From an uncultured Spirochaetota bacterium (GTDB lineage: Bacteria; Spirochaetota; Spirochaetia; SZUA-6; Fen-1364), in the NCBI GenBank assembly GCA_963781885.1, contig CAWAHW010000002.1:32001-96000 (forward strand): a DNA stretch of 64,000 nucleotides, in the 5' to 3' direction. The notes under the pieces are model-generated. The model searched no databases, was not told the DNA's origin, and was given only the letters and a program-made list of their open reading frames with translations. Both the position numbers and the translations under genes were made by a program. This document shows positions 1 to 64,000 of the stretch, piece after piece (the stretch's first letter is position 1; each line of letters starts with the position of its first letter).

Positions 1-1290
1 CTTTTCCACGGAAATCAGACCGACATTTCGCGATCCCAACTGCACGGGCGACGGGCTGGCAGCCGCATGGATGCGCCGGCGCCGAGCTCGCGCGGCTGGA
101 GGAGACATTCCCCGACCCGGGCGCGTTCTCCTACATCGCGTACGCGGTCGGAAATGCCCACAACACGTGGCACGGCTGCCCCATCGTGGACGCGAAGGGC
201 CGCGAAGTGCCGTGGGTGGACAGGGACGGAAAGGAAGTGCCCACCCTGGCCGACCGTTTCAGGCCTTCCGCCGGCCAGCGCTTCATGCTCGGGCACGGAT
301 TGCGCGTTCCCCCCACGTACGAAAACCACGTGAAGCAGCTCGCCCCTGACCTCCCGGAGCGCATCCGCAAGGGCGAGCTCACCCTGCCGCTCTATGCGGA
401 CCTCACGCGGATGCCTGAAAAGGAGCGGCGCGCCATTTTCGGGCTCATGGTCGGCAACGAGGGACGGACCCGCGTTCCTGTCTACGACACGCTGACCCGG
501 GCCGGCTTCAACCCGGACATCGACATGCTCCAGGTGCCGGTCATGCCGCCTTCCGCGTACGCCCATGCCAATTTCTGGGCGGGCCATGACGGGACCGCTG
601 TGGCGCCAGTGGGGATGCGGAGGAGTGGTCGTGGACTGGGACCTGCGGACCAGCCTCGAGGGCCTCTACGCGGCCGGCGGCGCCATCTACGGCGCGGGCG
701 CGCATTCCAGCGCTGCCAGCAGCGGCCGCTACGTCGGGAGAAAGGCGGCAGCCTATGCGCTGCGCGCCGCGGAGCCCCAGGTGGACGATCGAGAGGTGGA
801 GAGCGAGAAGGCGAGGGTCTATGCGCCGCTCGAACGCTCCGGAGCGGGCATCGGCTGGAAGGAGCTGAACGCGGGCATCGGCAGGGTCATGCAGGACTTC
901 TGCGGGGAGCTCAAGACGGAGGAGACGCTCCGCGAAGGGCTGCGCCTGCTGGCGGATATCCGCGAATCCGAGGCGTCCACGGTCCGCGCGGCCAATCCGC
1001 ATGAGCTGATGCGCGCCGTGGAATGTCTCTCCATCATCACCGTCGGCGAAGCGGTCATGCACGCGTCGCTGGCCCGCCGGGCGAGCAGCGACCTGCTGGA
1101 GTTCCATCGCGTGGACTTTCCCGCCGTGGACCCGCCGGAATGGCGGAAGCTGTGCACGGTGCGGATGAGCGCGGAAGGACCAGTGTCCGGCGAGCTTCCC
1201 CTGGACTACCACCTCAGGCCGCCCTTCGCATCGACCCACGAGGAGAACTACCGGCTTCACGCCGAGCAGCCCGGGGAGGCGCGGCCATGA
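1..1290 (+). CDS. FAD-dependent oxidoreductase, AprA/SdhA/FrdA flavoprotein family; 5'-partial, frameshifted near 72 and 583
   Basis: Joined frames read DPNCTGDGLAAAW-xAGAEL...PIVDAKG...GGVVVDWDLRTSLEGLYAAG...AASSGRYVGRKAA...ARRAS..HRVDFP, which are motifs of the succinate dehydrogenase/APS reductase flavoprotein superfamily. Two single-base indels split the frame. Confidence 0.8.
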
Positions 1291-1632
1291 ATCACGATGC
1301 CTGGATGGTGCCCAACCCGCCCACCCCGAATCGCGCCATCGATTTCGATCACCGAAATATGCAACGGCTGCAACCGGTGCGTCGAGATCTGCAGGTCGGA
1401 CGTCCTGATGCCCAACCCGCAAAGGAAGGCTCCCCCCATCGTGCTCTATACCGACGAATGCTGGTACTGCGGCACGTGCGTCCTGGAGTGCCCCCGGCCG
1501 GGGGCCATCACGCTGCGGCATCCGATGAACCAGAGCGTGTCGGTGGTCTGGAAGCGCACGACGACCGGGGAGAGCTTCCGATTGGGCATGAAGAATCCCC
1601 CGGCGCCGAATACCCGGCCGCCTTCCTCCTGA
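1288..1632 (+). CDS. 2x[4Fe-4S] ferredoxin, AprB-like; frameshift near 1350
   Basis: ATG overlaps the upstream stop. MNHDAWMVPNPPTPNRAIDFD continues after one indel into EICNGCNRCVEIC...DECWYCGTCVLECP, giving two CxxCxxCxxxC motifs. Confidence 0.8.
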
Positions 1633-1653
1633 GCCGCGGGAAGAGGCATTTCC

Positions 1654-1682
1654 TTGCCTTCCGCGGGGCTTCCCGGTATAGT
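1654..1682 (+). promoter_or_regulatory. sigma70-type promoter for aspS, leaderless architecture
   Basis: TTGCCT (1654-1659), 17 bp spacer, TATAGT (1677-1682), then 6 nt to the ATG at 1689 with no Shine-Dalgarno sequence. Confidence 0.6.
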
Positions 1683-1688
1683 CGGCCC

Positions 1689-3464
1689 ATGGAAAGCATG
1701 AAGAGGTCGGTCACCTGCGGCGCGCTGCGCGCCGCCGACGCGGGGAAAGCCGTCACGCTGAACGGCTGGATTCATCGACATCGCGATCACGGCGGGATCC
1801 GTTTCTTCGACCTGCGCGACCGCTACGGACTCACGCAGGTGGTGATCGACGCCGACGCCGCGCCGGAGCTCCGCGCGGTGAGCGACCAGCTGAAGTTCGA
1901 GTACTGCGTCGCGGTGGAAGGCGTCGTGCGCGCCCGGCCGGGCTCCATGGCCAACCCGCACATGCCCACGGGTGAGATCGAGGTGAAGGCGACGAAGCTC
2001 GCCATCCTCTCCCGGTGCGACGTGCTTCCCTTCATGATCGATGAGAAGGCGGATGCCCGCGAAGACACGCGGTTCACGTATCGTTACCTCGATCTGCGCA
2101 CGGCCGCCATGCAGCGCAACATCGCCCTCCGTCACCGCGCCGCGTTCGCCACGCGCGAGTACCTGACCGGCAAGGGCTTCTTTGAAATAGAGACCCCGAT
2201 GTTCATCAAGAGCACCCCGGAAGGCGCGCGCGACTACCTCGTGCCCTCGCGGCTGAACCCGGGGAAGTTCTACGCCCTTCCGCAGTCGCCGCAGCTCTAC
2301 AAGCAGATCCTCATGGTGTCGGGCTTCGACCGCTACTTCCAGATCGCCCGCTGCTTCCGCGACGAGGACGCGCGCGGCGATCGGCAGCCCGAGTTCACCC
2401 AGATCGACATCGAGCTGTCCTTCGTTTCGCGGGAGGACGTCTTCGAGCTCGTGGAAGGACTCATGACGCACATCTTCAAACAGTCCATCGACTGCGCCAT
2501 CACGGTGCCCTTCCTCCGTCTGCCCTACGACGAGGCCATCAATGTCTACGGCTCGGACAAGCCGGACCTTCGCTTCGGCCTGCAGATGAAGGATTTCGGG
2601 CAGATCGCGAAGAAGGGCGGCTTCGAGGTCTTCAAGAAGGTGGTGGAGGGCGGCGGCACGGTGAAGGCGCTCGTGGCGCCGGGCTGCGGGGACTATTCGC
2701 GCAAGCAGATCACGGACCTGGAGGCCGTCGCCAAGGTGTACGGCGCGGCGGGTCTTGCGTGGATGAAGGTCACGGAGACCTCCGCGCTGGACGGCGGCAT
2801 CTCGAAGTTCTTCACGGAGCAGGCCGCGGAGATCAGGGACCTGCTGGGCGCAAAGGCAGGAGACCTCATCCTCCTGGTCGGGGCCGACCATCGCAAGGCC
2901 TGCGTCTCCCTCGGTGCCGTGCGCACCCAGCTGGGCAAGGATCTTGCGCTCGCGGACCCGAAGGAGTTCAAGTTCTGCTGGATCGTGGACTTCCCCCTCT
3001 TCGAGTGGAACGAGGAGGAAAAGAAGTGGGACCCCGCGCACCACATGTTCACGATGCCGCAGGAGCGCTTCCTGGCGGATTTCGAGAAGAGGCCCGGCGA
3101 GGTCAAGGGCGACCTCTATGACCTGGTCTGCAACGGCGTGGAGCTCGCCTCGGGCTCCATCAGGATACACGATCCCGAGCTCCAGAAGCGGATCTTCCGT
3201 TTCCTCGGCATCTCCGATGAGCAGGCGCAGCAGCGCTTCGGCTTCCTCCTGGAGGCGTTCAAGTACGGGCCGCCGCCGCACGGGGGCATCGCGCCGGGCT
3301 TCGACCGCCTGGTGGCGATGATGGCGGGCGAGGCGACGATTCGCGACGTCATCGCCTTCCCGAAGAACACGCTCGGCCAGTGCCCGATGGACGACTCGCC
3401 GTCGCTCGTTGACGCCCGGCAGCTCGAGGACCTCCACATCCGGGTCGTGGAGAAGAAGGTGTGA
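1689..3464 (+). CDS. aspS: aspartate--tRNA ligase
   Basis: RDHGGIRFFDLRDRYG, KSTPEGARDYLVPSR, ALPQSPQLYKQILM, CFRDEDARGDRQPEFTQID and PPHGGIAPGFDR are all AspS motifs. Confidence 0.98.
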   Translation: MESMKRSVTCGALRAADAGKAVTLNGWIHRHRDHGGIRFFDLRDRYGLTQVVIDADAAPELRAVSDQLKFEYCVAVEGVVRARPGSMANPHMPTGEIEVKATKLAILSRCDVLPFMIDEKADAREDTRFTYRYLDLRTAAMQRNIALRHRAAFATREYLTGKGFFEIETPMFIKSTPEGARDYLVPSRLNPGKFYALPQSPQLYKQILMVSGFDRYFQIARCFRDEDARGDRQPEFTQIDIELSFVSREDVFELVEGLMTHIFKQSIDCAITVPFLRLPYDEAINVYGSDKPDLRFGLQMKDFGQIAKKGGFEVFKKVVEGGGTVKALVAPGCGDYSRKQITDLEAVAKVYGAAGLAWMKVTETSALDGGISKFFTEQAAEIRDLLGAKAGDLILLVGADHRKACVSLGAVRTQLGKDLALADPKEFKFCWIVDFPLFEWNEEEKKWDPAHHMFTMPQERFLADFEKRPGEVKGDLYDLVCNGVELASGSIRIHDPELQKRIFRFLGISDEQAQQRFGFLLEAFKYGPPPHGGIAPGFDRLVAMMAGEATIRDVIAFPKNTLGQCPMDDSPSLVDARQLEDLHIRVVEKKV

Positions 3465-5254
3465 ACGACCCCGGCCCCGGGATCCACGCGAGTCAGGTCG
3501 GCTACGTGTGCGCGGCGCAGAAGCGCATTGTCGTGCCCGCGTCGGTGGCCGCGACGGCGCCCGAGTTCCAGATCCAGGACCTCGGGAAGGTTGCCGTGCA
3601 GGGCCTCGGCGCTTCGGAGAGCTGGAAAATCGTATTCCGCGCGAAGCTCGTCCCGCACAACGGTCCGATGGGGAAGTACCTGGAAGGGGATTTCTCCGCG
3701 GTCACCGCGCCGGGTGTCTACCGGGCGGTGCTCCCCGGGCCGCCGGGCAGCACCGAGGTCGCCGCGTGGTCGTACCCCTTTGTCGTTGCGGATGGCGCCT
3801 ATTCGCGTCTTCCCTCCCTTTTCCTCGACTACGTGCACGGCCAGCGCTGCGGCGACTTCGAGAACGACCTGCGCGGTCCCTGCCATATGGACGACGGTAT
3901 GCGCTCGGATACCGGGGAGCCCGTGGACGCCGCGGGCGGCTGGCACGACGCGGGTGACCTCCGCAAGTGGATGGCCACGACGCCCCTTCCCATACTCGGC
4001 TTCTTCGACATGCGCCGCAAGCGGGGATGGACGCGCAACAACTGGGGCGAACGCCCCCACGAGGATGACGTGCTGGCGGAGGCGTCCTGGGGTCTGCGCT
4101 GGATGCTGAAGATGCAGGACCCGGCCACGGGCATGTTCTACGAGGACGTCGGCGGGGGAGGGGAAAGCCGGCGGCAGGAAGGCATGGTCTGGTGGCACGA
4201 GAATCACGCCGGCTGCTACGCCGACAACGCGGGCAACTCCTTCACCGACAACCGGCCCAAAAGCGGCGACGAGCGCAGCGTGCGGGTGCAGTACCAGCCC
4301 ATGGTCCAGTACGCGGCCGTCACGATCCTCATGGACGCGGCGGACCATTTCCACGCGCACTACCCGGCCTTTTCCCAGCTCTGCCGGCAGGCGGCGCTGC
4401 GCTGCTGGGACTTCATGAAAGGGCGCCGCCGCGACGATTTCCACCAGTGGACGTCCGTGATCGCCTGGAGGCTCCTCGCGGCCCTGCGCCTCCACGCGAG
4501 CGGGATCGCGCCGGAGTACGAAGTCTCTGCACTCGTCTCGGTGCTCATCGACCTGCAGGCGCGCGACCACGGCTTCTGGCACATGGATTCCGCGCGGCGC
4601 GAGCCTTACCGCGGCATCGTGAACGCGGCGCAGCCGGTCATCGCGCTGGCATCCTTCATCGAGGCCGACTACGAGCACCCCCTTGCGGGCGCCGCGCGGG
4701 AAACGCTGGAGCGCTGTCGGGACCTCTACGTGGCGCCCATGCTTTCGACAAACCCCTTCGGCATCATGCCCTACGGCGTCTACACGGCGCCGCGCACACC
4801 GGGTGATGTGTACCATGAATGGACCGACGGGCTGGTTTACCGCTTCTTCATGCCGGATCATGCCCCCGAGCGTGTGAATCACGGTCTTTCCTCGCACTGG
4901 ACGAGCTGGGCGCACGGTCTTGCCCTCATGGGCGATGTCCTGGACGATGCTCGGTGCCGCAACGCAGCCTGGGATCAGCTTTCGTGGCTCACGGGCGCCA
5001 ACCCCCTGAACGCAAGCATGATCACGGGCGTGGGGTGCCGCAGCGCCGCGCCGTATTCCGGGTACTATGGAGCGCTATCGGGCGGATTCTGCAACGGACC
5101 GCGGGGAACCGCGGAGGACATGCCTTTCGTGGACACGGCAGGACGCCTGGAATGGAGCTCGGGAGAGTACTGGATGGCGCCGCTGGCAAACGCGCTGATG
5201 GCCCTTTCGGTCCTTCTCCCTTCACGGGTGCCTGCGTCGGGCAAGATAGGGTAG
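3461..5254 (+). CDS. glycoside hydrolase family 9 protein
   Basis: LDYVHGQRCG, CHMDDG and DAAGGWHDAGD (GH9 catalytic Asp motif), with GANPLNASMITGVG near the C-terminus. GTG overlaps the aspS stop. Confidence 0.8.
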   Translation: MNDPGPGIHASQVGYVCAAQKRIVVPASVAATAPEFQIQDLGKVAVQGLGASESWKIVFRAKLVPHNGPMGKYLEGDFSAVTAPGVYRAVLPGPPGSTEVAAWSYPFVVADGAYSRLPSLFLDYVHGQRCGDFENDLRGPCHMDDGMRSDTGEPVDAAGGWHDAGDLRKWMATTPLPILGFFDMRRKRGWTRNNWGERPHEDDVLAEASWGLRWMLKMQDPATGMFYEDVGGGGESRRQEGMVWWHENHAGCYADNAGNSFTDNRPKSGDERSVRVQYQPMVQYAAVTILMDAADHFHAHYPAFSQLCRQAALRCWDFMKGRRRDDFHQWTSVIAWRLLAALRLHASGIAPEYEVSALVSVLIDLQARDHGFWHMDSARREPYRGIVNAAQPVIALASFIEADYEHPLAGAARETLERCRDLYVAPMLSTNPFGIMPYGVYTAPRTPGDVYHEWTDGLVYRFFMPDHAPERVNHGLSSHWTSWAHGLALMGDVLDDARCRNAAWDQLSWLTGANPLNASMITGVGCRSAAPYSGYYGALSGGFCNGPRGTAEDMPFVDTAGRLEWSSGEYWMAPLANALMALSVLLPSRVPASGKIG

Positions 5255-5287
5255 GCCGGGTGCGGCTGCCACCGGAGGTTGCCGGCT

Positions 5288-6019
5288 CTACTCGTCCCGC
5301 TTCCTCAGGGTCTCAACGACGACCTGGGCGATGATCTCGATCAAGGCAGGGTCCACGTCTCCCAGCAAAGGCTTCCTCCCCCATCCCTGCGCCTCGCGCA
5401 CCTTCTGCAGCGCGGACACCTCCGTGGCGGAGAGCGGCTTCGGCTCGCCGAGTATCCGTGTCACCAAGCGCACGCGCGCGTACATCTCAAGGACTTCCAT
5501 GCGGTAGTAGGCCTGCATCACGTCGGCACCGACGGTCAGTGCCCCATGGTTTGAAAGCAGAAGCGCGTCGCAGTCCGGTATCTCCTTGACCACGGCGTCG
5601 GGGATCTCTTGCGTGCTGGGCGTGCCATATTCGGCAAAACCGATCTTCGAAAGGCCGAATATCACCTCGGGAAGAAGCACGTCCTGGTCGAGCCTTATCC
5701 GGCAGGCGGCGAAGCCTGTCGCGGCGGGCGGGTGCGCGTGCACGATTGCCTGGACGTCGGGCCGCGCCCGATAGACCGCCAGGTGCATCTTCGTCTCGGA
5801 GCTTGGCTTCAGGCTTCCCGCAAGGACCCTGCCCTGGAGGTCGATCTTGATGATGCTCTCTTCCGTGACGTCGCCCTTGTTGACGCTCGTCGGCGTCACC
5901 AGGAGCTCCGTGTCGGACAGTCGCGCGCTCAGGTTTCCGTCATTCGACGCGACAAAGAACCTGTCGCGCAGCCTCCTGCCCGCCTCGACGATCTGTCGTC
6001 GTGCTTCCGCCTCTTGCAT
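5288..6019 (-). CDS. class II aldolase/adducin family protein (fuculose-phosphate aldolase-like)
   Basis: DGNLSAR, PSSETKMHLAVY, VHAHP and LLSNHGALT supply the metal-binding His residues. Confidence 0.92.
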   Translation of the reverse strand: MQEAEARRQIVEAGRRLRDRFFVASNDGNLSARLSDTELLVTPTSVNKGDVTEESIIKIDLQGRVLAGSLKPSSETKMHLAVYRARPDVQAIVHAHPPAATGFAACRIRLDQDVLLPEVIFGLSKIGFAEYGTPSTQEIPDAVVKEIPDCDALLLSNHGALTVGADVMQAYYRMEVLEMYARVRLVTRILGEPKPLSATEVSALQKVREAQGWGRKPLLGDVDPALIEIIAQVVVETLRKRDE

Positions 6020-6119
6020 ACAGTCATTTTATCGGTTTGTTGCCGGCGCGTCGATTGAGATAAAAATGCCCGCGAACCCCGCGCAGTCGCCCTTTGCGGC
6101 GCAACTGCCTCCCAGTAAC

Positions 6120-6280
6120 GGTATTCAGCGGGCTTGTAAATTATCTCTCAGTAACTCGCCATACTTGCAAAAAAAATAACAGTTGTCAATCCATATTATG
6201 TCGATAAATACCATAATTATGAGAAAAATTTGCAATTGCACGGGATATCTGTATAGTAATTAACATTTGAGATCGCAGGC
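6120..6280. promoter_or_regulatory. AT-rich divergent intergenic control region with putative DeoR promoter
   Basis: The stretch is sharply AT-rich in GC-rich DNA. TTGCAA (6230-6235), 16 bp, TATAGT (6252-6257). The palindrome TGCAATTGCA (6231-6240) overlaps the -35. Confidence 0.5.
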
Positions 6281-6286
6281 CCCATA

Positions 6287-7069
6287 ATGCCAACACGAAA
6301 GCGACAGGATAGGCTCAGCATCATCCTGAAAGCCGTGCGGGAGACACGCGGGGCTTCCATTCGGGAGCTGGCGGAGTCGCTCGGCGTCTCGGAGATGACC
6401 GTTCGCCGCGACCTGGAGCTCCTTGCGGCCGAATCCCGTGTCCGTTTTGTGCACGCGGGCGCCATTCCCCTGGAAAACCAGTCCGAGGGTGCTGTCGGCG
6501 ACTATTCGCTTTCCGGGACCAGGACCGCCGGCGCGGAAGAAAAGATGCGGATCGGGCAGAAGGCAGCCTCGCTCGTGGAGTCCGGCGACGTGGTGATCAT
6601 CGATTCCGGATCGACCACGGAATGGCTCGCGCGAAGCCTCTCTCCCGATCTCTCCGTGACGATACTCTGCTTCTCCCTGAACGTCCTGCTGGAGGCAGGC
6701 CGGAGCCCCCTGCGAACCATTCTCTGCGCCGGCGGCGCGCTCAACCCCGACACCCTGGTCTTCCAGGGTCCCGAAGGGCTCGACCTCGTGCGCCGCTACC
6801 GTGCCGGCAAGGCGTTCTTTTCTGCCGGGGGCGTGAGCGACCGGCTGGGGGTCACCTGCGCCGATCCCGTGGAAGCCGAGCTGAAGAAGGCGGCAATCGC
6901 CTCTTCCCAGACGAGGATACTTCTTGTCGATTCGCGCAAGTTCGCCACGGTGAAACCCGCGTGGTTTGCGGAGCTTTCCGATTTCGATGCCATCATCACC
7001 GATGCCGGTATCTCGCTGGATTTCGTCGACCTCATCCGCGACCGCGGCATCGCTCTCCACGTCGTTTAG
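6287..7069 (+). CDS. DeoR/GlpR family transcriptional regulator
   Basis: HTH ELAESLGVSEMTVRRDL, IIDSGSTT and LLVDSRKF. Confidence 0.95.
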   Translation: MPTRKRQDRLSIILKAVRETRGASIRELAESLGVSEMTVRRDLELLAAESRVRFVHAGAIPLENQSEGAVGDYSLSGTRTAGAEEKMRIGQKAASLVESGDVVIIDSGSTTEWLARSLSPDLSVTILCFSLNVLLEAGRSPLRTILCAGGALNPDTLVFQGPEGLDLVRRYRAGKAFFSAGGVSDRLGVTCADPVEAELKKAAIASSQTRILLVDSRKFATVKPAWFAELSDFDAIITDAGISLDFVDLIRDRGIALHVV

Positions 7070-8064
7070 GTGCGGCCCTCGCCGGCGATGGTGCGCGCCT
7101 GGTCCAGGAGATCCTCCGTCTCCTTGATCCAGAATGCCTCGCTTCCCCAATCGGGAAAGCTTCCCCGAAACCAGGCATCGTTTCTCTGCCGGGCGCGCCA
7201 GGCGAGGAAGTAGATCATGCGCATGAATCGCAGGGGCTCGACGAGGCGCAGCGTGGAGATGTCAAACGGGGCGAATTGCTCGTAGCCTTCCAACAGCAGG
7301 TTGAGCTCGCGTCTGCTCTCGGCGGCGTGCCCGGGGAGCACGAGCCACAGGTCCTGCACCGGCGGGCCCATCATCATGTCGTCGAAATCGATCAGCGCGA
7401 GCCCCGTGCCCGGCCGATCGATGATGTTCGCGCGATGGCAGTCGCCGTGTATCCTCTGGAAGCGCACGCCCTCGAAAAGCGGGGCGATGACCTGAAGCGT
7501 GCTCTCACAGGTCTCCTGCCACTTGTCGACGTGGTCGGGATGGACCAGCCCCTCGGAAAGGAGCTCCTCGACGAACGATGCCGTCAGGAGCGCCGGGCTG
7601 CAGACCACGCGCGCAGGGGCATCGCGACGGGCGCCAGCCGCGTGGCAGCGTCCCAGCAGCGCGCCGAGACGCAGGAAGTCATCGTCGGTTTCAGGCTCGA
7701 ACGTGCGGCCGCCGATTCGCGGGAACACCGCGAAGAGAAACTCCCCGCCGCCGTCATCCGCGGGCGCGCCCACCGCGTGGAGAGTCTGGCCGTCGCGGTC
7801 GCGCAACGGCGCGATCACGGGGATCTCGGAGTCCGCGCAGTCCAGGAGAAAGGCGTGCTCGTCGCGTATTGCCTCGGGCGTCCATCGGCCGGGCCGATAG
7901 AATTTTGCCACCAGCCGTTCCCCGTCTTCCGCGCGCATTCCGTAGACCCGGTTGACGTAGCTGTGGTAGGACTCCAGCGTCCCGTCCAATGCGCGGCCGG
8001 TTGCGCTTTCCACTGCGCGGATCGCGATCTCGGGTGAGAGCTGGTCGAATGATCCTGTCTGCAT
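7066..8064 (-). CDS. srkA: stress response Ser/Thr kinase, SrkA/RdoA (APH-like) family
   Basis: SYVNRVY, KFYRPGRW, RIHGDCHRAN, IDFDD, GPPVQDLW and FPDWGSEAFW. Confidence 0.88.
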   Translation of the reverse strand: MQTGSFDQLSPEIAIRAVESATGRALDGTLESYHSYVNRVYGMRAEDGERLVAKFYRPGRWTPEAIRDEHAFLLDCADSEIPVIAPLRDRDGQTLHAVGAPADDGGGEFLFAVFPRIGGRTFEPETDDDFLRLGALLGRCHAAGARRDAPARVVCSPALLTASFVEELLSEGLVHPDHVDKWQETCESTLQVIAPLFEGVRFQRIHGDCHRANIIDRPGTGLALIDFDDMMMGPPVQDLWLVLPGHAAESRRELNLLLEGYEQFAPFDISTLRLVEPLRFMRMIYFLAWRARQRNDAWFRGSFPDWGSEAFWIKETEDLLDQARTIAGEGRT

Positions 8065-8169
8065 TCTTTGCGCCGTGCATCTTATAGCACGGGAGGCCGC
8101 CCCGGAGAAGCGGACGGTCTCCGGCGCCCATTGAAACGCGTTCGCTGTTGCTGGCATGATCCGGCCACC

Positions 8170-9036
8170 ATGAAATACGCCCGCCCCGTGACCGATCTCA
8201 TCAAGGAGCGCTTTTCCTGCCGCACGTACTCTGCCGCGCCGATCGACCCGGCCTGCAAGATACGGCTGGTGGAGGCTGCCGCCGGCATGAACGCCGGCCC
8301 GCTCGGCGATCCCCTGCGCTTCCTGCTCGTCGCTGCCGCGGCGGACGACGCGTCCGAGCTGCGAGGCCTGGGAACATACGGTTTCATCCACGGCGCTTCG
8401 GGTTTCCTGATCGGGGCAGCCCCCACGCAGGGGCCAAGCCTGGAAAGCTTCGGCTACGCGATGGAAGAGCTCGTGTTGCTGGCAACGGACCTCGGCCTGG
8501 GCACCTGCTGGTTGGGCGGCACGTTCCGCCGCAGCTCGTTCTCGCGACGCATCGCACGACGACGCGGCGAGTGCATCCCGGCGGTCATTGCCCTTGGCGT
8601 GATTTCCGACCTCGCCGCGGCGCGCGGCGGGGCTTTGCGGACGAGGGTTGGCGGCAGCAGGCGCCTGGCATGGGACAAGCTCTTCTTCGACGGCAGCTTC
8701 GGCGCGCCGCTCACCCCGGAGGCTGCCGGGGCACTTGCGGAGCCCCTGGAGATGCTGCGGCTCGGGCCTTCAGCCTCGAATCGGCAGCCGTGGAGGGTCG
8801 TCCGGCAGGGGAGCGCACTTCACTTTTTCCTCCAGCGCGCCCGGGGGTACAGGGGCGGCTTCCTCTGGCGGCTTCTCCGGGTCGTCGATATCCAGCGCGT
8901 CGACATCGGCATCGCCATGTGCCACTTCGAGCTGGCCGCCCGGGAGCAGGGACTGAAGGGCTCCTGGGTTGCGCGCGACACGGGCATTGCCCGACCCGAC
9001 TCCCTCACGGAATACGCGATCAGCTGGCAGCCCTGA
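8170..9036 (+). CDS. nitroreductase family protein
   Basis: ERFSCRTY, GLGTCWLGG, RLGPSASNRQPWR and DIGIAMCHFEL, a tandem nitroreductase-domain type. Confidence 0.9.
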   Translation: MKYARPVTDLIKERFSCRTYSAAPIDPACKIRLVEAAAGMNAGPLGDPLRFLLVAAAADDASELRGLGTYGFIHGASGFLIGAAPTQGPSLESFGYAMEELVLLATDLGLGTCWLGGTFRRSSFSRRIARRRGECIPAVIALGVISDLAAARGGALRTRVGGSRRLAWDKLFFDGSFGAPLTPEAAGALAEPLEMLRLGPSASNRQPWRVVRQGSALHFFLQRARGYRGGFLWRLLRVVDIQRVDIGIAMCHFELAAREQGLKGSWVARDTGIARPDSLTEYAISWQP

Positions 9037-9058
9037 CGGGGGGCCGGCAGCGGAAGGC

Positions 9059-10406
9059 TTATGCGCCGTTCCTGTGCATCTTGTGGATCTGGTAGCTCGC
9101 CTTCAGGCCCTTCAGGCTGGTGACGAACGGGTCGTCGACCCAACCCTTTGACGCGAGATACGTCTTCGCGTCGCCCTCGGTGAACAGGGCGTGGGAGGCC
9201 ATGATGTCCCGGCCGTCCGAAAGACCCTGCACGCGCGCGGCGATGTTCACCGTGGTGCCGAAATAGTCGATGCGGTCATTGAGCGTCACCGCGATGCAGG
9301 GGCCGTGGTGGACGCCCACCTTGATGACGATCGAGTTCTTGAGCTTCTTTGCCGTATCCAGGTCGTCGAAGGCATCGATCATCTCCACCGCGGAATGCAC
9401 CGCATCCCGGGGGTCCACGAACACGGCCATCACCGCGTCACCGATGGTTTTCACGATGCCGCCATTATTCTGCTTGACGATCCTCTCCATGATGTAGAAA
9501 TGCTCCTTCACCAGGGCGAATGCCTGCGTATCGCCCAGGCGCTCGTAGAGCTCCGTGGAGCCCTTGATGTCGGTGAAGAGGAAGCCGAGATTCTCGATGG
9601 AGAATGTCTCATTGAGGGAGAGCATTTCCGATGAGAAGAGGTCGCGGAACTCCTGGAGGCTGGAGACGACTGCCGCGGTGGGCCACCGCGGCGGGCTGAT
9701 GCGAAAGAAGTGCATTTCCCGCGCCTCCGCGATCTTGTTCGTGATCACCAGCTCCGCTTTCCCCGGCCGGGCCTTCACCACGACCAGCGGGGGCTGCCCG
9801 GACACGTACCCCATGGCGAGCTTCTGCACGGAGGGCGATTTCTCCCCCATCACCGCAATATTGAAGACCTTTTCGTCTTCATCAATGGTGACGAAGTAGT
9901 TGCCCGGCTTGAGCTCTGTGGAGAGGAAATGGCTTTTCCCTGGATCGAGCTCGAATGGTGACGCCCGGCTCCGTTTCGAATCCGGCCATGACCTGTCCGA
10001 AGAAGCCGACCTCCGCCGGTTTTATCACCGCGGGGTTGGGCGCGAAGCTCACCTCCAGATTCGTGTCGAATCCCGCGTCAAAGGGGATTGAGCAAAAATC
10101 GCAGTGGTCGGCGTGCCGCAGGCTCTGCAGCGAATCCGAGCGCTGGGTCGCTCCCTTGCAGGAGGGGCAGTGTATGGTCCAGGAGAGGTTGAGGAGGCCG
10201 CCTTTGGTGAGGTGGAGCATCGCCTTCAGCGCGGCCATGCGGTTGATGCCGCGTTCTGCGGCGATCCGCCAGGGGTTGATGTTGTACAGGCGTGCATCTT
10301 CTGCCGTCAGAAGGAAATCGCGGACGACATCCACGACGGCGGCCGGTGCGAGCGTGCGCGTCTTTGAGATCTTCTCGTCGAATGACTTCTGGTTCAGGAT
10401 CTGCAT
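9059..10406 (-). CDS. class III adenylate/guanylate cyclase with N-terminal DUF5939-like Cys-rich domain; frameshift near 9953
   Basis: FLFTDIKGSTELYERLGD, VKTIGDAVMA and DYFGTTVNIAARVQ. The N-terminal part has WTIHCPSC...HCDFC. One extra base separates the two ORFs. Confidence 0.85.
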
Positions 10407-10471
10407 CCGGATTCCTCCTGTCCTTGTGAAGGTAGTTCCGCCCTTGTCGCCCGGTCAATGCACGATCCCTG

Positions 10472-10516
10472 TTGACGAAGGATAAGTCAATCAATATATT
10501 AAGTTAGCTTATATAA
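10472..10516 (+). promoter_or_regulatory. sigma70 promoter plus putative MarR operator
   Basis: TTGACG (10472-10477), 17 bp, TATATT (10495-10500). The imperfect inverted repeat TATATTAAG-TTAG-CTTATATA overlaps the -10/+1. Confidence 0.65.
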
Positions 10517-10531
10517 TAAGAGTGGTTGAAT

Positions 10532-11197
10532 ATGCAGGACAATAACGACCTTGTGCGGGAGATCCGTCGTTGGATGGAGATCTTGATCATGCGTTCGATG
10601 CACGGCATGTCACATTTTGCCCGCTCGACGGGCCTGTCGATGCCGCAGTTCAGCCTTCTGATGCGGCTCTACCACGGGGGCACCTGCGACGTGCAGGATA
10701 TCGGGCGTCACTTCGACGTGTCCAGCGCGGCGGCCAGCCAGCTCGTGGACCGGCTCGTCCAAAGCGGTTTCGTGGTCCGGCAGGAGAGCCCCGACGACCG
10801 GCGCGTACGCATGATCGCGCTGGACGAGCGCGGCCGGGCGCTCGTCGCGCAGGGCATTGAAGAACGCTACCGCTGGGTGGATGAGCTGGTACAGGAGCTG
10901 CCGGCAGAACGGCGCGCCGCCATCCTGGAAGCTTTGCCGGCGCTCATGGAGGCCGAAAAGAAGCTTTCCCAGATGGAAAAGGGCAGGACGCTCCGAGGGG
11001 CACACGGCGCACCGCACGAGAGCCATGTGGCACTTGGCGATGCTGTGGATCGGACCACCGGTGCAGATTCCGCGTCCCGCGGTGTTGAATCCGCGTCCCG
11101 CGATGCCGAATCCGCGTCCCGCGATGCCGAACCCGCGTCCCGCGATGCCGAACCCGCGTCCCGCGATGCAATAAAGACGCCGCGTGCGCGTCAATAA
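10532..11197 (+). CDS. MarR family transcriptional regulator with repetitive C-terminal tail
   Basis: GLSMPQFSLL, AASQLVDRLVQSGFVVRQESPDDRRVRMIAL. Confidence 0.92.
   Translation: MQDNNDLVREIRRWMEILIMRSMHGMSHFARSTGLSMPQFSLLMRLYHGGTCDVQDIGRHFDVSSAAASQLVDRLVQSGFVVRQESPDDRRVRMIALDERGRALVAQGIEERYRWVDELVQELPAERRAAILEALPALMEAEKKLSQMEKGRTLRGAHGAPHESHVALGDAVDRTTGADSASRGVESASRDAESASRDAEPASRDAEPASRDAIKTPRARQ
11063..11170 (+). repeat. in-frame 21-bp tandem repeat, about 5 copies
   Basis: Unit of about GCCGAA(T/C)CCGCGTCCCGCGAT, encoding ADSASRG-VESASRD-AESASRD-AEPASRD-AEPASRD. Confidence 0.9.
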
Positions 11198-11215
11198 GGA
11201 CAAGGAGAGAGATCG

Positions 11216-12943
11216 ATGTTCAAGCTGTTTCGGAATCTGAAGCCGTACGCCCTCATGATCGGGGCGGTGGTTGTCCTCGTGGCAGGGCAGGCAATCGCGG
11301 AGCTGTTCCTTCCCACCCTGATGTCGGACATCGTCGACAAGGGCGTCATGAACGGTGACACGGGATACATCCTGCGCACCGGAGGCGTCATGCTTCTGGT
11401 CGCCCTGGCAGACATGGCGTGCGCCTTTATCGCCGCGTTCCTGTCGGCGCGCGCGGGCATGGGCTTCGGCCGCGACCTTCGGCGGAAGGTGTTCACGCAC
11501 GTGGAGGGCTTCTCCCTTCACGAGTTCGATATCATCGGCACGCCGTCCCTGATCACGCGCACGACGAACGACATCACGCAGGTGCAGATGTTCACCATGA
11601 TCACGATGCGCATGCTCATCATGGCTCCCATCATGGCGGTGGGCGGCGTCATCATGGCCCTCCAGAAGGACGCGAAGCTCACGTGGGTGATCGTCGTGGT
11701 CATCCCGATCATCGCCGTGGTCATCAGCATCACCGCCTCCAAGGCCATCCCGCTCTTCCGGTCCATCCAGAAGAAGATCGACCGCATCAACCTGGTCCTC
11801 CGCGAGGGGCTCACGGGGGTGCGTGTCGTCCGCGCCTTCAACCGCGTCGAGCACGAGCAGAAGCGCTTCGACGAGGCCAACCTCGACCTCACGAACGTAT
11901 CGATTCGGGTGAACAAGCTCATGGCGCTCATGATGCCCCTCATGATGCTCCTCATGAACCTCACGATGATAGCGATCATCTGGTTCGGCGCGAAGCGCAT
12001 CGACGCCGGGGGGATGCAGGTGGGCGCGCTCATGGCCTTCCTCCAGTACGCCATGCAGATCCTCTTCTCCCTGCTCATGGTGTCCTTCCTCTTCATCATG
12101 CTGCCCCGCGCCAGCGCGTCGGCAACGAGGATCAACGAGGTGCTGGCGCTGAAGCCCGGCATCAAGGATGCGGCAACCATCCGCAAGGCGGACGCTGAGC
12201 ACGGGTACATCGAGTTCCGCGACGTCACGTTTGCCTATCCCGGCGCGGAGGAGCCGGCCATCATGGACATCTCCTTCAGCGCGAAGCCCGCGGAGGTGAC
12301 CGCCATCATCGGCGGCACGGGCTCGGGGAAGTCGACTCTCGTGAATCTCATCCCCCGCTTCTACGACATCGCCTCCGGCAGCATCCTCGTGGACGACGTG
12401 GACATCCGCGACATGGGGCAGGAAGCGCTGCGGGCAAAGCTCGGCTTCGTCCCCCAGAAGGCGGTGCTCTTCAACGACTCCATCGCGAACAACATCCGCT
12501 ATGGACGGGAGGAGGCCACCGACGAGGAGGTGGCGCACGCCGCCGAAACGGCGCAGGCGCTGGAGTTCATCCTCGCCATGCCCGACGGCTTCCGCTCGAT
12601 TGTCTCCCAGGGGGGGACGAACCTCTCCGGCGGGCAGAAGCAGCGGCTCTCCATTGCACGGGCCCTCGTGCGGAAGCCCGAGATCTACATCTTCGACGAC
12701 ACATTCTCGGCCCTCGACTTCAAGACGGACGCGAAACTGCGCGCCGCCCTGCGGCGGGAAACGGCCGATGCCACGGTCATCATCGTGGCCCAGCGGGTGA
12801 ACACGGTCATGGACGCCGACCGGATCATCGTCCTGGACGAGGGACGGGTGGTCGGCATGGGAACACATCGTGAGCTCATCGGCACGTGCGAGGTTTACAG
12901 GGAAATCGTCTCCTCGCAGCTCTCAGAGGAGGAACTGGCATGA
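11216..12943 (+). CDS. ABC multidrug exporter, ATP-binding/permease (heterodimer subunit A)
   Basis: Six-TM domain, Walker A GGTGSGKST, LSGGQKQR and a degenerate Walker B IYIFDD. Confidence 0.95.
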   Translation: MFKLFRNLKPYALMIGAVVVLVAGQAIAELFLPTLMSDIVDKGVMNGDTGYILRTGGVMLLVALADMACAFIAAFLSARAGMGFGRDLRRKVFTHVEGFSLHEFDIIGTPSLITRTTNDITQVQMFTMITMRMLIMAPIMAVGGVIMALQKDAKLTWVIVVVIPIIAVVISITASKAIPLFRSIQKKIDRINLVLREGLTGVRVVRAFNRVEHEQKRFDEANLDLTNVSIRVNKLMALMMPLMMLLMNLTMIAIIWFGAKRIDAGGMQVGALMAFLQYAMQILFSLLMVSFLFIMLPRASASATRINEVLALKPGIKDAATIRKADAEHGYIEFRDVTFAYPGAEEPAIMDISFSAKPAEVTAIIGGTGSGKSTLVNLIPRFYDIASGSILVDDVDIRDMGQEALRAKLGFVPQKAVLFNDSIANNIRYGREEATDEEVAHAAETAQALEFILAMPDGFRSIVSQGGTNLSGGQKQRLSIARALVRKPEIYIFDDTFSALDFKTDAKLRAALRRETADATVIIVAQRVNTVMDADRIIVLDEGRVVGMGTHRELIGTCEVYREIVSSQLSEEELA

Positions 12944-14970
12944 GCGACGGACGCAACAACGGAAACGGAAACGGCAACAAGGCCGCGGCAGGCGCCCCCG
13001 CGGGAGCCCCCGCGGCAACGCCCGCGATGGGACCCGGCAGGGGACGAGGGCCGGGATTCGGCCCCGGCGGTCACCGCGGCGGCCCCATGGGCATGGGCGC
13101 GCCGGTGGAGAAGGCGAAGAATTTCGGCGCCTCCATGCGGCGGCTCGTCGGGTTCCTGAAGCCCCACATGGCAAAGCTGATCGTGGTGCTCATCCTGGCA
13201 ATCGGCAGCACGATGTTTGCCATCTTCGCGCCGAAGATCATGGGTCATGCGACCACGAAGATATTCGCCGGGCTCATGGCGAAGATGATGCACCTGCCCG
13301 GCGCGGGCATCGATTTCACGGCCATCGGCTGGATCGTCGTGGAGCTGATCGGCATGTACGTCGGCTCGGCGATCCTCAGCTACGTCATGCAGTTCATCAT
13401 GGCGGGCGTGTCGCAGCGGACGGTCTATGACATGAGGAAGCTCGTGAACGACAAGCTCGCGCGCCTTCCCCTGAAGTTCTTCGACGGCCGGACGCACGGC
13501 GAGATCATGAGCCGTTTCACGAACGACATGGACAACATCGCCAACACGCTCCAGCAGAGTCTCACGCAGATCATCACCTCGGTGGTGACCATTCTGGGGG
13601 TGATCGTCATGATGCTCACCATCAGCCCCCTGCTGACGCTCATCACGATCATCGTGCTGCCCCTCAGCTTCATCATGACGCGCATCATCGCGCCGAAGTC
13701 CCAGAAGTATTTCGCCGACCAGTGGAAGAACATCGGGGACCTGAACGGCCACATCGAGGAGATGTACACCGGGCACACCATCGTGAAGGCATTCGGCCAC
13801 GAGCGGAAATCGATCGAGACGTTCAACGAGGTCAATGAGAAGGTCTACAACGCGAGCTGGCGCGCCCAGTTCGTCTCGGGCCTCCTCTTCCCCCTCATGA
13901 CGTTCATCAACAACCTCGGCTACGTGGCAGTGGCCGTCGCGGGCGGCATCATGGTGACGCGGAAGGCAATCGCCATCGGTGACATCCAGGCATTCATCCA
14001 GTACTCGCGCCAGTTCACGATGCCCATCGCCCAGACGGCGAACATCGCCAACATCCTCCAGAGCACCGTCGCCTCCGCGGAGCGCGTCTTCGAGCTGCTG
14101 GACGAGCCGGAGGAGCAGGCGGACGACGCGAAGGCGCTCGTTCTCTCCAATCCCCGCGGCGAGGTGCGTTTCGAGAACGTGAGCTTCAGCTACAAGGAGG
14201 ATTCCCCGCTCATCGAGGGCATGAACCTCGACGTGAAAGAGGGACAGACCATCGCCATTGTCGGCCCCACGGGCGCGGGCAAGACCACCCTTGTGAACCT
14301 GCTCATGCGCTTCTACGAGATCGGGGGGGGACGCATCACGGTGGACGGAAAGGACATCCGCGACGTGAAGCGCGGGAACCTGCGGTGCACGTTCGGCATG
14401 GTTCTGCAAGATACGTGGCTGTTCAACGGCACCATCCGTGACAACATCGCCTACGGCCGCGGCACGGTCACCGACGAGGAAGTGCACCAGGCGGCCATCG
14501 CCGCGCACGCGGACCACTTCATCCGCACCCTGCCGCAGGGCTACAACACGGTCCTGAACGAGGAAGCGTCGAACATCTCCCAGGGACAGAGACAGCTCCT
14601 CACCATCGCCCGCGCGGTGCTCATCGATCCGGCCATCCTCATCCTCGACGAGGCAACCAGCTCGGTGGATACGCGCACGGAGGTCCTCATCCAGAAGGCG
14701 ATGGCCCAGCTCATGAAGGGCAGGACGAGCTTCGTGATCGCCCACCGGCTTTCCACCATCCGCGAGGCGAAGATGATCCTCGTGATGAACCATGGGAAGA
14801 TCATCGAGACGGGCACCCACAAGGAGCTGCTGGCACAAGGCGGCTTCTACGCGGAGCTGTACAACAGCCAGTTCACCGGGGCCGACATCGACGCGGAGGA
14901 GAAGGCGCGCAAGGCGCTCCTGGCGACGACCCCCGCGGTCGCGCCGAGCCCGGTCGGCGTCCGGGGCTGA
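12940..14970 (+). CDS. ABC multidrug exporter, ATP-binding/permease (heterodimer subunit B)
   Basis: GPTGAGKTT, ISQGQRQ, ILDEATS and IAHRLST. ATGA overlap with the upstream gene. Confidence 0.95.
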   Translation: MSDGRNNGNGNGNKAAAGAPAGAPAATPAMGPGRGRGPGFGPGGHRGGPMGMGAPVEKAKNFGASMRRLVGFLKPHMAKLIVVLILAIGSTMFAIFAPKIMGHATTKIFAGLMAKMMHLPGAGIDFTAIGWIVVELIGMYVGSAILSYVMQFIMAGVSQRTVYDMRKLVNDKLARLPLKFFDGRTHGEIMSRFTNDMDNIANTLQQSLTQIITSVVTILGVIVMMLTISPLLTLITIIVLPLSFIMTRIIAPKSQKYFADQWKNIGDLNGHIEEMYTGHTIVKAFGHERKSIETFNEVNEKVYNASWRAQFVSGLLFPLMTFINNLGYVAVAVAGGIMVTRKAIAIGDIQAFIQYSRQFTMPIAQTANIANILQSTVASAERVFELLDEPEEQADDAKALVLSNPRGEVRFENVSFSYKEDSPLIEGMNLDVKEGQTIAIVGPTGAGKTTLVNLLMRFYEIGGGRITVDGKDIRDVKRGNLRCTFGMVLQDTWLFNGTIRDNIAYGRGTVTDEEVHQAAIAAHADHFIRTLPQGYNTVLNEEASNISQGQRQLLTIARAVLIDPAILILDEATSSVDTRTEVLIQKAMAQLMKGRTSFVIAHRLSTIREAKMILVMNHGKIIETGTHKELLAQGGFYAELYNSQFTGADIDAEEKARKALLATTPAVAPSPVGVRG

Positions 14971-14985
14971 AAGCATACGATCGAC

Positions 14986-15020
14986 GAAGACCCCCGCGTC
15001 CGCGGGGGTCTTCTTGTTTC
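14986..15020 (+). terminator. Rho-independent terminator
   Basis: GAAGACCCCCGCG-TC-CGCGGGGGTCTTC inverted repeat followed by TTGTTT, just after the ABC operon. Confidence 0.8.
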
Positions 15021-15096
15021 CGGCCCTACCGGCGGGGGTAGCAATTCCGGGCTGCATTCGGTATTTTGGCTCATCTCAAGGCAAGGGGGTCTGGAC

Positions 15097-16416
15097 ATGG
15101 CAAGGACCACGACTTCGGGTGGAACGGGCGCCTCTCCTCGTCTTGCAAAACAGCCCTCCGACGCGCAGAGGGGAATGGGCTGGCTCTTCGCGGGGCTTTT
15201 CCTCCTCTACATGTTCGACTACATCGACCGGGAGATCGTCTCGTCCCTCATCCCCTTCCTGAAGGCCGACCTCGGGATTACCGACACCCAGGCGGGATCG
15301 CTCGCATCGGCCGTCTACTGGTCCATCGTCGTCTTCACCTTCCCCGTCTCCATCCTCATCGACCGCTGGAGCCGCAAGCGGAGCGTCGGCATCATGGTCA
15401 TGCTCTGGAGCATGGCGACCGGCGCGGCGATATTCATCAAGACATTCCCCCAGCTCTTCCTCACCCGGCTGGGCGTCGGCGTCGGCGAGGCCGGCTACGC
15501 GCCCGGCGGCACGGCGATGATCTCCGCCATGTACCCGCAGGAGAAGCGGTCCCAAATGATGGGGCTATGGAACGCGTCCATCCCGCTGGGATCGGCCATC
15601 GGCGTGGGCCTTGGCGGGGTGATCGCAACGCACTGGGGCTGGAAACACGCCTTCGGTCTCGTGGCCATTCCCGGTTTCATCATCGGCGTGCTGTTCTTCT
15701 TCTTCGCGCGCGACTACAAGACCATCAAGCTGATGAAGCAGGCCACACCCGCGGCGGCCGCGCGCAAGATGCGCCTCGGGGAGATCGTGCGCGAGTTTCT
15801 GCACACGCCTTCCCTCATCCTGACCTACGTGGCATTCGCGGGCAACACCTTCCTCACCAGCGCGTACCTCACGTGGCTTCCCTCCTATTTCGTGCGCACG
15901 CAGGGCATGGCGTCGGGCCCGGCAGGGCTCAAGGCGTCCTCCATCATGCTTCTTGCCATCGTGGGAGCGCCGCTCGGCGGCTTTCTTGTGGACGCGTGGA
16001 ACAAGAAGCGCGGCAACGCCCGCCCGCTTTTCGCCGGACTATCCAGCCTGCTCAGCGCCGCGCTCTGGCTCGTTTCCTTTGCATTCTTCAAGGGAACGGC
16101 GCAATACATCATGTTGATGGTCTCCGCGCTCGCGACGCTCCTGTACCTCTCCGGCGCCTCCGCGCTCACGCAGGACGTCGTGCACCCGGGGCTCTGGGCC
16201 ATCTCCTACAGCATCTGCGTGATCGTCCAGAACCTCCTGGGCAGCTCCACGGGGCCCATCGTGGTCGGTTCGATCTCCGACAAGATCGGGCTTCCCGGCG
16301 CGATGCTCATCGTGCCGGCCATGGCGGCCTTCGCGGGTATCCTCTTCCTCCTGGCGTCCCTGTTCTACAAGCGGGACCTGGCAAAGGTCGACAAGGTCGT
16401 CGTGGAGATGGAGTAG
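15097..16416 (+). CDS. MFS transporter (spinster/ACS-like)
   Basis: DYIDR, IDRWSRKR, RLGVGVGEAGYAP, and about 12 hydrophobic segments. Confidence 0.92.
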   Translation: MARTTTSGGTGASPRLAKQPSDAQRGMGWLFAGLFLLYMFDYIDREIVSSLIPFLKADLGITDTQAGSLASAVYWSIVVFTFPVSILIDRWSRKRSVGIMVMLWSMATGAAIFIKTFPQLFLTRLGVGVGEAGYAPGGTAMISAMYPQEKRSQMMGLWNASIPLGSAIGVGLGGVIATHWGWKHAFGLVAIPGFIIGVLFFFFARDYKTIKLMKQATPAAAARKMRLGEIVREFLHTPSLILTYVAFAGNTFLTSAYLTWLPSYFVRTQGMASGPAGLKASSIMLLAIVGAPLGGFLVDAWNKKRGNARPLFAGLSSLLSAALWLVSFAFFKGTAQYIMLMVSALATLLYLSGASALTQDVVHPGLWAISYSICVIVQNLLGSSTGPIVVGSISDKIGLPGAMLIVPAMAAFAGILFLLASLFYKRDLAKVDKVVVEME

Positions 16417-16459
16417 CGCGCGCGTTCTGTCCGTCGGTGCGGGGAAGGGGACTCTGGTC

Positions 16460-17233
16460 TCAGAATCCCAGCGTGATCACCGCGCCCAGGGACAGGACCC
16501 ACGAGCCGACAGCCTCGGAGTAGGAGGTCCAGCCGTCGCTTGCGGGCAGGTTGGGGGACGTGCTCCACGTCGTCGTCTTGTAGGCACCGGCCATCTCGAT
16601 GCCCCAGTCGGGCGTGACGTGCCACAGGAGGCTCAGGTAGGGATAGCTCTGGTAGATGAGCGTGCTGCCGAAGTTCAGCGGGAAGTACATCTCGTAGCTC
16701 GCCGACACGTTGAGAAGCGGCATGCGGTCCCGCATCCAGAACCAGGTGAGCTCGGGCCGCGCCATGATCGACATCTCGTTCTCATACGTCGAGTAGATGA
16801 ACCTGCCTTTCAGCATGAACACCCAGTTGCCGCCCGGGAGGAAGGGCAGGAGGAAGCGCGGGCTCACGTCGAGCATGAAAAGATTCTCGAGCTGGGTCGA
16901 GGTGTCAGCCCAGCCCCAGCCTGCGGCAGCGGTGCTTTCCACCACGGTATCGTCGTGACGGGCGCCCGCCTGCAGCCGGTAGAATGCGCCCACCTTCAGG
17001 TTGGGGAGGACGCGGTAGTAGCCGCCGACGGTGACGTCGTGGAATCCCAGCGCATTCTCATCCGTGCGGTACTGCCCCAGCACCTCGGCAAGCGCGTCGA
17101 AGCTGCCAAAGTTCGCCACGATCTGTGTCCGTGCCTGCAGGTCCACGAGCCCCTGGTCGATGGTGGGGACCCGCTGGGCGAATGCCGCGGCCGCGGGGAG
17201 CATCAGAAGAAGCAAGAGGGCGCGTGACGTCAT
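16460..17233 (-). CDS. exported protein, putative outer-membrane beta-barrel (DUF2490-like)
   Basis: Signal peptide ending AAFA, alternating aromatic/hydrophobic strands and a C-terminal Phe (VITLGF). Confidence 0.55.
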   Translation of the reverse strand: MTSRALLLLLMLPAAAAFAQRVPTIDQGLVDLQARTQIVANFGSFDALAEVLGQYRTDENALGFHDVTVGGYYRVLPNLKVGAFYRLQAGARHDDTVVESTAAAGWGWADTSTQLENLFMLDVSPRFLLPFLPGGNWVFMLKGRFIYSTYENEMSIMARPELTWFWMRDRMPLLNVSASYEMYFPLNFGSTLIYQSYPYLSLLWHVTPDWGIEMAGAYKTTTWSTSPNLPASDGWTSYSEAVGSWVLSLGAVITLGF

Positions 17234-17243
17234 GGTGTTTCCC

Positions 17244-17918
17244 TCAATCGTAATCCTGGTCGAGCAGGTCGCTGTATGCCGCGTCGAGGCTCGTGCTGTC
17301 CTGGACCCTCCCGCCGCCAGGGTTCACGTTCCAGTTCAAGTGACGCGTCCACGGGTAGCGCCGCGGCGTCGTGATCTTCGTGCCCCCGACGATGTTGATG
17401 CCCAGGCCCGCCTTCACCTGCACGTCCTGGCCCGTGTCGGGGATGGAGACGTCGACGACGCCTGAGTTCACGCACAGCCAGACGTCAGGCTCCGCATCGA
17501 TGGTGCGGCCGTACGCGATGAAGAACTCCGTGCCCCGCACGCCCGCAAGTGCCGACTGGGTGCGCACGGAGAATCGCCCCGTGAGCTTTCCCACGATGGT
17601 GGTAAACACGCCGCCCGCGGTGAGATTCACCGTGGTCTGGTCCCCGATGGAATCGATTGCGAGCGTGGTCTTTTCTCGTAGCTTCAGCGTCGTGCCGTTG
17701 GCGAGATCGATCACGGCGAGTGATTGGGCGCTCGTGGCCACCACGTCACCGGCGGCAAGCGCGTCTCCGATCTGCGCGGGACGGACGCCGTCGATGGAGC
17801 GTATCGAGACGTCGCCTTCCGTGTAGGTGAGCTGGCCGTTCAGGGCGAAAACCGCCGCGGGCAGCCCGACGAAGAGAATGGCCGCGCTCAAGCAGAGAGC
17901 AGACCGTTTCAATTGCAT
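17244..17918 (-). CDS. FecR-domain periplasmic protein
   Basis: Signal peptide, GDVVAT...AVIDLANGTTLKL, VRTQSALAGVRGTEF and VNSGVV. Confidence 0.82.
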   Translation of the reverse strand: MQLKRSALCLSAAILFVGLPAAVFALNGQLTYTEGDVSIRSIDGVRPAQIGDALAAGDVVATSAQSLAVIDLANGTTLKLREKTTLAIDSIGDQTTVNLTAGGVFTTIVGKLTGRFSVRTQSALAGVRGTEFFIAYGRTIDAEPDVWLCVNSGVVDVSIPDTGQDVQVKAGLGINIVGGTKITTPRRYPWTRHLNWNVNPGGGRVQDSTSLDAAYSDLLDQDYD

Positions 17919-18018
17919 GCGCACCCCCCGTGGAAGGTACGGCCGCGGGCGCGCCGCGGGCAAGAGAAACCCGGGCCCGCGCTCACCGGGGAGGCGCGGG
18001 GACGCCCGCGCCGGCGTG

Positions 18019-19560
18019 CTACAGGAGATACCCCCAGGTCTGGAGGAGATCGCCGTCCCGGTGCCAGCGCTCGCCGATATCGGTGCGGTAGAACATGTTC
18101 GGGATGATGATGTTCTTCACGCGGTTGTAGGCCTCTTTGCGCGCATCGTCCATGGTGGAGCCTGAACCGGTGACCACCATGACGTAGCCCGAGTTGCCCG
18201 TGAGGCGCCAGTCGCCGTCCACCAGGCGGATGTCGCAGGGATGGATGCCGTCGTTCATCGGCTTGCGGAATATGACCACCGCGTCCTCGCTGAACTTGCG
18301 GAATGCATCGGAGTCGAGGAAGGGAAAGGGCGGCACGGCGATGACGACGCAGATCTGGAAGCCGCGCTTCGTGCGGAGCGTCACCGCCTGGCCGCGCGCC
18401 ATGCCGGACAGGAGGTCCGCCCAGCGCGACAGGACCCCTTCGATCTGGAGATTGATCGTCGGGTAGCCGAACCGGGACGTGAACTCCAGGGGGTAGATGC
18501 CGCGGGAGTTGGCGATGCAGTTGATGTCGATGTAGCCCGTGTAGCGCGTGGCGGCGAGCTTGTCGCGCATCTTGAAGAGCGTCTGCTGGAAAAGGGTGTT
18601 CGGGCCGTGCCAGAAGCCGGCGGTCCCCATCTCTCCCGTCTGCGGGCCGATGTCGTCGTTGAACATGCGCTTGTGCTCGAAGTTCACGAATGTCGGGCCG
18701 ATGAAGTCCTTCCCGTTGAAGAAGGCGCCGACCGCCACCTCCACGCCCGAGGCATATTTCTGGAGCTGGAAGCTTTTGATCTTGGATGCCCAGCCCTTCT
18801 TGTAGTGCTCGAGCATCGTGAGCACGTCCAGGCCGTCTTCCTCCTGGCCGACGAATGAGAGCACCTTCTCGTTCTGCGCCCTGCCGCTGGGCTTCACGAC
18901 GTAGCGGCCGGGCGTGGCTTTGATGAAGGAGATCGCCGCATCGAAAGAATCGAACTCCCAGCGGGGAAGGATGGTGATGCCCGCGGCGCGCATCTCCTCC
19001 TGGCCGAACTCGCGGTCCATCTCCAGCCTGTCCGTGTAGGGCGTGCCGCCGACCACGGCCTTGCCTTCCGCGCGGAGCTTGTCGGCAAGCGCGCCGAACT
19101 CGCAGTCGTCGAAGACGATGACGTCGGCCCACTCCTTCCACTCCTCCCACTTGTCCACCTTCTCGACGAAGCCCTCCGCGACCTCGCGCTCCGACTTCAT
19201 CATGATGTGGTAGCGCACCTCCTGGCCTTCCTTGCGCAGCTCCCACGCCAGGTCGTGGATGAGCCCCCACTTGGAGATGAAGAGGAAGCGCTGCGGCCGC
19301 TGCTCGCGCGACGCGCCGGGTGCGGCGGGCTGCGGTGAAGCCGGTGGCGCTGGCTGCGGCGCGCCCGGCACAGGGCCTCCCGGCGGCGGGGCGGCGGGAG
19401 CAGCGGCTCCGGCCGCGGGCGCGGGTGCGCCGGGAGGGAAAGGATCGGGTGGTGGTGACGCTGGCTGATCGGAAGAGGAGGCTGCGGGAGCAGGGGGAGC
19501 GGCGCTCGTGCCCGATCTGGCGCCGTTTTTTTTCCCCGGGCCCCTGTCATCGCTCGACAT
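18019..19560 (-). CDS. PurD-like ATP-grasp ligase (non-canonical) with Pro/Ala-rich N-terminal extension
   Basis: LEMDREFG, YVVKPSG, GVEV, GPQTGEMG, LEFTSRFGYP and MFYRTDIG. It lacks the canonical GSGGREHA N-terminus of bacterial PurD. Confidence 0.8.
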   Translation of the reverse strand: MSSDDRGPGKKNGARSGTSAAPPAPAASSSDQPASPPPDPFPPGAPAPAAGAAAPAAPPPGGPVPGAPQPAPPASPQPAAPGASREQRPQRFLFISKWGLIHDLAWELRKEGQEVRYHIMMKSEREVAEGFVEKVDKWEEWKEWADVIVFDDCEFGALADKLRAEGKAVVGGTPYTDRLEMDREFGQEEMRAAGITILPRWEFDSFDAAISFIKATPGRYVVKPSGRAQNEKVLSFVGQEEDGLDVLTMLEHYKKGWASKIKSFQLQKYASGVEVAVGAFFNGKDFIGPTFVNFEHKRMFNDDIGPQTGEMGTAGFWHGPNTLFQQTLFKMRDKLAATRYTGYIDINCIANSRGIYPLEFTSRFGYPTINLQIEGVLSRWADLLSGMARGQAVTLRTKRGFQICVVIAVPPFPFLDSDAFRKFSEDAVVIFRKPMNDGIHPCDIRLVDGDWRLTGNSGYVMVVTGSGSTMDDARKEAYNRVKNIIIPNMFYRTDIGERWHRDGDLLQTWGYLL

Positions 19561-19656
19561 GGTGTAGCGAACATAGCCTAGGGAAGGGCTGTCGGCAAGC
19601 AATTCTTTGTGTACATTGGGCCCGTGAACGGCAGGAAGGGACTCCGCATCATTCCC

Positions 19657-20343
19657 GTGCGCGACGCGAACGAAAAGCCCGGTCATCGCTTCGACCCGGA
19701 CCAGCTCCAGAGCCTGCCGGTGGTCGCAAACGTCGAGATCGCGCCCGACACGTGGCGCCTTTCATTCCCGCGGCCCTGGGATTTCGTCGCCGGCCAGTCG
19801 ATCGGGTTGACGCTCGACCCGTCGCTTCCCGCCCGATTCTACAGCATCGCAAGCGGCACCGCGGACCCTCTGGTGGACGTGCTCTACGACAGGGTGCCGG
19901 AAGGCCTGCTCACGCCGCGGCTGGCGGATCTGCGCCCGGGCGACACGCTCCTCTGCTCGCTTCCCTTCGGCGCCTTCCGCGATTCCATCGGGCCGTCCTG
20001 CTGGATCGCCACGGGCACCGGTATCGCGCCATTCGTCTCCATGGCCCGGTCGGGAAAGGTCGACGGCAAGCTCCTCCTGCACGGCAGCCGCAGCATCGCC
20101 GGGCTTTTTGACAGGGACTACTTCGCCACGCTCATGGGCAACCGCTATATCCCCTGCTGCACGCGGGAGAACGCGCCGGGCGTGTTCGCGGGCCGACCCA
20201 CCGAGTGGCTGCGCCAGCAGCCCCTGCCGGAAAGCGACCGCTACCTGCTCTGCGGCAACAGCGGCATGGTCGTGGACGCGCGTGACATCCTCATCAATCG
20301 CGGCGTATCCTTCACCCGGGTGATTTCCGAGATCTACTTCTGA
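19657..20343 (+). CDS. ferredoxin/flavodoxin--NADP reductase-like FAD/NAD(P)-binding oxidoreductase
   Basis: RFYSIAS, GLLTPRL, IATGTGIAPFVSM, LCGNSGMV and the C-terminal EIYF. The start codon is uncertain. Confidence 0.88.
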   Translation: MRDANEKPGHRFDPDQLQSLPVVANVEIAPDTWRLSFPRPWDFVAGQSIGLTLDPSLPARFYSIASGTADPLVDVLYDRVPEGLLTPRLADLRPGDTLLCSLPFGAFRDSIGPSCWIATGTGIAPFVSMARSGKVDGKLLLHGSRSIAGLFDRDYFATLMGNRYIPCCTRENAPGVFAGRPTEWLRQQPLPESDRYLLCGNSGMVVDARDILINRGVSFTRVISEIYF

Positions 20344-20350
20344 GGCAGGC

Positions 20351-21391
20351 ATGAAGGAGAACCTTTTCGGCCGCACGCTGGTCCAACTCGGCGGCATCGC
20401 GGAGGCGGTCCGGCTGCCACCGTACGCCGCGCGCCAGATCGCGGAGTGGATGTACGCCCGCGACGCAATGAGCTTCGACGCGATGACCAATATCCCGCGG
20501 CCGGCGCGCGTGCGGCTCGCCGAGCAGTACGCCATCGAGCGCCGCGCCCCCGTGCGCGTGAGCGAGTCCGCCGACGGCACGAAGAAGTACCTCTTTGGCG
20601 CGGGCAATGCCCGTTTCGTGGAGGCGGCGTGGATCCCGGAAGAGACGCGCAGCACCCTGTGTCTCTCCGTGCAGGTCGGCTGCAAGATGGGCTGCCTCTT
20701 CTGCATGACGGGCAAGCAGGGCTTCCAGGCGCACCTGAGCGCCGGCGAGATCCTGGACCAGTACAGAAGCCTTCCGGAGCGCGACAAGGTCACGAATATC
20801 GTCTACATGGGCATGGGCGAGCCGATGGACAACCTGGAAAACGTCCTGGACAGCCTCGATGTGCTCTGCGGCGACTACGGCTTCGGCCTGAGCCCCACGC
20901 GCATCACGGTCTCCACCATCGGTCTGGTGCCCGCCATGCGCACGTTCCTGGCGCGCACGCGGTGCCACCTCGCGGTGAGCCTCCACACGCCGTTCGAGGA
21001 GGAGCGCCGACGGCTGATGCCCATCGAGAATGTGCATCCACTGTCGGAGGTGCTTGCCGAGCTGCGCGCCAGCATGGTGCGCGGCCAGCGGCGCGTCTCC
21101 TTTGAATACATCATGTTCGCCTCCGTGAATGACACGCCGCGCCACGCGCGGGAGCTGGCGCGCGTCCTGGATGGCATCCGCTGCCGCGTGAATCTCATCC
21201 CTTTCCACACCATCCCCGGCACGCCGCTCGCGCCCAGCCCGCGGGAGACGATGGAGCGCTTCCAGGCCCTCCTGCGCGACAAGGGCATCATGACGACCAT
21301 CCGCCAATCGCGCGGCCAGGATATCGAGGCTGCCTGCGGCCTGCTCTCCACGCGGGAGCTCGTCCGCATGCGCGGAGAAGTGGAGCAATAG
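20351..21391 (+). CDS. rlmN: 23S rRNA/tRNA m2A methyltransferase RlmN
   Basis: CLSVQVGCKMGCLFCMTG (radical SAM), MGMGEP, LAVSLH, VNLIPF and RGQDIEAACG. Confidence 0.95.
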   Translation: MKENLFGRTLVQLGGIAEAVRLPPYAARQIAEWMYARDAMSFDAMTNIPRPARVRLAEQYAIERRAPVRVSESADGTKKYLFGAGNARFVEAAWIPEETRSTLCLSVQVGCKMGCLFCMTGKQGFQAHLSAGEILDQYRSLPERDKVTNIVYMGMGEPMDNLENVLDSLDVLCGDYGFGLSPTRITVSTIGLVPAMRTFLARTRCHLAVSLHTPFEEERRRLMPIENVHPLSEVLAELRASMVRGQRRVSFEYIMFASVNDTPRHARELARVLDGIRCRVNLIPFHTIPGTPLAPSPRETMERFQALLRDKGIMTTIRQSRGQDIEAACGLLSTRELVRMRGEVEQ

Positions 21392-21454
21392 CAGGCATCC
21401 GCGCTCTCGGACCCCTCGGGGGAGCAGCGGGAAACCGATGGGCCGGGCGGCGTC

Positions 21455-22210
21455 TCAGAAAACGAACGGGATGACGCTCTTCCTTTGCCGCGGGTAGTCG
21501 GCGAATGTGGCGATGTACCACTGCCGGTTGGCAAAGGCGCGCGGCACGAGGTTGGCGATCGTGAACAGCGCGAACCCCAGGCCCGCCAGGGACCACGACG
21601 CCAGCGCAAAACCGCACCACTCCGCGATCTCGCCGAAATAGTTCGGGCTGGCAACGTAATCGAAAAGGCCTCCGCGGGGCACCTTGTATCCCACGTCACC
21701 CGGCTTTCGCAGATGGCGCAGCTCACGGTCTGCCAGGATGTGCGTGAGCATGCCGGCCACGAAAAGCGCGATGCCGGCGCTGACGCGGGCAACGCCCAGG
21801 AATCCCAGTCCCTGGAGGCTTGCCGTCGTGGCGAGGAATATGCCGTTTGCATACCCGTTGAGGCTGTTGAAGACGAAGGCGAAGAGGATGAGGAGCACGG
21901 GAAAGCGCCTGTCGCTCCCCCGCATCAGGAAGGGGAATACGCACGAGCGATAGAGGTAATGCACCTCCCACAACCCCAGGAGGAGCAGGGCGACAGGGCT
22001 TGGCGCACGGCCGCTTGCGATGACCGTGATTCCGATCACCAGCAGCGCCGGGCTTTCCATCACAATCCAGCCGATGCGTGCGCTCACCGAGGGGCCCCAG
22101 CCTGCCCGGAAATGCCTTCCATACGGTGCCGTGTAGAAGAACAGGACGATGAAAACGACCGGCGCCGATACGAATATCACCCATAAGGCAATCGCATTCA
22201 GCATAGACAT
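21455..22210 (-). CDS. 3-oxo-5-alpha-steroid 4-dehydrogenase family membrane reductase
   Basis: APYGRH, GWIVMESP, HYLYRS, YKVPRGGLFDYVASPNYFGEIAEW and RKSVIPFVF. Confidence 0.9.
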   Translation of the reverse strand: MSMLNAIALWVIFVSAPVVFIVLFFYTAPYGRHFRAGWGPSVSARIGWIVMESPALLVIGITVIASGRAPSPVALLLLGLWEVHYLYRSCVFPFLMRGSDRRFPVLLILFAFVFNSLNGYANGIFLATTASLQGLGFLGVARVSAGIALFVAGMLTHILADRELRHLRKPGDVGYKVPRGGLFDYVASPNYFGEIAEWCGFALASWSLAGLGFALFTIANLVPRAFANRQWYIATFADYPRQRKSVIPFVF

Positions 22211-22370
22211 GCTATGTACTCTAACAGATGAGGCATCGCTCGACAAGACAGTTTGCGTCGCGGCCGTCTGGCGGGGCCAGTTTTGCCCCGCGACATTTTC
22301 CGCAGTACCTTTCCGCCAAGGCACAGGTCGTTGCATCGGTGTCAGTCAAGCGCCTCTGAAAGGGAGCGCG

Positions 22371-23540
22371 ATGAAGACGGGAGGCAAGCTTTCCCGGCCG
22401 CGACGACGGGCTTCGACACGCCGGTCCCGAAAGGGAGCCGTCGCGCCGCAGAGCCTCATCGGCCAGATATATGAATCCGTCGGGGACCCCGCGGCGCTGA
22501 GCGACGTGATGCGGCAGCTCGTCGGCGTCGCGGGAGGCCGGATCGGCCAGTTCGGACTCCTGGATACCCGCGGACAGTGGCTGCATGCAAGCGTGGTCGG
22601 AGCACCGGGGTCCGTCCTGCAGACCTACCTCGATCTCTATGCGGAAAATGACCCGCGGCTGCCTTCCTATCTGTCCCACACGGGGCAGCTTCTCCCCTGC
22701 CATCAGACCGTGGACCAGGCGCTTTTCGAGCGCTCCGCCCTGGTCAATGACTTTCTCGACAAGATGGACGCGCGCTATTGCCTCGCGAGCGTGACTCCCG
22801 TCAGTCCCCACATGCTTGCGGTCATATCCGTGATGAGGCCGCGCAGGGATGGCCGGTACGAGAGCGCAGAGCAGAAGGCGCTGGCGCCGTTCCTTCCCCA
22901 CGTCTGGCGCGCGCTGAGCCTTCAGATCCGGCTTGGGGGGGTGGAGTCATCTCTGCTCGCGCTGGAGGCGCTTGTCGATCGGCTCTCCAGCCCGGTGCTG
23001 GTGGTGGATCGCGACGGCACGCTTCGCCATGCGAACGAGGCCGGCCGCGCCGCGCTTGCGCGGGGCGTGTTTCTCACCCTGCGAAAGGGGCGCGTGGAGC
23101 CTTGCAACGCGAAGCAGGCCCGGGATTTCGCGCTCCTTGTCGCATCCGCGCTTTCGGGGGAAGCCCGGCCGGGGAATGGCATGCGTCTTCTGGGAGGAGA
23201 GCGGCGTTTCGCCACGCTCGCGGTGTACCCCTTGCACGGTCTGCCGACGCGAGCCGGCGTGGCGGGAGCCGCAGCGGCCCTCTTTCTGACCGGATACTCG
23301 ACCGTTCCCCTTGCCGACAGTGTCCGCCTTCAAGCGTTATTCCGGCTGACTCCTGCGGAGACCCGGCTTGTGGAGTGGCTCCTGCAGGGAGAGAGCCCCC
23401 GGGAAATCAGCGAAAGATTCCATCTCAGCAGGGAAACCACGAAGAGCCAGCTGCATTCCCTTTTCGAAAAGACCGGGACACGGCGACAGACTGAATTGAT
23501 CGCGACACTGCTGTCCACGGCCATGGTGAAGCTGACGTAA
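22371..23540 (+). CDS. LuxR-type HTH regulator with N-terminal GAF/PAS-like sensor
   Basis: PVLVVDRDG.LRHANEA, and C-terminal FRLTPAETRLV...SRETTKSQLHSLFEKTGTRRQTELI. Confidence 0.88.
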   Translation: MKTGGKLSRPRRRASTRRSRKGAVAPQSLIGQIYESVGDPAALSDVMRQLVGVAGGRIGQFGLLDTRGQWLHASVVGAPGSVLQTYLDLYAENDPRLPSYLSHTGQLLPCHQTVDQALFERSALVNDFLDKMDARYCLASVTPVSPHMLAVISVMRPRRDGRYESAEQKALAPFLPHVWRALSLQIRLGGVESSLLALEALVDRLSSPVLVVDRDGTLRHANEAGRAALARGVFLTLRKGRVEPCNAKQARDFALLVASALSGEARPGNGMRLLGGERRFATLAVYPLHGLPTRAGVAGAAAALFLTGYSTVPLADSVRLQALFRLTPAETRLVEWLLQGESPREISERFHLSRETTKSQLHSLFEKTGTRRQTELIATLLSTAMVKLT

Positions 23541-23651
23541 TCCTTTCCCGGAAGGGCTTCCGCTTTCCCCCGTTCGGGTGAAGTCGTCGGAGCTGTGCGC
23601 TGCATACATTACGCCGGTCGGCGCGTGCGGCCGGCCGAAGGGAGCACAGCG

Positions 23652-24041
23652 GTGGGTGAGAAGCGGCAAAAAGGACACACGCGAACCGGACGGAAAGTCG
23701 CCGTCTTCTTCATGGCGATATTCGTTCTCGGGGTCGGGGCGGTTTTCAGCTCCTGTTCACTCCTCGACTCGCTTTTCAGCTCGAAGGCACAAATCTGCTT
23801 CTGGACGGACCAGGAATACACCGGTGGCTATGTCACGGTCTACGTCGACGGGTCTGTCGTGGGATCGCTCACCCAGTTTTTCACGAGCGCGCCGTCATTT
23901 GGACAGTCGGGCACGCTGGTCGTCCAGGAAGACGCGGGAAGCTACCAGGTATCCGCCGTGTCGGCGGACGGGAGAATCGTCTGGAGCCCGCAGACGATTT
24001 CGGTCACCTCCGGTGAGCAATTCACGGAGTTCTTCAAATAG
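23652..24041 (+). CDS. hypothetical lipoprotein
   Basis: Basic N-terminus, hydrophobic stretch, then AVFSSC lipobox-like Cys and a beta-rich mature part. Confidence 0.6.
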   Translation: MGEKRQKGHTRTGRKVAVFFMAIFVLGVGAVFSSCSLLDSLFSSKAQICFWTDQEYTGGYVTVYVDGSVVGSLTQFFTSAPSFGQSGTLVVQEDAGSYQVSAVSADGRIVWSPQTISVTSGEQFTEFFK

Positions 24042-24099
24042 AAGGGGCATTGATGGCGACAGCCCCGAAGCCGAAGTCTTTTTCTCTGAGGAGGAGATC

Positions 24100-24606
24100 A
24101 TGAAATGGGGCGTCTGCTGCGCTCTGGCCTTTTCGCTCGCGGTCCTGTCCGCCAGCGTCGGCTCCGCCGACCAGGTGACCGACATCGTGAACCAGTTCGC
24201 GCAGATCGGCAGCGGTGCGGACACGCAGGCAATTTCGCTGGTTGTTGATTCCTACGATGGGCTTCAGGGCGTCGGCGTCGATTTTGCCGGGTTGTTCAGC
24301 TCCATCGGGATCATGTTCGAGGGATCGGCGAGCTACATTCTCGGAAGCGATCAGGGATATGGCTCTTCCATCATGGCCAGCTTCCTGAGCGGCTTCCTGT
24401 TCCGCACGGGCTCGTTGTCACTGGGGGCCGGCATAGGAGCCATCGCGAGCCCACTCGCCTTCGATGGGGGCGTGGGCGTCTATTCTGCCCTCTTGCTCGG
24501 CTCATTTTTCCTGGAAGTGCGCGTCTCCTACTACTTCCTCCAGCTCAGCGGCTCCTCCGACGGAACGGGAGCGGAGGCAATGCTGGGCGCGGGATTCCTC
24601 ATTTGA
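24100..24606 (+). CDS. hypothetical exported/membrane protein
   Basis: SD GAGGAG before the ATG, signal peptide ending VGSA, and Gly/aromatic-rich strands. Confidence 0.6.
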   Translation: MKWGVCCALAFSLAVLSASVGSADQVTDIVNQFAQIGSGADTQAISLVVDSYDGLQGVGVDFAGLFSSIGIMFEGSASYILGSDQGYGSSIMASFLSGFLFRTGSLSLGAGIGAIASPLAFDGGVGVYSALLLGSFFLEVRVSYYFLQLSGSSDGTGAEAMLGAGFLI

Positions 24607-24673
24607 AGCTCGATTTCCCGCGAGGTGGAGAGGCAACGGCTGTCCCGGCCTGACGGGCTCCCGGTCCCCGCGC

Positions 24674-26098
24674 TCAGTCGTCGTGCGGGAGCGAGCCGCG
24701 CGCCGCGCGAAGATACCCGAAGGGGGTCGTCGCAAGGAAGTTGGAGACGCGGGACGTGTAGACGTCCGCGTAGCGCTCCACCTGGCGCGCGAAGAGGCTC
24801 TTGTCATTGCCCGCCCGCATGAGGGGCCCCCAGGTGGGATTTCCCATTTCTCCCGACGCCCGCGCAAGGGGCGAGATCCGCGCGTCCAGCTCCTGGCTTT
24901 CCTCGTTGACGCTCCGCAGGGATGCTTCGAGGTCTTCCGACCCGGCGGCCGGTCGGGGCCCATACTTCTGTTGCGCCCGCTGACGCGCCAGGCGCAGGTG
25001 GGCAAGGCGCGCGTCGATTACCGTCTTCTGGACCATCAGGTCGCGCAGCTCGGCATCCATGGTGCGCGCCTTTTCCGCGGCGATGATTTCTGATTCCATC
25101 TCGCGCAGGATGAGGCCGGTGCGCCAGCGGAGGATCTCCTTGCTCACGTGCACGTCGCCGAAGAGGTGGTCCCCGAGGTAGAGGATCTCCGCGCCGGACA
25201 GGCCCAGGCTCGACTCCACGAGCTGGGCGTCACCGCCGACGTAGACGTTGCCCTGCTCCAGCGGGCCGCGCGTCGGTCTGAGGAGGCCCGCTTCCTCATC
25301 GGTGACGCGGTAGACGGCCTGGCGTCCGGAGAAGAACCCGGGCTTCCGCGATTCCACGATCACGAGGTCGAAGAGCCCGCGCCACGTCGTGCCGGCGGGG
25401 AGGAAGCGGTCGAAGGCGTAGCTCATCATGGCGCGGGTATAGGCCCAGTCCGAGTTGGTGATGAGGAGGAGCTTCTTTCCCGCCATCTTCTGGTCCAGCA
25501 GCGTGAGGGGAAGATCGGGGTCCAGCTCCACGAATCGATCGGGATCCGCCATGATCTGCGTCTTCAGCTCGCTCAGGTTGTGCGCCTCGTCCAGCGCCAT
25601 GCCCAGGACCCGGTGCAGGTCGCGATACCCGAGGGTCTCGGGCAGCCGACCGGCGTCCAGCAGGTCCACGAGCTGGGCGAAGAGATTCGCCTCGGACAGG
25701 GAGAAGAGCGTGTTCATGAACTGCCAGCGGGGGTCATGGAGGTCCACGAAGGTGCTCGCGTAGGCGGTGCGCTGCTCGTCGAAGGACAGGGGTTGGGTCC
25801 CATGGTGGGCCCGGATCACGTAGCCGAAACGGGTGGCTTTCACGAGGTTGCCGAGCTCCAGGTCGAAGGCGAGCCCCTGGATGACGCTCGTCGGGTCGAA
25901 GACGAGGCTGCCCACCGGCCAGCCCCGGCGCTCCAACGGCCCCAGGGCGCGCTCGAATGCCGCGCGCTCCCATTCCCGGGTCCGGTAGTGGACGAGCGTG
26001 TAGTCCATGTCGTAGCCGACGGCCCGGATGGCCCTCAGGTTCAGGGTGCGATTGCACCACACGCGGCGCTCCGGGGGAACCGGCGGCGGAAGTGTCAT
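24674..26098 (-). CDS. HAD-IG family 5'-nucleotidase (cN-II-like)
   Basis: VWCNRTLNL, GYDMDYTL, LLITNS, RKPGFF, YLGDHLFGDV and RYADVYTS. Confidence 0.93.
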   Translation of the reverse strand: MTLPPPVPPERRVWCNRTLNLRAIRAVGYDMDYTLVHYRTREWERAAFERALGPLERRGWPVGSLVFDPTSVIQGLAFDLELGNLVKATRFGYVIRAHHGTQPLSFDEQRTAYASTFVDLHDPRWQFMNTLFSLSEANLFAQLVDLLDAGRLPETLGYRDLHRVLGMALDEAHNLSELKTQIMADPDRFVELDPDLPLTLLDQKMAGKKLLLITNSDWAYTRAMMSYAFDRFLPAGTTWRGLFDLVIVESRKPGFFSGRQAVYRVTDEEAGLLRPTRGPLEQGNVYVGGDAQLVESSLGLSGAEILYLGDHLFGDVHVSKEILRWRTGLILREMESEIIAAEKARTMDAELRDLMVQKTVIDARLAHLRLARQRAQQKYGPRPAAGSEDLEASLRSVNEESQELDARISPLARASGEMGNPTWGPLMRAGNDKSLFARQVERYADVYTSRVSNFLATTPFGYLRAARGSLPHDD

Positions 26099-26127
26099 GC
26101 CCAAAGATTACCACACGGCGGCACCGG

Positions 26128-26232
26128 CGGCCACGGTACTCCGTGGCATTCGGGCGGCCACGCGCTCGCTTGCGTGCCTCCGTGCACTCGCTCGCCCTCG
26201 ACATCCATGTCTACGGCACTCCGTGGCATTTG
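26128..26232. repeat. dispersed structured repeat (REP-like), copy 1
   Basis: CGGCCACGGTACTCCGTGGCATT, then a 62-nt module that nearly matches 63125-63185, then a degenerate unit ACGGCACTCCGTGGCATTTG. Confidence 0.88.
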
Positions 26233-26242
26233 CGCCGGGAGG

Positions 26243-28051
26243 CTAGGAAGACGGCCCGCCCGCGCGGGGATGCGTGATGGGAAGCGTCACGCGGAAGCTC
26301 GCGCCCTTGCCGGGGACGCTTTCCACCGTGAGGCGTCCGCCGTGCTTGTTGGCGATGATATCCGACGAGATGCTCAGGCCCAGGCCCGTTCCCTGGCCCA
26401 CGGGTTTCGTCGTGAAGAACGGATCGAATATCCGCAGCTGTATCTCCGAAGGGATGCCGGGACCGTCATCGTTCACCTCGATCCAGACCTGGTCGGTGAC
26501 GACGCCGGTGCGGATCACGATGGTCCCCCGGCTGTCCCGGTTCTGGCTCTTGATGGCCTGCGCGGCGTTGACGATGAGATTCAGGAAGACCTGGTTGATC
26601 TCCCCGCCGATGCATTCCACCGGGGGCAGGGAAGCGAGATCGACCTTCACGTCGGCGACGTACTTCACCTCATTGGTGGCGACGGCCAGAGTATTTTCGA
26701 TGCCCTTGTTGATGTCGAAAAGCCCGAAGCGCTCCCCGGAGTCGATGCGGGAGAAGCTCTTCAGGTTCTGCACGATCTCCGTGATCCGCCGAAAGCCGTC
26801 CTCCGACTCCTGCATGATCGCGTCGAAGTCCCCCAGGATGTAGGCGATGTCGTAGGTCTCCGCCGCGGCGCGAACCTGGTCCCCGGCGCCTGCCATGACC
26901 TGCTCGAGGAAACTCTTGACGGCGGCCAGATGCTTGCGGACGGCCGCGTTGTTGCTCTTCAGGTAGCCCAGCGGGTTGTTGATCTCGTGCGCGACGCCCG
27001 CCGCGAGCTGGCCGATGGAGGCAAGCTTCTCCTGCTGGACCATCAAGGTCTGGGATTCCTTCAGCTTCTGGTTGGCATCCGCAAGCTCGACGTTCATCTT
27101 CCACAAAGCCTGCTCGTCGCGGATGCGGTCGGTGATGTCCTTCACGATCGTGTGGCTCTCCATCACCGTCCCGTCCTTGCTTCGCAGCTGCGTCGCGCTC
27201 GCCAGCCCGAACATCGTGGATCCGTCGCGGCGCTTCAGGATGACCTCGAAGTCCTTCACGAAGCCCTGCCCGGCGAGCCGCCGCGTGAATGCCTCGCTGT
27301 CCTGCGGATTGGCCCAGAACTCCGCGACATTGCGGCCCACCACCTTCTCGGCCGGTCCGTAGCCCAGGAGCCGCACGCCCGCCTTGTTCAGGTCGATGAT
27401 CCTGCCGTCGCCGTCGATCGTGGCGATCATGTCCATCGACTCGTCGAAGATGGCGCGCAGCTTCGCCTCGCTCAGACGATAGGCGTCCTCCACGAGCACG
27501 AGCTTCCTGTACTCGACCTGCTGCCGCCGCAGCCGGCTCTGGAACGCCGCCGCGATATCGGGCACGATCTCGTCGAGCAGGGCCGCGTTCCCCGGGTCGA
27601 GTGGATTTTCCCCCTGCCAGAATGCCAGGATCCCGAGCGATTGGGTCCCGCTCACGAGCGGCGCGAGGAGGGCCCGTGCGGCAGGCGCCTCTTCGATGCC
27701 CGTGTCATCCTCGAAAGAAGCCGCGCCGCGGGTGAACGCGTGCTGCCATGCCGCGGGCCACTCAGCGGCCGGGCAATGAAGCTCGCTCTGCCGGTCGGTG
27801 CGTATGCAGGTCATGACGCCGACTTCCTCGATGCGGCCGAGGAATGCCGCGGCGCTTCCCAGCTCCGCCTGCAGCCGCGTCAAGACCGCGCGGTGGGCGG
27901 CCGCGTCTGAGGCTGCATTGAACTCCGCGATCAGGGTGCGGCGCAGGGCACAGGCGCGCGCCGTCTCGCGCAACTCTCTCTCCAGCCGGAGGATGCGGTC
28001 GGAACCGTCTCTGCCGTGCCCTGCCGGAAGCGCGTCGGGCTTTCCGCTCAT
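26243..28051 (-). CDS. PAS sensor histidine kinase (NtrB-like)
   Basis: PAS domain, EKLASIGQLAAGVAHEINNP, QVFLNLIVNA, DDGPGI and [17 protein letters not shown]. Confidence 0.95.
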   Translation of the reverse strand: MSGKPDALPAGHGRDGSDRILRLERELRETARACALRRTLIAEFNAASDAAAHRAVLTRLQAELGSAAAFLGRIEEVGVMTCIRTDRQSELHCPAAEWPAAWQHAFTRGAASFEDDTGIEEAPAARALLAPLVSGTQSLGILAFWQGENPLDPGNAALLDEIVPDIAAAFQSRLRRQQVEYRKLVLVEDAYRLSEAKLRAIFDESMDMIATIDGDGRIIDLNKAGVRLLGYGPAEKVVGRNVAEFWANPQDSEAFTRRLAGQGFVKDFEVILKRRDGSTMFGLASATQLRSKDGTVMESHTIVKDITDRIRDEQALWKMNVELADANQKLKESQTLMVQQEKLASIGQLAAGVAHEINNPLGYLKSNNAAVRKHLAAVKSFLEQVMAGAGDQVRAAAETYDIAYILGDFDAIMQESEDGFRRITEIVQNLKSFSRIDSGERFGLFDINKGIENTLAVATNEVKYVADVKVDLASLPPVECIGGEINQVFLNLIVNAAQAIKSQNRDSRGTIVIRTGVVTDQVWIEVNDDGPGIPSEIQLRIFDPFFTTKPVGQGTGLGLSISSDIIANKHGGRLTVESVPGKGASFRVTLPITHPRAGGPSS

Positions 28052-28437
28052 GCGCCTTCCCCCCTCCCGCCCTTCACCACCGGAATGTACTGCGGGATTC
28101 CCAGCAGCTCCAGGACATGCAGGACGGCGGGCCGGGGGGATTCAAGGCTCATGTCTATTGCCCTCTTCCTTGCGGCAACGGCCGCCATGGTGAGCATCCC
28201 GATTCCCAGTGAGGCAATGTAGTGCAGCTCTTCGAGATTGACGATGATGAGCGGCGCCCCGTCCCAGGCCGTGACAAGAGACACCAGGGGCTCGCTCACG
28301 ACATTGGCCGCGTCCCCGTCGAGATACCCTTCGAAGACGATCCGCAGCCCGCCGTGCGGCAGTGTTCCCGCATGCGCGGAAAAGTTTTTCAGATCCCGCG
28401 TCACCGCGTCAAAGACGTCAAAAGCGTCCTGCGTCAC
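28048..28437 (-). CDS. STAS domain anti-sigma factor antagonist
   Basis: FEGYLD, IVNLEELHYIASLGIG (conserved phospho-Ser position) and VLELLG. Confidence 0.85.
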   Translation of the reverse strand: MTQDAFDVFDAVTRDLKNFSAHAGTLPHGGLRIVFEGYLDGDAANVVSEPLVSLVTAWDGAPLIIVNLEELHYIASLGIGMLTMAAVAARKRAIDMSLESPRPAVLHVLELLGIPQYIPVVKGGRGEGA

Positions 28438-28445
28438 CCGTCACC

Positions 28446-29597
28446 TCACACGCAATCGACGCGGATGAGCGTCACGTCATCCGTGAACTCCGCCGAGCCT
28501 GCAAGAGCCAGCATCCGGGCCCCGATCGCGGCTGCGGAAAGACCGGGACCGTCGGGGCCCTTCAGCACGTCGAGGAGACGGCGCGTGCCGTCGCTCACCG
28601 TGCCCGTGCCCAGCTCCACCAGCCCGTCCGTGTAGAGGAGGAGCGTGTCCCCGGTCTGGAAGTGCGCCTCCTCCTCCCGGTAGTCCGCATCAGGGACGAA
28701 GCCCAGCGCCGGGCCCGTGGACGCAAGGGGCGCCGCCTGTCCACGGGAGACGTGGAGCGGCGGCACCTGGCCCGCGTTCGCGTAGCGCAGGGAGCGCGCC
28801 GCCGGGTCGAAGAGGCCGGCAAAGAGGGAAATGAACATGCTCGATCCTTCACCGAAGAATCCCGCCAGGCGCCTGTTGAGCCATTTCATCAGGCCCGCCA
28901 TGGACACCTGCATGCCTTCGGGTCCGATATACTCCATGACGATGATCGACTTGAGAATGCCAGTCACCAGGGCGCCCGTCACACCGTGCCCCGCGACGTC
29001 CCCCACGAGCAGGAGCGTTCCACGCTTTGGCAGCTCCAGCACGTCGTAGTAGTCCCCGCCACAGTAGAGGGAGGGAAGAGGGCGATAGTCGAGATCGATG
29101 CGCAGACCCTGCGGCGCGGGGATCTTGATCTTCAGGAAGAAGCGCTGCATCTCCCCGGCCCACCGCAGCTCCATGTCCATGCGCTTCTGATGATCGGCGT
29201 TCTCCTTCCTGATCCGGTAGACCTCCAGCGCCTTCTCGATCTCGGCCCGCAGGTAGTCCCGGTCCCAGGGCTTCAGGATGTAGCTGAAGATGCCCGCCTT
29301 GATCGCCTTCATGACTTCTTCCACCTCGGAATAACCGCTCAAAAGGATCGAGAGGATTTCCGGATAGCGCTGCTTGATGGAGACAAGCAGGTCGCTTCCC
29401 TTCATCGCCGGCATGCGCAGGTCGGAGACCACGAGCTCGTACTCGCCCTGGTGCGCGTTGAGCATCCCCATCACCGCCAGCGGATCCGTCGCGATGTCGA
29501 TCTCCACGCCGGTCGTCCGGGACCAGTCGCGGAGCTCCCGTTTCAGCGCCAGAAGCGTATTCGGCTCGTCGTCCACGAAAAGAACTCTCCGACTCAT
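28446..29597 (-). CDS. response regulator with SpoIIE/PP2C phosphatase output (RsbU/RsbY-like)
   Basis: REC domain (LFVDDE, SDLRMP, KPW), then GGDYYD, GDVAGHG, YANAG, YTDGL and DDVTL. Confidence 0.93.
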   Translation of the reverse strand: MSRRVLFVDDEPNTLLALKRELRDWSRTTGVEIDIATDPLAVMGMLNAHQGEYELVVSDLRMPAMKGSDLLVSIKQRYPEILSILLSGYSEVEEVMKAIKAGIFSYILKPWDRDYLRAEIEKALEVYRIRKENADHQKRMDMELRWAGEMQRFFLKIKIPAPQGLRIDLDYRPLPSLYCGGDYYDVLELPKRGTLLLVGDVAGHGVTGALVTGILKSIIVMEYIGPEGMQVSMAGLMKWLNRRLAGFFGEGSSMFISLFAGLFDPAARSLRYANAGQVPPLHVSRGQAAPLASTGPALGFVPDADYREEEAHFQTGDTLLLYTDGLVELGTGTVSDGTRRLLDVLKGPDGPGLSAAAIGARMLALAGSAEFTDDVTLIRVDCV

Positions 29598-29767
29598 GGT
29601 CCTCCCTTCCCCCCTTCGCGCAGGATGGCGTCGGTCCCCGCGACGCCGATCCCATCGCGGCTGCGCGCGCGGTAGAAGGCGCGCACGGGTTGAGCGCGCA
29701 GGGATCGGGTGATGGTGCTGAGAGTATGGGGTTCATCGTCGACGAAGACAGCGATCGGCTCGAACAT
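29594..29767 (-). pseudogene. truncated receiver-domain remnant (57 aa)
   Basis: MFEPIAVFVDDEPHTLSTITRSLR matches the start of a REC domain but has no phospho-Asp or Lys motif. Its stop overlaps the next ATG. Confidence 0.5.
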
Positions 29768-29892
29768 GGCGGCGCCTTGCGCCGGCCCAGTATAGCACGG
29801 CCGTATCCGCGCCGCAGGCGCGGCGAAGGTTTTCGCGGGGGCGGAAATATTCCTTGACAAGCAGGGGAAACGGGTTTCCTCTAGCGGTGGCC

Positions 29893-32800
29893 ATGAACGG
29901 TAGAAGCGAACCTGCCCGGTTTGTCCCGTGGAGGCGTTTCGCAGCTCTTGGAATCGGTTTCCTGATCCTGGCAATGGGCGCGGTGTGGCTCTTTGCAAGT
30001 CAACGGGCGAGCCTTCGGCGCCGCGCGGAAGAGGACCTCGGCGCAATAGCGCGCCTGCAGGTCGATCGGATCGTCAACTGGCGGGACCAGCGCATCGCGG
30101 ATGCGACCTCGCTCGCCGACAACCCGCTTCTGGACGACCAGATGGCCCTGTGGGCGCGGGACCCGGCGCCCGGGTTGACGGCGCGTCTTCTCGCGGCGCT
30201 CACGCCCGCGCAGCTTCAAAATCACTATGAGGACATCCTCCTCCTGGACGCGGCCGGCGTTGTCCGCGGCAGCGTCACGGGAGCCGATCGGTCGTTCGAG
30301 AAGGAAGATGCGGACACGCTCCAGCTCGCCATGCGCCAGAGGCGGGCGGTCATGACGGACATTCATCAGAACGGCACCGCGGCCTCCGTCATCGAGGTGT
30401 TCACACCCGTCTTTGCCGGCAGCGACGCGAGGGACGCTCTGCTCGGTGCAATCGTCCTTCGTTTTGATGCGACTGCCTTTCTCGAGAGCCTGCTCCAGTC
30501 CTGGCCCATGCACAGCGACACGGGGGAGACGTATCTCGTCCGTCGTGACGGTGACGCGGTCCTCTACCTGAGCGAGCTTCGATTCCGGAGGGACTCCGCC
30601 CTCTCTCTTCGCATCCCCCTCGCCCGCAGCGACGTCCTGGCAGTCAAGGCGGTGGGAGGCGCGACGGGCGTCATGTACGGCCGGGACTACCGCTCCGCGC
30701 GCGTGCTCGGGTATGCGCTCCCGGTGCCCGAGACGCCCTGGATCCTCCTGGCGAAAGAAGATGAGGGGGAGATCCTCGCCTCCTGGCGTCTCAACTCCGC
30801 GGTCCTCCTGGGCCTCCTGGTCGTCGCAGCCGCCGCGGCCGCCTTGGTCCTGGGTCTGGCGTGGCTGCGAAACACGCGGCGGCACGACGTCTCCCTGCAG
30901 GCCGGCGAGGAAAGGTATCAAACGACTCTCATGAGCGTCGGCGATTGCGTGATTGCCGCCGACGCCGACGGCGCAGTCCAAATCATGAACCCGGCCGCGG
31001 AAGCCCTCACCGGCTGGACGGAGGCGGAGGCGCAGGGCCGCCCGCTGGCGGATGTCCTCAAGATCGAGGATTCGGATGCGCGCAGCACCGTTCTCATTGC
31101 GCGCAATGGCAGTCCCCACGCCGTCGCGCGCAACGTCTCCCCGGTCCGCGGCAGCGCCGGCGCGCCGGCCGGGGTCGTCGTCGTTTTTCGGGACGTCACC
31201 GACGAGCTGCGGCGCAACGACGAACGGCACATCACGCTGCAGCTCCTCGGCTACCTCAACCAGGACAGCGACACCGAAGGGCTTGTCCGCAGCGTCACGG
31301 GGCTCCTCCAGTCGTGGACGCTGTGCGAGGCGGTGGGCGTGAGGCTCCAGGACGGCGACGACTACCCCTATTTCGAGACGCGCGGATTTCCCGGCGATTT
31401 CGTGGAGGCGGAAAGGTTCCTCTGCGAGCGCGGCATGGACGGACGCGCGCTGCGGGACAACGAGGGTCATCCCGCGCTCGCCTGCATGTGCGGGGCGGTC
31501 CTCCGGGAGCGCACGGACCCGACGAAGCCGTTTTTCACGCCCAAGGGGAGCTTCTGGAGCAACGGCACGAGCGAGCTCCTGGCGAGCACGACGGAGGCGG
31601 ACCGCCAGGGCCCCACCCGCAATCGCTGCAATGCCCAGGGCTACGAGTCGGTCGCCCTCATCCCCCTCCGCAGCGGAAGCGGCATGCTCGGTCTCCTCCA
31701 GGTCAACGACAAAAGGCCGGGTCGGTTCAGCCCCGAGCTGCTGCGTTTCCTGGAAAATGCCGCCGACCAGATCGCCATTGCGCTGGCGCAGCGGCGCGCG
31801 CGGGCGGCGCTGGAGGAGAGTGAGACGCACTACCGCTCGCTTTTCGGCAACATGCTGAACGGCTTCGCCTTCTGTAAAATGATCTATGAGGCCGGGGAGC
31901 CGGCCGATTTCATCTACCTCGACGTGAATGAAGCCTTCGGGAAGCTCACGGGCCTGGTCGACGTCGTCGGCCGCAAGGTCTCCGTCGTCATCCCCGGCAT
32001 ACGCGAATCGGACCCCGAGCTGATCCGGACCTACGGCAGGGTGGCGCGCGGCGGTCCGCCGGAGCGCTTCGAGACATACCTGGGGTCTCTCGACATGTGG
32101 TTTGCCATCTCGGTGTATTGCCCGCGCCCGGATCATTTCGTGGCGATCTTCGACGTGATCACGGAACGGAAAAAGGCGGAGGCGGGGCGGCAGCTCCTTG
32201 CCTCCGCGGTCGAGCAGGCCGCGGAGATGATCATCATCACGGATGCCGCCATGGCGGTGCAGTACGTCAACCCGGCATTCGAATCAGTCACCGGCTACGC
32301 GCGGGCGGAGGTCCAGGGCAAATTGCTCAACCTGCTGAATAGCGGAGAGCAGACGGCCGATTTCTATCGATCCATCTGGGAGACCATCAGCAAGGGGAAG
32401 CCATGGAAGGGCCGGTTCGTGAACAGGAAGAAGGACGGCACGGTCTATACGGAGGACACCGTCATTTCACCCGTTTATGACGCGAACGGCAGGATCGCGA
32501 ATTACGTCGCGGACTCGCATGACATCACCCGCGAGCTTCAGCTCGAAGGCCAGCTCCTCCAGGCGCAGAAGATGGAATCGGTCGGCAGGCTCGCCGGAGG
32601 CGTGGCGCACGACTTCAACAACATGCTCCAGGTCATCAGCAGCTACGTCGAGTTCTCAATGCGGGATTCCACGCTGAGCGACGCGCAGCGCCGCAATCTC
32701 CAGCAGATCCGCACCGCGGCGAGCCGGTCCGCCGACCTCACGTCGCAGCTTCTCGCCTTCGCGCGCAAGCAGCCCTTCAATCCGAAGATCCTCGATCTGA

Positions 32801-33705
32801 ATGACGCGGTTGGGGGCACCATCAAGATGCTCCGTCGCCTCATCGGGGAGAACATCGAGCTCGTCTGGAAACCCGGTTCCCTGAAGGGGAGGGTGAAGAT
32901 CGACCCGACGCAGCTCGACCAGATACTGGCCAATCTCAGCGTTAACGCCCGCGACGCGATCGACGGCGTTGGCGTCCTCACGCTGGAGACGGTGGAGGTC
33001 GTCTTCGACCAGGCCTACTGCGACACGCACGCGGGCTTCCTCCCCGGACGCTTCCTCCTTCTCTCCGTCGGGGACGACGGCCCGGGCATGACGCGCGAGG
33101 TGCAGGCGCATCTGTTCGAGCCGTTCTTCACGACAAAACCCGCCGGCCAGGGGACCGGCCTGGGGCTCGCAACGGTGTACGGCATCGTGAAGCAGAACAA
33201 CGGCTTCATCAATGTCTACGCGGAGACCGGTCATGGCTCACTTTTCCGCATCTACCTGCCCGACGCATCGCAGCAGGGGGACGTCGCAGAGGTGAAGGCG
33301 GAGAAAACGGCGCCGCAGGGCGGGAAGGAGACCATTCTCCTTGTGGAGGACGAGAAGGCGATACTCGAGGTGAGCAAGACGATCCTCGAGAGCCTCGGCT
33401 ACACGGTGCTCACGGCCGGCACGCCGGCGGAGGCGATCCGCCTGGTGGAGAGCCACGACGCCTCCATCGACCTGCTCGTCACCGACGTCATCCTCCCGCA
33501 GATGAACGGGCGCGACCTCTCCCGGCGCCTCGCCGTCCGCCAGCCGCGGATGAAGTGCCTCTATATCTCGGGGTACACCGCGGACGTGATCGACCACCAG
33601 GGCCTGCTGGATCCCGGGGTGTACTTCCTCCCCAAGCCGTTCGCCATCCATGACCTTTCCGCGAAGATTCGCGAGGTGCTGGAAGGGACCGGACAACCGG
33701 CGTGA
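29893..33705 (+). CDS. membrane hybrid sensor kinase (Cache-like/PAS/GAF/PAS/PAS/HisKA/HATPase/REC)
   Basis: Two TM helices, AQKMESVGRLAGGVAHDFNNML, FFTTKPAGQGTGLGL, and a C-terminal REC (LLVEDE, TDVILP, KPF). Confidence 0.95.
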   Translation: MNGRSEPARFVPWRRFAALGIGFLILAMGAVWLFASQRASLRRRAEEDLGAIARLQVDRIVNWRDQRIADATSLADNPLLDDQMALWARDPAPGLTARLLAALTPAQLQNHYEDILLLDAAGVVRGSVTGADRSFEKEDADTLQLAMRQRRAVMTDIHQNGTAASVIEVFTPVFAGSDARDALLGAIVLRFDATAFLESLLQSWPMHSDTGETYLVRRDGDAVLYLSELRFRRDSALSLRIPLARSDVLAVKAVGGATGVMYGRDYRSARVLGYALPVPETPWILLAKEDEGEILASWRLNSAVLLGLLVVAAAAAALVLGLAWLRNTRRHDVSLQAGEERYQTTLMSVGDCVIAADADGAVQIMNPAAEALTGWTEAEAQGRPLADVLKIEDSDARSTVLIARNGSPHAVARNVSPVRGSAGAPAGVVVVFRDVTDELRRNDERHITLQLLGYLNQDSDTEGLVRSVTGLLQSWTLCEAVGVRLQDGDDYPYFETRGFPGDFVEAERFLCERGMDGRALRDNEGHPALACMCGAVLRERTDPTKPFFTPKGSFWSNGTSELLASTTEADRQGPTRNRCNAQGYESVALIPLRSGSGMLGLLQVNDKRPGRFSPELLRFLENAADQIAIALAQRRARAALEESETHYRSLFGNMLNGFAFCKMIYEAGEPADFIYLDVNEAFGKLTGLVDVVGRKVSVVIPGIRESDPELIRTYGRVARGGPPERFETYLGSLDMWFAISVYCPRPDHFVAIFDVITERKKAEAGRQLLASAVEQAAEMIIITDAAMAVQYVNPAFESVTGYARAEVQGKLLNLLNSGEQTADFYRSIWETISKGKPWKGRFVNRKKDGTVYTEDTVISPVYDANGRIANYVADSHDITRELQLEGQLLQAQKMESVGRLAGGVAHDFNNMLQVISSYVEFSMRDSTLSDAQRRNLQQIRTAASRSADLTSQLLAFARKQPFNPKILDLNDAVGGTIKMLRRLIGENIELVWKPGSLKGRVKIDPTQLDQILANLSVNARDAIDGVGVLTLETVEVVFDQAYCDTHAGFLPGRFLLLSVGDDGPGMTREVQAHLFEPFFTTKPAGQGTGLGLATVYGIVKQNNGFINVYAETGHGSLFRIYLPDASQQGDVAEVKAEKTAPQGGKETILLVEDEKAILEVSKTILESLGYTVLTAGTPAEAIRLVESHDASIDLLVTDVILPQMNGRDLSRRLAVRQPRMKCLYISGYTADVIDHQGLLDPGVYFLPKPFAIHDLSAKIREVLEGTGQPA

Positions 33706-36467
33706 TAAGGGACGCACGGAAGGATTACCTGCATCTCGTCCCTCCGTTGCTCGTGCTTGCTTTTGCCGTCACGTTCTTCAGATCCAATAATGCCTCGGTC
33801 TTCGAGCCGCCTTTTCTTCTGCCGCTTTTGAACACGGTCCTGCTCTCCGCGCTGCCCTTCGTCATTGCTTTCCTTGCCGCAAGGAGCTTCGTACGGCAGG
33901 GAACGCGCATGTTCGTCCTGTACGGCTGCGGCATGGTGGTCTTCGGCATGGGGAGCCTGCTGGGAGGGTGGGGTCTCCTTCTCTACGGTGAAAACGTTTC
34001 GGTGACGGCGCAGAATATCGGCTGCTTCCTCGGCGGCATGTGCCACCTTGCCGTCGTCATTTTCCTTATCCTCGGCCCGCCGGGAAAGCCTCAGCGTTCG
34101 CGGCGGCACGCCGCCCTGGCATGCGCAGCCGCTTACGCGGCCTTTGTCATCGTGGTTGTCGTCGTTTCCGTGTTTGCGAACAAAGGGTACCTGCCGATCT
34201 ACTTCGCCCCGGATCGAGGCCTCACATCGACCCGGCTCATCGTCCTTTCCACGTCCGCGATCACCTACACGCTGAGCGCAATCCTCGTTGCGGCCCTGAA
34301 TACACGCACCCGCATGCTGTTTCTCACGCTGTACTCCTGCGGTCTTTTTCTCACCGCCATGGGGCTGGGCGTGCTGCTGAACCTGGGGACCATTGGCAGC
34401 GCGCTCGGCTGGACGGGCAGGACGGCCCAGTACGCGGGAAGCCTTTACTTCGGCGCCGCGATTCTCGTGGGCATCCGCGAGACGCGGCTTGCCGGCACGT
34501 CTCTGCCCGTCTACCTGGGGGAGCTCTTTCGGTCCCGGCTGGATGACCAGGTGCGCGACAGGACGCATGACCTTGTCACCCTGAACGAAAGGCTCGTGCA
34601 CGAGGCGCAGGAGAGACTCCTGGCGGAAGAAGAGCTGCGTCGCAGCGAGGAACGCCTGCGTCTCGCCGCGGAATCGACCGGGTTCGGCGTCTATCGCTAC
34701 AGCTTCGGGACGGGCAGCGCGTACTACTCCCCCGAGCTCCTGAAGCTCTTCGGCCTGCCGCCGGATGCCCCGTTGCCCCTGGATGAGGACCTGGTTGCAC
34801 GGGCGCTACACCCCGACGATCGCGCCGACTATCTCGCGCACATGAACGCGGCAAATGACCCGGGCGGTTCCGGGATCCTGGACCTCGAGTACCGCATCCT
34901 GAGGACCGACGGCGAGCAGAGATGGCTGAAGGTCCGCGGACGGACCACTTTCTCCGGCAGCGGCGACGGGGGACGACCCGTGTCTGCCAGCGGAATCGTC
35001 CAGGACGTCACGGAACGCAGGCAGGCGGAAGCGAAGATCGAGGAGCGGGAAGCGACGTATCGGTCCGTCATCGAGAACTCCCTTCAGGGCGTTGCCATCA
35101 TCCAGGATGGCAGGATTGTCCTTTGCAATGAGGCCCTCTGCAGGATGAATGGCTACTCCCGGGACGAGGTGTATCGCATGACGCAGGAGGAGGTTCTCGA
35201 GACCGTCCACGTGGAGGATCGCGCAATGGTGGCCGCGTCGACGCGCGCGCTCACGGAAGGCGTCGAGCTGCCGGCCCGGGTCGTCCGATTTCTGGACAAG
35301 ACGGGCGGAATCCGATGGGTCGAAGTGCTCGCGGCAAGGACGGTGTTCCATGGATCGCCTGCCTTCCAGATGTCGTATGTCGACGTCACGGAGCGACGAC
35401 GCGCGGAAGCTGCCTACCATTCACTCATCGACCACGCCATGCTCGGCATGGCCATCCTGAAGGATGGCCGCGTCGTTTTTGCCAACCCGGCGCTCGCGGA
35501 AATCTGCGGGTATTCCGTGGACGGAGCTGCTCCATCTCGACGCCCGAGCAGGAGGTATCCGTTGCCTGATTGTACGAGGACGTGGAGATTGGAAGTGCTG
35601 CAGTCACGCATCGTCCGAGCGCCTTGCGGGCCAGAGGCCGCGCGGACCCAGGTGTTCAGGATTCATGCGCAAGGACGGAAGCCTGCGATGGGTGGAGACG
35701 CAGACGATGCGTCATCGACTATGAAGGAGAGCCCCGCGTTGCAGGTGTCGTACAAGGATGCGACGACGGAATTGGCCGCGGAAGAGAGGCTCCGGAGCGC
35801 CCACACGAATATGCGGAACCTGGCCGTGCACCTGCTCCACGCCCGCGAGGAGGAGCGGCGAAATGTTGCGCGGGAGATTCATGACGAGCTCGGCCAGACC
35901 CTGGCGGCACTCAAGATGGACCTCCATTGGCTGGCAAAGCGCCTGTCGGCGGACACGGGGCCGGTGCAGGAGAAGATCAAAGGAACGATCGAGCTCGGGG
36001 AACAGGCAATCAGCACCGTGCAGCGCATCGCCGCGTATCTCCGGCCGAGGATGCTGGACGACCTGGGCCTGGCACCGGCGCTGGAGCAGCTCGGTGCAGA
36101 TTTCATGCGTCGAACGAAGATCACCTGCAGCGTGACGGCCGAGGTCTCTGCGCTGATTGGAAAAAACGCGGCAACCACGTTGTACCGGATAGCCCAGGAA
36201 GCCCTGGCGAATGTCGGGCGGCATTCACACGCCGACAACGCCTCCATCCGCATGACCGTTGCCGGCGGAACGCTCGATCTCCGCGTCGAGGATGACGGCA
36301 TTGGCATCACCTGGCAGCAGGCGGAAGCGCCCGGCGCGTATGGTCTCATCGGGCTCCGCGAGAGAGTGGAGGGCCTGGGGGGCAGCCTGTCCATCACGGG
36401 AGAGCTCGGACGCGGGACGATCGTTCTGGCGCGCATTCCCCTTCCGCCGGAAGGGGGGCTCGCGTGA
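33702..36467 (+). CDS. multi-TM, multi-PAS sensor kinase, HisKA_3 (NarX/UhpB type)
   Basis: N-terminal TM bundle, three PAS domains, REEERRNVAREIHDELGQ, LDDLGL, QEALANV, DDGIG and GLIGLRERV. 35520-35720 is scrambled by compensating indels. Confidence 0.92.
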   Translation: MIRDARKDYLHLVPPLLVLAFAVTFFRSNNASVFEPPFLLPLLNTVLLSALPFVIAFLAARSFVRQGTRMFVLYGCGMVVFGMGSLLGGWGLLLYGENVSVTAQNIGCFLGGMCHLAVVIFLILGPPGKPQRSRRHAALACAAAYAAFVIVVVVVSVFANKGYLPIYFAPDRGLTSTRLIVLSTSAITYTLSAILVAALNTRTRMLFLTLYSCGLFLTAMGLGVLLNLGTIGSALGWTGRTAQYAGSLYFGAAILVGIRETRLAGTSLPVYLGELFRSRLDDQVRDRTHDLVTLNERLVHEAQERLLAEEELRRSEERLRLAAESTGFGVYRYSFGTGSAYYSPELLKLFGLPPDAPLPLDEDLVARALHPDDRADYLAHMNAANDPGGSGILDLEYRILRTDGEQRWLKVRGRTTFSGSGDGGRPVSASGIVQDVTERRQAEAKIEEREATYRSVIENSLQGVAIIQDGRIVLCNEALCRMNGYSRDEVYRMTQEEVLETVHVEDRAMVAASTRALTEGVELPARVVRFLDKTGGIRWVEVLAARTVFHGSPAFQMSYVDVTERRRAEAAYHSLIDHAMLGMAILKDGRVVFANPALAEICGYSVDGAAPSRRPSRRYPLPDCTRTWRLEVLQSRIVRAPCGPEAARTQVFRIHAQGRKPAMGGDADDASSTMKESPALQVSYKDATTELAAEERLRSAHTNMRNLAVHLLHAREEERRNVAREIHDELGQTLAALKMDLHWLAKRLSADTGPVQEKIKGTIELGEQAISTVQRIAAYLRPRMLDDLGLAPALEQLGADFMRRTKITCSVTAEVSALIGKNAATTLYRIAQEALANVGRHSHADNASIRMTVAGGTLDLRVEDDGIGITWQQAEAPGAYGLIGLRERVEGLGGSLSITGELGRGTIVLARIPLPPEGGLA

Positions 36468-37096
36468 TCCGCATCCTGGTGGCCGACGATCACAGCGTCG
36501 TGCGGAAAGGGCTGCTGCAGATCGTCGCCGAAAGTCCCGGCATGAAGGTCGTCGGCGAAGCCGCCTCCGGGCAGGAAGCCCTGGAGCTGGCCCGCTCCTG
36601 CCCGTTCGACGTCGTCATTCTCGACATTGCCATGCCCGGACGCGGCGGCCTGGATATCCTCCGGGAGCTGAAAGCGGAAAAACCGGCCTTGAAAGTGCTC
36701 GTGCTGAGCATGTACCCCGAGGAGCAATACGCCATTCGCAGCCTTCGAGATGGCGCTTCAGGCTACCTTACGAAGGGGTGCCCGCCGGAAGAGCTCGTCC
36801 TGGCAATCAGGACAATCGCGGACGGAAAGAGATACATCACGCCGTCAGTTGCCGACAGGCTCGCTTCCTATGTCGAAGACAGCGCCGGAGAAACCCCCCA
36901 CGAATCACTGTCCGACAGGGAAATGAGCGTCCTTGTCCTGATCGGCGCAGGGAAACAGGTTTCGGACATCGCGGAAGAGCTGAAGCTCAGCGTCAAGACA
37001 GTGAGCACGTATCGCTCGCGCGTGCTTGCAAAAATGAGAATGGAAACGAACGCCCAGCTTATCCGCTATGCCCTCCAGCACCGTCTCGTCGAATGA
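36464..37096 (+). CDS. NarL/UvrY-family response regulator
   Basis: LVADDHSVVRKG, LDIAMP, and a LuxR HTH LSDRE...LKLSVKTVSTYRSR. Confidence 0.95.
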   Translation: MIRILVADDHSVVRKGLLQIVAESPGMKVVGEAASGQEALELARSCPFDVVILDIAMPGRGGLDILRELKAEKPALKVLVLSMYPEEQYAIRSLRDGASGYLTKGCPPEELVLAIRTIADGKRYITPSVADRLASYVEDSAGETPHESLSDREMSVLVLIGAGKQVSDIAEELKLSVKTVSTYRSRVLAKMRMETNAQLIRYALQHRLVE

Positions 37097-37114
37097 TGTA
37101 GGAAAAGTCCTACA
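37097..37114. promoter_or_regulatory. palindromic putative response-regulator binding site
   Basis: TGTAGG-AAAAGT-CCTACA, the same geometry as the GacA/UvrY box TGTAAG-N6-CTTACA. Confidence 0.6.
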
Positions 37115-37170
37115 AAAGAATCCGACATTACCTGATACCGACGTGAAAAGCGTCACATGATAATGCCATT

Positions 37171-37545
37171 GTGATAGTACTTCTGATCGATCATGAGACG
37201 CCGTTGCGGACGCGGCTCGCGGGAGCCATCTCCGAGCTGGCGGATGTCCAGCTTCAAATCCAGGAGCCCGGCTCGTCGGAAGTCGACACGACTATCACGG
37301 AGCTGCGTCCTGATGTCGTTCTCATCGACATCGACGAATCGCGCGGCAGCGGTCTGGAAATGATCAAGCGGATCCGTGCGCGCCGGCAGGAGCGGAGACC
37401 GGTGATCATGGCGATCGCCAGCTCCGCCTCCATTCGGTATCGGGAAAGTTGCCTGGAAGCCGGCGCCATGTACTTTTTCAATTGCATGAGAGAGCAGGAC
37501 TGGCTCCTGGAATCACTTGCATCGATCCGCGAGCAATTGGGGTGA
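37171..37545 (+). CDS. single-domain, atypical response regulator
   Basis: LLIDHE, PDVVLIDID, SGLEMIKRI and CLEAGAMYFF. The conserved Lys is absent. Confidence 0.75.
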   Translation: MIVLLIDHETPLRTRLAGAISELADVQLQIQEPGSSEVDTTITELRPDVVLIDIDESRGSGLEMIKRIRARRQERRPVIMAIASSASIRYRESCLEAGAMYFFNCMREQDWLLESLASIREQLG

Positions 37546-37578
37546 ATCACACTATGTGACAGGGAGGCTCGAGATCGC

Positions 37579-38241
37579 ATGAAAGAACAGTCTGGCCGTG
37601 ACTCCCTATCCGACAATCGTCTTCCCGCATTCACCCGGGCGCTCCTGGAAGTGGACCGCGTGGCATCCCAGCGGATCCTCCTGGAGTCCGATCCGTCGGG
37701 CGGTCCGATGGAGCGCATCGAGCGGCTGATCGTTCCCGCGCTCGTCAGCATCGGCAACGGCTGGGACGACGGGAGCGTTTCTCTTTCCCAGGTCTACATG
37801 GCGGGTCGGTTGTGCGAAACGCTGGTCGACGCGATCCTGCCGGCTGCCGATCCGCAGCGGCGCCGCAATCCAATCATGGCGATTGCCGTGCTCGAAGACT
37901 ACCACATGCTCGGCCTGCGCATCGTCTACGCGGCCCTGCGCGCTTCGGGCTTTGAGCTTGCCAACTACGGTCGGCTCAGCGTGGATGAGGTGACGGCGCG
38001 CGTGAAGGCTGACGGCGTCGCTTTCCTGCTGCTGTCGGTCCTGATGCTTCCCTCCGCTCTGCAGATCAAAGAGGTGACGGCGCGCCTTCGCGCCGAAAGC
38101 CCGGCGACGAAGGTCATCGTCGGCGGTGCGCCTTTCCGTTTCGACCCGAACCTCGCCGCCGAGGTCGGAGCCGACGCCGTGGGCGATTCCGCCGGAGAGG
38201 CCGTGGCCATCGTGCGCCGCTTCATGGAAGTCCGGCCGTGA
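37579..38241 (+). CDS. corrinoid (cobalamin-binding) protein
   Basis: Cap domain IVPALVSIGNGWDDGSVSLSQVY, B12 motif EDYHMLG (DxHxxG), LLSVL, VIVGGAP and VGADA. Confidence 0.9.
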   Translation: MKEQSGRDSLSDNRLPAFTRALLEVDRVASQRILLESDPSGGPMERIERLIVPALVSIGNGWDDGSVSLSQVYMAGRLCETLVDAILPAADPQRRRNPIMAIAVLEDYHMLGLRIVYAALRASGFELANYGRLSVDEVTARVKADGVAFLLLSVLMLPSALQIKEVTARLRAESPATKVIVGGAPFRFDPNLAAEVGADAVGDSAGEAVAIVRRFMEVRP

Positions 38242-39295
38242 GCGCCGTCATGACGTCTGCCGAGCGCGTTCAAACGGCGCTCGCACACAAGGAGCCCGAC
38301 CGTGTGCCGTTCCTGCTTCCCGCCATCCTGCGGGGTGCACGGGAGATGGGTCTCTCCATCCAGGACTACTTTTCGGACGCGGAAGCCGTTGCGGAAGGCC
38401 AGATACCGGCTTCAGCAGAAGCTCGGACATGACGGGCTTTTCGGATTCTTTTATTCCAGCCAGGAGCACGAAGCATTCGGTGGGGAAACGGTATTTCGCG
38501 CCGATGGTCCGCCGAATGCCGCCGGGCCGGTGATCTCGACGCCGGCGGACATCGATAGGATGGAGCCGCCGCGCATCGATGACTCCCCGACCCTCCGGCG
38601 CGTGCTGCGCGTCATCGCGCTGCTGCGGGCGCATGCCGGGCAATGACGTCCCGGTCCTCGGCGTCGCGATCTCGCCGTTTTCACTTCCCGTGATGCAGAT
38701 GGGCTTCGAGTCCTATCTCGTGCTCATGCACGAGGACCCGGTGCGATTCGAGCGCCTTGTCCGCGTCAACGAGGAGTTCACCGTCGCGTGGGCGAATGCG
38801 CAGATCGCAGCCGGGGCGAGCGCCATCTCATTCGCCGATCCCGTCTCGTCTCCCACGATCGTTCCGCGGTCGCTGTACCTGCGCACGGGATGGGCGATCG
38901 CGTCGCGGACGCTCGCCCGCATCGGCGCCCCGTGCGCGACCAGCTTCGCGTCGGGGCGGATCCTGCCGATCGTGGAGGACATCGCGCGGACCTGCACGGT
39001 CGCCGTCGGGGCGAGCGCGATGGAGGACCTGGCGGCGACCAAGGACCTCTGCCGCGGACGCCTGGCGGTGATGGGGAATCTCAACGCAATCGAGATGCGG
39101 TGCTGGACACCCGCGGTCGCGGAAAAGAAGGTCAAGGAAGCCATTTCCAAGGCAGGACCCGGCGGCGGCTTCGTGCTGACCGACAATCACGGCGAGATCC
39201 CGTGGCAGGTGCCCGACGAGGTCCTTGTCGCCATCGCCGATGCGGTGCGCCGTTGGGGCTCCTATCCCCTGGCGTGGGTTTCCGACGATGCCTGA
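38238..39295 (+). CDS. uroporphyrinogen decarboxylase/MtaA-CmuA methyltransferase family protein; frameshifts near 38403 and 38640
   Basis: [47 protein letters not shown] and GGGFVL, spread over three frames. Confidence 0.85.
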
Positions 39296-42200
39296 CGGTC
39301 TCACGCTCCGGGTCTGCCGCCATTGCACGCATGAAGCGCGGGCCGCCCTGCGCGAAGACGGGATCGATGACGTCGCCATTTCTGCATGCTCCGGTGAGTG
39401 CATTTCCCGGAAGAACGGGCACGAGGACGGGCCCGATACCGCCGAGGTGGGAATATGCCAGGCGCTGCCCCCGCACGACGTGGGGGAGGGGCCCGCCGCA
39501 GTCCGGGATTTCGGCATCGGGCATTTCCTCTCTTTCATTGCGCCTCCGCCTTTGATCAGCGCACAAATCGCCCGGGGCGCCTATGTCGTGACCCCCGGGT
39601 GGCTGGATGACTGGCGCCGCCGCCTCGAGGAATGGGGTTTCGACCAGACGACAGCCCGGGACTTTTTTCACGAATTCAGCCGCGCCATCATCCTGTTCGA
39701 TACCTTCATGATGCCGGAAGCGGGCGCACGTCTTCGTGAGATGGGAAAATATCTTGCCCTGCCGACAGAAACCGTTCCCGTGGGCATCGATCATTTCCGG
39801 CTCGCCATGCGATCCCTGATTCAGGATTGGCGGCTTCGCAAGGCCATCGCCGCATCCGTCGATGCCGGCCAGCGCAGCGCGCAGAAGCTTTCCGCTCATG
39901 CCATGGCAATGGACATGACGAGCAGGCTGACCCGGATGATGAGCGAGGACGACACAGTCACGGCAATCAAGGAGTCGTGCGCGATGCTTTTTGGAGCGCG
40001 TGCCGTGCATTTCGAGAAAAACGGCGGCGAGCCGGATGCCCGCTTACCGGTCGCGCTCGATCCGGGTGTTGACCATCGGGAGACCGCGGCGGGTTTTGTC
40101 CTGCGTGTTGCCCACCTCGGCGAGACGCTGGGGTTCCTGGTCGTCGACGAGGTTGCGCTGCCCCAGCATCGGGCCGCCTATCTCAATCTGGCTCTTGACC
40201 TCGTTGCCGTCTGCGGCCTGGCAATCCACAACGCGCGGTCCGTCGCGAAGATCCGGGAAACCGAGCAGGCACTGCAGGCGGCGAAGCTGGCGGCCGAGGC
40301 GGCGAATGCATCGAAGAGCATGTTCCTCGCGAACATGAGCCACGAGATCCGCACTCCCATGAACGCCGTCATCGGATTGTCGGACCTCGCGCTGAAGACC
40401 GACCTCACCCCGCGGCAGAGGGACTACGTCGGAAAGATCCACAACTCCGGCATCTCGCTGCTCGGGGTCATCAACGACATCCTCGACTACTCGAAGATCG
40501 AGGCGGGTCGTCTTTCGATCGAGCATGTGGATTTCACCCTGGATGAGTTGATGGACAACCTGATCGCGATCACCAACCACGGCGTCAATGCGAAAGATCT
40601 GGAGCTCATCCTCGACGTGGCCCCCGACGTGCCGCAGAACCTCGTGGGCGATCCCCACCGTCTCGCGCAGATCTTCACGAACCTCGTGAGCAATGCGACG
40701 AAGTTCAGCGAGAGCGGGAACGTGGAGGTGAAGGTCGCCTGTCTCCAGCGGACGGGGGAAAAGGTGAAGCTGTGCTTCGGCGTGCGGGACAGCGGCATCG
40801 GCATGACGGAGGAGCAGGCCGCGCGGCTGTTCACGCCCTTCACGCAGGCGGACGCCTCGACGACGCGGAAGTACGGTGGGACCGGCCTGGGGCTCAGCAT
40901 CTGCAAGAGGCTCGTGGAGATGATGAGCGGTCAGATCTGGGTGGAGAGCGCCCCGGGAAGAGGGAGCACGTTCACCTTCACCGCCTGGCTCGACCTCGGC
41001 GCGGGGAAGGGACAACGGGAGCATGTCCTCCCGTCGACACTCGCCGGCCTTCGGGTGCTGGTGGTGGACGACAACCCCGTGGCGCGCGAGATCATGCAGA
41101 GCACGCTTGTGTCCCTGCGTTTCCGCGTCGAGATCGCCCGCTCGGGCGAGGAGGCCGTGGACGCCGTCGAGCGCGCGGACGGTGACGATGCCTTCGCCCT
41201 GGTGCTCATGGATTGGAAGATGCCCGGCATTGACGGCATCGAGGCCACCGCGCGGGTTCTCGGCGATGGGCGCCTGCGGCACGTGCCCGTTGTCTTCCTG
41301 CTCAGCGCGTCCGGCGGAGGAGAGGGGGAGCGCGAAAGGGCCCTGGCGGTCGGGGCCGCGGATTTTCTGGCGAAACCCATCACGGGGTCGACCCTGTTCG
41401 ACGCGATTGTGAGGACATTCGCGCCCAGTCTCGTGCCCGCGCGGACGGGCCCGTCATCGGATCCCGCGGAGATCCAGGACATGAAGGGCGCGCGCGTGCT
41501 GCTCGCGGAGGACAACGGGATCAACCAGCAGATCGCGACGGAGCTCCTCGAACGCGCGGGGATGGAGGTGGTCACGGCGGACAATGGCCTCGCCGCGCTG
41601 GAAGCCATGGCACGGGAGGGTGACCGCATCCACCTCGTCCTGATGGATATCCAGATGCCGGTGATGGATGGTTACGAAGCGACACGTCGGCTGCGCGCGC
41701 AGGCGCGGTTCGCCCGGTTGCCCATCATCGCCATGACGGCTCACGCGCTGGAAGAGGAAAGGCAGAAGGCCCTTGAAGCGGGAATGAACGACCATATCAG
41801 CAAGCCCATCGACCCGAAGGCCATGTTCGAAACGATCCGTCGCTTCCTTCGCACAGCGGATATCCCCACGACGCGCGTGCGCATCGCGCCGCCGCGCGTC
41901 GACGAGGCGGCATTTCCGGCGATCCGCGGCGTGGACGTCACGACCGCGCTCACGCGGCTGGCCGGCAACCACCGACTCTACCGCGGCTTGCTGAAGGAGT
42001 TCGTCGAAAAGCAGGCAGGCTGCGCGCGGGACATCGGGGAGGCCCTCCTCCGGGGCGACGTGAAGCATGCCGAGATCCGCGCGCATACCATGAACGGGAT
42101 CGCGGGCAACCTCGGCGTGGACGCCGTGCATGCCGCCGCCGCGGAGCTGGAAAGGCTGCTCCGTGAAAAGGAATCGCCGCAGGTGATCGAAGCGGGACGT

Positions 42201-42560
42201 GTCCAACTGGAGACGATCCTTCGCGAGGCGCTGGACTCGATCCGCGCGGCGCTCGCTGAGACGGAACGACTCCCCCCGCGCGCCGATTCCGGACCTTCCC
42301 TCGAGGACCCGGACGCCGCGCTCTCCGTCCTGGTGCGTATGATCCAGGAAAGCGACAGCGAGGCGTTGGAGGTATTCGAATCGCAGCATGCATTCTGGGT
42401 GAAAACAGCGGGCCCCGAGGAAACGAAGACGGTCGCCGACCTGCTGCGGGGATACGATTTTCCCGCGGCACTCTTGCACGCGCAGGGGCTTCAGCGGCGC
42501 CTTCGCGCATTGGGGAGACCGGTCGTGGGCGCCGCCGAGAGGGACAAGGAAAATGGGTGA
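39288..42560 (+). CDS. cytoplasmic hybrid histidine kinase with N-terminal DUF1638-like domain (GAF-like/HisKA/HATPase/REC/REC/Hpt)
   Basis: Cys-containing N-terminus with [13 protein letters not shown]...FDT, then [25 protein letters not shown], two REC domains and an Hpt [12 protein letters not shown]. Confidence 0.9.
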
Positions 42561-43818
42561 GACAAAAATGCTCGTAAGCAGGAGGAGGCGCTTTTTTCCC
42601 GGCGTCCTGCTGTTCCTCATGCTCGTCGCACAAAGCACGGCGGCTGCCGCGCCCCTCCTGTTCCTCTCCACGCAGCTCGCACCCGTTGCCGAAGCCACCA
42701 TGATGCGCCAGCTCATTCTCAAGGACTTTCCGCTCTCCGTGGATTTCGAGCCCTACGACCGGGCGATATACAACACGCGGGTGACGAGCCTCGTCTCGCA
42801 CCCCGGCGGCGCCGCGGTCCTGGGGGGTGTGCAGGAAGAGTTTCTCGACATGGACCGGGCGGGCGCTTTGGAAAGCCTGGATGGCCTTTGGCCGACTTTG
42901 ACCGGGCGGACATTCCTCCCGGGGCTGACGGGGAGGAGATTGTCGGGCACTGATCACGTCTCCTTTGTCCCCTGGATGCAAGCGACATACCTCATGGCCG
43001 CCAATAAACGCGCCATTCCCTATCTTCCCAAGGGCGCGGACCTGAACCGGCTGAGCTACGAAGAGCTGAAGGAGTGGGCGGCCGCCATGTTTCAGGCAAC
43101 GGGAAAAGGAAAACTGGGCTTTCCCGTCGGTCCGAAAGGGCTGATGCAACGATTCGTGCAGGGATTCCTCTATCCTTCATTCACCGGAAGCATGGCGGAC
43201 GATTTCGCGGGCCAGAATGCCGTTTCCATGTGGCGGTACATGAGCGATCTCTGGCAATACGTGGCCCCTTCTTCGCTGACGGCGAACCGCATGGACGAAT
43301 CGCTGCTGAACGGCGAGGTCTGGGTCGCCTGGGATCACACGGCGAGACTCCTGGAGGCGTTCAAGGAACAACCCGATGATTTTATCGCTTTCCCCGCGCC
43401 CATCGGACCGCAGGGTCGCGGCTTTATCTCCGTCCTGGCAGGGCTTGGCATGCCGAAGGGATCGTCCTCTTCAGCAGGGGAAAAGCTCATCGAGTATCTC
43501 ACCCGGCCTTCCGTACAGCTCCAGACGATGGAGAGCGTCGGCTTCGTGCCCGTGGTGGAGATCGGCGCGGACGAACGGTTCTCGGAAGGTCTTTCCAAGC
43601 TTGTCAATGCCACCGTCGAACAGGTGAGCTCTTCGAACGCGATTCGCAGCTCGGTGCCCCTGCGAAGCGCGGACGCCGGCAGGAGCTTCGACCTCGTTTA
43701 CGCGGTTGCATTTTCACGCATCGTGCTTCGGAGTGCGGGCATCCAGGAGGTCCTGGCGAGACAGGAGAAGATGCTGCGCGCAATAGAGACGGCCGATCGG
43801 CCGGCGGGTGGCCCATGA
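42553..43818 (+). CDS. sugar-type extracellular solute-binding protein (orphan)
   Basis: Signal peptide with [40 protein letters not shown] and LIEYLTRP. No permease or ATPase gene is adjacent. Confidence 0.85.
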
Positions 43819-46800
43819 AAAACCTCTCCGCGCGGTCCGTCGTCCTGCTCTTCGTGGTGTTCGCGTGCGTCATTGTCGGCGGCGGCGGGTACGTCTGGTC
43901 TCACTTGCGCGCCGCCGAAAAGGACCTGCGGGAGTCCAAGTTCGCGGCGGAGACGAACCTTTTTCCCCTCGTGCAGGAGACTGTCAACTTGCAGGCCGCG
44001 CTTCAAGCATTCATCCTCGATCCATCATCCGCGAACCGGGAGCAGCTCATCTTCTCTTCGGACGTCGTCTTTTTCCAGACGCATTCCGCTCAAAGCAATG
44101 TGCTTCCCTCGGCGTCGACGGATGCCCAGGTGACGGTGACGGACCTCCAGCAGGTTCTTGCGATACTTGAATCTCTCCTTGTCACGCCACAGATACAAAA
44201 GGATGTCCTCGCGGCCCTTCAGAACCGGCTGGACAACACGTTCGTGGCGCTTCAGAACGCCTATCTCGCCTCCAGCGACGCGGCAATGCGACAGTATGAG
44301 AACCAGATCTCTCAATTCAGCTCCCTGCGGTTCATTACAATGGTCGTCATGGCGCTCTTCGGGCTTTCCCTGGCCATTGCGGGGTTGCTCGTGTACACCC
44401 AGCGTCGGGCGATCATCCAGATATCCGAGGCAACATCGTCGGAAAAGAAGCAGCGGGAGCGGCTGAATCTCGCCATACAGGGCGGAGGGCTCGGCTACTG
44501 GGAAAGTGACGTGTCGACGGGACGCATGACGGTCAATCGCCGGTGGGCGGAGATATACGGATTTACAATGGCAGACATCGAGGATGCCTGGCAGACCCTG
44601 CGGGAATGCCTCCATCCCGACGACCGTGATCGCGTCCTCGAGATCAACGCGGAGCTCCAGAGGGGCGCGCGATCGGAGTTTTCCATCGAATACCGGGCGT
44701 TCATCAACGGTGGGGAGATGCGGTGGATGTCGGCCAATGGATCCATCATTGAGACGGACGATCAGGGAAATCCGAAGACCGTTGCCGGCACGGTGATGGA
44801 CATCACCAGCCGCACGCTCGCGCAGGAGGCCATCGAGAAGGCCCGGCAGGCCGCGGAAGATGCCAACAAGTCCAAGAGCGATTTCCTGGCGAACATGAGC
44901 CACGAGATCCGCACGCCGATGAACGCGGTCATCGGATTCTCCGACCTTGCCCTGAAGACCGAAATGACGCCGCGGCAGAAGGACTATGTTTCCAAGATCC
45001 ACAATGCGGGGGTGTCCCTTCTGGGGCTCATCAACGACATCCTTGACTTCTCCAAGATCGAGGCGGGCCGCCTGGAGATCGAGCGCGTCGATTTCTCCAT
45101 CGAGGAGGTGCTGGACGCGGTTGCCTCTGTCGCCAGCCAGGGTGCGTTCGCAAAGGGGCTGGAGTTCCTCCTGAACATCTCGGATGCCATCCCCTCGGTG
45201 CTCGTCGGCGATCCCCACAGGCTTGGCCAGATTCTCATCAATCTGGTCGGCAACTCGGTGAAGTTCACGGAGACGGGCGAGGTGGAGCTGCGCGTGACCC
45301 TCAACGAGAGGACGGGCGACAAGGTGAAGCTGCGCTTCTCCGTGCGCGATACCGGCATCGGCATGACCGCCGAGCAATGCGCGAAGCTTTTCCGGCCCTT
45401 CACGCAGGCCGACAGCTCGACGACACGGAAGTACGGGGGCACGGGCCTCGGCCTGAGCATCGTGCGGCGTCTCGTCGAGATGATGAGCGGCCAGATCTGG
45501 GTGGAGAGCGAGCCGGGGAAGGGCACCACCTTCGTGTTCACGGGCTGGTTCGACCTGAGCGCGAAGGAAAAGCAGGGCCTGCGCTCTTTGCCCGCGATGC
45601 TGGAAGCGATGCACGTCCTGGTGGTGGACGACAACGTCATGGCGCGCGAGGTGATGAAAAACGTCCTCCAATCCATGCGATTTCGCGTGCACGCGGTCTG
45701 CTCGGGGGAGGAGGCGGTGGAATCCGTGGCGCGCTTCGATGCCGAGGATCCGTTCGGTCTGGTCGTGATGGACAGGAAGATGCCCGGCATGGACGGCATC
45801 GACGCCACGAGGAGGATCGTGAAGGGTGACCTGGTGAAAAGCGTGCCGGCCGTGCTCGTGGTGAGCGCGTCAGGCGGGGGGGATGAGGAACGGGAAAGTG
45901 CCCGGGAGGCCGGCGCCGCGGACTTCCTGACAAAGCCGGTCACGGCGTCCTCATTTTTCGATGCGATCATGCGGGCATTCGCGCCCGATCTTCTTCCCAA
46001 GGAGGTCGTGATCCCCACGAGGACCCCGGGTGTACGTGCACTGGAAGGCGCCCGGATACTCCTGGCCGAAGACAATGAGATCAACCAGCAGATCGCCTCC
46101 GAGCTTCTCACCGCCGCGGGTGTGGACGTGATCGTCGCGAAAACGGGCTGCGAGGCCGTGGACATGCTGACGCGCGGCGCCGGCAGATATGACATGGTCC
46201 TGATGGACGTCCAGATGCCCGAGATGGATGGATACGAAGCCACCCGGCGCATCCGGGCGGACGGCCGATTCGCCGACCTGCCCATCCTTGCCATGACCGC
46301 GCACGCCTTCATGGAAGAGAGGCAAAAGGCGATGGAAGCGGGCATGGACGACCACATCAGCAAGCCCATCGATCCCCAGGCCATGTTCGAGACGCTGCGC
46401 CGCCACTATCGGAGCGCGCGCGCCCCGGCTCCACGGACACCTCCCACCGTCGCCGCCGAGCCGGTGAGCGTTCCTGAAATCCCGGGCATTGACGTGCAGG
46501 GAGGGATCGGACGGGTCGCCGGTAACCGCAAGCTCTACCGGGATCTTCTGGAAAGGTACGTCGAGGGGCAGCGCGATTCGGCCGACAGGGTCCAGGAGGC
46601 GCTTGCGAAAGGGGATGCGGCCCTCGCGCAGCGGATTGCACATACAACGAAGGGGGTGTCGGGCAACATCGGAGCGGCCGACGTGCAGGCCGTTGCCGGC
46701 GAGCTGGAACAGTCGATACGAAAGGCGGAAGACCGCACCGGGGAGATCATCGAGCGTTTTTCAACGGTCCTGGATGCAACATGCCAGCGGATACGGTCGG

Positions 46801-47078
46801 CCCTTGGCGAGACCTTGGGGCCGGTGAAAAAGATGGAGTGTCCTGATCCCGATCCCTTCCCGGTGAAGGATGCATTGAAAAAGCTCACATGGTTCGCGGA
46901 AGAGAGCGACAGCGAAGGCTTCGAATACCTGGAATCGATTCGAGGGCAGCTTGCCGCGGCGCTTGCGCCTGAGGATCTCCATGATCTGGAGGAGGCGCTA
47001 AAAGCCTACAATTTCCCGGCGGCCCTGGGAACGCTGCGGCGACTCTCGGAAGGGGCACACGATGGAAATGCGCGCTGA
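43815..47078 (+). CDS. membrane hybrid histidine kinase (periplasmic/PAS/HisKA/HATPase/REC/REC/Hpt)
   Basis: Two TM helices, PAS (LHPDDR), [14 protein letters not shown], two REC domains and an Hpt [12 protein letters not shown]. Confidence 0.95.
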
Positions 47079-48183
47079 CAATCAGAAAAGAGCGACCGTG
47101 CTGATCGTGGACGATGCGCCCGACAACATCGCCCTCCTGAGCTCTCTCCTGCGGGGAATCTACCGGACGAAGATCGCGATCGACGGCGCGAAGGCCCTCC
47201 AAATCGTTTTTTCCGGCGATCCGGTCGACCTGATCCTTCTCGACGTCATGATGCCGGGGATGGACGGATACGAGGTGTGCCGTCGTCTGAAGGCAGACCC
47301 CCGGTCCGCGGACATTCCGGTGATCTTCCTCACGGCCCTGACTCGCATCGAGGACGAGCAGAAAGGGTTCGAGCTCGGCGCGGTCGACTTCATCGCGAAG
47401 CCGGTGAGCCCGCCGATCGTCACGTCGAGGGTCAAGACACATCTCCAGCTGAAGAGCGCCCGTGACTACCTGGTGGACAAGAGCGACTACCTCGAGAAGG
47501 AGGTCGCCCGCAGGACGCACGAGATCAGCATCATCCAGGACGTCACGATGGTCGCGCTGGGGTCGCTCGCGGAGACGCGGGACAACGAGACGGGAAACCA
47601 CATCAGGCGTACGCAGCGCTACGTGAAGGTGCTTGCCGAGAAGCTGAAAGATCACCCCCGGTTCTCCGACTTTCTGACGCCTGAGACGATCCAGCTTCTC
47701 CACAAATCGGCGCCGCTTCACGACATCGGAAAGGTGGGCATCCCCGACAATATCCTGTTGAAGCCGGGAAAGCTCACCCCCGACGAGTACGCGATCATGC
47801 AGACCCACGCGGAGATCGGCCGCAACGCGATCATGGCGGCGGAAGCGGGCCTGGATACACCCACCTCGTTCCTGCGCCTTGCCCGGGAGACCGCCTGGTC
47901 GCATCACGAGAAGTGGGACGGCACGGGATACCCGCAGGGCCTCTCCGGGGACGACACGATGATCTCCGGGCGGATCATGGCCGTCGCGGACGTCTATGAC
48001 GCGCTGATCAGCAAGCGCGTCTACAAACCGGCGTTCTCCCACGAGCATGCGTCATCGATCATCAAGGAGGGAAGCGGGACCCAATTCGACCCCGACATCG
48101 TGGATGCGTTCATGGAGGAATCCGCCCAATTCAGGGAGATCGCCTTGAAATATGTCGATTCGGAAGGAGCAGGTGTTTCATGA
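47062..48183 (+). CDS. REC + HD-GYP c-di-GMP phosphodiesterase (RpfG-like)
   Basis: REC, then [31 protein letters not shown] and ADVYDAL. Confidence 0.95.
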
Positions 48184-49283
48184 AAAATGAAAAAAAAGTC
48201 GTCCTCGTTGTCGACGATGCCCCGGAGAACATCGCCACGCTGGATGCCATCCTCAAGGAGACCTACCGTGTGAAGGCGGCGACGGACGGAGAGGTCGCCC
48301 TGGCGATCGCGTGCGGCGATCCTCCTCCCGACCTGATTCTCCTCGACGTCATGATGCCCGGCATGGATGGGTTCGAGGTATGCCGCAGGTTGAAGCAGAA
48401 CGGCGCGACCGCGAAGATTCCGGTCATCTTTGTGACGTCCAAGGACGACGTATCCGACGAATCGACGGGCTTTGCCGTCGGCGCCGTCGACTATGTCGTG
48501 AAACCCGTGAATCCGCATCTGGTGCGCGCCCGGGTGAAATCCCACCTCGCCTTGAAGGAGGCTTTGGAGGAGATGGAGGGCCAGAACGAGATCCTGCGGG
48601 AGAACGTCCGACTCCGGGAAGAGGTCGAGGCAATCAACAGGCACGATCTGAAAAACCCCCTGATGATCGTGATGAACGTTCCCCAGGTGATCCTGGCCGA
48701 GGCGCACCTGACGGAAGGCCAGCAGAAGCTTCTGCGGATGGTGGATGAGGCGGGACGCAGGATGCTCGAGATGATCAACCGCACCATCGATCTCTACAAG
48801 ATGGAGCGCGGCACGTACGCGCTCAAGCCCGCCCCTGTCGACATCCTTTCCATCGTCGGACAGATCGTGGCGGCGTTACGAGGCATGTTGGAAGAGAAAG
48901 GTCTCACGTGCGAGATCGCCGTGAATGGAAACGCCGCCCGCGCGGGGGCTTCCGTCATGGCCAGGGGCGAGGATCTCCTTGTCTATTCCCTTATCGCGAA
49001 TCTCCTCAAGAACGCGGCCGAAGCCTCTCCACAGGCGGGGCGCATCTCGATCCATGTTGAGGAAGGCCAGTACGCCAAGGTTGCGATCCACAACGCGGGG
49101 GCAATCCCGGCGAGCATCCGCGGGCGATTTTTCGAGAAGTTCGCCACGGCGGAGAAAAAAGGGGGAACAGGTCTGGGCGCCTACTCGGCAAAACTGATCG
49201 CGCGGACGCTCGGCGGATCGATCGACGTCGCAACCTCGGACGAATCGGGAACCACCGTGACGGTATTTCTGCCGCGGGCGTAA
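48180..49283 (+). CDS. REC-histidine kinase hybrid
   Basis: REC, RHDLKNPL, NLLKNAAEAS and GGTGLGAYSA. Confidence 0.93.
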   Translation: MKNEKKVVLVVDDAPENIATLDAILKETYRVKAATDGEVALAIACGDPPPDLILLDVMMPGMDGFEVCRRLKQNGATAKIPVIFVTSKDDVSDESTGFAVGAVDYVVKPVNPHLVRARVKSHLALKEALEEMEGQNEILRENVRLREEVEAINRHDLKNPLMIVMNVPQVILAEAHLTEGQQKLLRMVDEAGRRMLEMINRTIDLYKMERGTYALKPAPVDILSIVGQIVAALRGMLEEKGLTCEIAVNGNAARAGASVMARGEDLLVYSLIANLLKNAAEASPQAGRISIHVEEGQYAKVAIHNAGAIPASIRGRFFEKFATAEKKGGTGLGAYSAKLIARTLGGSIDVATSDESGTTVTVFLPRA

Positions 49284-49292
49284 ATGGAAACG

Positions 49293-50411
49293 CTAGACCC
49301 GGGGCAGCGTCACGGTAATCGTGGTTCCCTCTTCCTCGGAGGTCGCGAACCGCAGGTCGCCATTCATCGTGCGGATCATGAGCCGAGCGGAATAGGCGCC
49401 CAGGCCGGTTCCTCCCTCCTTGCCTGCCGTCGTGAACTTGTGGCAGAACCGGCCGCGGATCTGCAGAGGAATGGAGCCGACGTTATGAATGGCGATCGAA
49501 GCGACGTCCGCCTCTGCCAGGGTAACGGAGACCCGGCAGCCCGGAGGAGACGCTTCGAAGGAGTTCTTGACGAGGTTGGCAAGCGCGGAATAAAGGAGCA
49601 GCTCCTCTCCCATGACGGGAAACGTGTCACCCGGCGCGAAGGGTCGCCCGCGGATGCTCACGTCGACGGACAACCCCTTGCTTTCCGACATCTCGTGGAA
49701 AGCCGTCATGATCTGATCGATGGCGCGCATGGCATCGACGGCCACGGGGGTGAACGCGTAGGTGCCCATTTCCATCTTGTAGAGATCGATGGTCCGATTG
49801 ATCATTTCCAGTATCTGGCGACCCGCGGTCTCCACCATTCCCAGAAGCTTCTTGTCGCCTTCGCTGAGTTCCGCGCTCGCCAAAAGCACGGGGGGGATGT
49901 TCATGATGATCATCAACGGGTTTTTCAGGTCGTGCCTGTTGATCGCTTCGACCTCCTCCCGCAGGCGGACATTTTGCAGGAGCACCTCGTTCTGCCTTTC
50001 CAGATCCTCCCGCGCCCGCTTCAGGTCGAGGTGCGCCTTCACACGGGCTCTCACGAGGAGAGGGTTGACGGGCTTCACGATGTAATCCACCGCCCCCACG
50101 GCGAAACCCAGGGACTCGTCGGAAGCCTCGTCCTTCGAGGTGACGAAGATGACGGGAATCTTCGCCGTCGCGGAGCTCTGCTTCAGTCTCCGGCAAACCT
50201 CCACCCCGTCGATGTCCGGCATGATGATGTCGAGAAGGATCAGGTCCGGCGGCGGATCGCTTCCCGCGATCGCGAGCGCGACCGCACCGCCGGTTGCCAC
50301 GCGCACGTGGTATTCTTCGTGGAGAATCTCGTTCAAAATGCTGATGTCATCCGGAACGTCCTCGACCACGAGGACGGTCGGCTTCACAATTCGCTCACGC
50401 GCATCGGCCAT
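49293..50411 (-). CDS. REC-histidine kinase hybrid, paralog of 48180-49283
   Basis: REC, EEVEAINRHDLKNPLMI, NLVKNSFEAS and GGTGLGAYSA. Confidence 0.93.
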   Translation of the reverse strand: MADARERIVKPTVLVVEDVPDDISILNEILHEEYHVRVATGGAVALAIAGSDPPPDLILLDIIMPDIDGVEVCRRLKQSSATAKIPVIFVTSKDEASDESLGFAVGAVDYIVKPVNPLLVRARVKAHLDLKRAREDLERQNEVLLQNVRLREEVEAINRHDLKNPLMIIMNIPPVLLASAELSEGDKKLLGMVETAGRQILEMINRTIDLYKMEMGTYAFTPVAVDAMRAIDQIMTAFHEMSESKGLSVDVSIRGRPFAPGDTFPVMGEELLLYSALANLVKNSFEASPPGCRVSVTLAEADVASIAIHNVGSIPLQIRGRFCHKFTTAGKEGGTGLGAYSARLMIRTMNGDLRFATSEEEGTTITVTLPRV

Positions 50412-50596
50412 TCTTCCTCCCGCGCGGCGTCCACCTCGCCCGCGATCGCGATCGTCCCCGCATCGCGACCTGGCGAACATCATATGGCAGCCGACCGCCG
50501 TTGTAAACGGTTCGCGTCTCCGTTGCGTTCCAGGGTCACAACGACTATGATGTTCAGGACGGCACCGCATATCGCTTTCGCCACCGCGGGAGGCGG

Positions 50597-50990
50597 ATGC
50601 TCATGATCGAAACGTCGGGAAAGAAACGCATTCTCGTGGTCGACGACGAGCCGCAGAATATCGTCGTCATGCGGGAAATCCTCAAATCGGACTACACAAT
50701 CATCGCGGCGACGGACGGGATGAAGGCGCTTTCTCTCGTGCAATCCGCGACGCCCCCGGACCTCATCATGCTGGACATCGTGATGCCCGGGATCGATGGA
50801 TACGAGGTGCTCCGACGACTCCGCGCGAGCCCGCGCACGGCGGGTTTGCCCGTGATCTTCGTGACGGCGATGGACGCGATCGACGACAAGATGACCGGGT
50901 ACGCATTGGGGGGCGCAGAACTACGTCACCAAGCCTCTTGACGCCCCGTTCGTAAAGAGCGTCGTACGCAGGTTGTTAGGCCCTGGATGA
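50597..50990 (+). CDS. single-domain response regulator; frameshift near 50920
   Basis: ILVVDDEP, LDIVMP and VIFVTA. After one extra base the frame continues YVTKPLDAPFVKSVVRRLLGPG-stop. Confidence 0.85.
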
Positions 50991-51007
50991 GCGGGAAGGA
51001 CGGACGC

Positions 51008-51355
51008 GTGGCAAAATCCCTTCTTGTGATCGACGACGAACTCATGATTCTGGATGCCATCAAGGTCATATTCGAGGACATGGGATACGAGGTGCATGTC
51101 ACCTCCGATCCGGTCAAGGGCACGGAAGAGGCGCTCTCCCGGGATTTCGACCTGATCGTTACCGACATCCGCATGCCATCGCGCAATGGCGCCGAGATCG
51201 CGGAGGCGGTTCTTGCGCAGAAGCCGGCCGCCCGGATTCTCGTGATCACCGCCCACGCAAACGACCCGCTTGCGCAGCGCGCCATCCTTGCGGGCGCGGT
51301 CGGCCTTTTGAAAAAGCCGTTCGAGATCGCAAAGATACTCGATTTCCTTTCGTAA
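51008..51355 (+). CDS. single-domain response regulator
   Basis: LVIDDE, TDIRMP, VITA and KKPF. Confidence 0.92.
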   Translation: MAKSLLVIDDELMILDAIKVIFEDMGYEVHVTSDPVKGTEEALSRDFDLIVTDIRMPSRNGAEIAEAVLAQKPAARILVITAHANDPLAQRAILAGAVGLLKKPFEIAKILDFLS

Positions 51356-51364
51356 GGCGCGACG

Positions 51365-52962
51365 ATGGCAACGACGGAAGACCGAAGCCTTGACAGTCTC
51401 ATCAGTGCGTCGGAAGACCTCATCCGGGACCTCGGGGGAGGGGCTTCCGCGGTCGGCGCGGCGAGCGGGCTCAACGAACGCGTCGTGCGGGAGATCGAAC
51501 AGCAGCTCACGGTTCCTCTGGAAAGCTTCACGGAGCCCGCGACGGACGGCCGGGTGGAATTGTCCGTCGCCAAGGACGAAATGCTCGTCCTTGGGAGCTT
51601 CCAGCCGCCAACGGGGGACGGGAAGCCCCTGCTCCTGGAGACGGTCCAGCAGGCAATCGAAAACGCGCGGATCACCGTCGGGGTGGACTGGGCAGGAATC
51701 AAGGGCTGCCTGGAGACATGCAACGAGCAGCGGACCGATATTCGCGACATGGTCATTGCGCGCGGAAAAGCGCCGGTCGATGAGGTTCCGCCTTTCCTGG
51801 TGCTTTCCCCCCGACTGGCATCCCCGGAGAAAAAAGAAGAGCCCGCGGGCGCGCGCGTCGATTTCAAGGAGCTCTCACTTTTTACCCTGGTGGCAAAGGG
51901 GGAGGAGCTCGCGGAGCTCATGCCGAAACAGGACGGCGCGATGGGGACCACCGTGCGCGGCAGCGCCGTCGCGTTCGGCAAGCAGCGGAATCCGTATCCG
52001 CGGCCGGGAAAGAACACCGCCTGGGACAAAGGCAGAGTCATTGCCCAGTGCGCGGGCAGATTCCAGCTCAACCCGGACAGCTTCTGGGTCGACGAGGTCC
52101 TGGACATTCTGGGTGACATCGATCTGCGGGTGGGGAACGTCGATTTTCCCGGCGACGTGGTTATCCGCGGAGAAATCCGCGATGGCTTCGTGGTGAAAGC
52201 GGGCAAATCGATACTGTGCCGGGGCTGCATCGGGGCGGCGCGCGTGGAATGCGGCGGAGACCTCGTCACCGAGCAGGGGATCGTCGGAAAGGAAAAGGCC
52301 GAGATCCGGGTTGGCGGCGCGGTCGAGGCGAAATTCCTCGAAGGCTGCGCCCTGGACGCCGATGGCCCCGTCCGCGTCCGCACCAGCATCATGAACTGCA
52401 CGATCCACACCAAGGACAGGGTGGAGATGGGCGATCGCGGCATCATCATCGGCGGCATCATCAAGGCGCAGAACGGCGTCGACGCCATCCAAATCGGCAC
52501 GGAGAGAGGGCCGCGGACGGAAATCCATTGCGGGATAGACTTCCGGATCGAGCAGAAGCTCGTATGGATCCGTGACCGCAACATTGCCCTTGCCTTCAAG
52601 CTCCGGGAGATCGAATCGAAGATGAAATCGGGGGCGAAGGCGCAGCAGGTGCTCGGCCCCTTGCGGGAGAAGGTCAAGGCGGCGATCCACCAGCTGAATG
52701 AAAGCTGCCGCGCCCTTGTCCTCGAGCTCGACATGAACGATGCCGCCCTCGTGTCCGTCCGGGGGACGTCTTTCCCGGCGCCTACATCGAAATCTGCCAT
52801 GTGTCATACTTCATCACGCGTCCCCGGCGTTTTCTTTCTTTTCGCCTGGACAAGGAGAAGGGGAAGGTCGTCGAGATAAAATGGGCGAAGAGCATGGCGG
52901 CGCATCCAGTCGGGAACAACCCTCGCGCGAGCCTGCCGGCGGCAGGAGCCGGGGCCTCTTGA
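51365..52962 (+). CDS. FapA/DUF342 family protein; frameshift near 52765
   Basis: VIARGKAPVD, GAMGTTVRG, GDIDLRVGNVDFPGDVVIRG and IIGGII. The shifted frame continues VFPGAYIEIC...RLDKEKG. Confidence 0.85.
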
Positions 52963-53020
52963 AGTCGAGGAGCGCATATTGTTCAATAATGCTGTACCTT
53001 TGGTAGGGGAGGTGCTCTGC

Positions 53021-53368
53021 GTGGCCAAGTCCATCCTGGTGATCGACGATGAGACAATGATCCTGGACGCGATCAAGATCATCTTCGAGGACATGGGTCA
53101 TACCGTGCAGACGACCCCGGACCCGATCCATGGCACCGAGGTGGCCATCGCCCAGGATTTCGATCTGATCCTCACCGACATCCGCATGCCGGTGCGCAAT
53201 GGCGCCGAGATCACAGAAGCAGTGCTTGCGAAGAAGCCTCACGCGCGCATCCTCGTGATCACCGCGTATCCCAACGATCCCCTCGCGGAACGCGCCATCG
53301 GTTCGGGGGCGATCGGGCTGCTGAAGAAGCCGTTCGAGATCGCCAAGATCCTGGATTTTCTGGGCTAG
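53021..53368 (+). CDS. single-domain response regulator, paralog of 51008-51355
   Basis: AKSILVIDDETMILDAIKIIFEDMG...KKPFEIAKILDFL, with SD GGAGG. Confidence 0.92.
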   Translation: MAKSILVIDDETMILDAIKIIFEDMGHTVQTTPDPIHGTEVAIAQDFDLILTDIRMPVRNGAEITEAVLAKKPHARILVITAYPNDPLAERAIGSGAIGLLKKPFEIAKILDFLG

Positions 53369-55741
53369 TCGGCCGCCGGCGCGGCGGCGGGCGGCATGAT
53401 GACGCGGAACGTCGTGCCCACGCCCGCGATGCTCTGCACGTCCATCCATCCGCCGTATTCGGAGACCTTCGCGCTGCCGATGGCAAGACTCAGGCCGACT
53501 CCCTTCAGGCGCTGCTGGGGCGACCCGTGCGCCGCCCACTCACCCTTGCGGGAGAAGAAGGGCGTGAAGACCCGGGGCAGGTCTTCTTCCTCGATGCCGC
53601 AGCCGGTGTCCTTCACTTCGACCAAAGCGCCTTCGCGCGCATTGCCCTGTCCGGAGGATCACCTTGCGCACGGGTCGATCAAGAAGCGCGTCCAGGGCAT
53701 TGCCGATCAGGCCTTCCAGCACCCAGGTAAGCCGGGTCTCGTTGGCGTTCACGACCGCCGTCTCCGCAAGGTCCAGCACGAGCTCCACCCCGGCCTCGCG
53801 GAACCGTGTCTCGGCGCGCGCGGCAACGGCGCGCGTCATGACGTCCAGCCGCACGGCGTGCGGCGCCTCACCGACGGGTTCGGTGAGGGCGAGCAGGCGA
53901 TCCGTGATGTCCACGGCCTTCTGCACCCCCGCCGCGGCGGATCGCACGTAGCCGCGAAGCGCGGCCGGCAGCTCCGGCGCAGTGCCCAGCATGTCGAGAT
54001 AGCCGCAGACGACGGTGTTGATGTTGTTGAATTGATGCCCGACGCCGCCGGCGAGCGTCGCGAGATTCTCCAGGCGCTGCACCCTGTTCAACCTGGCCTG
54101 GAGCGCTTTCTGCGCCGTCACGTCGCGGGCGACCGACGCCATGCCGGTCTGCCGTCCCTGTGCGTCGCGGGTCGCCGCGAGCGTGAGGGAGACGACGATC
54201 CGCGCCCCATCCTTGCGCAGGCGCGACGTTTCGAAGTGTGTCACCTGCTCGCCGCGGGCGAGCTTTTCCCGGATGACGCGCGCCTCGTCTTCCAGGTCGG
54301 GGGGAATCAGGATCGACGTCGGCTGTCCGATGATCTCCTCCGCGGTGTAGCCATAGACCCTCTCCGCACCTTTGTTCCACACGTTGATGGTGCGGTCGAT
54401 GTCGATGCCGACGATCGCGTCCTCCGCCGCTTCCACGAGCGCCGCCAGCTGCTGGTTTCTTTCCTCCAGCCGCTTTCGCTTCGTGATGTCGTGCGAAATG
54501 CCGAATGTCCCGACGACGGCCCCTGCCGCGTCGCGCAGCGGCATCTTCGACGTGATGACCCAGCCGTCGGGCCGGTCTGGATAGGTCTCGTGCTCCTCCA
54601 TGTCGACCATCGGGAGGCCCGTCTGCATGATCTGGAGCTCGTGCGCGCGCGCCTCCCGCGCATGGTCGGCGCTGTAGAAATCGGCGTCCGTTCCGCCGAC
54701 GAGCGCGGCCGCGTCGCGCACATCGAGGGCCTGCGCGAGCGATCGGCTCGTGCGGATGAACCTGCTTTCCGCGTCCTTGAAATAGATGTGGTCGGGGAGG
54801 TTGTCCATCAACAGCGTGAACAGCGACCGTTCCCACGCCAGGTCCCGCTCGATGCGGCGCCGCTCCGTCACGTCGCGCCCGAAGCCGATGATGCCGACGA
54901 CGGCGCCGGACGCGTCCCGCCGGGGTATCTTCACCGCGTCGAAGTACCGGATCTCCCCGCCGACATTCGACGGCACACCCGACGCGTGCACCGTCTGTCC
55001 GGCAAGGGCCGCGAGGTCGTCCTTTTCCCAGCCGGCGATGCCCCTGGCGGGGTTTCCCTTCACGAGCTCGGCATCCCACCCGTTCTCGATGTCCGTCCTC
55101 CCATACGTCTCCTCGGGCGTCTTTCCGACGGCGCGCGCGTGCGCGGCATTGCACAGCACCATGCAGAGCGATCGATCCTTCACGAATATCGGGTCAGTGG
55201 TGGAATCGATGACGCCGCGGAGGATGGCCGCCGCCTGCCGCTCCCGCTCCTCTGCTTCCTTTCGCGCCGTTATGTCGATGAGGCTCACGAGCATGCGGGG
55301 CCAGGCGGCGTCCGCGGACGGTATATGCGTCTTCACGATGAGAGACAGCCGCCTGCCCGTGAGGGTCCGCGCGGGCGACTCGAGCTCGAAGTCGCTCACT
55401 CCCTCGTCGATTGCAAAGAGCGTCTCGGTCACCGCCGATCGCGAGACGACATCCAGCGCGCTGGAGAGGGGGCCCAGGAGCTGATCCTTGCTGCGGGCCT
55501 CGAACAGGCCGAGGCTTGCCTTGTTGACGTCGGTGACCGTGACGAGGCTGACGGCTTCCTGGACGAATCCGGGGTGGGCCGCAACGTAGGCGCGGAGATT
55601 GAATCCGGCGTCCCTCCGCAGCACGGCGAGCCGGGCGCGAAGGCGCGAGATGTCCTCCTCCCAGAGAGACACCGCGGAGTGCTCGAAAATGCTGCCGTAC
55701 TTGTCATCCACCGGGCGTGCCGCGGATGAGTTTCGTTTCAC
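53365..55741 (-). CDS. cytoplasmic multi-PAS histidine kinase; frameshift near 53640
   Basis: Four PAS-like repeats, LAGGVGHQFNNI and LIGNALDAL, then in the next frame VKDTGCGI, FTPFFS and GVGLSL. Confidence 0.88.
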
Positions 55742-55767
55742 GCGTTCGCTCCTGTTGGCGCGGCGGT

Positions 55768-57456
55768 TCAGCCGGCGGTGCGCACTTCCGCGAGCGGTAG
55801 GCGCCGATTTTCCTCGAGGATGGAGTCCAGCTCCCCGGTGAGAAGCGGCTTGGAGAAATGGAAACCCTGGAGACCGTCGGCGTCCAGGCGCTTGAGGAGC
55901 TCGAACTGCTGCTCCGTGCCGACCCCCTCCAGCACGACGCGCTTGTGCCGGCTGCGCACAAGAGCCGTGATGTTCGCAAGGTACTCGAAGTCCTCGGGGC
56001 TTCGCATGCATTCGTCCACGAAGAGGCGGTCGATCTTGATCGTGCCGGCCGGCAGGCGCTTCAGCCATCCCAGGGAGGAGCTGCCGGTGCCGAAATCGTC
56101 GATGAAAAGGTCGAAACCCGCGTCCACCAGACGCTGCATCTGCGCCGCGGTCGCCTCTGCATCGATCATGCACTGGCTTTCCGTGATCTCCAGCTTCAGG
56201 CGCTCGGGGGTGGAGAGTCCGGCGCGGCGCAGGGCCGACGCGAGGATTTCCGCAATGTCGGGGCTGGCGAAATCCTCCGCGGAGAGGTTTACCGACACGT
56301 AGAGGCCGTGGCGCGTCGACCAGTGAGAGAGTTGCTCGGCCGCGGCGTAGAGGGCCCACTTGCTGATGGAACGGATGATGCCGGTCTCCTCCGCAAGGGG
56401 GATGAAGCTGCCCGGCTGCACGAGCCCCTTCTGCGGATGGTTCCACCGGATGAGCGCCTCCGCGCCCTTGATCATGCCGTTGCAATCGACGATGGGCTGA
56501 TAGACGAGGTGGAACTGCTCCTTCTCGAAGGCGTGGAGCATGTCGCTTTCCATGACGAGCCTTTCCGAGGCGCGGCGGTGCGTCGCGGGGTTGTAGAAAT
56601 AGTACTCCACGCCCGCGTGCCGGGCCTGGCGCATGGCGGCCCCGGCATTGCGGATCACCGTCTCCGCGTCCTCCCCGTCCTCGGGATAGAAGGCCACGCC
56701 GATGCAGCACCCGATGCGGATGTCACCGTCGGCATGGTGATACGGCATCTTCACCTGCTCGGCGATCTTCTCCGCGACCCGGGCCGCATCGGTGGCGCGC
56801 TTGATGTGCGTGAGGAGGCACGTGAGCTCGTTGCCGACGAAGCGGAAAAGAAAATCCGCCGACCGCAGACATTTCTGGATGCGGAGGCCCGTGTTCTCCA
56901 GCAGGAGGTCGCCGGTCGCGACGCCGAACGTCTCGTTCACCTTGCCCAGATTCTCCACCGAGATGAAGAGCACGGCGCGCAGCTTGTCGGGGGAGCGTTT
57001 GGCCTGCTCGATCTCCTTGTCCAGGATGATGTCCAGCGACTTGCGGTTGAAGAGCCCCGTCGTGGGGTCGCGAAACTCGTAATGGGAGAGCTTCGATTCG
57101 ATCTGGCTGATGTGCGTGATGTCGTGCGAGCAGACCGCCGCGTGCGTGATCGTCCCTTCGGCGTCCCGGTAGGGGGAATAGGTCACGTGCATGTGCTTCT
57201 CGAAGGCGCCGAACTTGAACCGTTCGATGTATTGCACTTCGATGCCGCCGAAGCACGTCTCCAGGTGCCCGCGGATGATGCCTTGGAAGGTCTCCTCGCC
57301 CCAGACGTCCGCGACGCTCCTGCCGACGATCTGGCCGCGGGATTTCTCCATCGCGGTGCAATACGCGTCATTGGCGATTTCGTAGACGAAGTCCCGATTG
57401 ATGAGCGTGATGAAATCGCGCGAATTGTTGACTATGTATTCATACTTATCGCTCAT
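55768..57456 (-). CDS. PAS + degenerate GGDEF + EAL protein (probable c-di-GMP phosphodiesterase)
   Basis: DPTTGLFNR and RFVGNEL in place of RxGGDEF. Intact YQP, EAL, LEITES, IDDFGTG, KID, EGV and QG. Confidence 0.93.
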   Translation of the reverse strand: MSDKYEYIVNNSRDFITLINRDFVYEIANDAYCTAMEKSRGQIVGRSVADVWGEETFQGIIRGHLETCFGGIEVQYIERFKFGAFEKHMHVTYSPYRDAEGTITHAAVCSHDITHISQIESKLSHYEFRDPTTGLFNRKSLDIILDKEIEQAKRSPDKLRAVLFISVENLGKVNETFGVATGDLLLENTGLRIQKCLRSADFLFRFVGNELTCLLTHIKRATDAARVAEKIAEQVKMPYHHADGDIRIGCCIGVAFYPEDGEDAETVIRNAGAAMRQARHAGVEYYFYNPATHRRASERLVMESDMLHAFEKEQFHLVYQPIVDCNGMIKGAEALIRWNHPQKGLVQPGSFIPLAEETGIIRSISKWALYAAAEQLSHWSTRHGLYVSVNLSAEDFASPDIAEILASALRRAGLSTPERLKLEITESQCMIDAEATAAQMQRLVDAGFDLFIDDFGTGSSSLGWLKRLPAGTIKIDRLFVDECMRSPEDFEYLANITALVRSRHKRVVLEGVGTEQQFELLKRLDADGLQGFHFSKPLLTGELDSILEENRRLPLAEVRTAG

Positions 57457-57512
57457 GGCACGTCAGTCTAGTGATCGTCGTTTCACGGGTCAATCGGCGC
57501 CCGGCCGCCCCC

Positions 57513-59951
57513 TTAGAACAAGCCCATCTGTCCACCCGCGGAGAACAGGTCCTCCGTGGAAAGCCCGATGAAGGGGGCGAGCGATTCCACGATCGGCCTC
57601 ACCTGCTTCTGCACGTAGTGCTCGTAGTCAGGCGGCGAGGTGAGCCTGCCCTCCGGCTGCGGGCCGCTCAGGGTCCAGACGTAGCGGATGAGGCCGGTCC
57701 TCTCCTCCGGTGGAAGAAGCGCCGCGGCGCGCGCATGGGGCGGGGAGGATTTCGTGTACGCCTCCACCGGTTTGCGTAGCGATTTGCGATAGACCAGCAT
57801 GTCGTCCCTGCCGCCCGCGCGCAGCTCGCGCAGGAGATCGTGGACGGCCTCTCCCACGCGCGCCGCGCCTGCGTCCCCGAACGCGAGCGCCAGGATGTCG
57901 CGCTGCAGCGCCTGCGCGAGCGGGCTCCAGTCATGGCGCACCGCCTCCATGCCGACGATGTCCAGATGCTCCTTCTCCTCTGCCGGGGGCGTGCCCGGCT
58001 CCACGCGCAGCCCGGCATAGCCCTTGGCCCTGCCCCGCGTCTCAGACTCGTCATCGGTTTCGTCTCCCTGCGTCCTCATGGGCGGCAGGAAGAAGCGCCG
58101 GTAGATCGCCTCGAACTCCAGCTCGAGTCGGGAGGCCACGCCGTATGAATCCCGCGTATACGCCTCAAGGCTCTCGTTCAAGCGTCGCGCCAGGGTGGCG
58201 CCCCGGGACGAGAGCTCGGACGCAGGGGCGTTCGTCTCCGCACCCGAGAGGACGAAAAGCGAATCCGTATCCCCGTAGAGCACCTGGTAGCCCTGCGCCG
58301 TGACCTGGTCGCGCGCCCAGAACAGGATGTGCTGTCCGAAGGTGGTGATCGCGCCCGCAAGCGCGGAGGCGGCGAACCTGCACCCCGGCGTGCCCAACAC
58401 GCCGTAAAAAGAGTTCATCACGATTTTGTACGCGTAGACCGCGCGCTTGTCCCCGCGCCGACGCGCCTCCTCGCGGCTGTCGAAGAACCGGTCGAGGATG
58501 CCGGGAAGGATGCCCGGCGCGCGGTCGAACCGGGCGCCATTCGGCGCGGTGATCGGCGCGCGTTGCGGATCGTGCGCGTCCGCGCCCGTTCCCGGCGGCT
58601 CCGCCTCGATCCGCGTCAACGGATCGATGTTGAAGGTGCGGATGATGGAAGGGTAGAGGCTCTTGAAGTCAAAGACCAGGACATTGGAGAAGAGCCCTGC
58701 CCGCGGCGTGATGATGCCGCCCCCCGGGGCGCGGTCCAGCACGTCCTGGTCGATGCCGAGCGTGGGGGCGACGATCCCCCTTTCGTGAAGGTGCTCCGTG
58801 TAGAGGAACTCGAAGGCCGCCACGCTCGTGGAAGTCTGCTCCAGCATGATTCCGATGAGGAGGGACTTGCGCAGCGCGATGTCCAACAGCCCCTCCTTCT
58901 GGAGGATTTCCAGCGCGAGTCGGGTGTCCTCCAGACAGTACGCGCAGAGGCTTTCGGGGTCGTCCCGGTACAGGCGGATAACCGCGGCGGTGCGGCTCTC
59001 ACCGGGCAGCTCGTCGATCCTTTTTCCCCTGCCCAGCACGCTCTGCGCCGCCGTTTCCAGGCGATAGTCCTCCAGCGCCATGCCCGCCATGCGCACCAGC
59101 CACATGCCGTCGAGCACCTGGCGCCCCGGCACGATGGCCTTGCTGCGGCGCCACCGGGTGATGCCGTCCGTGTCTTCCCGGTCGAGGAAGCTCGCCGCGA
59201 CGTCCGACCTCCCGATATCGAAGGGGACGCCCAGCGCCTGGAAGCGCCGCGCCAGGACGCGAAAATCGAAATCCACCACGTTCCATCCCGTGATGATGTC
59301 CGGGTCGAGCTCCACGAGCCGGTCGCGCAGCGCCCGCAGCATCGCCTCTTCGGTGGAAAAACAGCGCGCCGACGATGCGCCGGATCCGTTGAAGAAGACC
59401 TCGGCGGCTGCGGTCCCGGCGCCGGATGCGCAGAAGACGAGTGCCACGGCGAAGATGGTCGCGGCGCGCGGATCGGTCTCGATGTCCAGTGAGAGCACGC
59501 TGAGGCGCGGCTCCATGAGCGCGGGGCAGAGGAGGGGGTTCTCGTAGACCCTTGCCACGCGCCGTCCCGCGCGCCACTCCCCCTCGATGCCGACCGTCCC
59601 GTGAATGCGCCGATCCATGAGGTACTGGGGGGCCGGCTTGACGTCCGCCTCATAGGTGCGCACGCCCGCATGGTGGAGGACGTCCATGGTTTTCCGACCG
59701 GCCGCCACGGTCGGTGACTCGATGGAGAGCACGGGGGCGCCGTCCATCGTCCTCCTGTCGGATGCCCCCGGCCCCTCCGCTCCGAGGGCTCGCGCCTGTG
59801 CCTCGTCCGATGCCCGGATCCAGAAGCAGGGAGCGCGCCGACGCTCGACCACCGCAAATGTCTCTCCCGATTCGAGCCTGCCGATGAGGTGGATTTCCGT
59901 GCGTCCGGCGTGGGTGCGCTCCGAGGCGTGGAGGATGTAGCCCGTGTCCAC
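57513..59951 (-). CDS. polB: DNA polymerase II (family B)
   Basis: Exonuclease motifs SLDIET, GWNVVDFD and YCLED. Polymerase motifs DFKSLYPSII, KIVMNSFYG and YGDTDS. Confidence 0.93.
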   Translation of the reverse strand: MDTGYILHASERTHAGRTEIHLIGRLESGETFAVVERRRAPCFWIRASDEAQARALGAEGPGASDRRTMDGAPVLSIESPTVAAGRKTMDVLHHAGVRTYEADVKPAPQYLMDRRIHGTVGIEGEWRAGRRVARVYENPLLCPALMEPRLSVLSLDIETDPRAATIFAVALVFCASGAGTAAAEVFFNGSGASSARCFSTEEAMLRALRDRLVELDPDIITGWNVVDFDFRVLARRFQALGVPFDIGRSDVAASFLDREDTDGITRWRRSKAIVPGRQVLDGMWLVRMAGMALEDYRLETAAQSVLGRGKRIDELPGESRTAAVIRLYRDDPESLCAYCLEDTRLALEILQKEGLLDIALRKSLLIGIMLEQTSTSVAAFEFLYTEHLHERGIVAPTLGIDQDVLDRAPGGGIITPRAGLFSNVLVFDFKSLYPSIIRTFNIDPLTRIEAEPPGTGADAHDPQRAPITAPNGARFDRAPGILPGILDRFFDSREEARRRGDKRAVYAYKIVMNSFYGVLGTPGCRFAASALAGAITTFGQHILFWARDQVTAQGYQVLYGDTDSLFVLSGAETNAPASELSSRGATLARRLNESLEAYTRDSYGVASRLELEFEAIYRRFFLPPMRTQGDETDDESETRGRAKGYAGLRVEPGTPPAEEKEHLDIVGMEAVRHDWSPLAQALQRDILALAFGDAGAARVGEAVHDLLRELRAGGRDDMLVYRKSLRKPVEAYTKSSPPHARAAALLPPEERTGLIRYVWTLSGPQPEGRLTSPPDYEHYVQKQVRPIVESLAPFIGLSTEDLFSAGGQMGLF

Positions 59952-59964
59952 GCATCGACTATAG

Positions 59965-59990
59965 CATCTGCACGGTACTCCGTGCAGATG
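59965..59990. repeat. perfect hairpin sharing the CACGG-TACT-CCGTG core of the repeat family
   Basis: CATCTGCACGG-TACT-CCGTGCAGATG forms an 11-bp stem abutting the extended -10 of polB. Confidence 0.75.
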
Positions 59991-60064
59991 AATGCGCCGG
60001 GTACGGTGCAGATGATGATCGGTGCCGCACATACGCGGTGCTTCGACGGTGCTATACTCTTCTC

Positions 60065-60955
60065 ATGCGGAAAGCTCCCATCGCGGCACTTCTCCTGGTT
60101 TCATCTCTCGCCTTCGCCGAACCGGCTGAAGACGCGCTTTCCCGATGGATCACGATCGGCGGTATGAAGATCCACTACCTCGAGACCGGGGACGGCACCG
60201 GCAGCGGCCCGACGCTCCTCATGGTCCATGGGTGGTGCGGCTGCTCAGAGGATTTCCGCCCGCTCATGCTCGCGCTGCCGTCGGACGTGCACGCGATTGC
60301 CGTGGATCTGCCCGGGTGCGGACTGTCCGACAAGCCCGACATCGTTTACGATCTTCCCCTCTTTCTCAACACCCTTGCCGGCTTCTGCGACGCGCGCGGG
60401 CTTTCCCGCGTCGTGCTTATCGGCCACTCCATGGGCGGCCAGATCAGCCTCCATTTCACGGCGCGGTGGCCGCAGCGAGTGGAGAAGCTTGTCCTCATCG
60501 ACCCCTACGGACTGGAGGGCGAGCAGGCGCCGTGGAGGGCCCTCGCGAATATGGGCGGACTGGTCGACCTCGGATTCCTCCTGAACAACCGTCTCTTCAT
60601 CGAGTGGGGCGTCCGGGCGAATGTCGTCTACAAGGGCACGCAGGCAGTCGTGCAGGCGATCGTCGACTCCACCGCGCGCGGCATACTCGGATGGGCGGGA
60701 GCGCGCAGCACTGCGCGGATCACCCGCGGCGTCATCGGCACTGGTGTCGTCAACGACCTGCTTCCCGGCATCCGGCAGCACGCGCTTGTCGTCTGGGGAG
60801 ACCATGACCGAATGCTCGCCCCGCATTGGGCGGAAGACTTCGTGTCGCAGATGGCAGATGCGCGCGGCAGCATGGTGGCCGATACAGGGCACATGCCCAT
60901 GGCGGAGAAGCCCGCGGAGGTCGCCGCTCTTCTGGAGGATTTCCTCAAGGGCTGA
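60065..60955 (+). CDS. alpha/beta fold hydrolase with signal peptide
   Basis: VHGW, VDLPGCGLS, nucleophile GHSMGG, WGDHD and GHMP. Confidence 0.92.
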   Translation: MRKAPIAALLLVSSLAFAEPAEDALSRWITIGGMKIHYLETGDGTGSGPTLLMVHGWCGCSEDFRPLMLALPSDVHAIAVDLPGCGLSDKPDIVYDLPLFLNTLAGFCDARGLSRVVLIGHSMGGQISLHFTARWPQRVEKLVLIDPYGLEGEQAPWRALANMGGLVDLGFLLNNRLFIEWGVRANVVYKGTQAVVQAIVDSTARGILGWAGARSTARITRGVIGTGVVNDLLPGIRQHALVVWGDHDRMLAPHWAEDFVSQMADARGSMVADTGHMPMAEKPAEVAALLEDFLKG

Positions 60956-61469
60956 GCGAAGGCCCCGCCGCGTCGAGATAGGCGAGTATCGTCTGGAGAT
61001 TCCCCGCCGTGTCCTGCTCCGTGTCGATTGTCAGGCAAGGCAGATCGATGCGCGCGAAGCGCGCTTTCACCTCGCGATACAATTTTTCCCCCCGGTCACC
61101 CGCGGGATGCGTTCCCCCGTCCCGTGCGATACGGCCGAGCGCCGTGGGCTCGCTGCACGAGCATTCGACGATCCGGCAGGCCGCGCCGCGCGCGCGGGCC
61201 GCCTCTGAAAGCTCCTGCACCCTGCGCGCGGAGGACAGCGCCATGCCGTCTATCACCACGTCCCTGCCCCGATCCAAAAGGAATCCCGCCGTCGAGACGA
61301 TGAGATCGTCGACCAGCGCTTTTTCCTCCGCGCCGAAATCGGGATGGGCGATGATGCCCGCGCGGAGGCTGTCGCGGTCAAGGACGAGCAGCCCGGGTCG
61401 TGCCGCGACGAGGAGCCGCACGAGGTGCGATTTTCCCGTTCCGGGCAGGCCGCGGAAGACGATCAGCAT
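60945..61469 (-). CDS. P-loop kinase, AAA_33 family
   Basis: N-terminal GLPGTGKS, LDRDSLR and VVIDG. Confidence 0.85.
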   Translation of the reverse strand: MLIVFRGLPGTGKSHLVRLLVAARPGLLVLDRDSLRAGIIAHPDFGAEEKALVDDLIVSTAGFLLDRGRDVVIDGMALSSARRVQELSEAARARGAACRIVECSCSEPTALGRIARDGGTHPAGDRGEKLYREVKARFARIDLPCLTIDTEQDTAGNLQTILAYLDAAGPSLSP

Positions 61470-61471
61470 AC

Positions 61472-62830
61472 CTACCCGCTCGTGCCCGGCTTTTCCAGGC
61501 TCATGACCAGGCCGCCGCCCTTGAAGACGGAAAGGCTTCCCGTCGACTGGGAGACTACGATGGCGACGCTCTGGGTGCCCTGCGTGATGGCCGCCGCCGC
61601 GGCGTGACGCGCGCCCAGGCCGGACGGCAGATTCGGCGCCGCCCGCTCGGGCCGCAGGAACGTGCCCGCGGACATGATCACGCCGTCCCCCCGGAGGATG
61701 AAGGCGCCGTCGATCGTGGAGAACTCTTTCACCGTCTCCCCCAGGCTCGGATCGAGGATGTTCTTCTCCTCCACGCTGTAGCCGCGGAAGGGGTTGATCA
61801 CCATCTGCCGGCAGGAGCGGGCGACCTGCTCGTAGTCGCCGAGTACGAATGTCGTGCCCACCGGCCTGCCCTCCCGTCCTTCCCGCGCGATATCGGTGGC
61901 GATCTGCAGCACCTTTTCCAGCACCTGGGGCTCCACGTCTCCAAGCGGCGTGCCGGAAGATCGCCCGAAGACGGTGGGGAACTCCCTGCCCACGTCGATC
62001 ACCAGAAGCGTGTCTAGATACCCGGAGGAGGGCACGCCCGAGACGCTCACCACGGTATCGCCGCGCGCGAGGAGGCCGCGGGAGACGGCAAACAGCAGCG
62101 CGAGCTCCACCTGGTTGGAGCGATTGAGCGTGGGGAAGGGCACCTGGAGGATGCGCGTCGCTTCAGGCCTTTCGGCGGCAAAATCGGTCTTGGAGGACGT
62201 GACGAGGATGAGCTCGACCGGTGAGGGAATGTCCTCCAGGAAGCGCAGGTCGCCCACCGCGTCGGCCTGGAGGAGCACCGCGCGCGCTTTCACCTCTTCC
62301 GCAACGGACAGCGCGTGCGCGAAGAGCAGCCGGGAGAGCCGCACCTTCGCCGACGCCGGCGCGCGTCCCTGCTCGCCGTAGCCGCGCGCCACCAGGAGAC
62401 GCCAGGCTTCCGCGGCGGAGCGGGCGGTGATCACGAGCTGCATGAGGGCGCGGTCGCGGAGGGTGCGCGCGATCTCGGCGAGCAGGAGCACGTGCTCGTC
62501 GGGCTCCTTGTCGGGGCTCACGATCAGGAAGACCAGGTGCACGGGGTCTCCATCGCCAGAATCCCAGGCCACCCCGCTGCGGCTCCTCCCCACCGCGACC
62601 TGTATCCCTTCCAGAGAGGGAAGACGGGCGTGGGGGATTGCGATGCCGGGGCCGATCCAGGAGCTCACGATCTTCTCCCGCGCGGAGACCGCCTCATTGA
62701 CCTCCTCGACGGCGATCGGGCTTTCCTTCAGGGACAAAGCGCCGGCGAGCTCGCGGATGGCCCCCTCCTTGGAGCGGCTGCGGAGCGTGATGATGCGCGC
62801 GGGTAGCAGGTAACGTGCAAGGAGCGCCAT
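61472..62830 (-). CDS. PTS EIIA-domain diadenylate cyclase (DacZ/CdaZ-like)
   Basis: EIIA domain AREK...GIAIPHAR, a middle alpha/beta domain, and a DAC domain EGREGRPVGT, IDGAF, GLGARHAAAAAIT, VVSQSTG. Confidence 0.9.
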   Translation of the reverse strand: MALLARYLLPARIITLRSRSKEGAIRELAGALSLKESPIAVEEVNEAVSAREKIVSSWIGPGIAIPHARLPSLEGIQVAVGRSRSGVAWDSGDGDPVHLVFLIVSPDKEPDEHVLLLAEIARTLRDRALMQLVITARSAAEAWRLLVARGYGEQGRAPASAKVRLSRLLFAHALSVAEEVKARAVLLQADAVGDLRFLEDIPSPVELILVTSSKTDFAAERPEATRILQVPFPTLNRSNQVELALLFAVSRGLLARGDTVVSVSGVPSSGYLDTLLVIDVGREFPTVFGRSSGTPLGDVEPQVLEKVLQIATDIAREGREGRPVGTTFVLGDYEQVARSCRQMVINPFRGYSVEEKNILDPSLGETVKEFSTIDGAFILRGDGVIMSAGTFLRPERAAPNLPSGLGARHAAAAAITQGTQSVAIVVSQSTGSLSVFKGGGLVMSLEKPGTSG

Positions 62831-62880
62831 GGGGACGAGCCTCTTCACAAGTATAGTGGCGCATCGGCCGTAATGCCACC

Positions 62881-63185
62881 CCGGCCACGGTACTCCGTGG
62901 CATTTGCCGGCCACGGTACTCCGTGGCATTTACCGGCCACGGTACTCCGTGGCATTTACCGGCCACGCCGGCCACAGTACTCTGTGGCATTTGCCGGCCA
63001 CAGTACTCTGTGGCATTTGCCGGCCACGGTACTCCGTGGCATTTACCGGCCACGGTACTCTGTGGCATTTACCGGCCACGGTACTCCGTGGCATTTACCG
63101 GCCACGGTATTCCGTGGCATTTACCGGCCACGGGCTCGCTTCCGTGCCTCCATGCACTCGCTCGCCCTCGGCTTCCTGCCTACGG
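62881..63185. repeat. tandem array of nine 26-bp palindromic units plus terminal structured module
   Basis: Unit CCGGCCACGGTACTCCGTGGCATTT(A/G) x9 over 62881-63123, with a 9-bp partial unit at 62959-62967. It is followed by a module shared with 26155-26216. Confidence 0.95.
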
Positions 63186-63253
63186 TAACCGCGGGCCCAC
63201 CTTGGCTCGCATCCTGCTTGGGTTATATTATTAGACAGGAGCATCACCCCCGC

Positions 63254-63571
63254 ATGGCGAACGAACCAGCCCGGATCTTCCAGGAAGACACCGGCCTCCA
63301 GCAGAAACCCCGTCTCCAGGAGCCGAAGCTCTTCCGGGTCATCCTGCACAACGACCACTACACGACGATGGATTTCGTCGTGAAGGTCATCGTCACGCTG
63401 TTCCACAAGCCCGCGGCGGAGGCGACGAAGATCATGCTCGACGTGCACAAGAAGGGCAGCGGGGTCGTCGGCGTGTATACGTACGACATCGCCACGACGA
63501 AGGTATCGCAGGTGCACGAGATGGCGCGCCAGAGCGAGTTCCCCCTGCGGGCAAGCTGCGAAGAGGCATAG
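63254..63571 (+). CDS. clpS: ATP-dependent Clp protease adaptor ClpS
   Basis: FRVILHNDHYTTMDFVV, IMLDVHKKGSGVVGVY and EFPL. Confidence 0.96.
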   Translation: MANEPARIFQEDTGLQQKPRLQEPKLFRVILHNDHYTTMDFVVKVIVTLFHKPAAEATKIMLDVHKKGSGVVGVYTYDIATTKVSQVHEMARQSEFPLRASCEEA

Positions 63572-64000
63572 ATGGACATATCTCCCGAGCTGAACAAGAT
63601 CATCGTCGCCGCGTATCACGAGGCTGAGACGCGCGGGCACGAATACCTCACGCCCGAGCACGTGCTCTTTGCCTCTCTTTTCTTCGACCGCGGCAAGGAG
63701 ATCATCCTCTCCTGCGGCGGGAACATCGAGCGCCTCGCGCGCGACCTGGAGGAGTTCTTCAAGACCCGGCTTCCCGTGGCCCGCAACGCGAAGCCCATCC
63801 AGTCCACCGGCTTTCAGACTGTCATGGAAAGCGCCATCCTCCACACCGCCTCGGCGGAAAAGGATTCCGTGGAGATCGACGACATCCTCGCCTCCATGAT
63901 GGAGGAGAAGGAATCATTCGCCGCGCATTTCCTCGCCCGGCAGGGCATCGACAGGCTCGCGCTCCTCTCCTTCATTTCTCACGGGGTGACCGTGTATCCC
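63572..64000 (+). CDS. clpA: ATP-dependent Clp protease ATPase ClpA, N-terminal part (3'-partial)
   Basis: Follows clpS directly: MDISPELNKIIVAAYHEAETRGHEYLTPEHVLFA...ESFAAHFLARQGIDRL (Clp N-domain). Confidence 0.92.
   Translation, partial: MDISPELNKIIVAAYHEAETRGHEYLTPEHVLFASLFFDRGKEIILSCGGNIERLARDLEEFFKTRLPVARNAKPIQSTGFQTVMESAILHTASAEKDSVEIDDILASMMEEKESFAAHFLARQGIDRLALLSFISHGVTVYP

Follow-up and report, generated by a model that had tools for sequence, protein, structure and literature searches.

Corrinoid chemistry and cellular signalling meet in several described systems that share parts with the locus reported here. In the MtaC/MtaA-type pairs (the methanol, methylamine, and methylthiol:CoM systems, CmuA, and the bacterial O-demethylases) a cap-plus-B12 protein with His-on motifs adjoins a partner of the URO-D fold, as in the present cassette, which differs in that the MtaA zinc ligands, a substrate methyltransferase, and an activator are missing and the third gene encodes a signalling protein. 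The B12-binding domains of CarH and AerR are known as photoreceptors, and in Methanosarcina kinase genes (MsmS and RdmS) adjoin those of corrinoid methyltransferases.

In the mec cassette a histidine kinase gene (MecA) is clustered with genes for a corrinoid protein and an MtaA-like protein, according to the preprint (bioRxiv 10.1101/2021.08.30.458270). The inputs of MecA and MsmS/RdmS are of PocR or heme type, and these kinases regulate a full catabolic cluster, whereas the input domain of the present cassette belongs to the corrinoid world and its cluster contains no pathway. Photoglobin-B12 modules were predicted to feed kinases and GGDEF proteins (PMC8717448); these bundles, together with CarH and AerR/PpaA, resemble the proposed cassette in using a cap-plus-B12 module for signalling and not for catalysis, but the cassette has no DNA-binding domain, PpsR partner, or photoglobin and no pointer to light, and its B12 protein is a polypeptide of its own, not part of the signalling protein, accompanied by a partner that resembles an enzyme and by a DUF1638-GAF reader.

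The third component has relatives of its own. In Phaeobacter inhibens, methionine synthesis requires a DUF1638 gene that lies next to the gene for the B12 domain of a split methionine synthase (PMC5764234), and this and a further report (PMC12478193) link stand-alone DUF1638 genetically to B12-dependent methyl transfer. The proteins PGA1_c13340 of P. inhibens and SPO2162 of Ruegeria pomeroyi belong to the same Pfam family and adjoin a cap-plus-B12 protein, while the domain described here forms one polypeptide with a GAF-like domain and a signalling output.

The window (the whole stretch of DNA that was analysed, 64,000 nucleotides) holds at 37579–42560 one copy of a widespread cassette that probably encodes a cytoplasmic sensory input. 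It looks like an undescribed route from B12 chemistry to a cellular signal, and no published description of a cassette of B12 protein, URO-D protein, and DUF1638 head was found in the literature.

Organization of the Locus

On one strand (+) the genes for a His-on corrinoid protein, a URO-D/MtaA-like protein, and a soluble hybrid histidine kinase lie in a row (Table 1). The stop codon of the B12-protein gene and the start codon of the URO-D gene overlap in a common GTGA (38238–38241), and the URO-D gene and the kinase gene overlap likewise, stop with start, in a common ATGCCTGA (39288–39295). Every element of the three-gene layout with overlapping stops and starts that had been described from the sequence-only reading of this DNA is present.

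Table 1. Features of the cassette and its flanking genes in the window.
Feature	Coordinates	Strand	Description and evidence
Single-domain receiver protein	37171..37545	+	PF00072, 39.2 bits; 33 nt gap to corrinoid gene
Corrinoid (B12-binding) protein, 220 aa	37579..38241	+	Cap domain and Rossmann B12 domain, His-on motifs
URO-D/MtaA-like gene	38238..39295	+	Three frames via two single extra bases; PF01208 on pieces 2 and 3
Hybrid histidine kinase	39288..42560	+	HisKA, HATPase_c, two receiver domains, Hpt; N-terminal VTPGW..W motif
DUF1638 domain, kinase aa 1–166	39288..39785	+	PF07796, alignments A3 and A6, AF2 model
GAF-like domain, kinase aa 220–329	39945..40274	+	AF2 mean pLDDT 86.8, Foldseek
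Kinase transmitter	40314..42248	+	HisKA aa 343–407, HATPase_c 454–566, receivers ~582–704 and 737–850, Hpt 901–987
Solute-binding protein	42553..43818	+	PF13416, PF01547; signal-peptide-like N-terminus
Second hybrid kinase	43815..47078	+	Pfam; two hydrophobic segments, PAS domain, transmitter layout as in the first kinase
Receiver-HD-GYP protein	47062..48183	+	PF00072; PF13487 (HD_5), 100.3 bits; HD and GYP motifs in translation
Receiver-histidine kinase	48180..49283	+	Pfam; last gene of the co-directional run

Corrinoid Protein and URO-D Partner

The first gene had been read as a stand-alone B12 protein with a cap domain and DxHxxG, which was borne out by matches to PF02607 (cap; 28.5 bits) and PF02310 (59.9 bits) and by the motif DYHMLG. 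The protein is 62% identical to its homologue in the loci L006/L007, and DxHxxG, SxL, and GG are invariant in all 37 cassette B12 proteins aligned. By its domains and motifs it is assigned to the methyltransferase type, with cobamide binding predicted; its best NCBIfam match, TIGR02370 (corrinoid protein), reaches 60.1 bits against a cut-off of 215.3, and the cassette protein represents a subfamily separate from TIGR02370.

The second gene is broken into three frames, and its intact 352-aa homologue P0014 (L006:10514-11569:-) was used as reference. The homologue scores 169.6 bits with PF01208, in keeping with the URO-D TIM-barrel fold, and in the window profile positions 60–133 of PF01208 match the second piece and positions 134–346 the third, so that the UroD/MtaA fold first proposed for this gene is confirmed. 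Like that of the corrinoid protein, the best NCBIfam match of P0014 lies far below its cut-off (TIGR01463, MtaA/CmuA; 102.9 bits against 235.4). HemE was considered as an identity and rejected (TIGR01464, 43.7 bits against 302.95). Among solved structures, MtaA (4ay7) is the best relative other than HemE; at the positions that align in 4ay7 with H-x-C...C, the MtaA zinc ligands, the cassette protein has F-x-S...H, and no conserved Cys was found among 38 aligned cassette URO-D homologues. Because these ligands are missing and the score is far below the MtaA/CmuA cut-off, methyl transfer by the URO-D partner is an assumption.

DUF1638-GAF Head and Kinase

The N-terminal domain of the kinase scores 24.6 bits with PF07796 (DUF1638) in hmmscan against a gathering cut-off of 27, and 27.7 bits when the genome was searched; since its own match is borderline, membership in the family rests on its relatives, as all 46 proteins of the window and the 45 related loci match at E ≤ 0.001. 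The AF2 model and the alignments give an alpha/beta fold with the VTPGW..W motif. Thus the DUF1638-like, Cys-containing input recognized earlier by its TPGW..W motif is supported by motif and relatives, though its own Pfam score remains borderline, and a second domain of the head had gone unnamed. In the AF2 model a long helix (aa 168–215) joins DUF1638 to a GAF-like domain, which runs into the kinase dimerisation helix. Foldseek gave weak GAF matches for this domain (E 3e-4 to 3e-2, TM(target) up to 0.63; for example 4y2f with E 1.9e-3 and TM(target) 0.62), and the Pfam scan gave no GAF match in the kinase head. The rest of the protein agrees with the hybrid kinase without transmembrane segments proposed before: it is soluble, HisKA with the H-box His, HATPase_c, receivers, and Hpt are all matched by Pfam, and alignment A1 shows no variation at the H-box His352.

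The alignments show four nearly invariant cysteines in the DUF1638 family, a feature that would suit a redox or oxidant sensor, in which the head reads reduced versus oxidised Co(II) cobalt, no external methyl compound is sensed, the four-Cys DUF1638 recognises or re-reduces the inactive form, and the URO-D protein only resets the cofactor by methylation. The genetic link of DUF1638 with RamA-type reactivation of B12 enzymes, as given in PMC5764234 and PMC12478193, points the same way. The head in the window, however, has Cys10, Cys38, and Cys57 but lacks one of the four cysteines, with Phe80, preceded by His79, at the fourth position, and such a sensor is considered unlikely. One stand-alone DUF1638 gene occurs elsewhere in this genome, adjoining a homoserine O-succinyltransferase gene; its product is 15% identical to the window domain (alignment A8).

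Conservation and Output Swapping

A pattern scan for the cassette found 45 related loci, which by their record titles come from about a dozen or more groups at phylum level. The B12 protein, URO-D, and DUF1638 head are encoded in the same order and on one strand in 42 of them, which bears out the expectation that the trio is conserved across genomes; in L032 and L033 the URO-D gene is missing, while B12 protein and head are present. The start of the head gene lies, in most loci, no more than ~20 nt from where URO-D ends. Across 37 loci the three genes rise and fall together in similarity score (Spearman 0.59–0.77), which speaks for a probable inheritance as a unit.

What follows the head varies. 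HATPase_c was found in 26 and GGDEF in 6 of the 46 head proteins of the window and related loci, and ten head proteins of 412–503 aa, all scanned singly with Pfam, gave no output domain. A profile search with the head returned 2301 cluster representatives at E ≤ 1e-3, of which 1528 remain at ≤ 1e-10 and 1062 at ≤ 1e-30; the head stands at or near the N-terminus in all of the best 150 representatives listed, and among the 70 of these that were scanned, 51 carry HATPase_c, 9 GGDEF, and 1 HD_5. The swapping of outputs looked for in the neighbourhood survey is therefore present, the same head being joined to kinase, GGDEF, or HD-GYP. That the trio is a sensory input module is regarded as probable.

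The URO-D protein is 38–68% identical across phyla and has the highest median identity of the three (55%; B12 protein 47%, head 31%), which would be unexpected for the mere reset factor of a redox sensor. The cassette is accessory, because of 24 other genomes in the family a single one has the head.

Methyl-Metabolism Genes around the Cassette and in the Genome

The absence of pathway genes noted earlier holds within the window, where the profile search found no further B12-binding, URO-D, or RACo match, but not for the genome, which has 19 URO-D, 8 B12-binding, and one RACo match elsewhere. Such a set would be in keeping with the B12 and URO-D proteins being a working half of a methyl-transfer pathway, with DUF1638 as a maturation or reactivation factor and the third gene as a regulator, like the kinases in dichloromethane degraders and Methanosarcina. 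RACo is present in 25 of the 45 host genomes, and kinase genes lie beside corrinoid methyltransferase genes in the mec cassette, as the preprint states (bioRxiv 10.1101/2021.08.30.458270). Against an enzyme pair, the 33 downstream and 37 upstream neighbour ORFs of related loci have nothing in common except signalling domains, and no second or substrate methyltransferase, pterin methyltransferase, activator, or DNA-binding regulator is conserved beside the trio; the outputs include GGDEF and HD-GYP; and the cassette proteins form orthologous groups of their own, apart from the other paralogues of this genome, to which the cassette URO-D is ≤32% identical. Moreover, 20 of the 45 host genomes, large Myxococcales-type genomes included, gave no match to a RamA/RACo-type activator, a distribution that would also agree with redox sensing. 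The enzyme pair is accordingly held to be quite improbable, although a link to methyl metabolism is possible in RACo hosts, given their number and the many corrinoid-type genes of this genome.

Light is a further conceivable stimulus, since the B12-binding domains of CarH and AerR are photoreceptors: methyl- or adenosyl-cobalamin would be photolysed, the head would signal that the upper ligand has gone, and the URO-D protein would re-methylate the cofactor in the dark. Two hosts belong by title to phototroph-type genera (Candidatus Viridilinea and Rubrivivax), and B12 domains with photoglobin are predicted to feed two-component systems (PMC8717448). Many other hosts, however, are by title anaerobes of sediment or groundwater (Syntrophaceae, Desulfobulbia, Geomonas, and groundwater MAGs), the CarH family model NF052513 (cut-off 400) gave 33 bits, and Pfam scans of the window and the related loci found no photoglobin or MerR domain, which makes a light sensor very improbable indeed.

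Taken together, the conservation of the trio, the swapped outputs, the lack of pathway genes, and the 20 hosts without RACo agree better with a receptor than with a pair of catabolic enzymes. The comparative tests favour in this respect the receptor proposed in the sequence-only reading, while protein–protein contact, methyl transfer, the reading of the cobalt state, the stimulus, and the relay partners are what we infer.

Frameshifts in the URO-D Gene

The three URO-D frames run over 38238–38432, 38302–38646, and 38579–39295, with one extra base per break relative to P0014: the first shift lies near 38406 (ATA-C-CGG) and the second within 38638–38641 (GGGC). In tblastn against P0014 the pieces gave 36/52, 60/97, and 159/218 identities, the HSP of the second extending beyond both shift points. 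Their conservation is equal to that of the flanking genes or higher, and no lesion besides the two shifts is seen.

The assembly was surveyed with 72 orthologue-like ORFs of two congeners, 118 kb being covered. Five of these conserved genes carry 8 frame changes in this genome, clustered 2–3 per gene and some of them at long homopolymers; the four that were Pfam-scanned are of housekeeping type (PTS enzyme I, MutS2, DHH phosphoesterase, and pyridine-nucleotide-disulphide oxidoreductase). Because 5 of 72 genes show the same defect, the two URO-D frameshifts are probably assembly errors and the gene is probably intact. The earlier doubt about the frameshifts is thereby answered in part, an artefact being likely but unproven, and no read bridges either site. 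A single short-read contig (X1 record 2) ends at one of the breaks, and its alignment stops exactly at 38639, 5 letters before its end, a weak hint of a difference there and not a bridge.

If the shifts were real, this copy would be a decaying remnant, with a dead URO-D protein and a head that no longer senses via B12. Two shifts within 240 nt as assembled, the replaced fourth cysteine and divergent N-terminus of the head, and the head's rarity in the family agree with decay; other window genes look shifted as well (a kinase at ~35450–35750 and a receiver at ~50900), and rpoB and rpoC of this genome are intact, without frame changes, so assembly errors are not everywhere. On the other side stand the high identity of all three pieces to an intact homologue, the clustered shifts in housekeeping-type genes, the contig stop at 38639, and the shifted URO-D genes of three other loci (L020, by title a nanopore bin, L023, and L048). 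Decay of this copy is judged unlikely.

Proposed Mechanism and Relay

The best explanation overall, to which about an even chance is given, is a cytoplasmic receptor whose head reads a corrinoid state set by the URO-D partner. The corrinoid protein would hold cobalamin in the His-on mode, and the zinc-less URO-D/MtaA-like protein would dock on it and set its state, a methyl group being moved between cobalt and a small molecule; the DUF1638-GAF head would bind the corrinoid protein in a state-dependent manner and pass the change along its long helix to the output domain. That the methyl-transfer state in particular is what is read is put forward tentatively, at rather less than an even chance. 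The version in which a small methyl donor or acceptor is detected through its use by the URO-D protein to change the cobalt-methyl state, a covalent state that the head would turn into phosphorylation or c-di-GMP signalling, is possible, if still doubtful. If true, this would be the first sensor with a corrinoid methyl-transfer cycle as receptor, and DUF1638 would gain a function in recognising the state of a corrinoid protein.

In the window the output is a hybrid kinase with its own Hpt, probably forming one relay with a paralogous kinase, itself dependent on a periplasmic binding protein. The run into a second kinase and an HD-GYP protein reported previously is present, but a solute-binding-protein gene, whose product is probably the partner of the following kinase, lies between the two kinases. 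The relay would probably end at the receiver-HD-GYP protein, which by its motifs is likely to be a c-di-GMP phosphodiesterase; the proposed link to c-di-GMP applies to this window only, as the operon of the closest relative has no HD-GYP gene. Upstream, the receiver gene may be co-transcribed with the cassette, and it stands outside the conserved trio, since upstream genes are not conserved in the 37 related loci examined. The second kinase is 55% identical over 757 aa to the transmitter of the first.

Gene Run and Domain Content of the Cassette

The three genes considered here encode a B12 (corrinoid) protein, a URO-D/MtaA-like protein, and a hybrid kinase whose N-terminal DUF1638 and GAF-like regions are designated as the head; this cassette lies in a co-directional gene run on the plus strand (37171-49283). 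The overlap between the B12 and URO-D genes is GTGA, and that between the URO-D and kinase genes is ATGCCTGA. The sequence-only reading of the window had described a B12 protein, a UroD/MtaA-fold protein, and a hybrid kinase with a DUF1638-like input, with overlapping stop and start codons and two frameshifts in the methyltransferase gene, and this was borne out by the DNA, by Pfam, and by alignment to an intact homologue, since the gene run and overlaps are present and the alignment places two extra bases in the URO-D gene. The operon had also been read as continuing into a second kinase, which needs correction, as a binding-protein gene stands between the two. The promoter and terminator scan of 33000-51500 gave counts no higher than in shuffled sequence.

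Features of the window and sites of frame-changed conserved genes elsewhere in its genome (contigs C2 and C6)
Feature	Position	Strand	Remarks
Receiver protein	37171-37545	+	in run
Corrinoid protein, 220 aa	37579-38241	+	PF02607 cap, PF02310 B12 domain, motif DYHMLG
URO-D-family gene	38238-39295	+	three reading frames
Hybrid histidine kinase, soluble, 1090 aa	39288-42560	+	in run
Solute-binding protein	42553-43818	+	between two hybrid kinases
Second hybrid kinase	43815-47078	+	hydrophobic segments, PAS domain
Receiver-HD-GYP protein	47062-48183	+	in run
Receiver-kinase	48180-49283	+	in run
Frame-changed conserved gene	C2:413093-413112		comparison with same-genus genomes
Frame-changed conserved gene	C2:891801-891879		comparison with same-genus genomes
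Frame-changed conserved gene	C2:1352617-1352630		comparison with same-genus genomes
Frame-changed conserved gene	C2:1400103-1400483		comparison with same-genus genomes
Frame-changed conserved gene	C6:290847-291500		comparison with same-genus genomes

The transmitters of the two hybrid kinases, from HisKA to Hpt, are 55% identical over 757 aa, while their inputs are unrelated: the first has the cytoplasmic B12/DUF1638-GAF head and the second has membrane segments, a PAS domain, and the adjacent solute-binding protein. Because a closely similar transmitter is thus combined with a periplasmic-type input and its binding protein, the operon probably merges two inputs into one relay, of which the receiver-HD-GYP protein is the likely target. 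At the end of the run the receiver-kinase gene and a second receiver-histidine kinase gene (49293-50570, minus strand) stand tail to tail with 10 nt between them. By eye the two are clearly similar, and they look like an inverted duplication.

The Corrinoid Protein and Its URO-D Partner

The DxHxxG, SxL, and GG motifs of the B12 protein were invariant in 37/37 homologues. Its top NCBIfam model was a methyltransferase-cognate corrinoid protein (60 bits, cut-off 215), and the best NCBIfam match of the URO-D partner was the MtaA/CmuA model (102.9 bits, cut-off 235.4); the cassette partners come from the same superfamilies as the characterised methyltransferase and corrinoid families but stay below the family cut-offs. 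Identification of the URO-D gene as a true HemE was rejected, as the HemE model gave 43.7 bits against a cut-off of 303, far under the MtaA/CmuA score.

Solved relatives of the URO-D partner included HemE structures and MtaA (4ay7), with E values around 1e-10 to 1e-11. Aligned with 4ay7, the cassette protein has F-x-S and H where MtaA has H-x-C and a later C, which we take to be the zinc ligands of MtaA, so that the zinc site of MtaA is missing in the cassette protein, and no cysteine was conserved among 38 cassette URO-D homologues. The other paralogues in the window's genome are at most 32% identical to the cassette URO-D protein and at most 25% to the cassette B12 protein, which indicates that the cassette proteins form separate orthologous groups.

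This genome contains in total 19 URO-D and 8 B12-binding matches. About 10 kb past the window end, at C2:105719-107409, there is a second corrinoid protein (79.8 bits for the cap, 91.1 bits for the B12 domain) with a URO-D match (192.7 bits) after it, and the two are probably a metabolic pair.

Integrity of the URO-D Gene

The reference for the frameshifts was P0014, an intact URO-D homologue of 352 aa from the same genus (locus L006:10514-11569, minus strand). Compared with it the window gene has two extra bases, the first near 38406 and the second within 38638-38641; identities were 36/52 for the first piece, 60/97 for the middle piece, in an HSP running past both shift points, and 159/218 for the third. 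The DNA sequencing run X1 contains 23% of sampled words; five short contigs from it show no differences from the window, none of the five spanning either shift site. X2 and X3 gave short, partly fitting pieces only, and no RNA run containing the sequence was among those listed.

The background frame-change rate of the genome was measured with 153 long ORFs from 400 kb of two same-genus genomes. An orthologue-like match (identity of 60% or more, coverage of 70% or more) was present for 72 of them, these matches covering 118 kb, and the other 81 were dropped. In one frame were 67/72 matches, and rpoB and rpoC are intact; the other 5/72 genes carried 8 frame changes; in two of them 2-3 changes cluster within the gene, and some changes fall at long runs of C or G. 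Four of these genes encode, by Pfam, PTS enzyme I, MutS2, a DHH phosphoesterase, and a pyridine-nucleotide-disulphide oxidoreductase, and the fifth corresponds to a 3018-aa protein. When single-base indels cluster in this way in the conserved genes of an assembly of 7 contigs, they resemble consensus errors. The URO-D frameshifts are probably artefacts of the same kind, and real breaks in the gene are the less likely reading.

Two other genes of the window also appear to change frame. In the last PAS domain (about 35450-35750) of the kinase at 33702-36467 PAS-like peptides run on in other frames, and the receiver gene 50597-50941 stops early, its expected ending (..NYVTKPLD..) running on in the next frame.

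Conservation of the Trio

The cassette is a real, conserved feature. The head was present in 1/24 other genomes of the window's taxonomic family, where the B12 protein, an intact URO-D protein, and a DUF1638 kinase occur in the same order and are followed by REC-Hpt and REC-kinase genes. A pattern scan with one genome per species yielded 45 loci (L007 being the same locus as L006, with 100% protein identity), which were checked by tblastn, the queries being the B12 protein, URO-D protein, and head. All three were found in order on one strand in 42/45 loci, and in most loci the head gene starts no more than about 20 nt from the URO-D end. Among the 42, the URO-D gene of L020, L023, and L048 is spread over more than one frame, and L025 has truncated B12 and URO-D genes. 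In L040 the contig end falls inside the URO-D gene, and two Hydrogenedentes MAGs (L032:4966-6972 and L033:6-1925) have a variant without the URO-D gene, in which the B12 protein is directly followed by a 456-aa DUF1638-GAF protein without a recognised output domain. A split form was observed in a Nitrospinota MAG (L050:3072-5007), where one gene has the DUF1638 domain (211 aa) and the adjacent gene the GAF-like part.

According to record titles, the hosts include Spirochaetota, Myxococcales and Archangium, Verrucomicrobiota, Candidatus Viridilinea, Alphaproteobacteria, Burkholderiaceae and Rubrivivax, several Desulfobacterota groups, Geomonas and Geobacter, Holophagaceae and Bryobacterales, Bacteroidetes, Thermoleophilia, Synergistaceae, Clostridia, Hydrogenedentes, Nitrospirae, and Nitrospinota. 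Intact copies in cultured hosts include L029 (Geomonas) and L027 (Rubrivivax sp. A210). Of the three proteins, URO-D has the highest conservation (median identity 55%), followed by the B12 protein (47%) and the head (31%). Across 37 loci the three genes have correlated similarity scores (Spearman 0.59-0.77), and relatedness by itself would account for part of this. At L045 a divergent gene directly upstream of the cassette carries a second cassette-type GAF-like domain (3173-3574, minus strand), with 30% identity to residues 199-329 of the head.

The Kinase Head and DUF1638

The DUF1638-like input read from the sequence of the window kinase is a borderline match when taken alone (24.6 bits, cut-off 27; genome search, 27.7 bits). 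Residues 1-330 were modelled with AlphaFold2 from 43 sequences (mean pLDDT 86.8); the prediction has a DUF1638 domain of alpha/beta type (residues 1-165), then a long helix (168-215), and a third part (220-329) with weak Foldseek matches to GAF domains, for example the KdpD GAF 4y2f (E 1.9e-3, TM 0.62 on target). A canonical DUF1638 domain, modelled separately from L016 (pLDDT 95.6), had no PDB match at E<=0.001 and a best TM score of 0.44; hence its fold offers no functional lead. Complex prediction for the B12 protein and the 330-aa head, run without controls, gave scores of 0.29 and 0.27 against a mark of 0.32.

In the head family the VTPGW..W motif is invariant and four cysteines are nearly so; the window head keeps three of them and has Phe80, preceded by His79, at the fourth position. 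The cassette as a redox or oxidant sensor is a rival reading to be considered beside this cysteine pattern.

In Phaeobacter inhibens, according to the excerpted text of PMC5764234, a DUF1638 gene adjoins the cap-plus-B12 gene of a three-part methionine synthase, is required to synthesise methionine, and co-occurs with a RamA-like protein, no mechanism being proposed in these excerpts. A 2025 paper, in the part consulted, repeats a predicted DUF1638 role in recharging cobalamin (PMC12478193). Since both the methionine synthase genetics and this prediction tie DUF1638 to corrinoid proteins, the domain fits into the corrinoid-protein world and is compatible with a head that reads a corrinoid protein. 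The stand-alone DUF1638 gene of the window's genome (C7:539185-539976, that is L072:5185-5976, minus strand; 115.5 bits) stands back to back with a methionine-synthesis gene, that of homoserine O-succinyltransferase, a pairing that fits the published link of DUF1638 with methionine synthase.

Outputs, Neighbours, and Host Context

A DUF1638 match at E<=0.001 was present in 46/46 head proteins (the window and 45 loci), with HATPase_c in 26, HisKA in 22, a receiver in 10, and GGDEF in 6, L010 among the latter; ten of 412-503 aa, scanned singly, had no recognised output domain. The head profile, searched against 1.84 billion representatives, gave 2301 matches at E<=1e-3, 1528 at <=1e-10, and 1062 at <=1e-30. 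The head is at or near the N-terminus in every one of the 150 best matches, total lengths being 349-1403 aa, and among 70 of these 150, taken as every second from the top, the domain scan found DUF1638 in 70/70, HATPase_c in 51, GGDEF in 9, and HD_5 in 1.

Downstream (33 loci) and upstream (37 loci), the closest ORFs on the same strand had only signalling domains in common, and no recurring second methyltransferase, pterin methyltransferase, or RamA/RACo gene was found among these neighbours, which were picked mechanically and may include spurious ORFs. A RACo match was absent in 20/45 host genomes, many of them MAGs, so that the absence is not firm; hosts without a match include a Rubrivivax isolate and several 6-12 Mb genomes.

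These data bear on a rival in which the third protein is a regulator attached to a metabolic B12/URO-D pair. The constant three-part input, tight coupling, variable outputs, lack of pathway genes, and occurrence of the cassette in hosts without a corrinoid activator favour a sensory module over a pathway; the evidence, which is comparative and drawn from sequence, thus points to the trio as a sensory input module. To this extent comparative genomics supports the earlier idea of a cobalamin-dependent receptor.

Many RACo matches contain a single in-frame stop (C3:105424-106167 in the window's genome, and host genomes G046, G051, G052, G063, G068, G069, and further G028, G050, G059), which is TGA in Geomonas- and Geobacter-type hosts and TAG in the window's genome. 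It could be selenocysteine, two adjacent genes, or errors.

Proposed Mechanism and Relation to Known Systems

In the simplest mechanism for a sensory module, the URO-D partner would alter the methylation state of the corrinoid protein using a small molecule, and the DUF1638-GAF head would bind the corrinoid protein in a state-dependent manner and so control the output; in the window the head would drive a hybrid kinase carrying its own Hpt domain.

The known roles of B12 are those of enzyme cofactor, riboswitch ligand, and light-sensing chromophore. A light sensor is a further rival; the known B12 sensors CarH and AerR, and the predicted photoglobin-B12 bundles as described in the excerpted text of PMC8717448, have only the B12 module in common with the cassette. 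No description of the cassette was found in the literature searched on DUF1638/PF07796, on kinases linked to corrinoid proteins, cobalamin sensing, or uroporphyrinogen decarboxylase operons, or on corrinoid-linked diguanylate cyclases, and among the papers found with the term DUF1638 none dealt with kinases. The putative cassette proteins GSU2386 and GSU2387 were undetected in a proteome (PMC7894505).

If the sensory module is confirmed, a corrinoid protein with an enzyme-like partner as the input of a kinase or c-di-GMP enzyme would represent a new way of sensing, and the cassette would provide a handle on DUF1638, a domain that marine bacteria need for B12-dependent methionine synthesis. The module is widespread, with more than 1000 protein clusters in about a dozen or more phylum-level groups of anaerobes and aerobes. 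The question is directly testable, since intact copies of the cassette are present in cultured hosts, for example, Geomonas and Rubrivivax.
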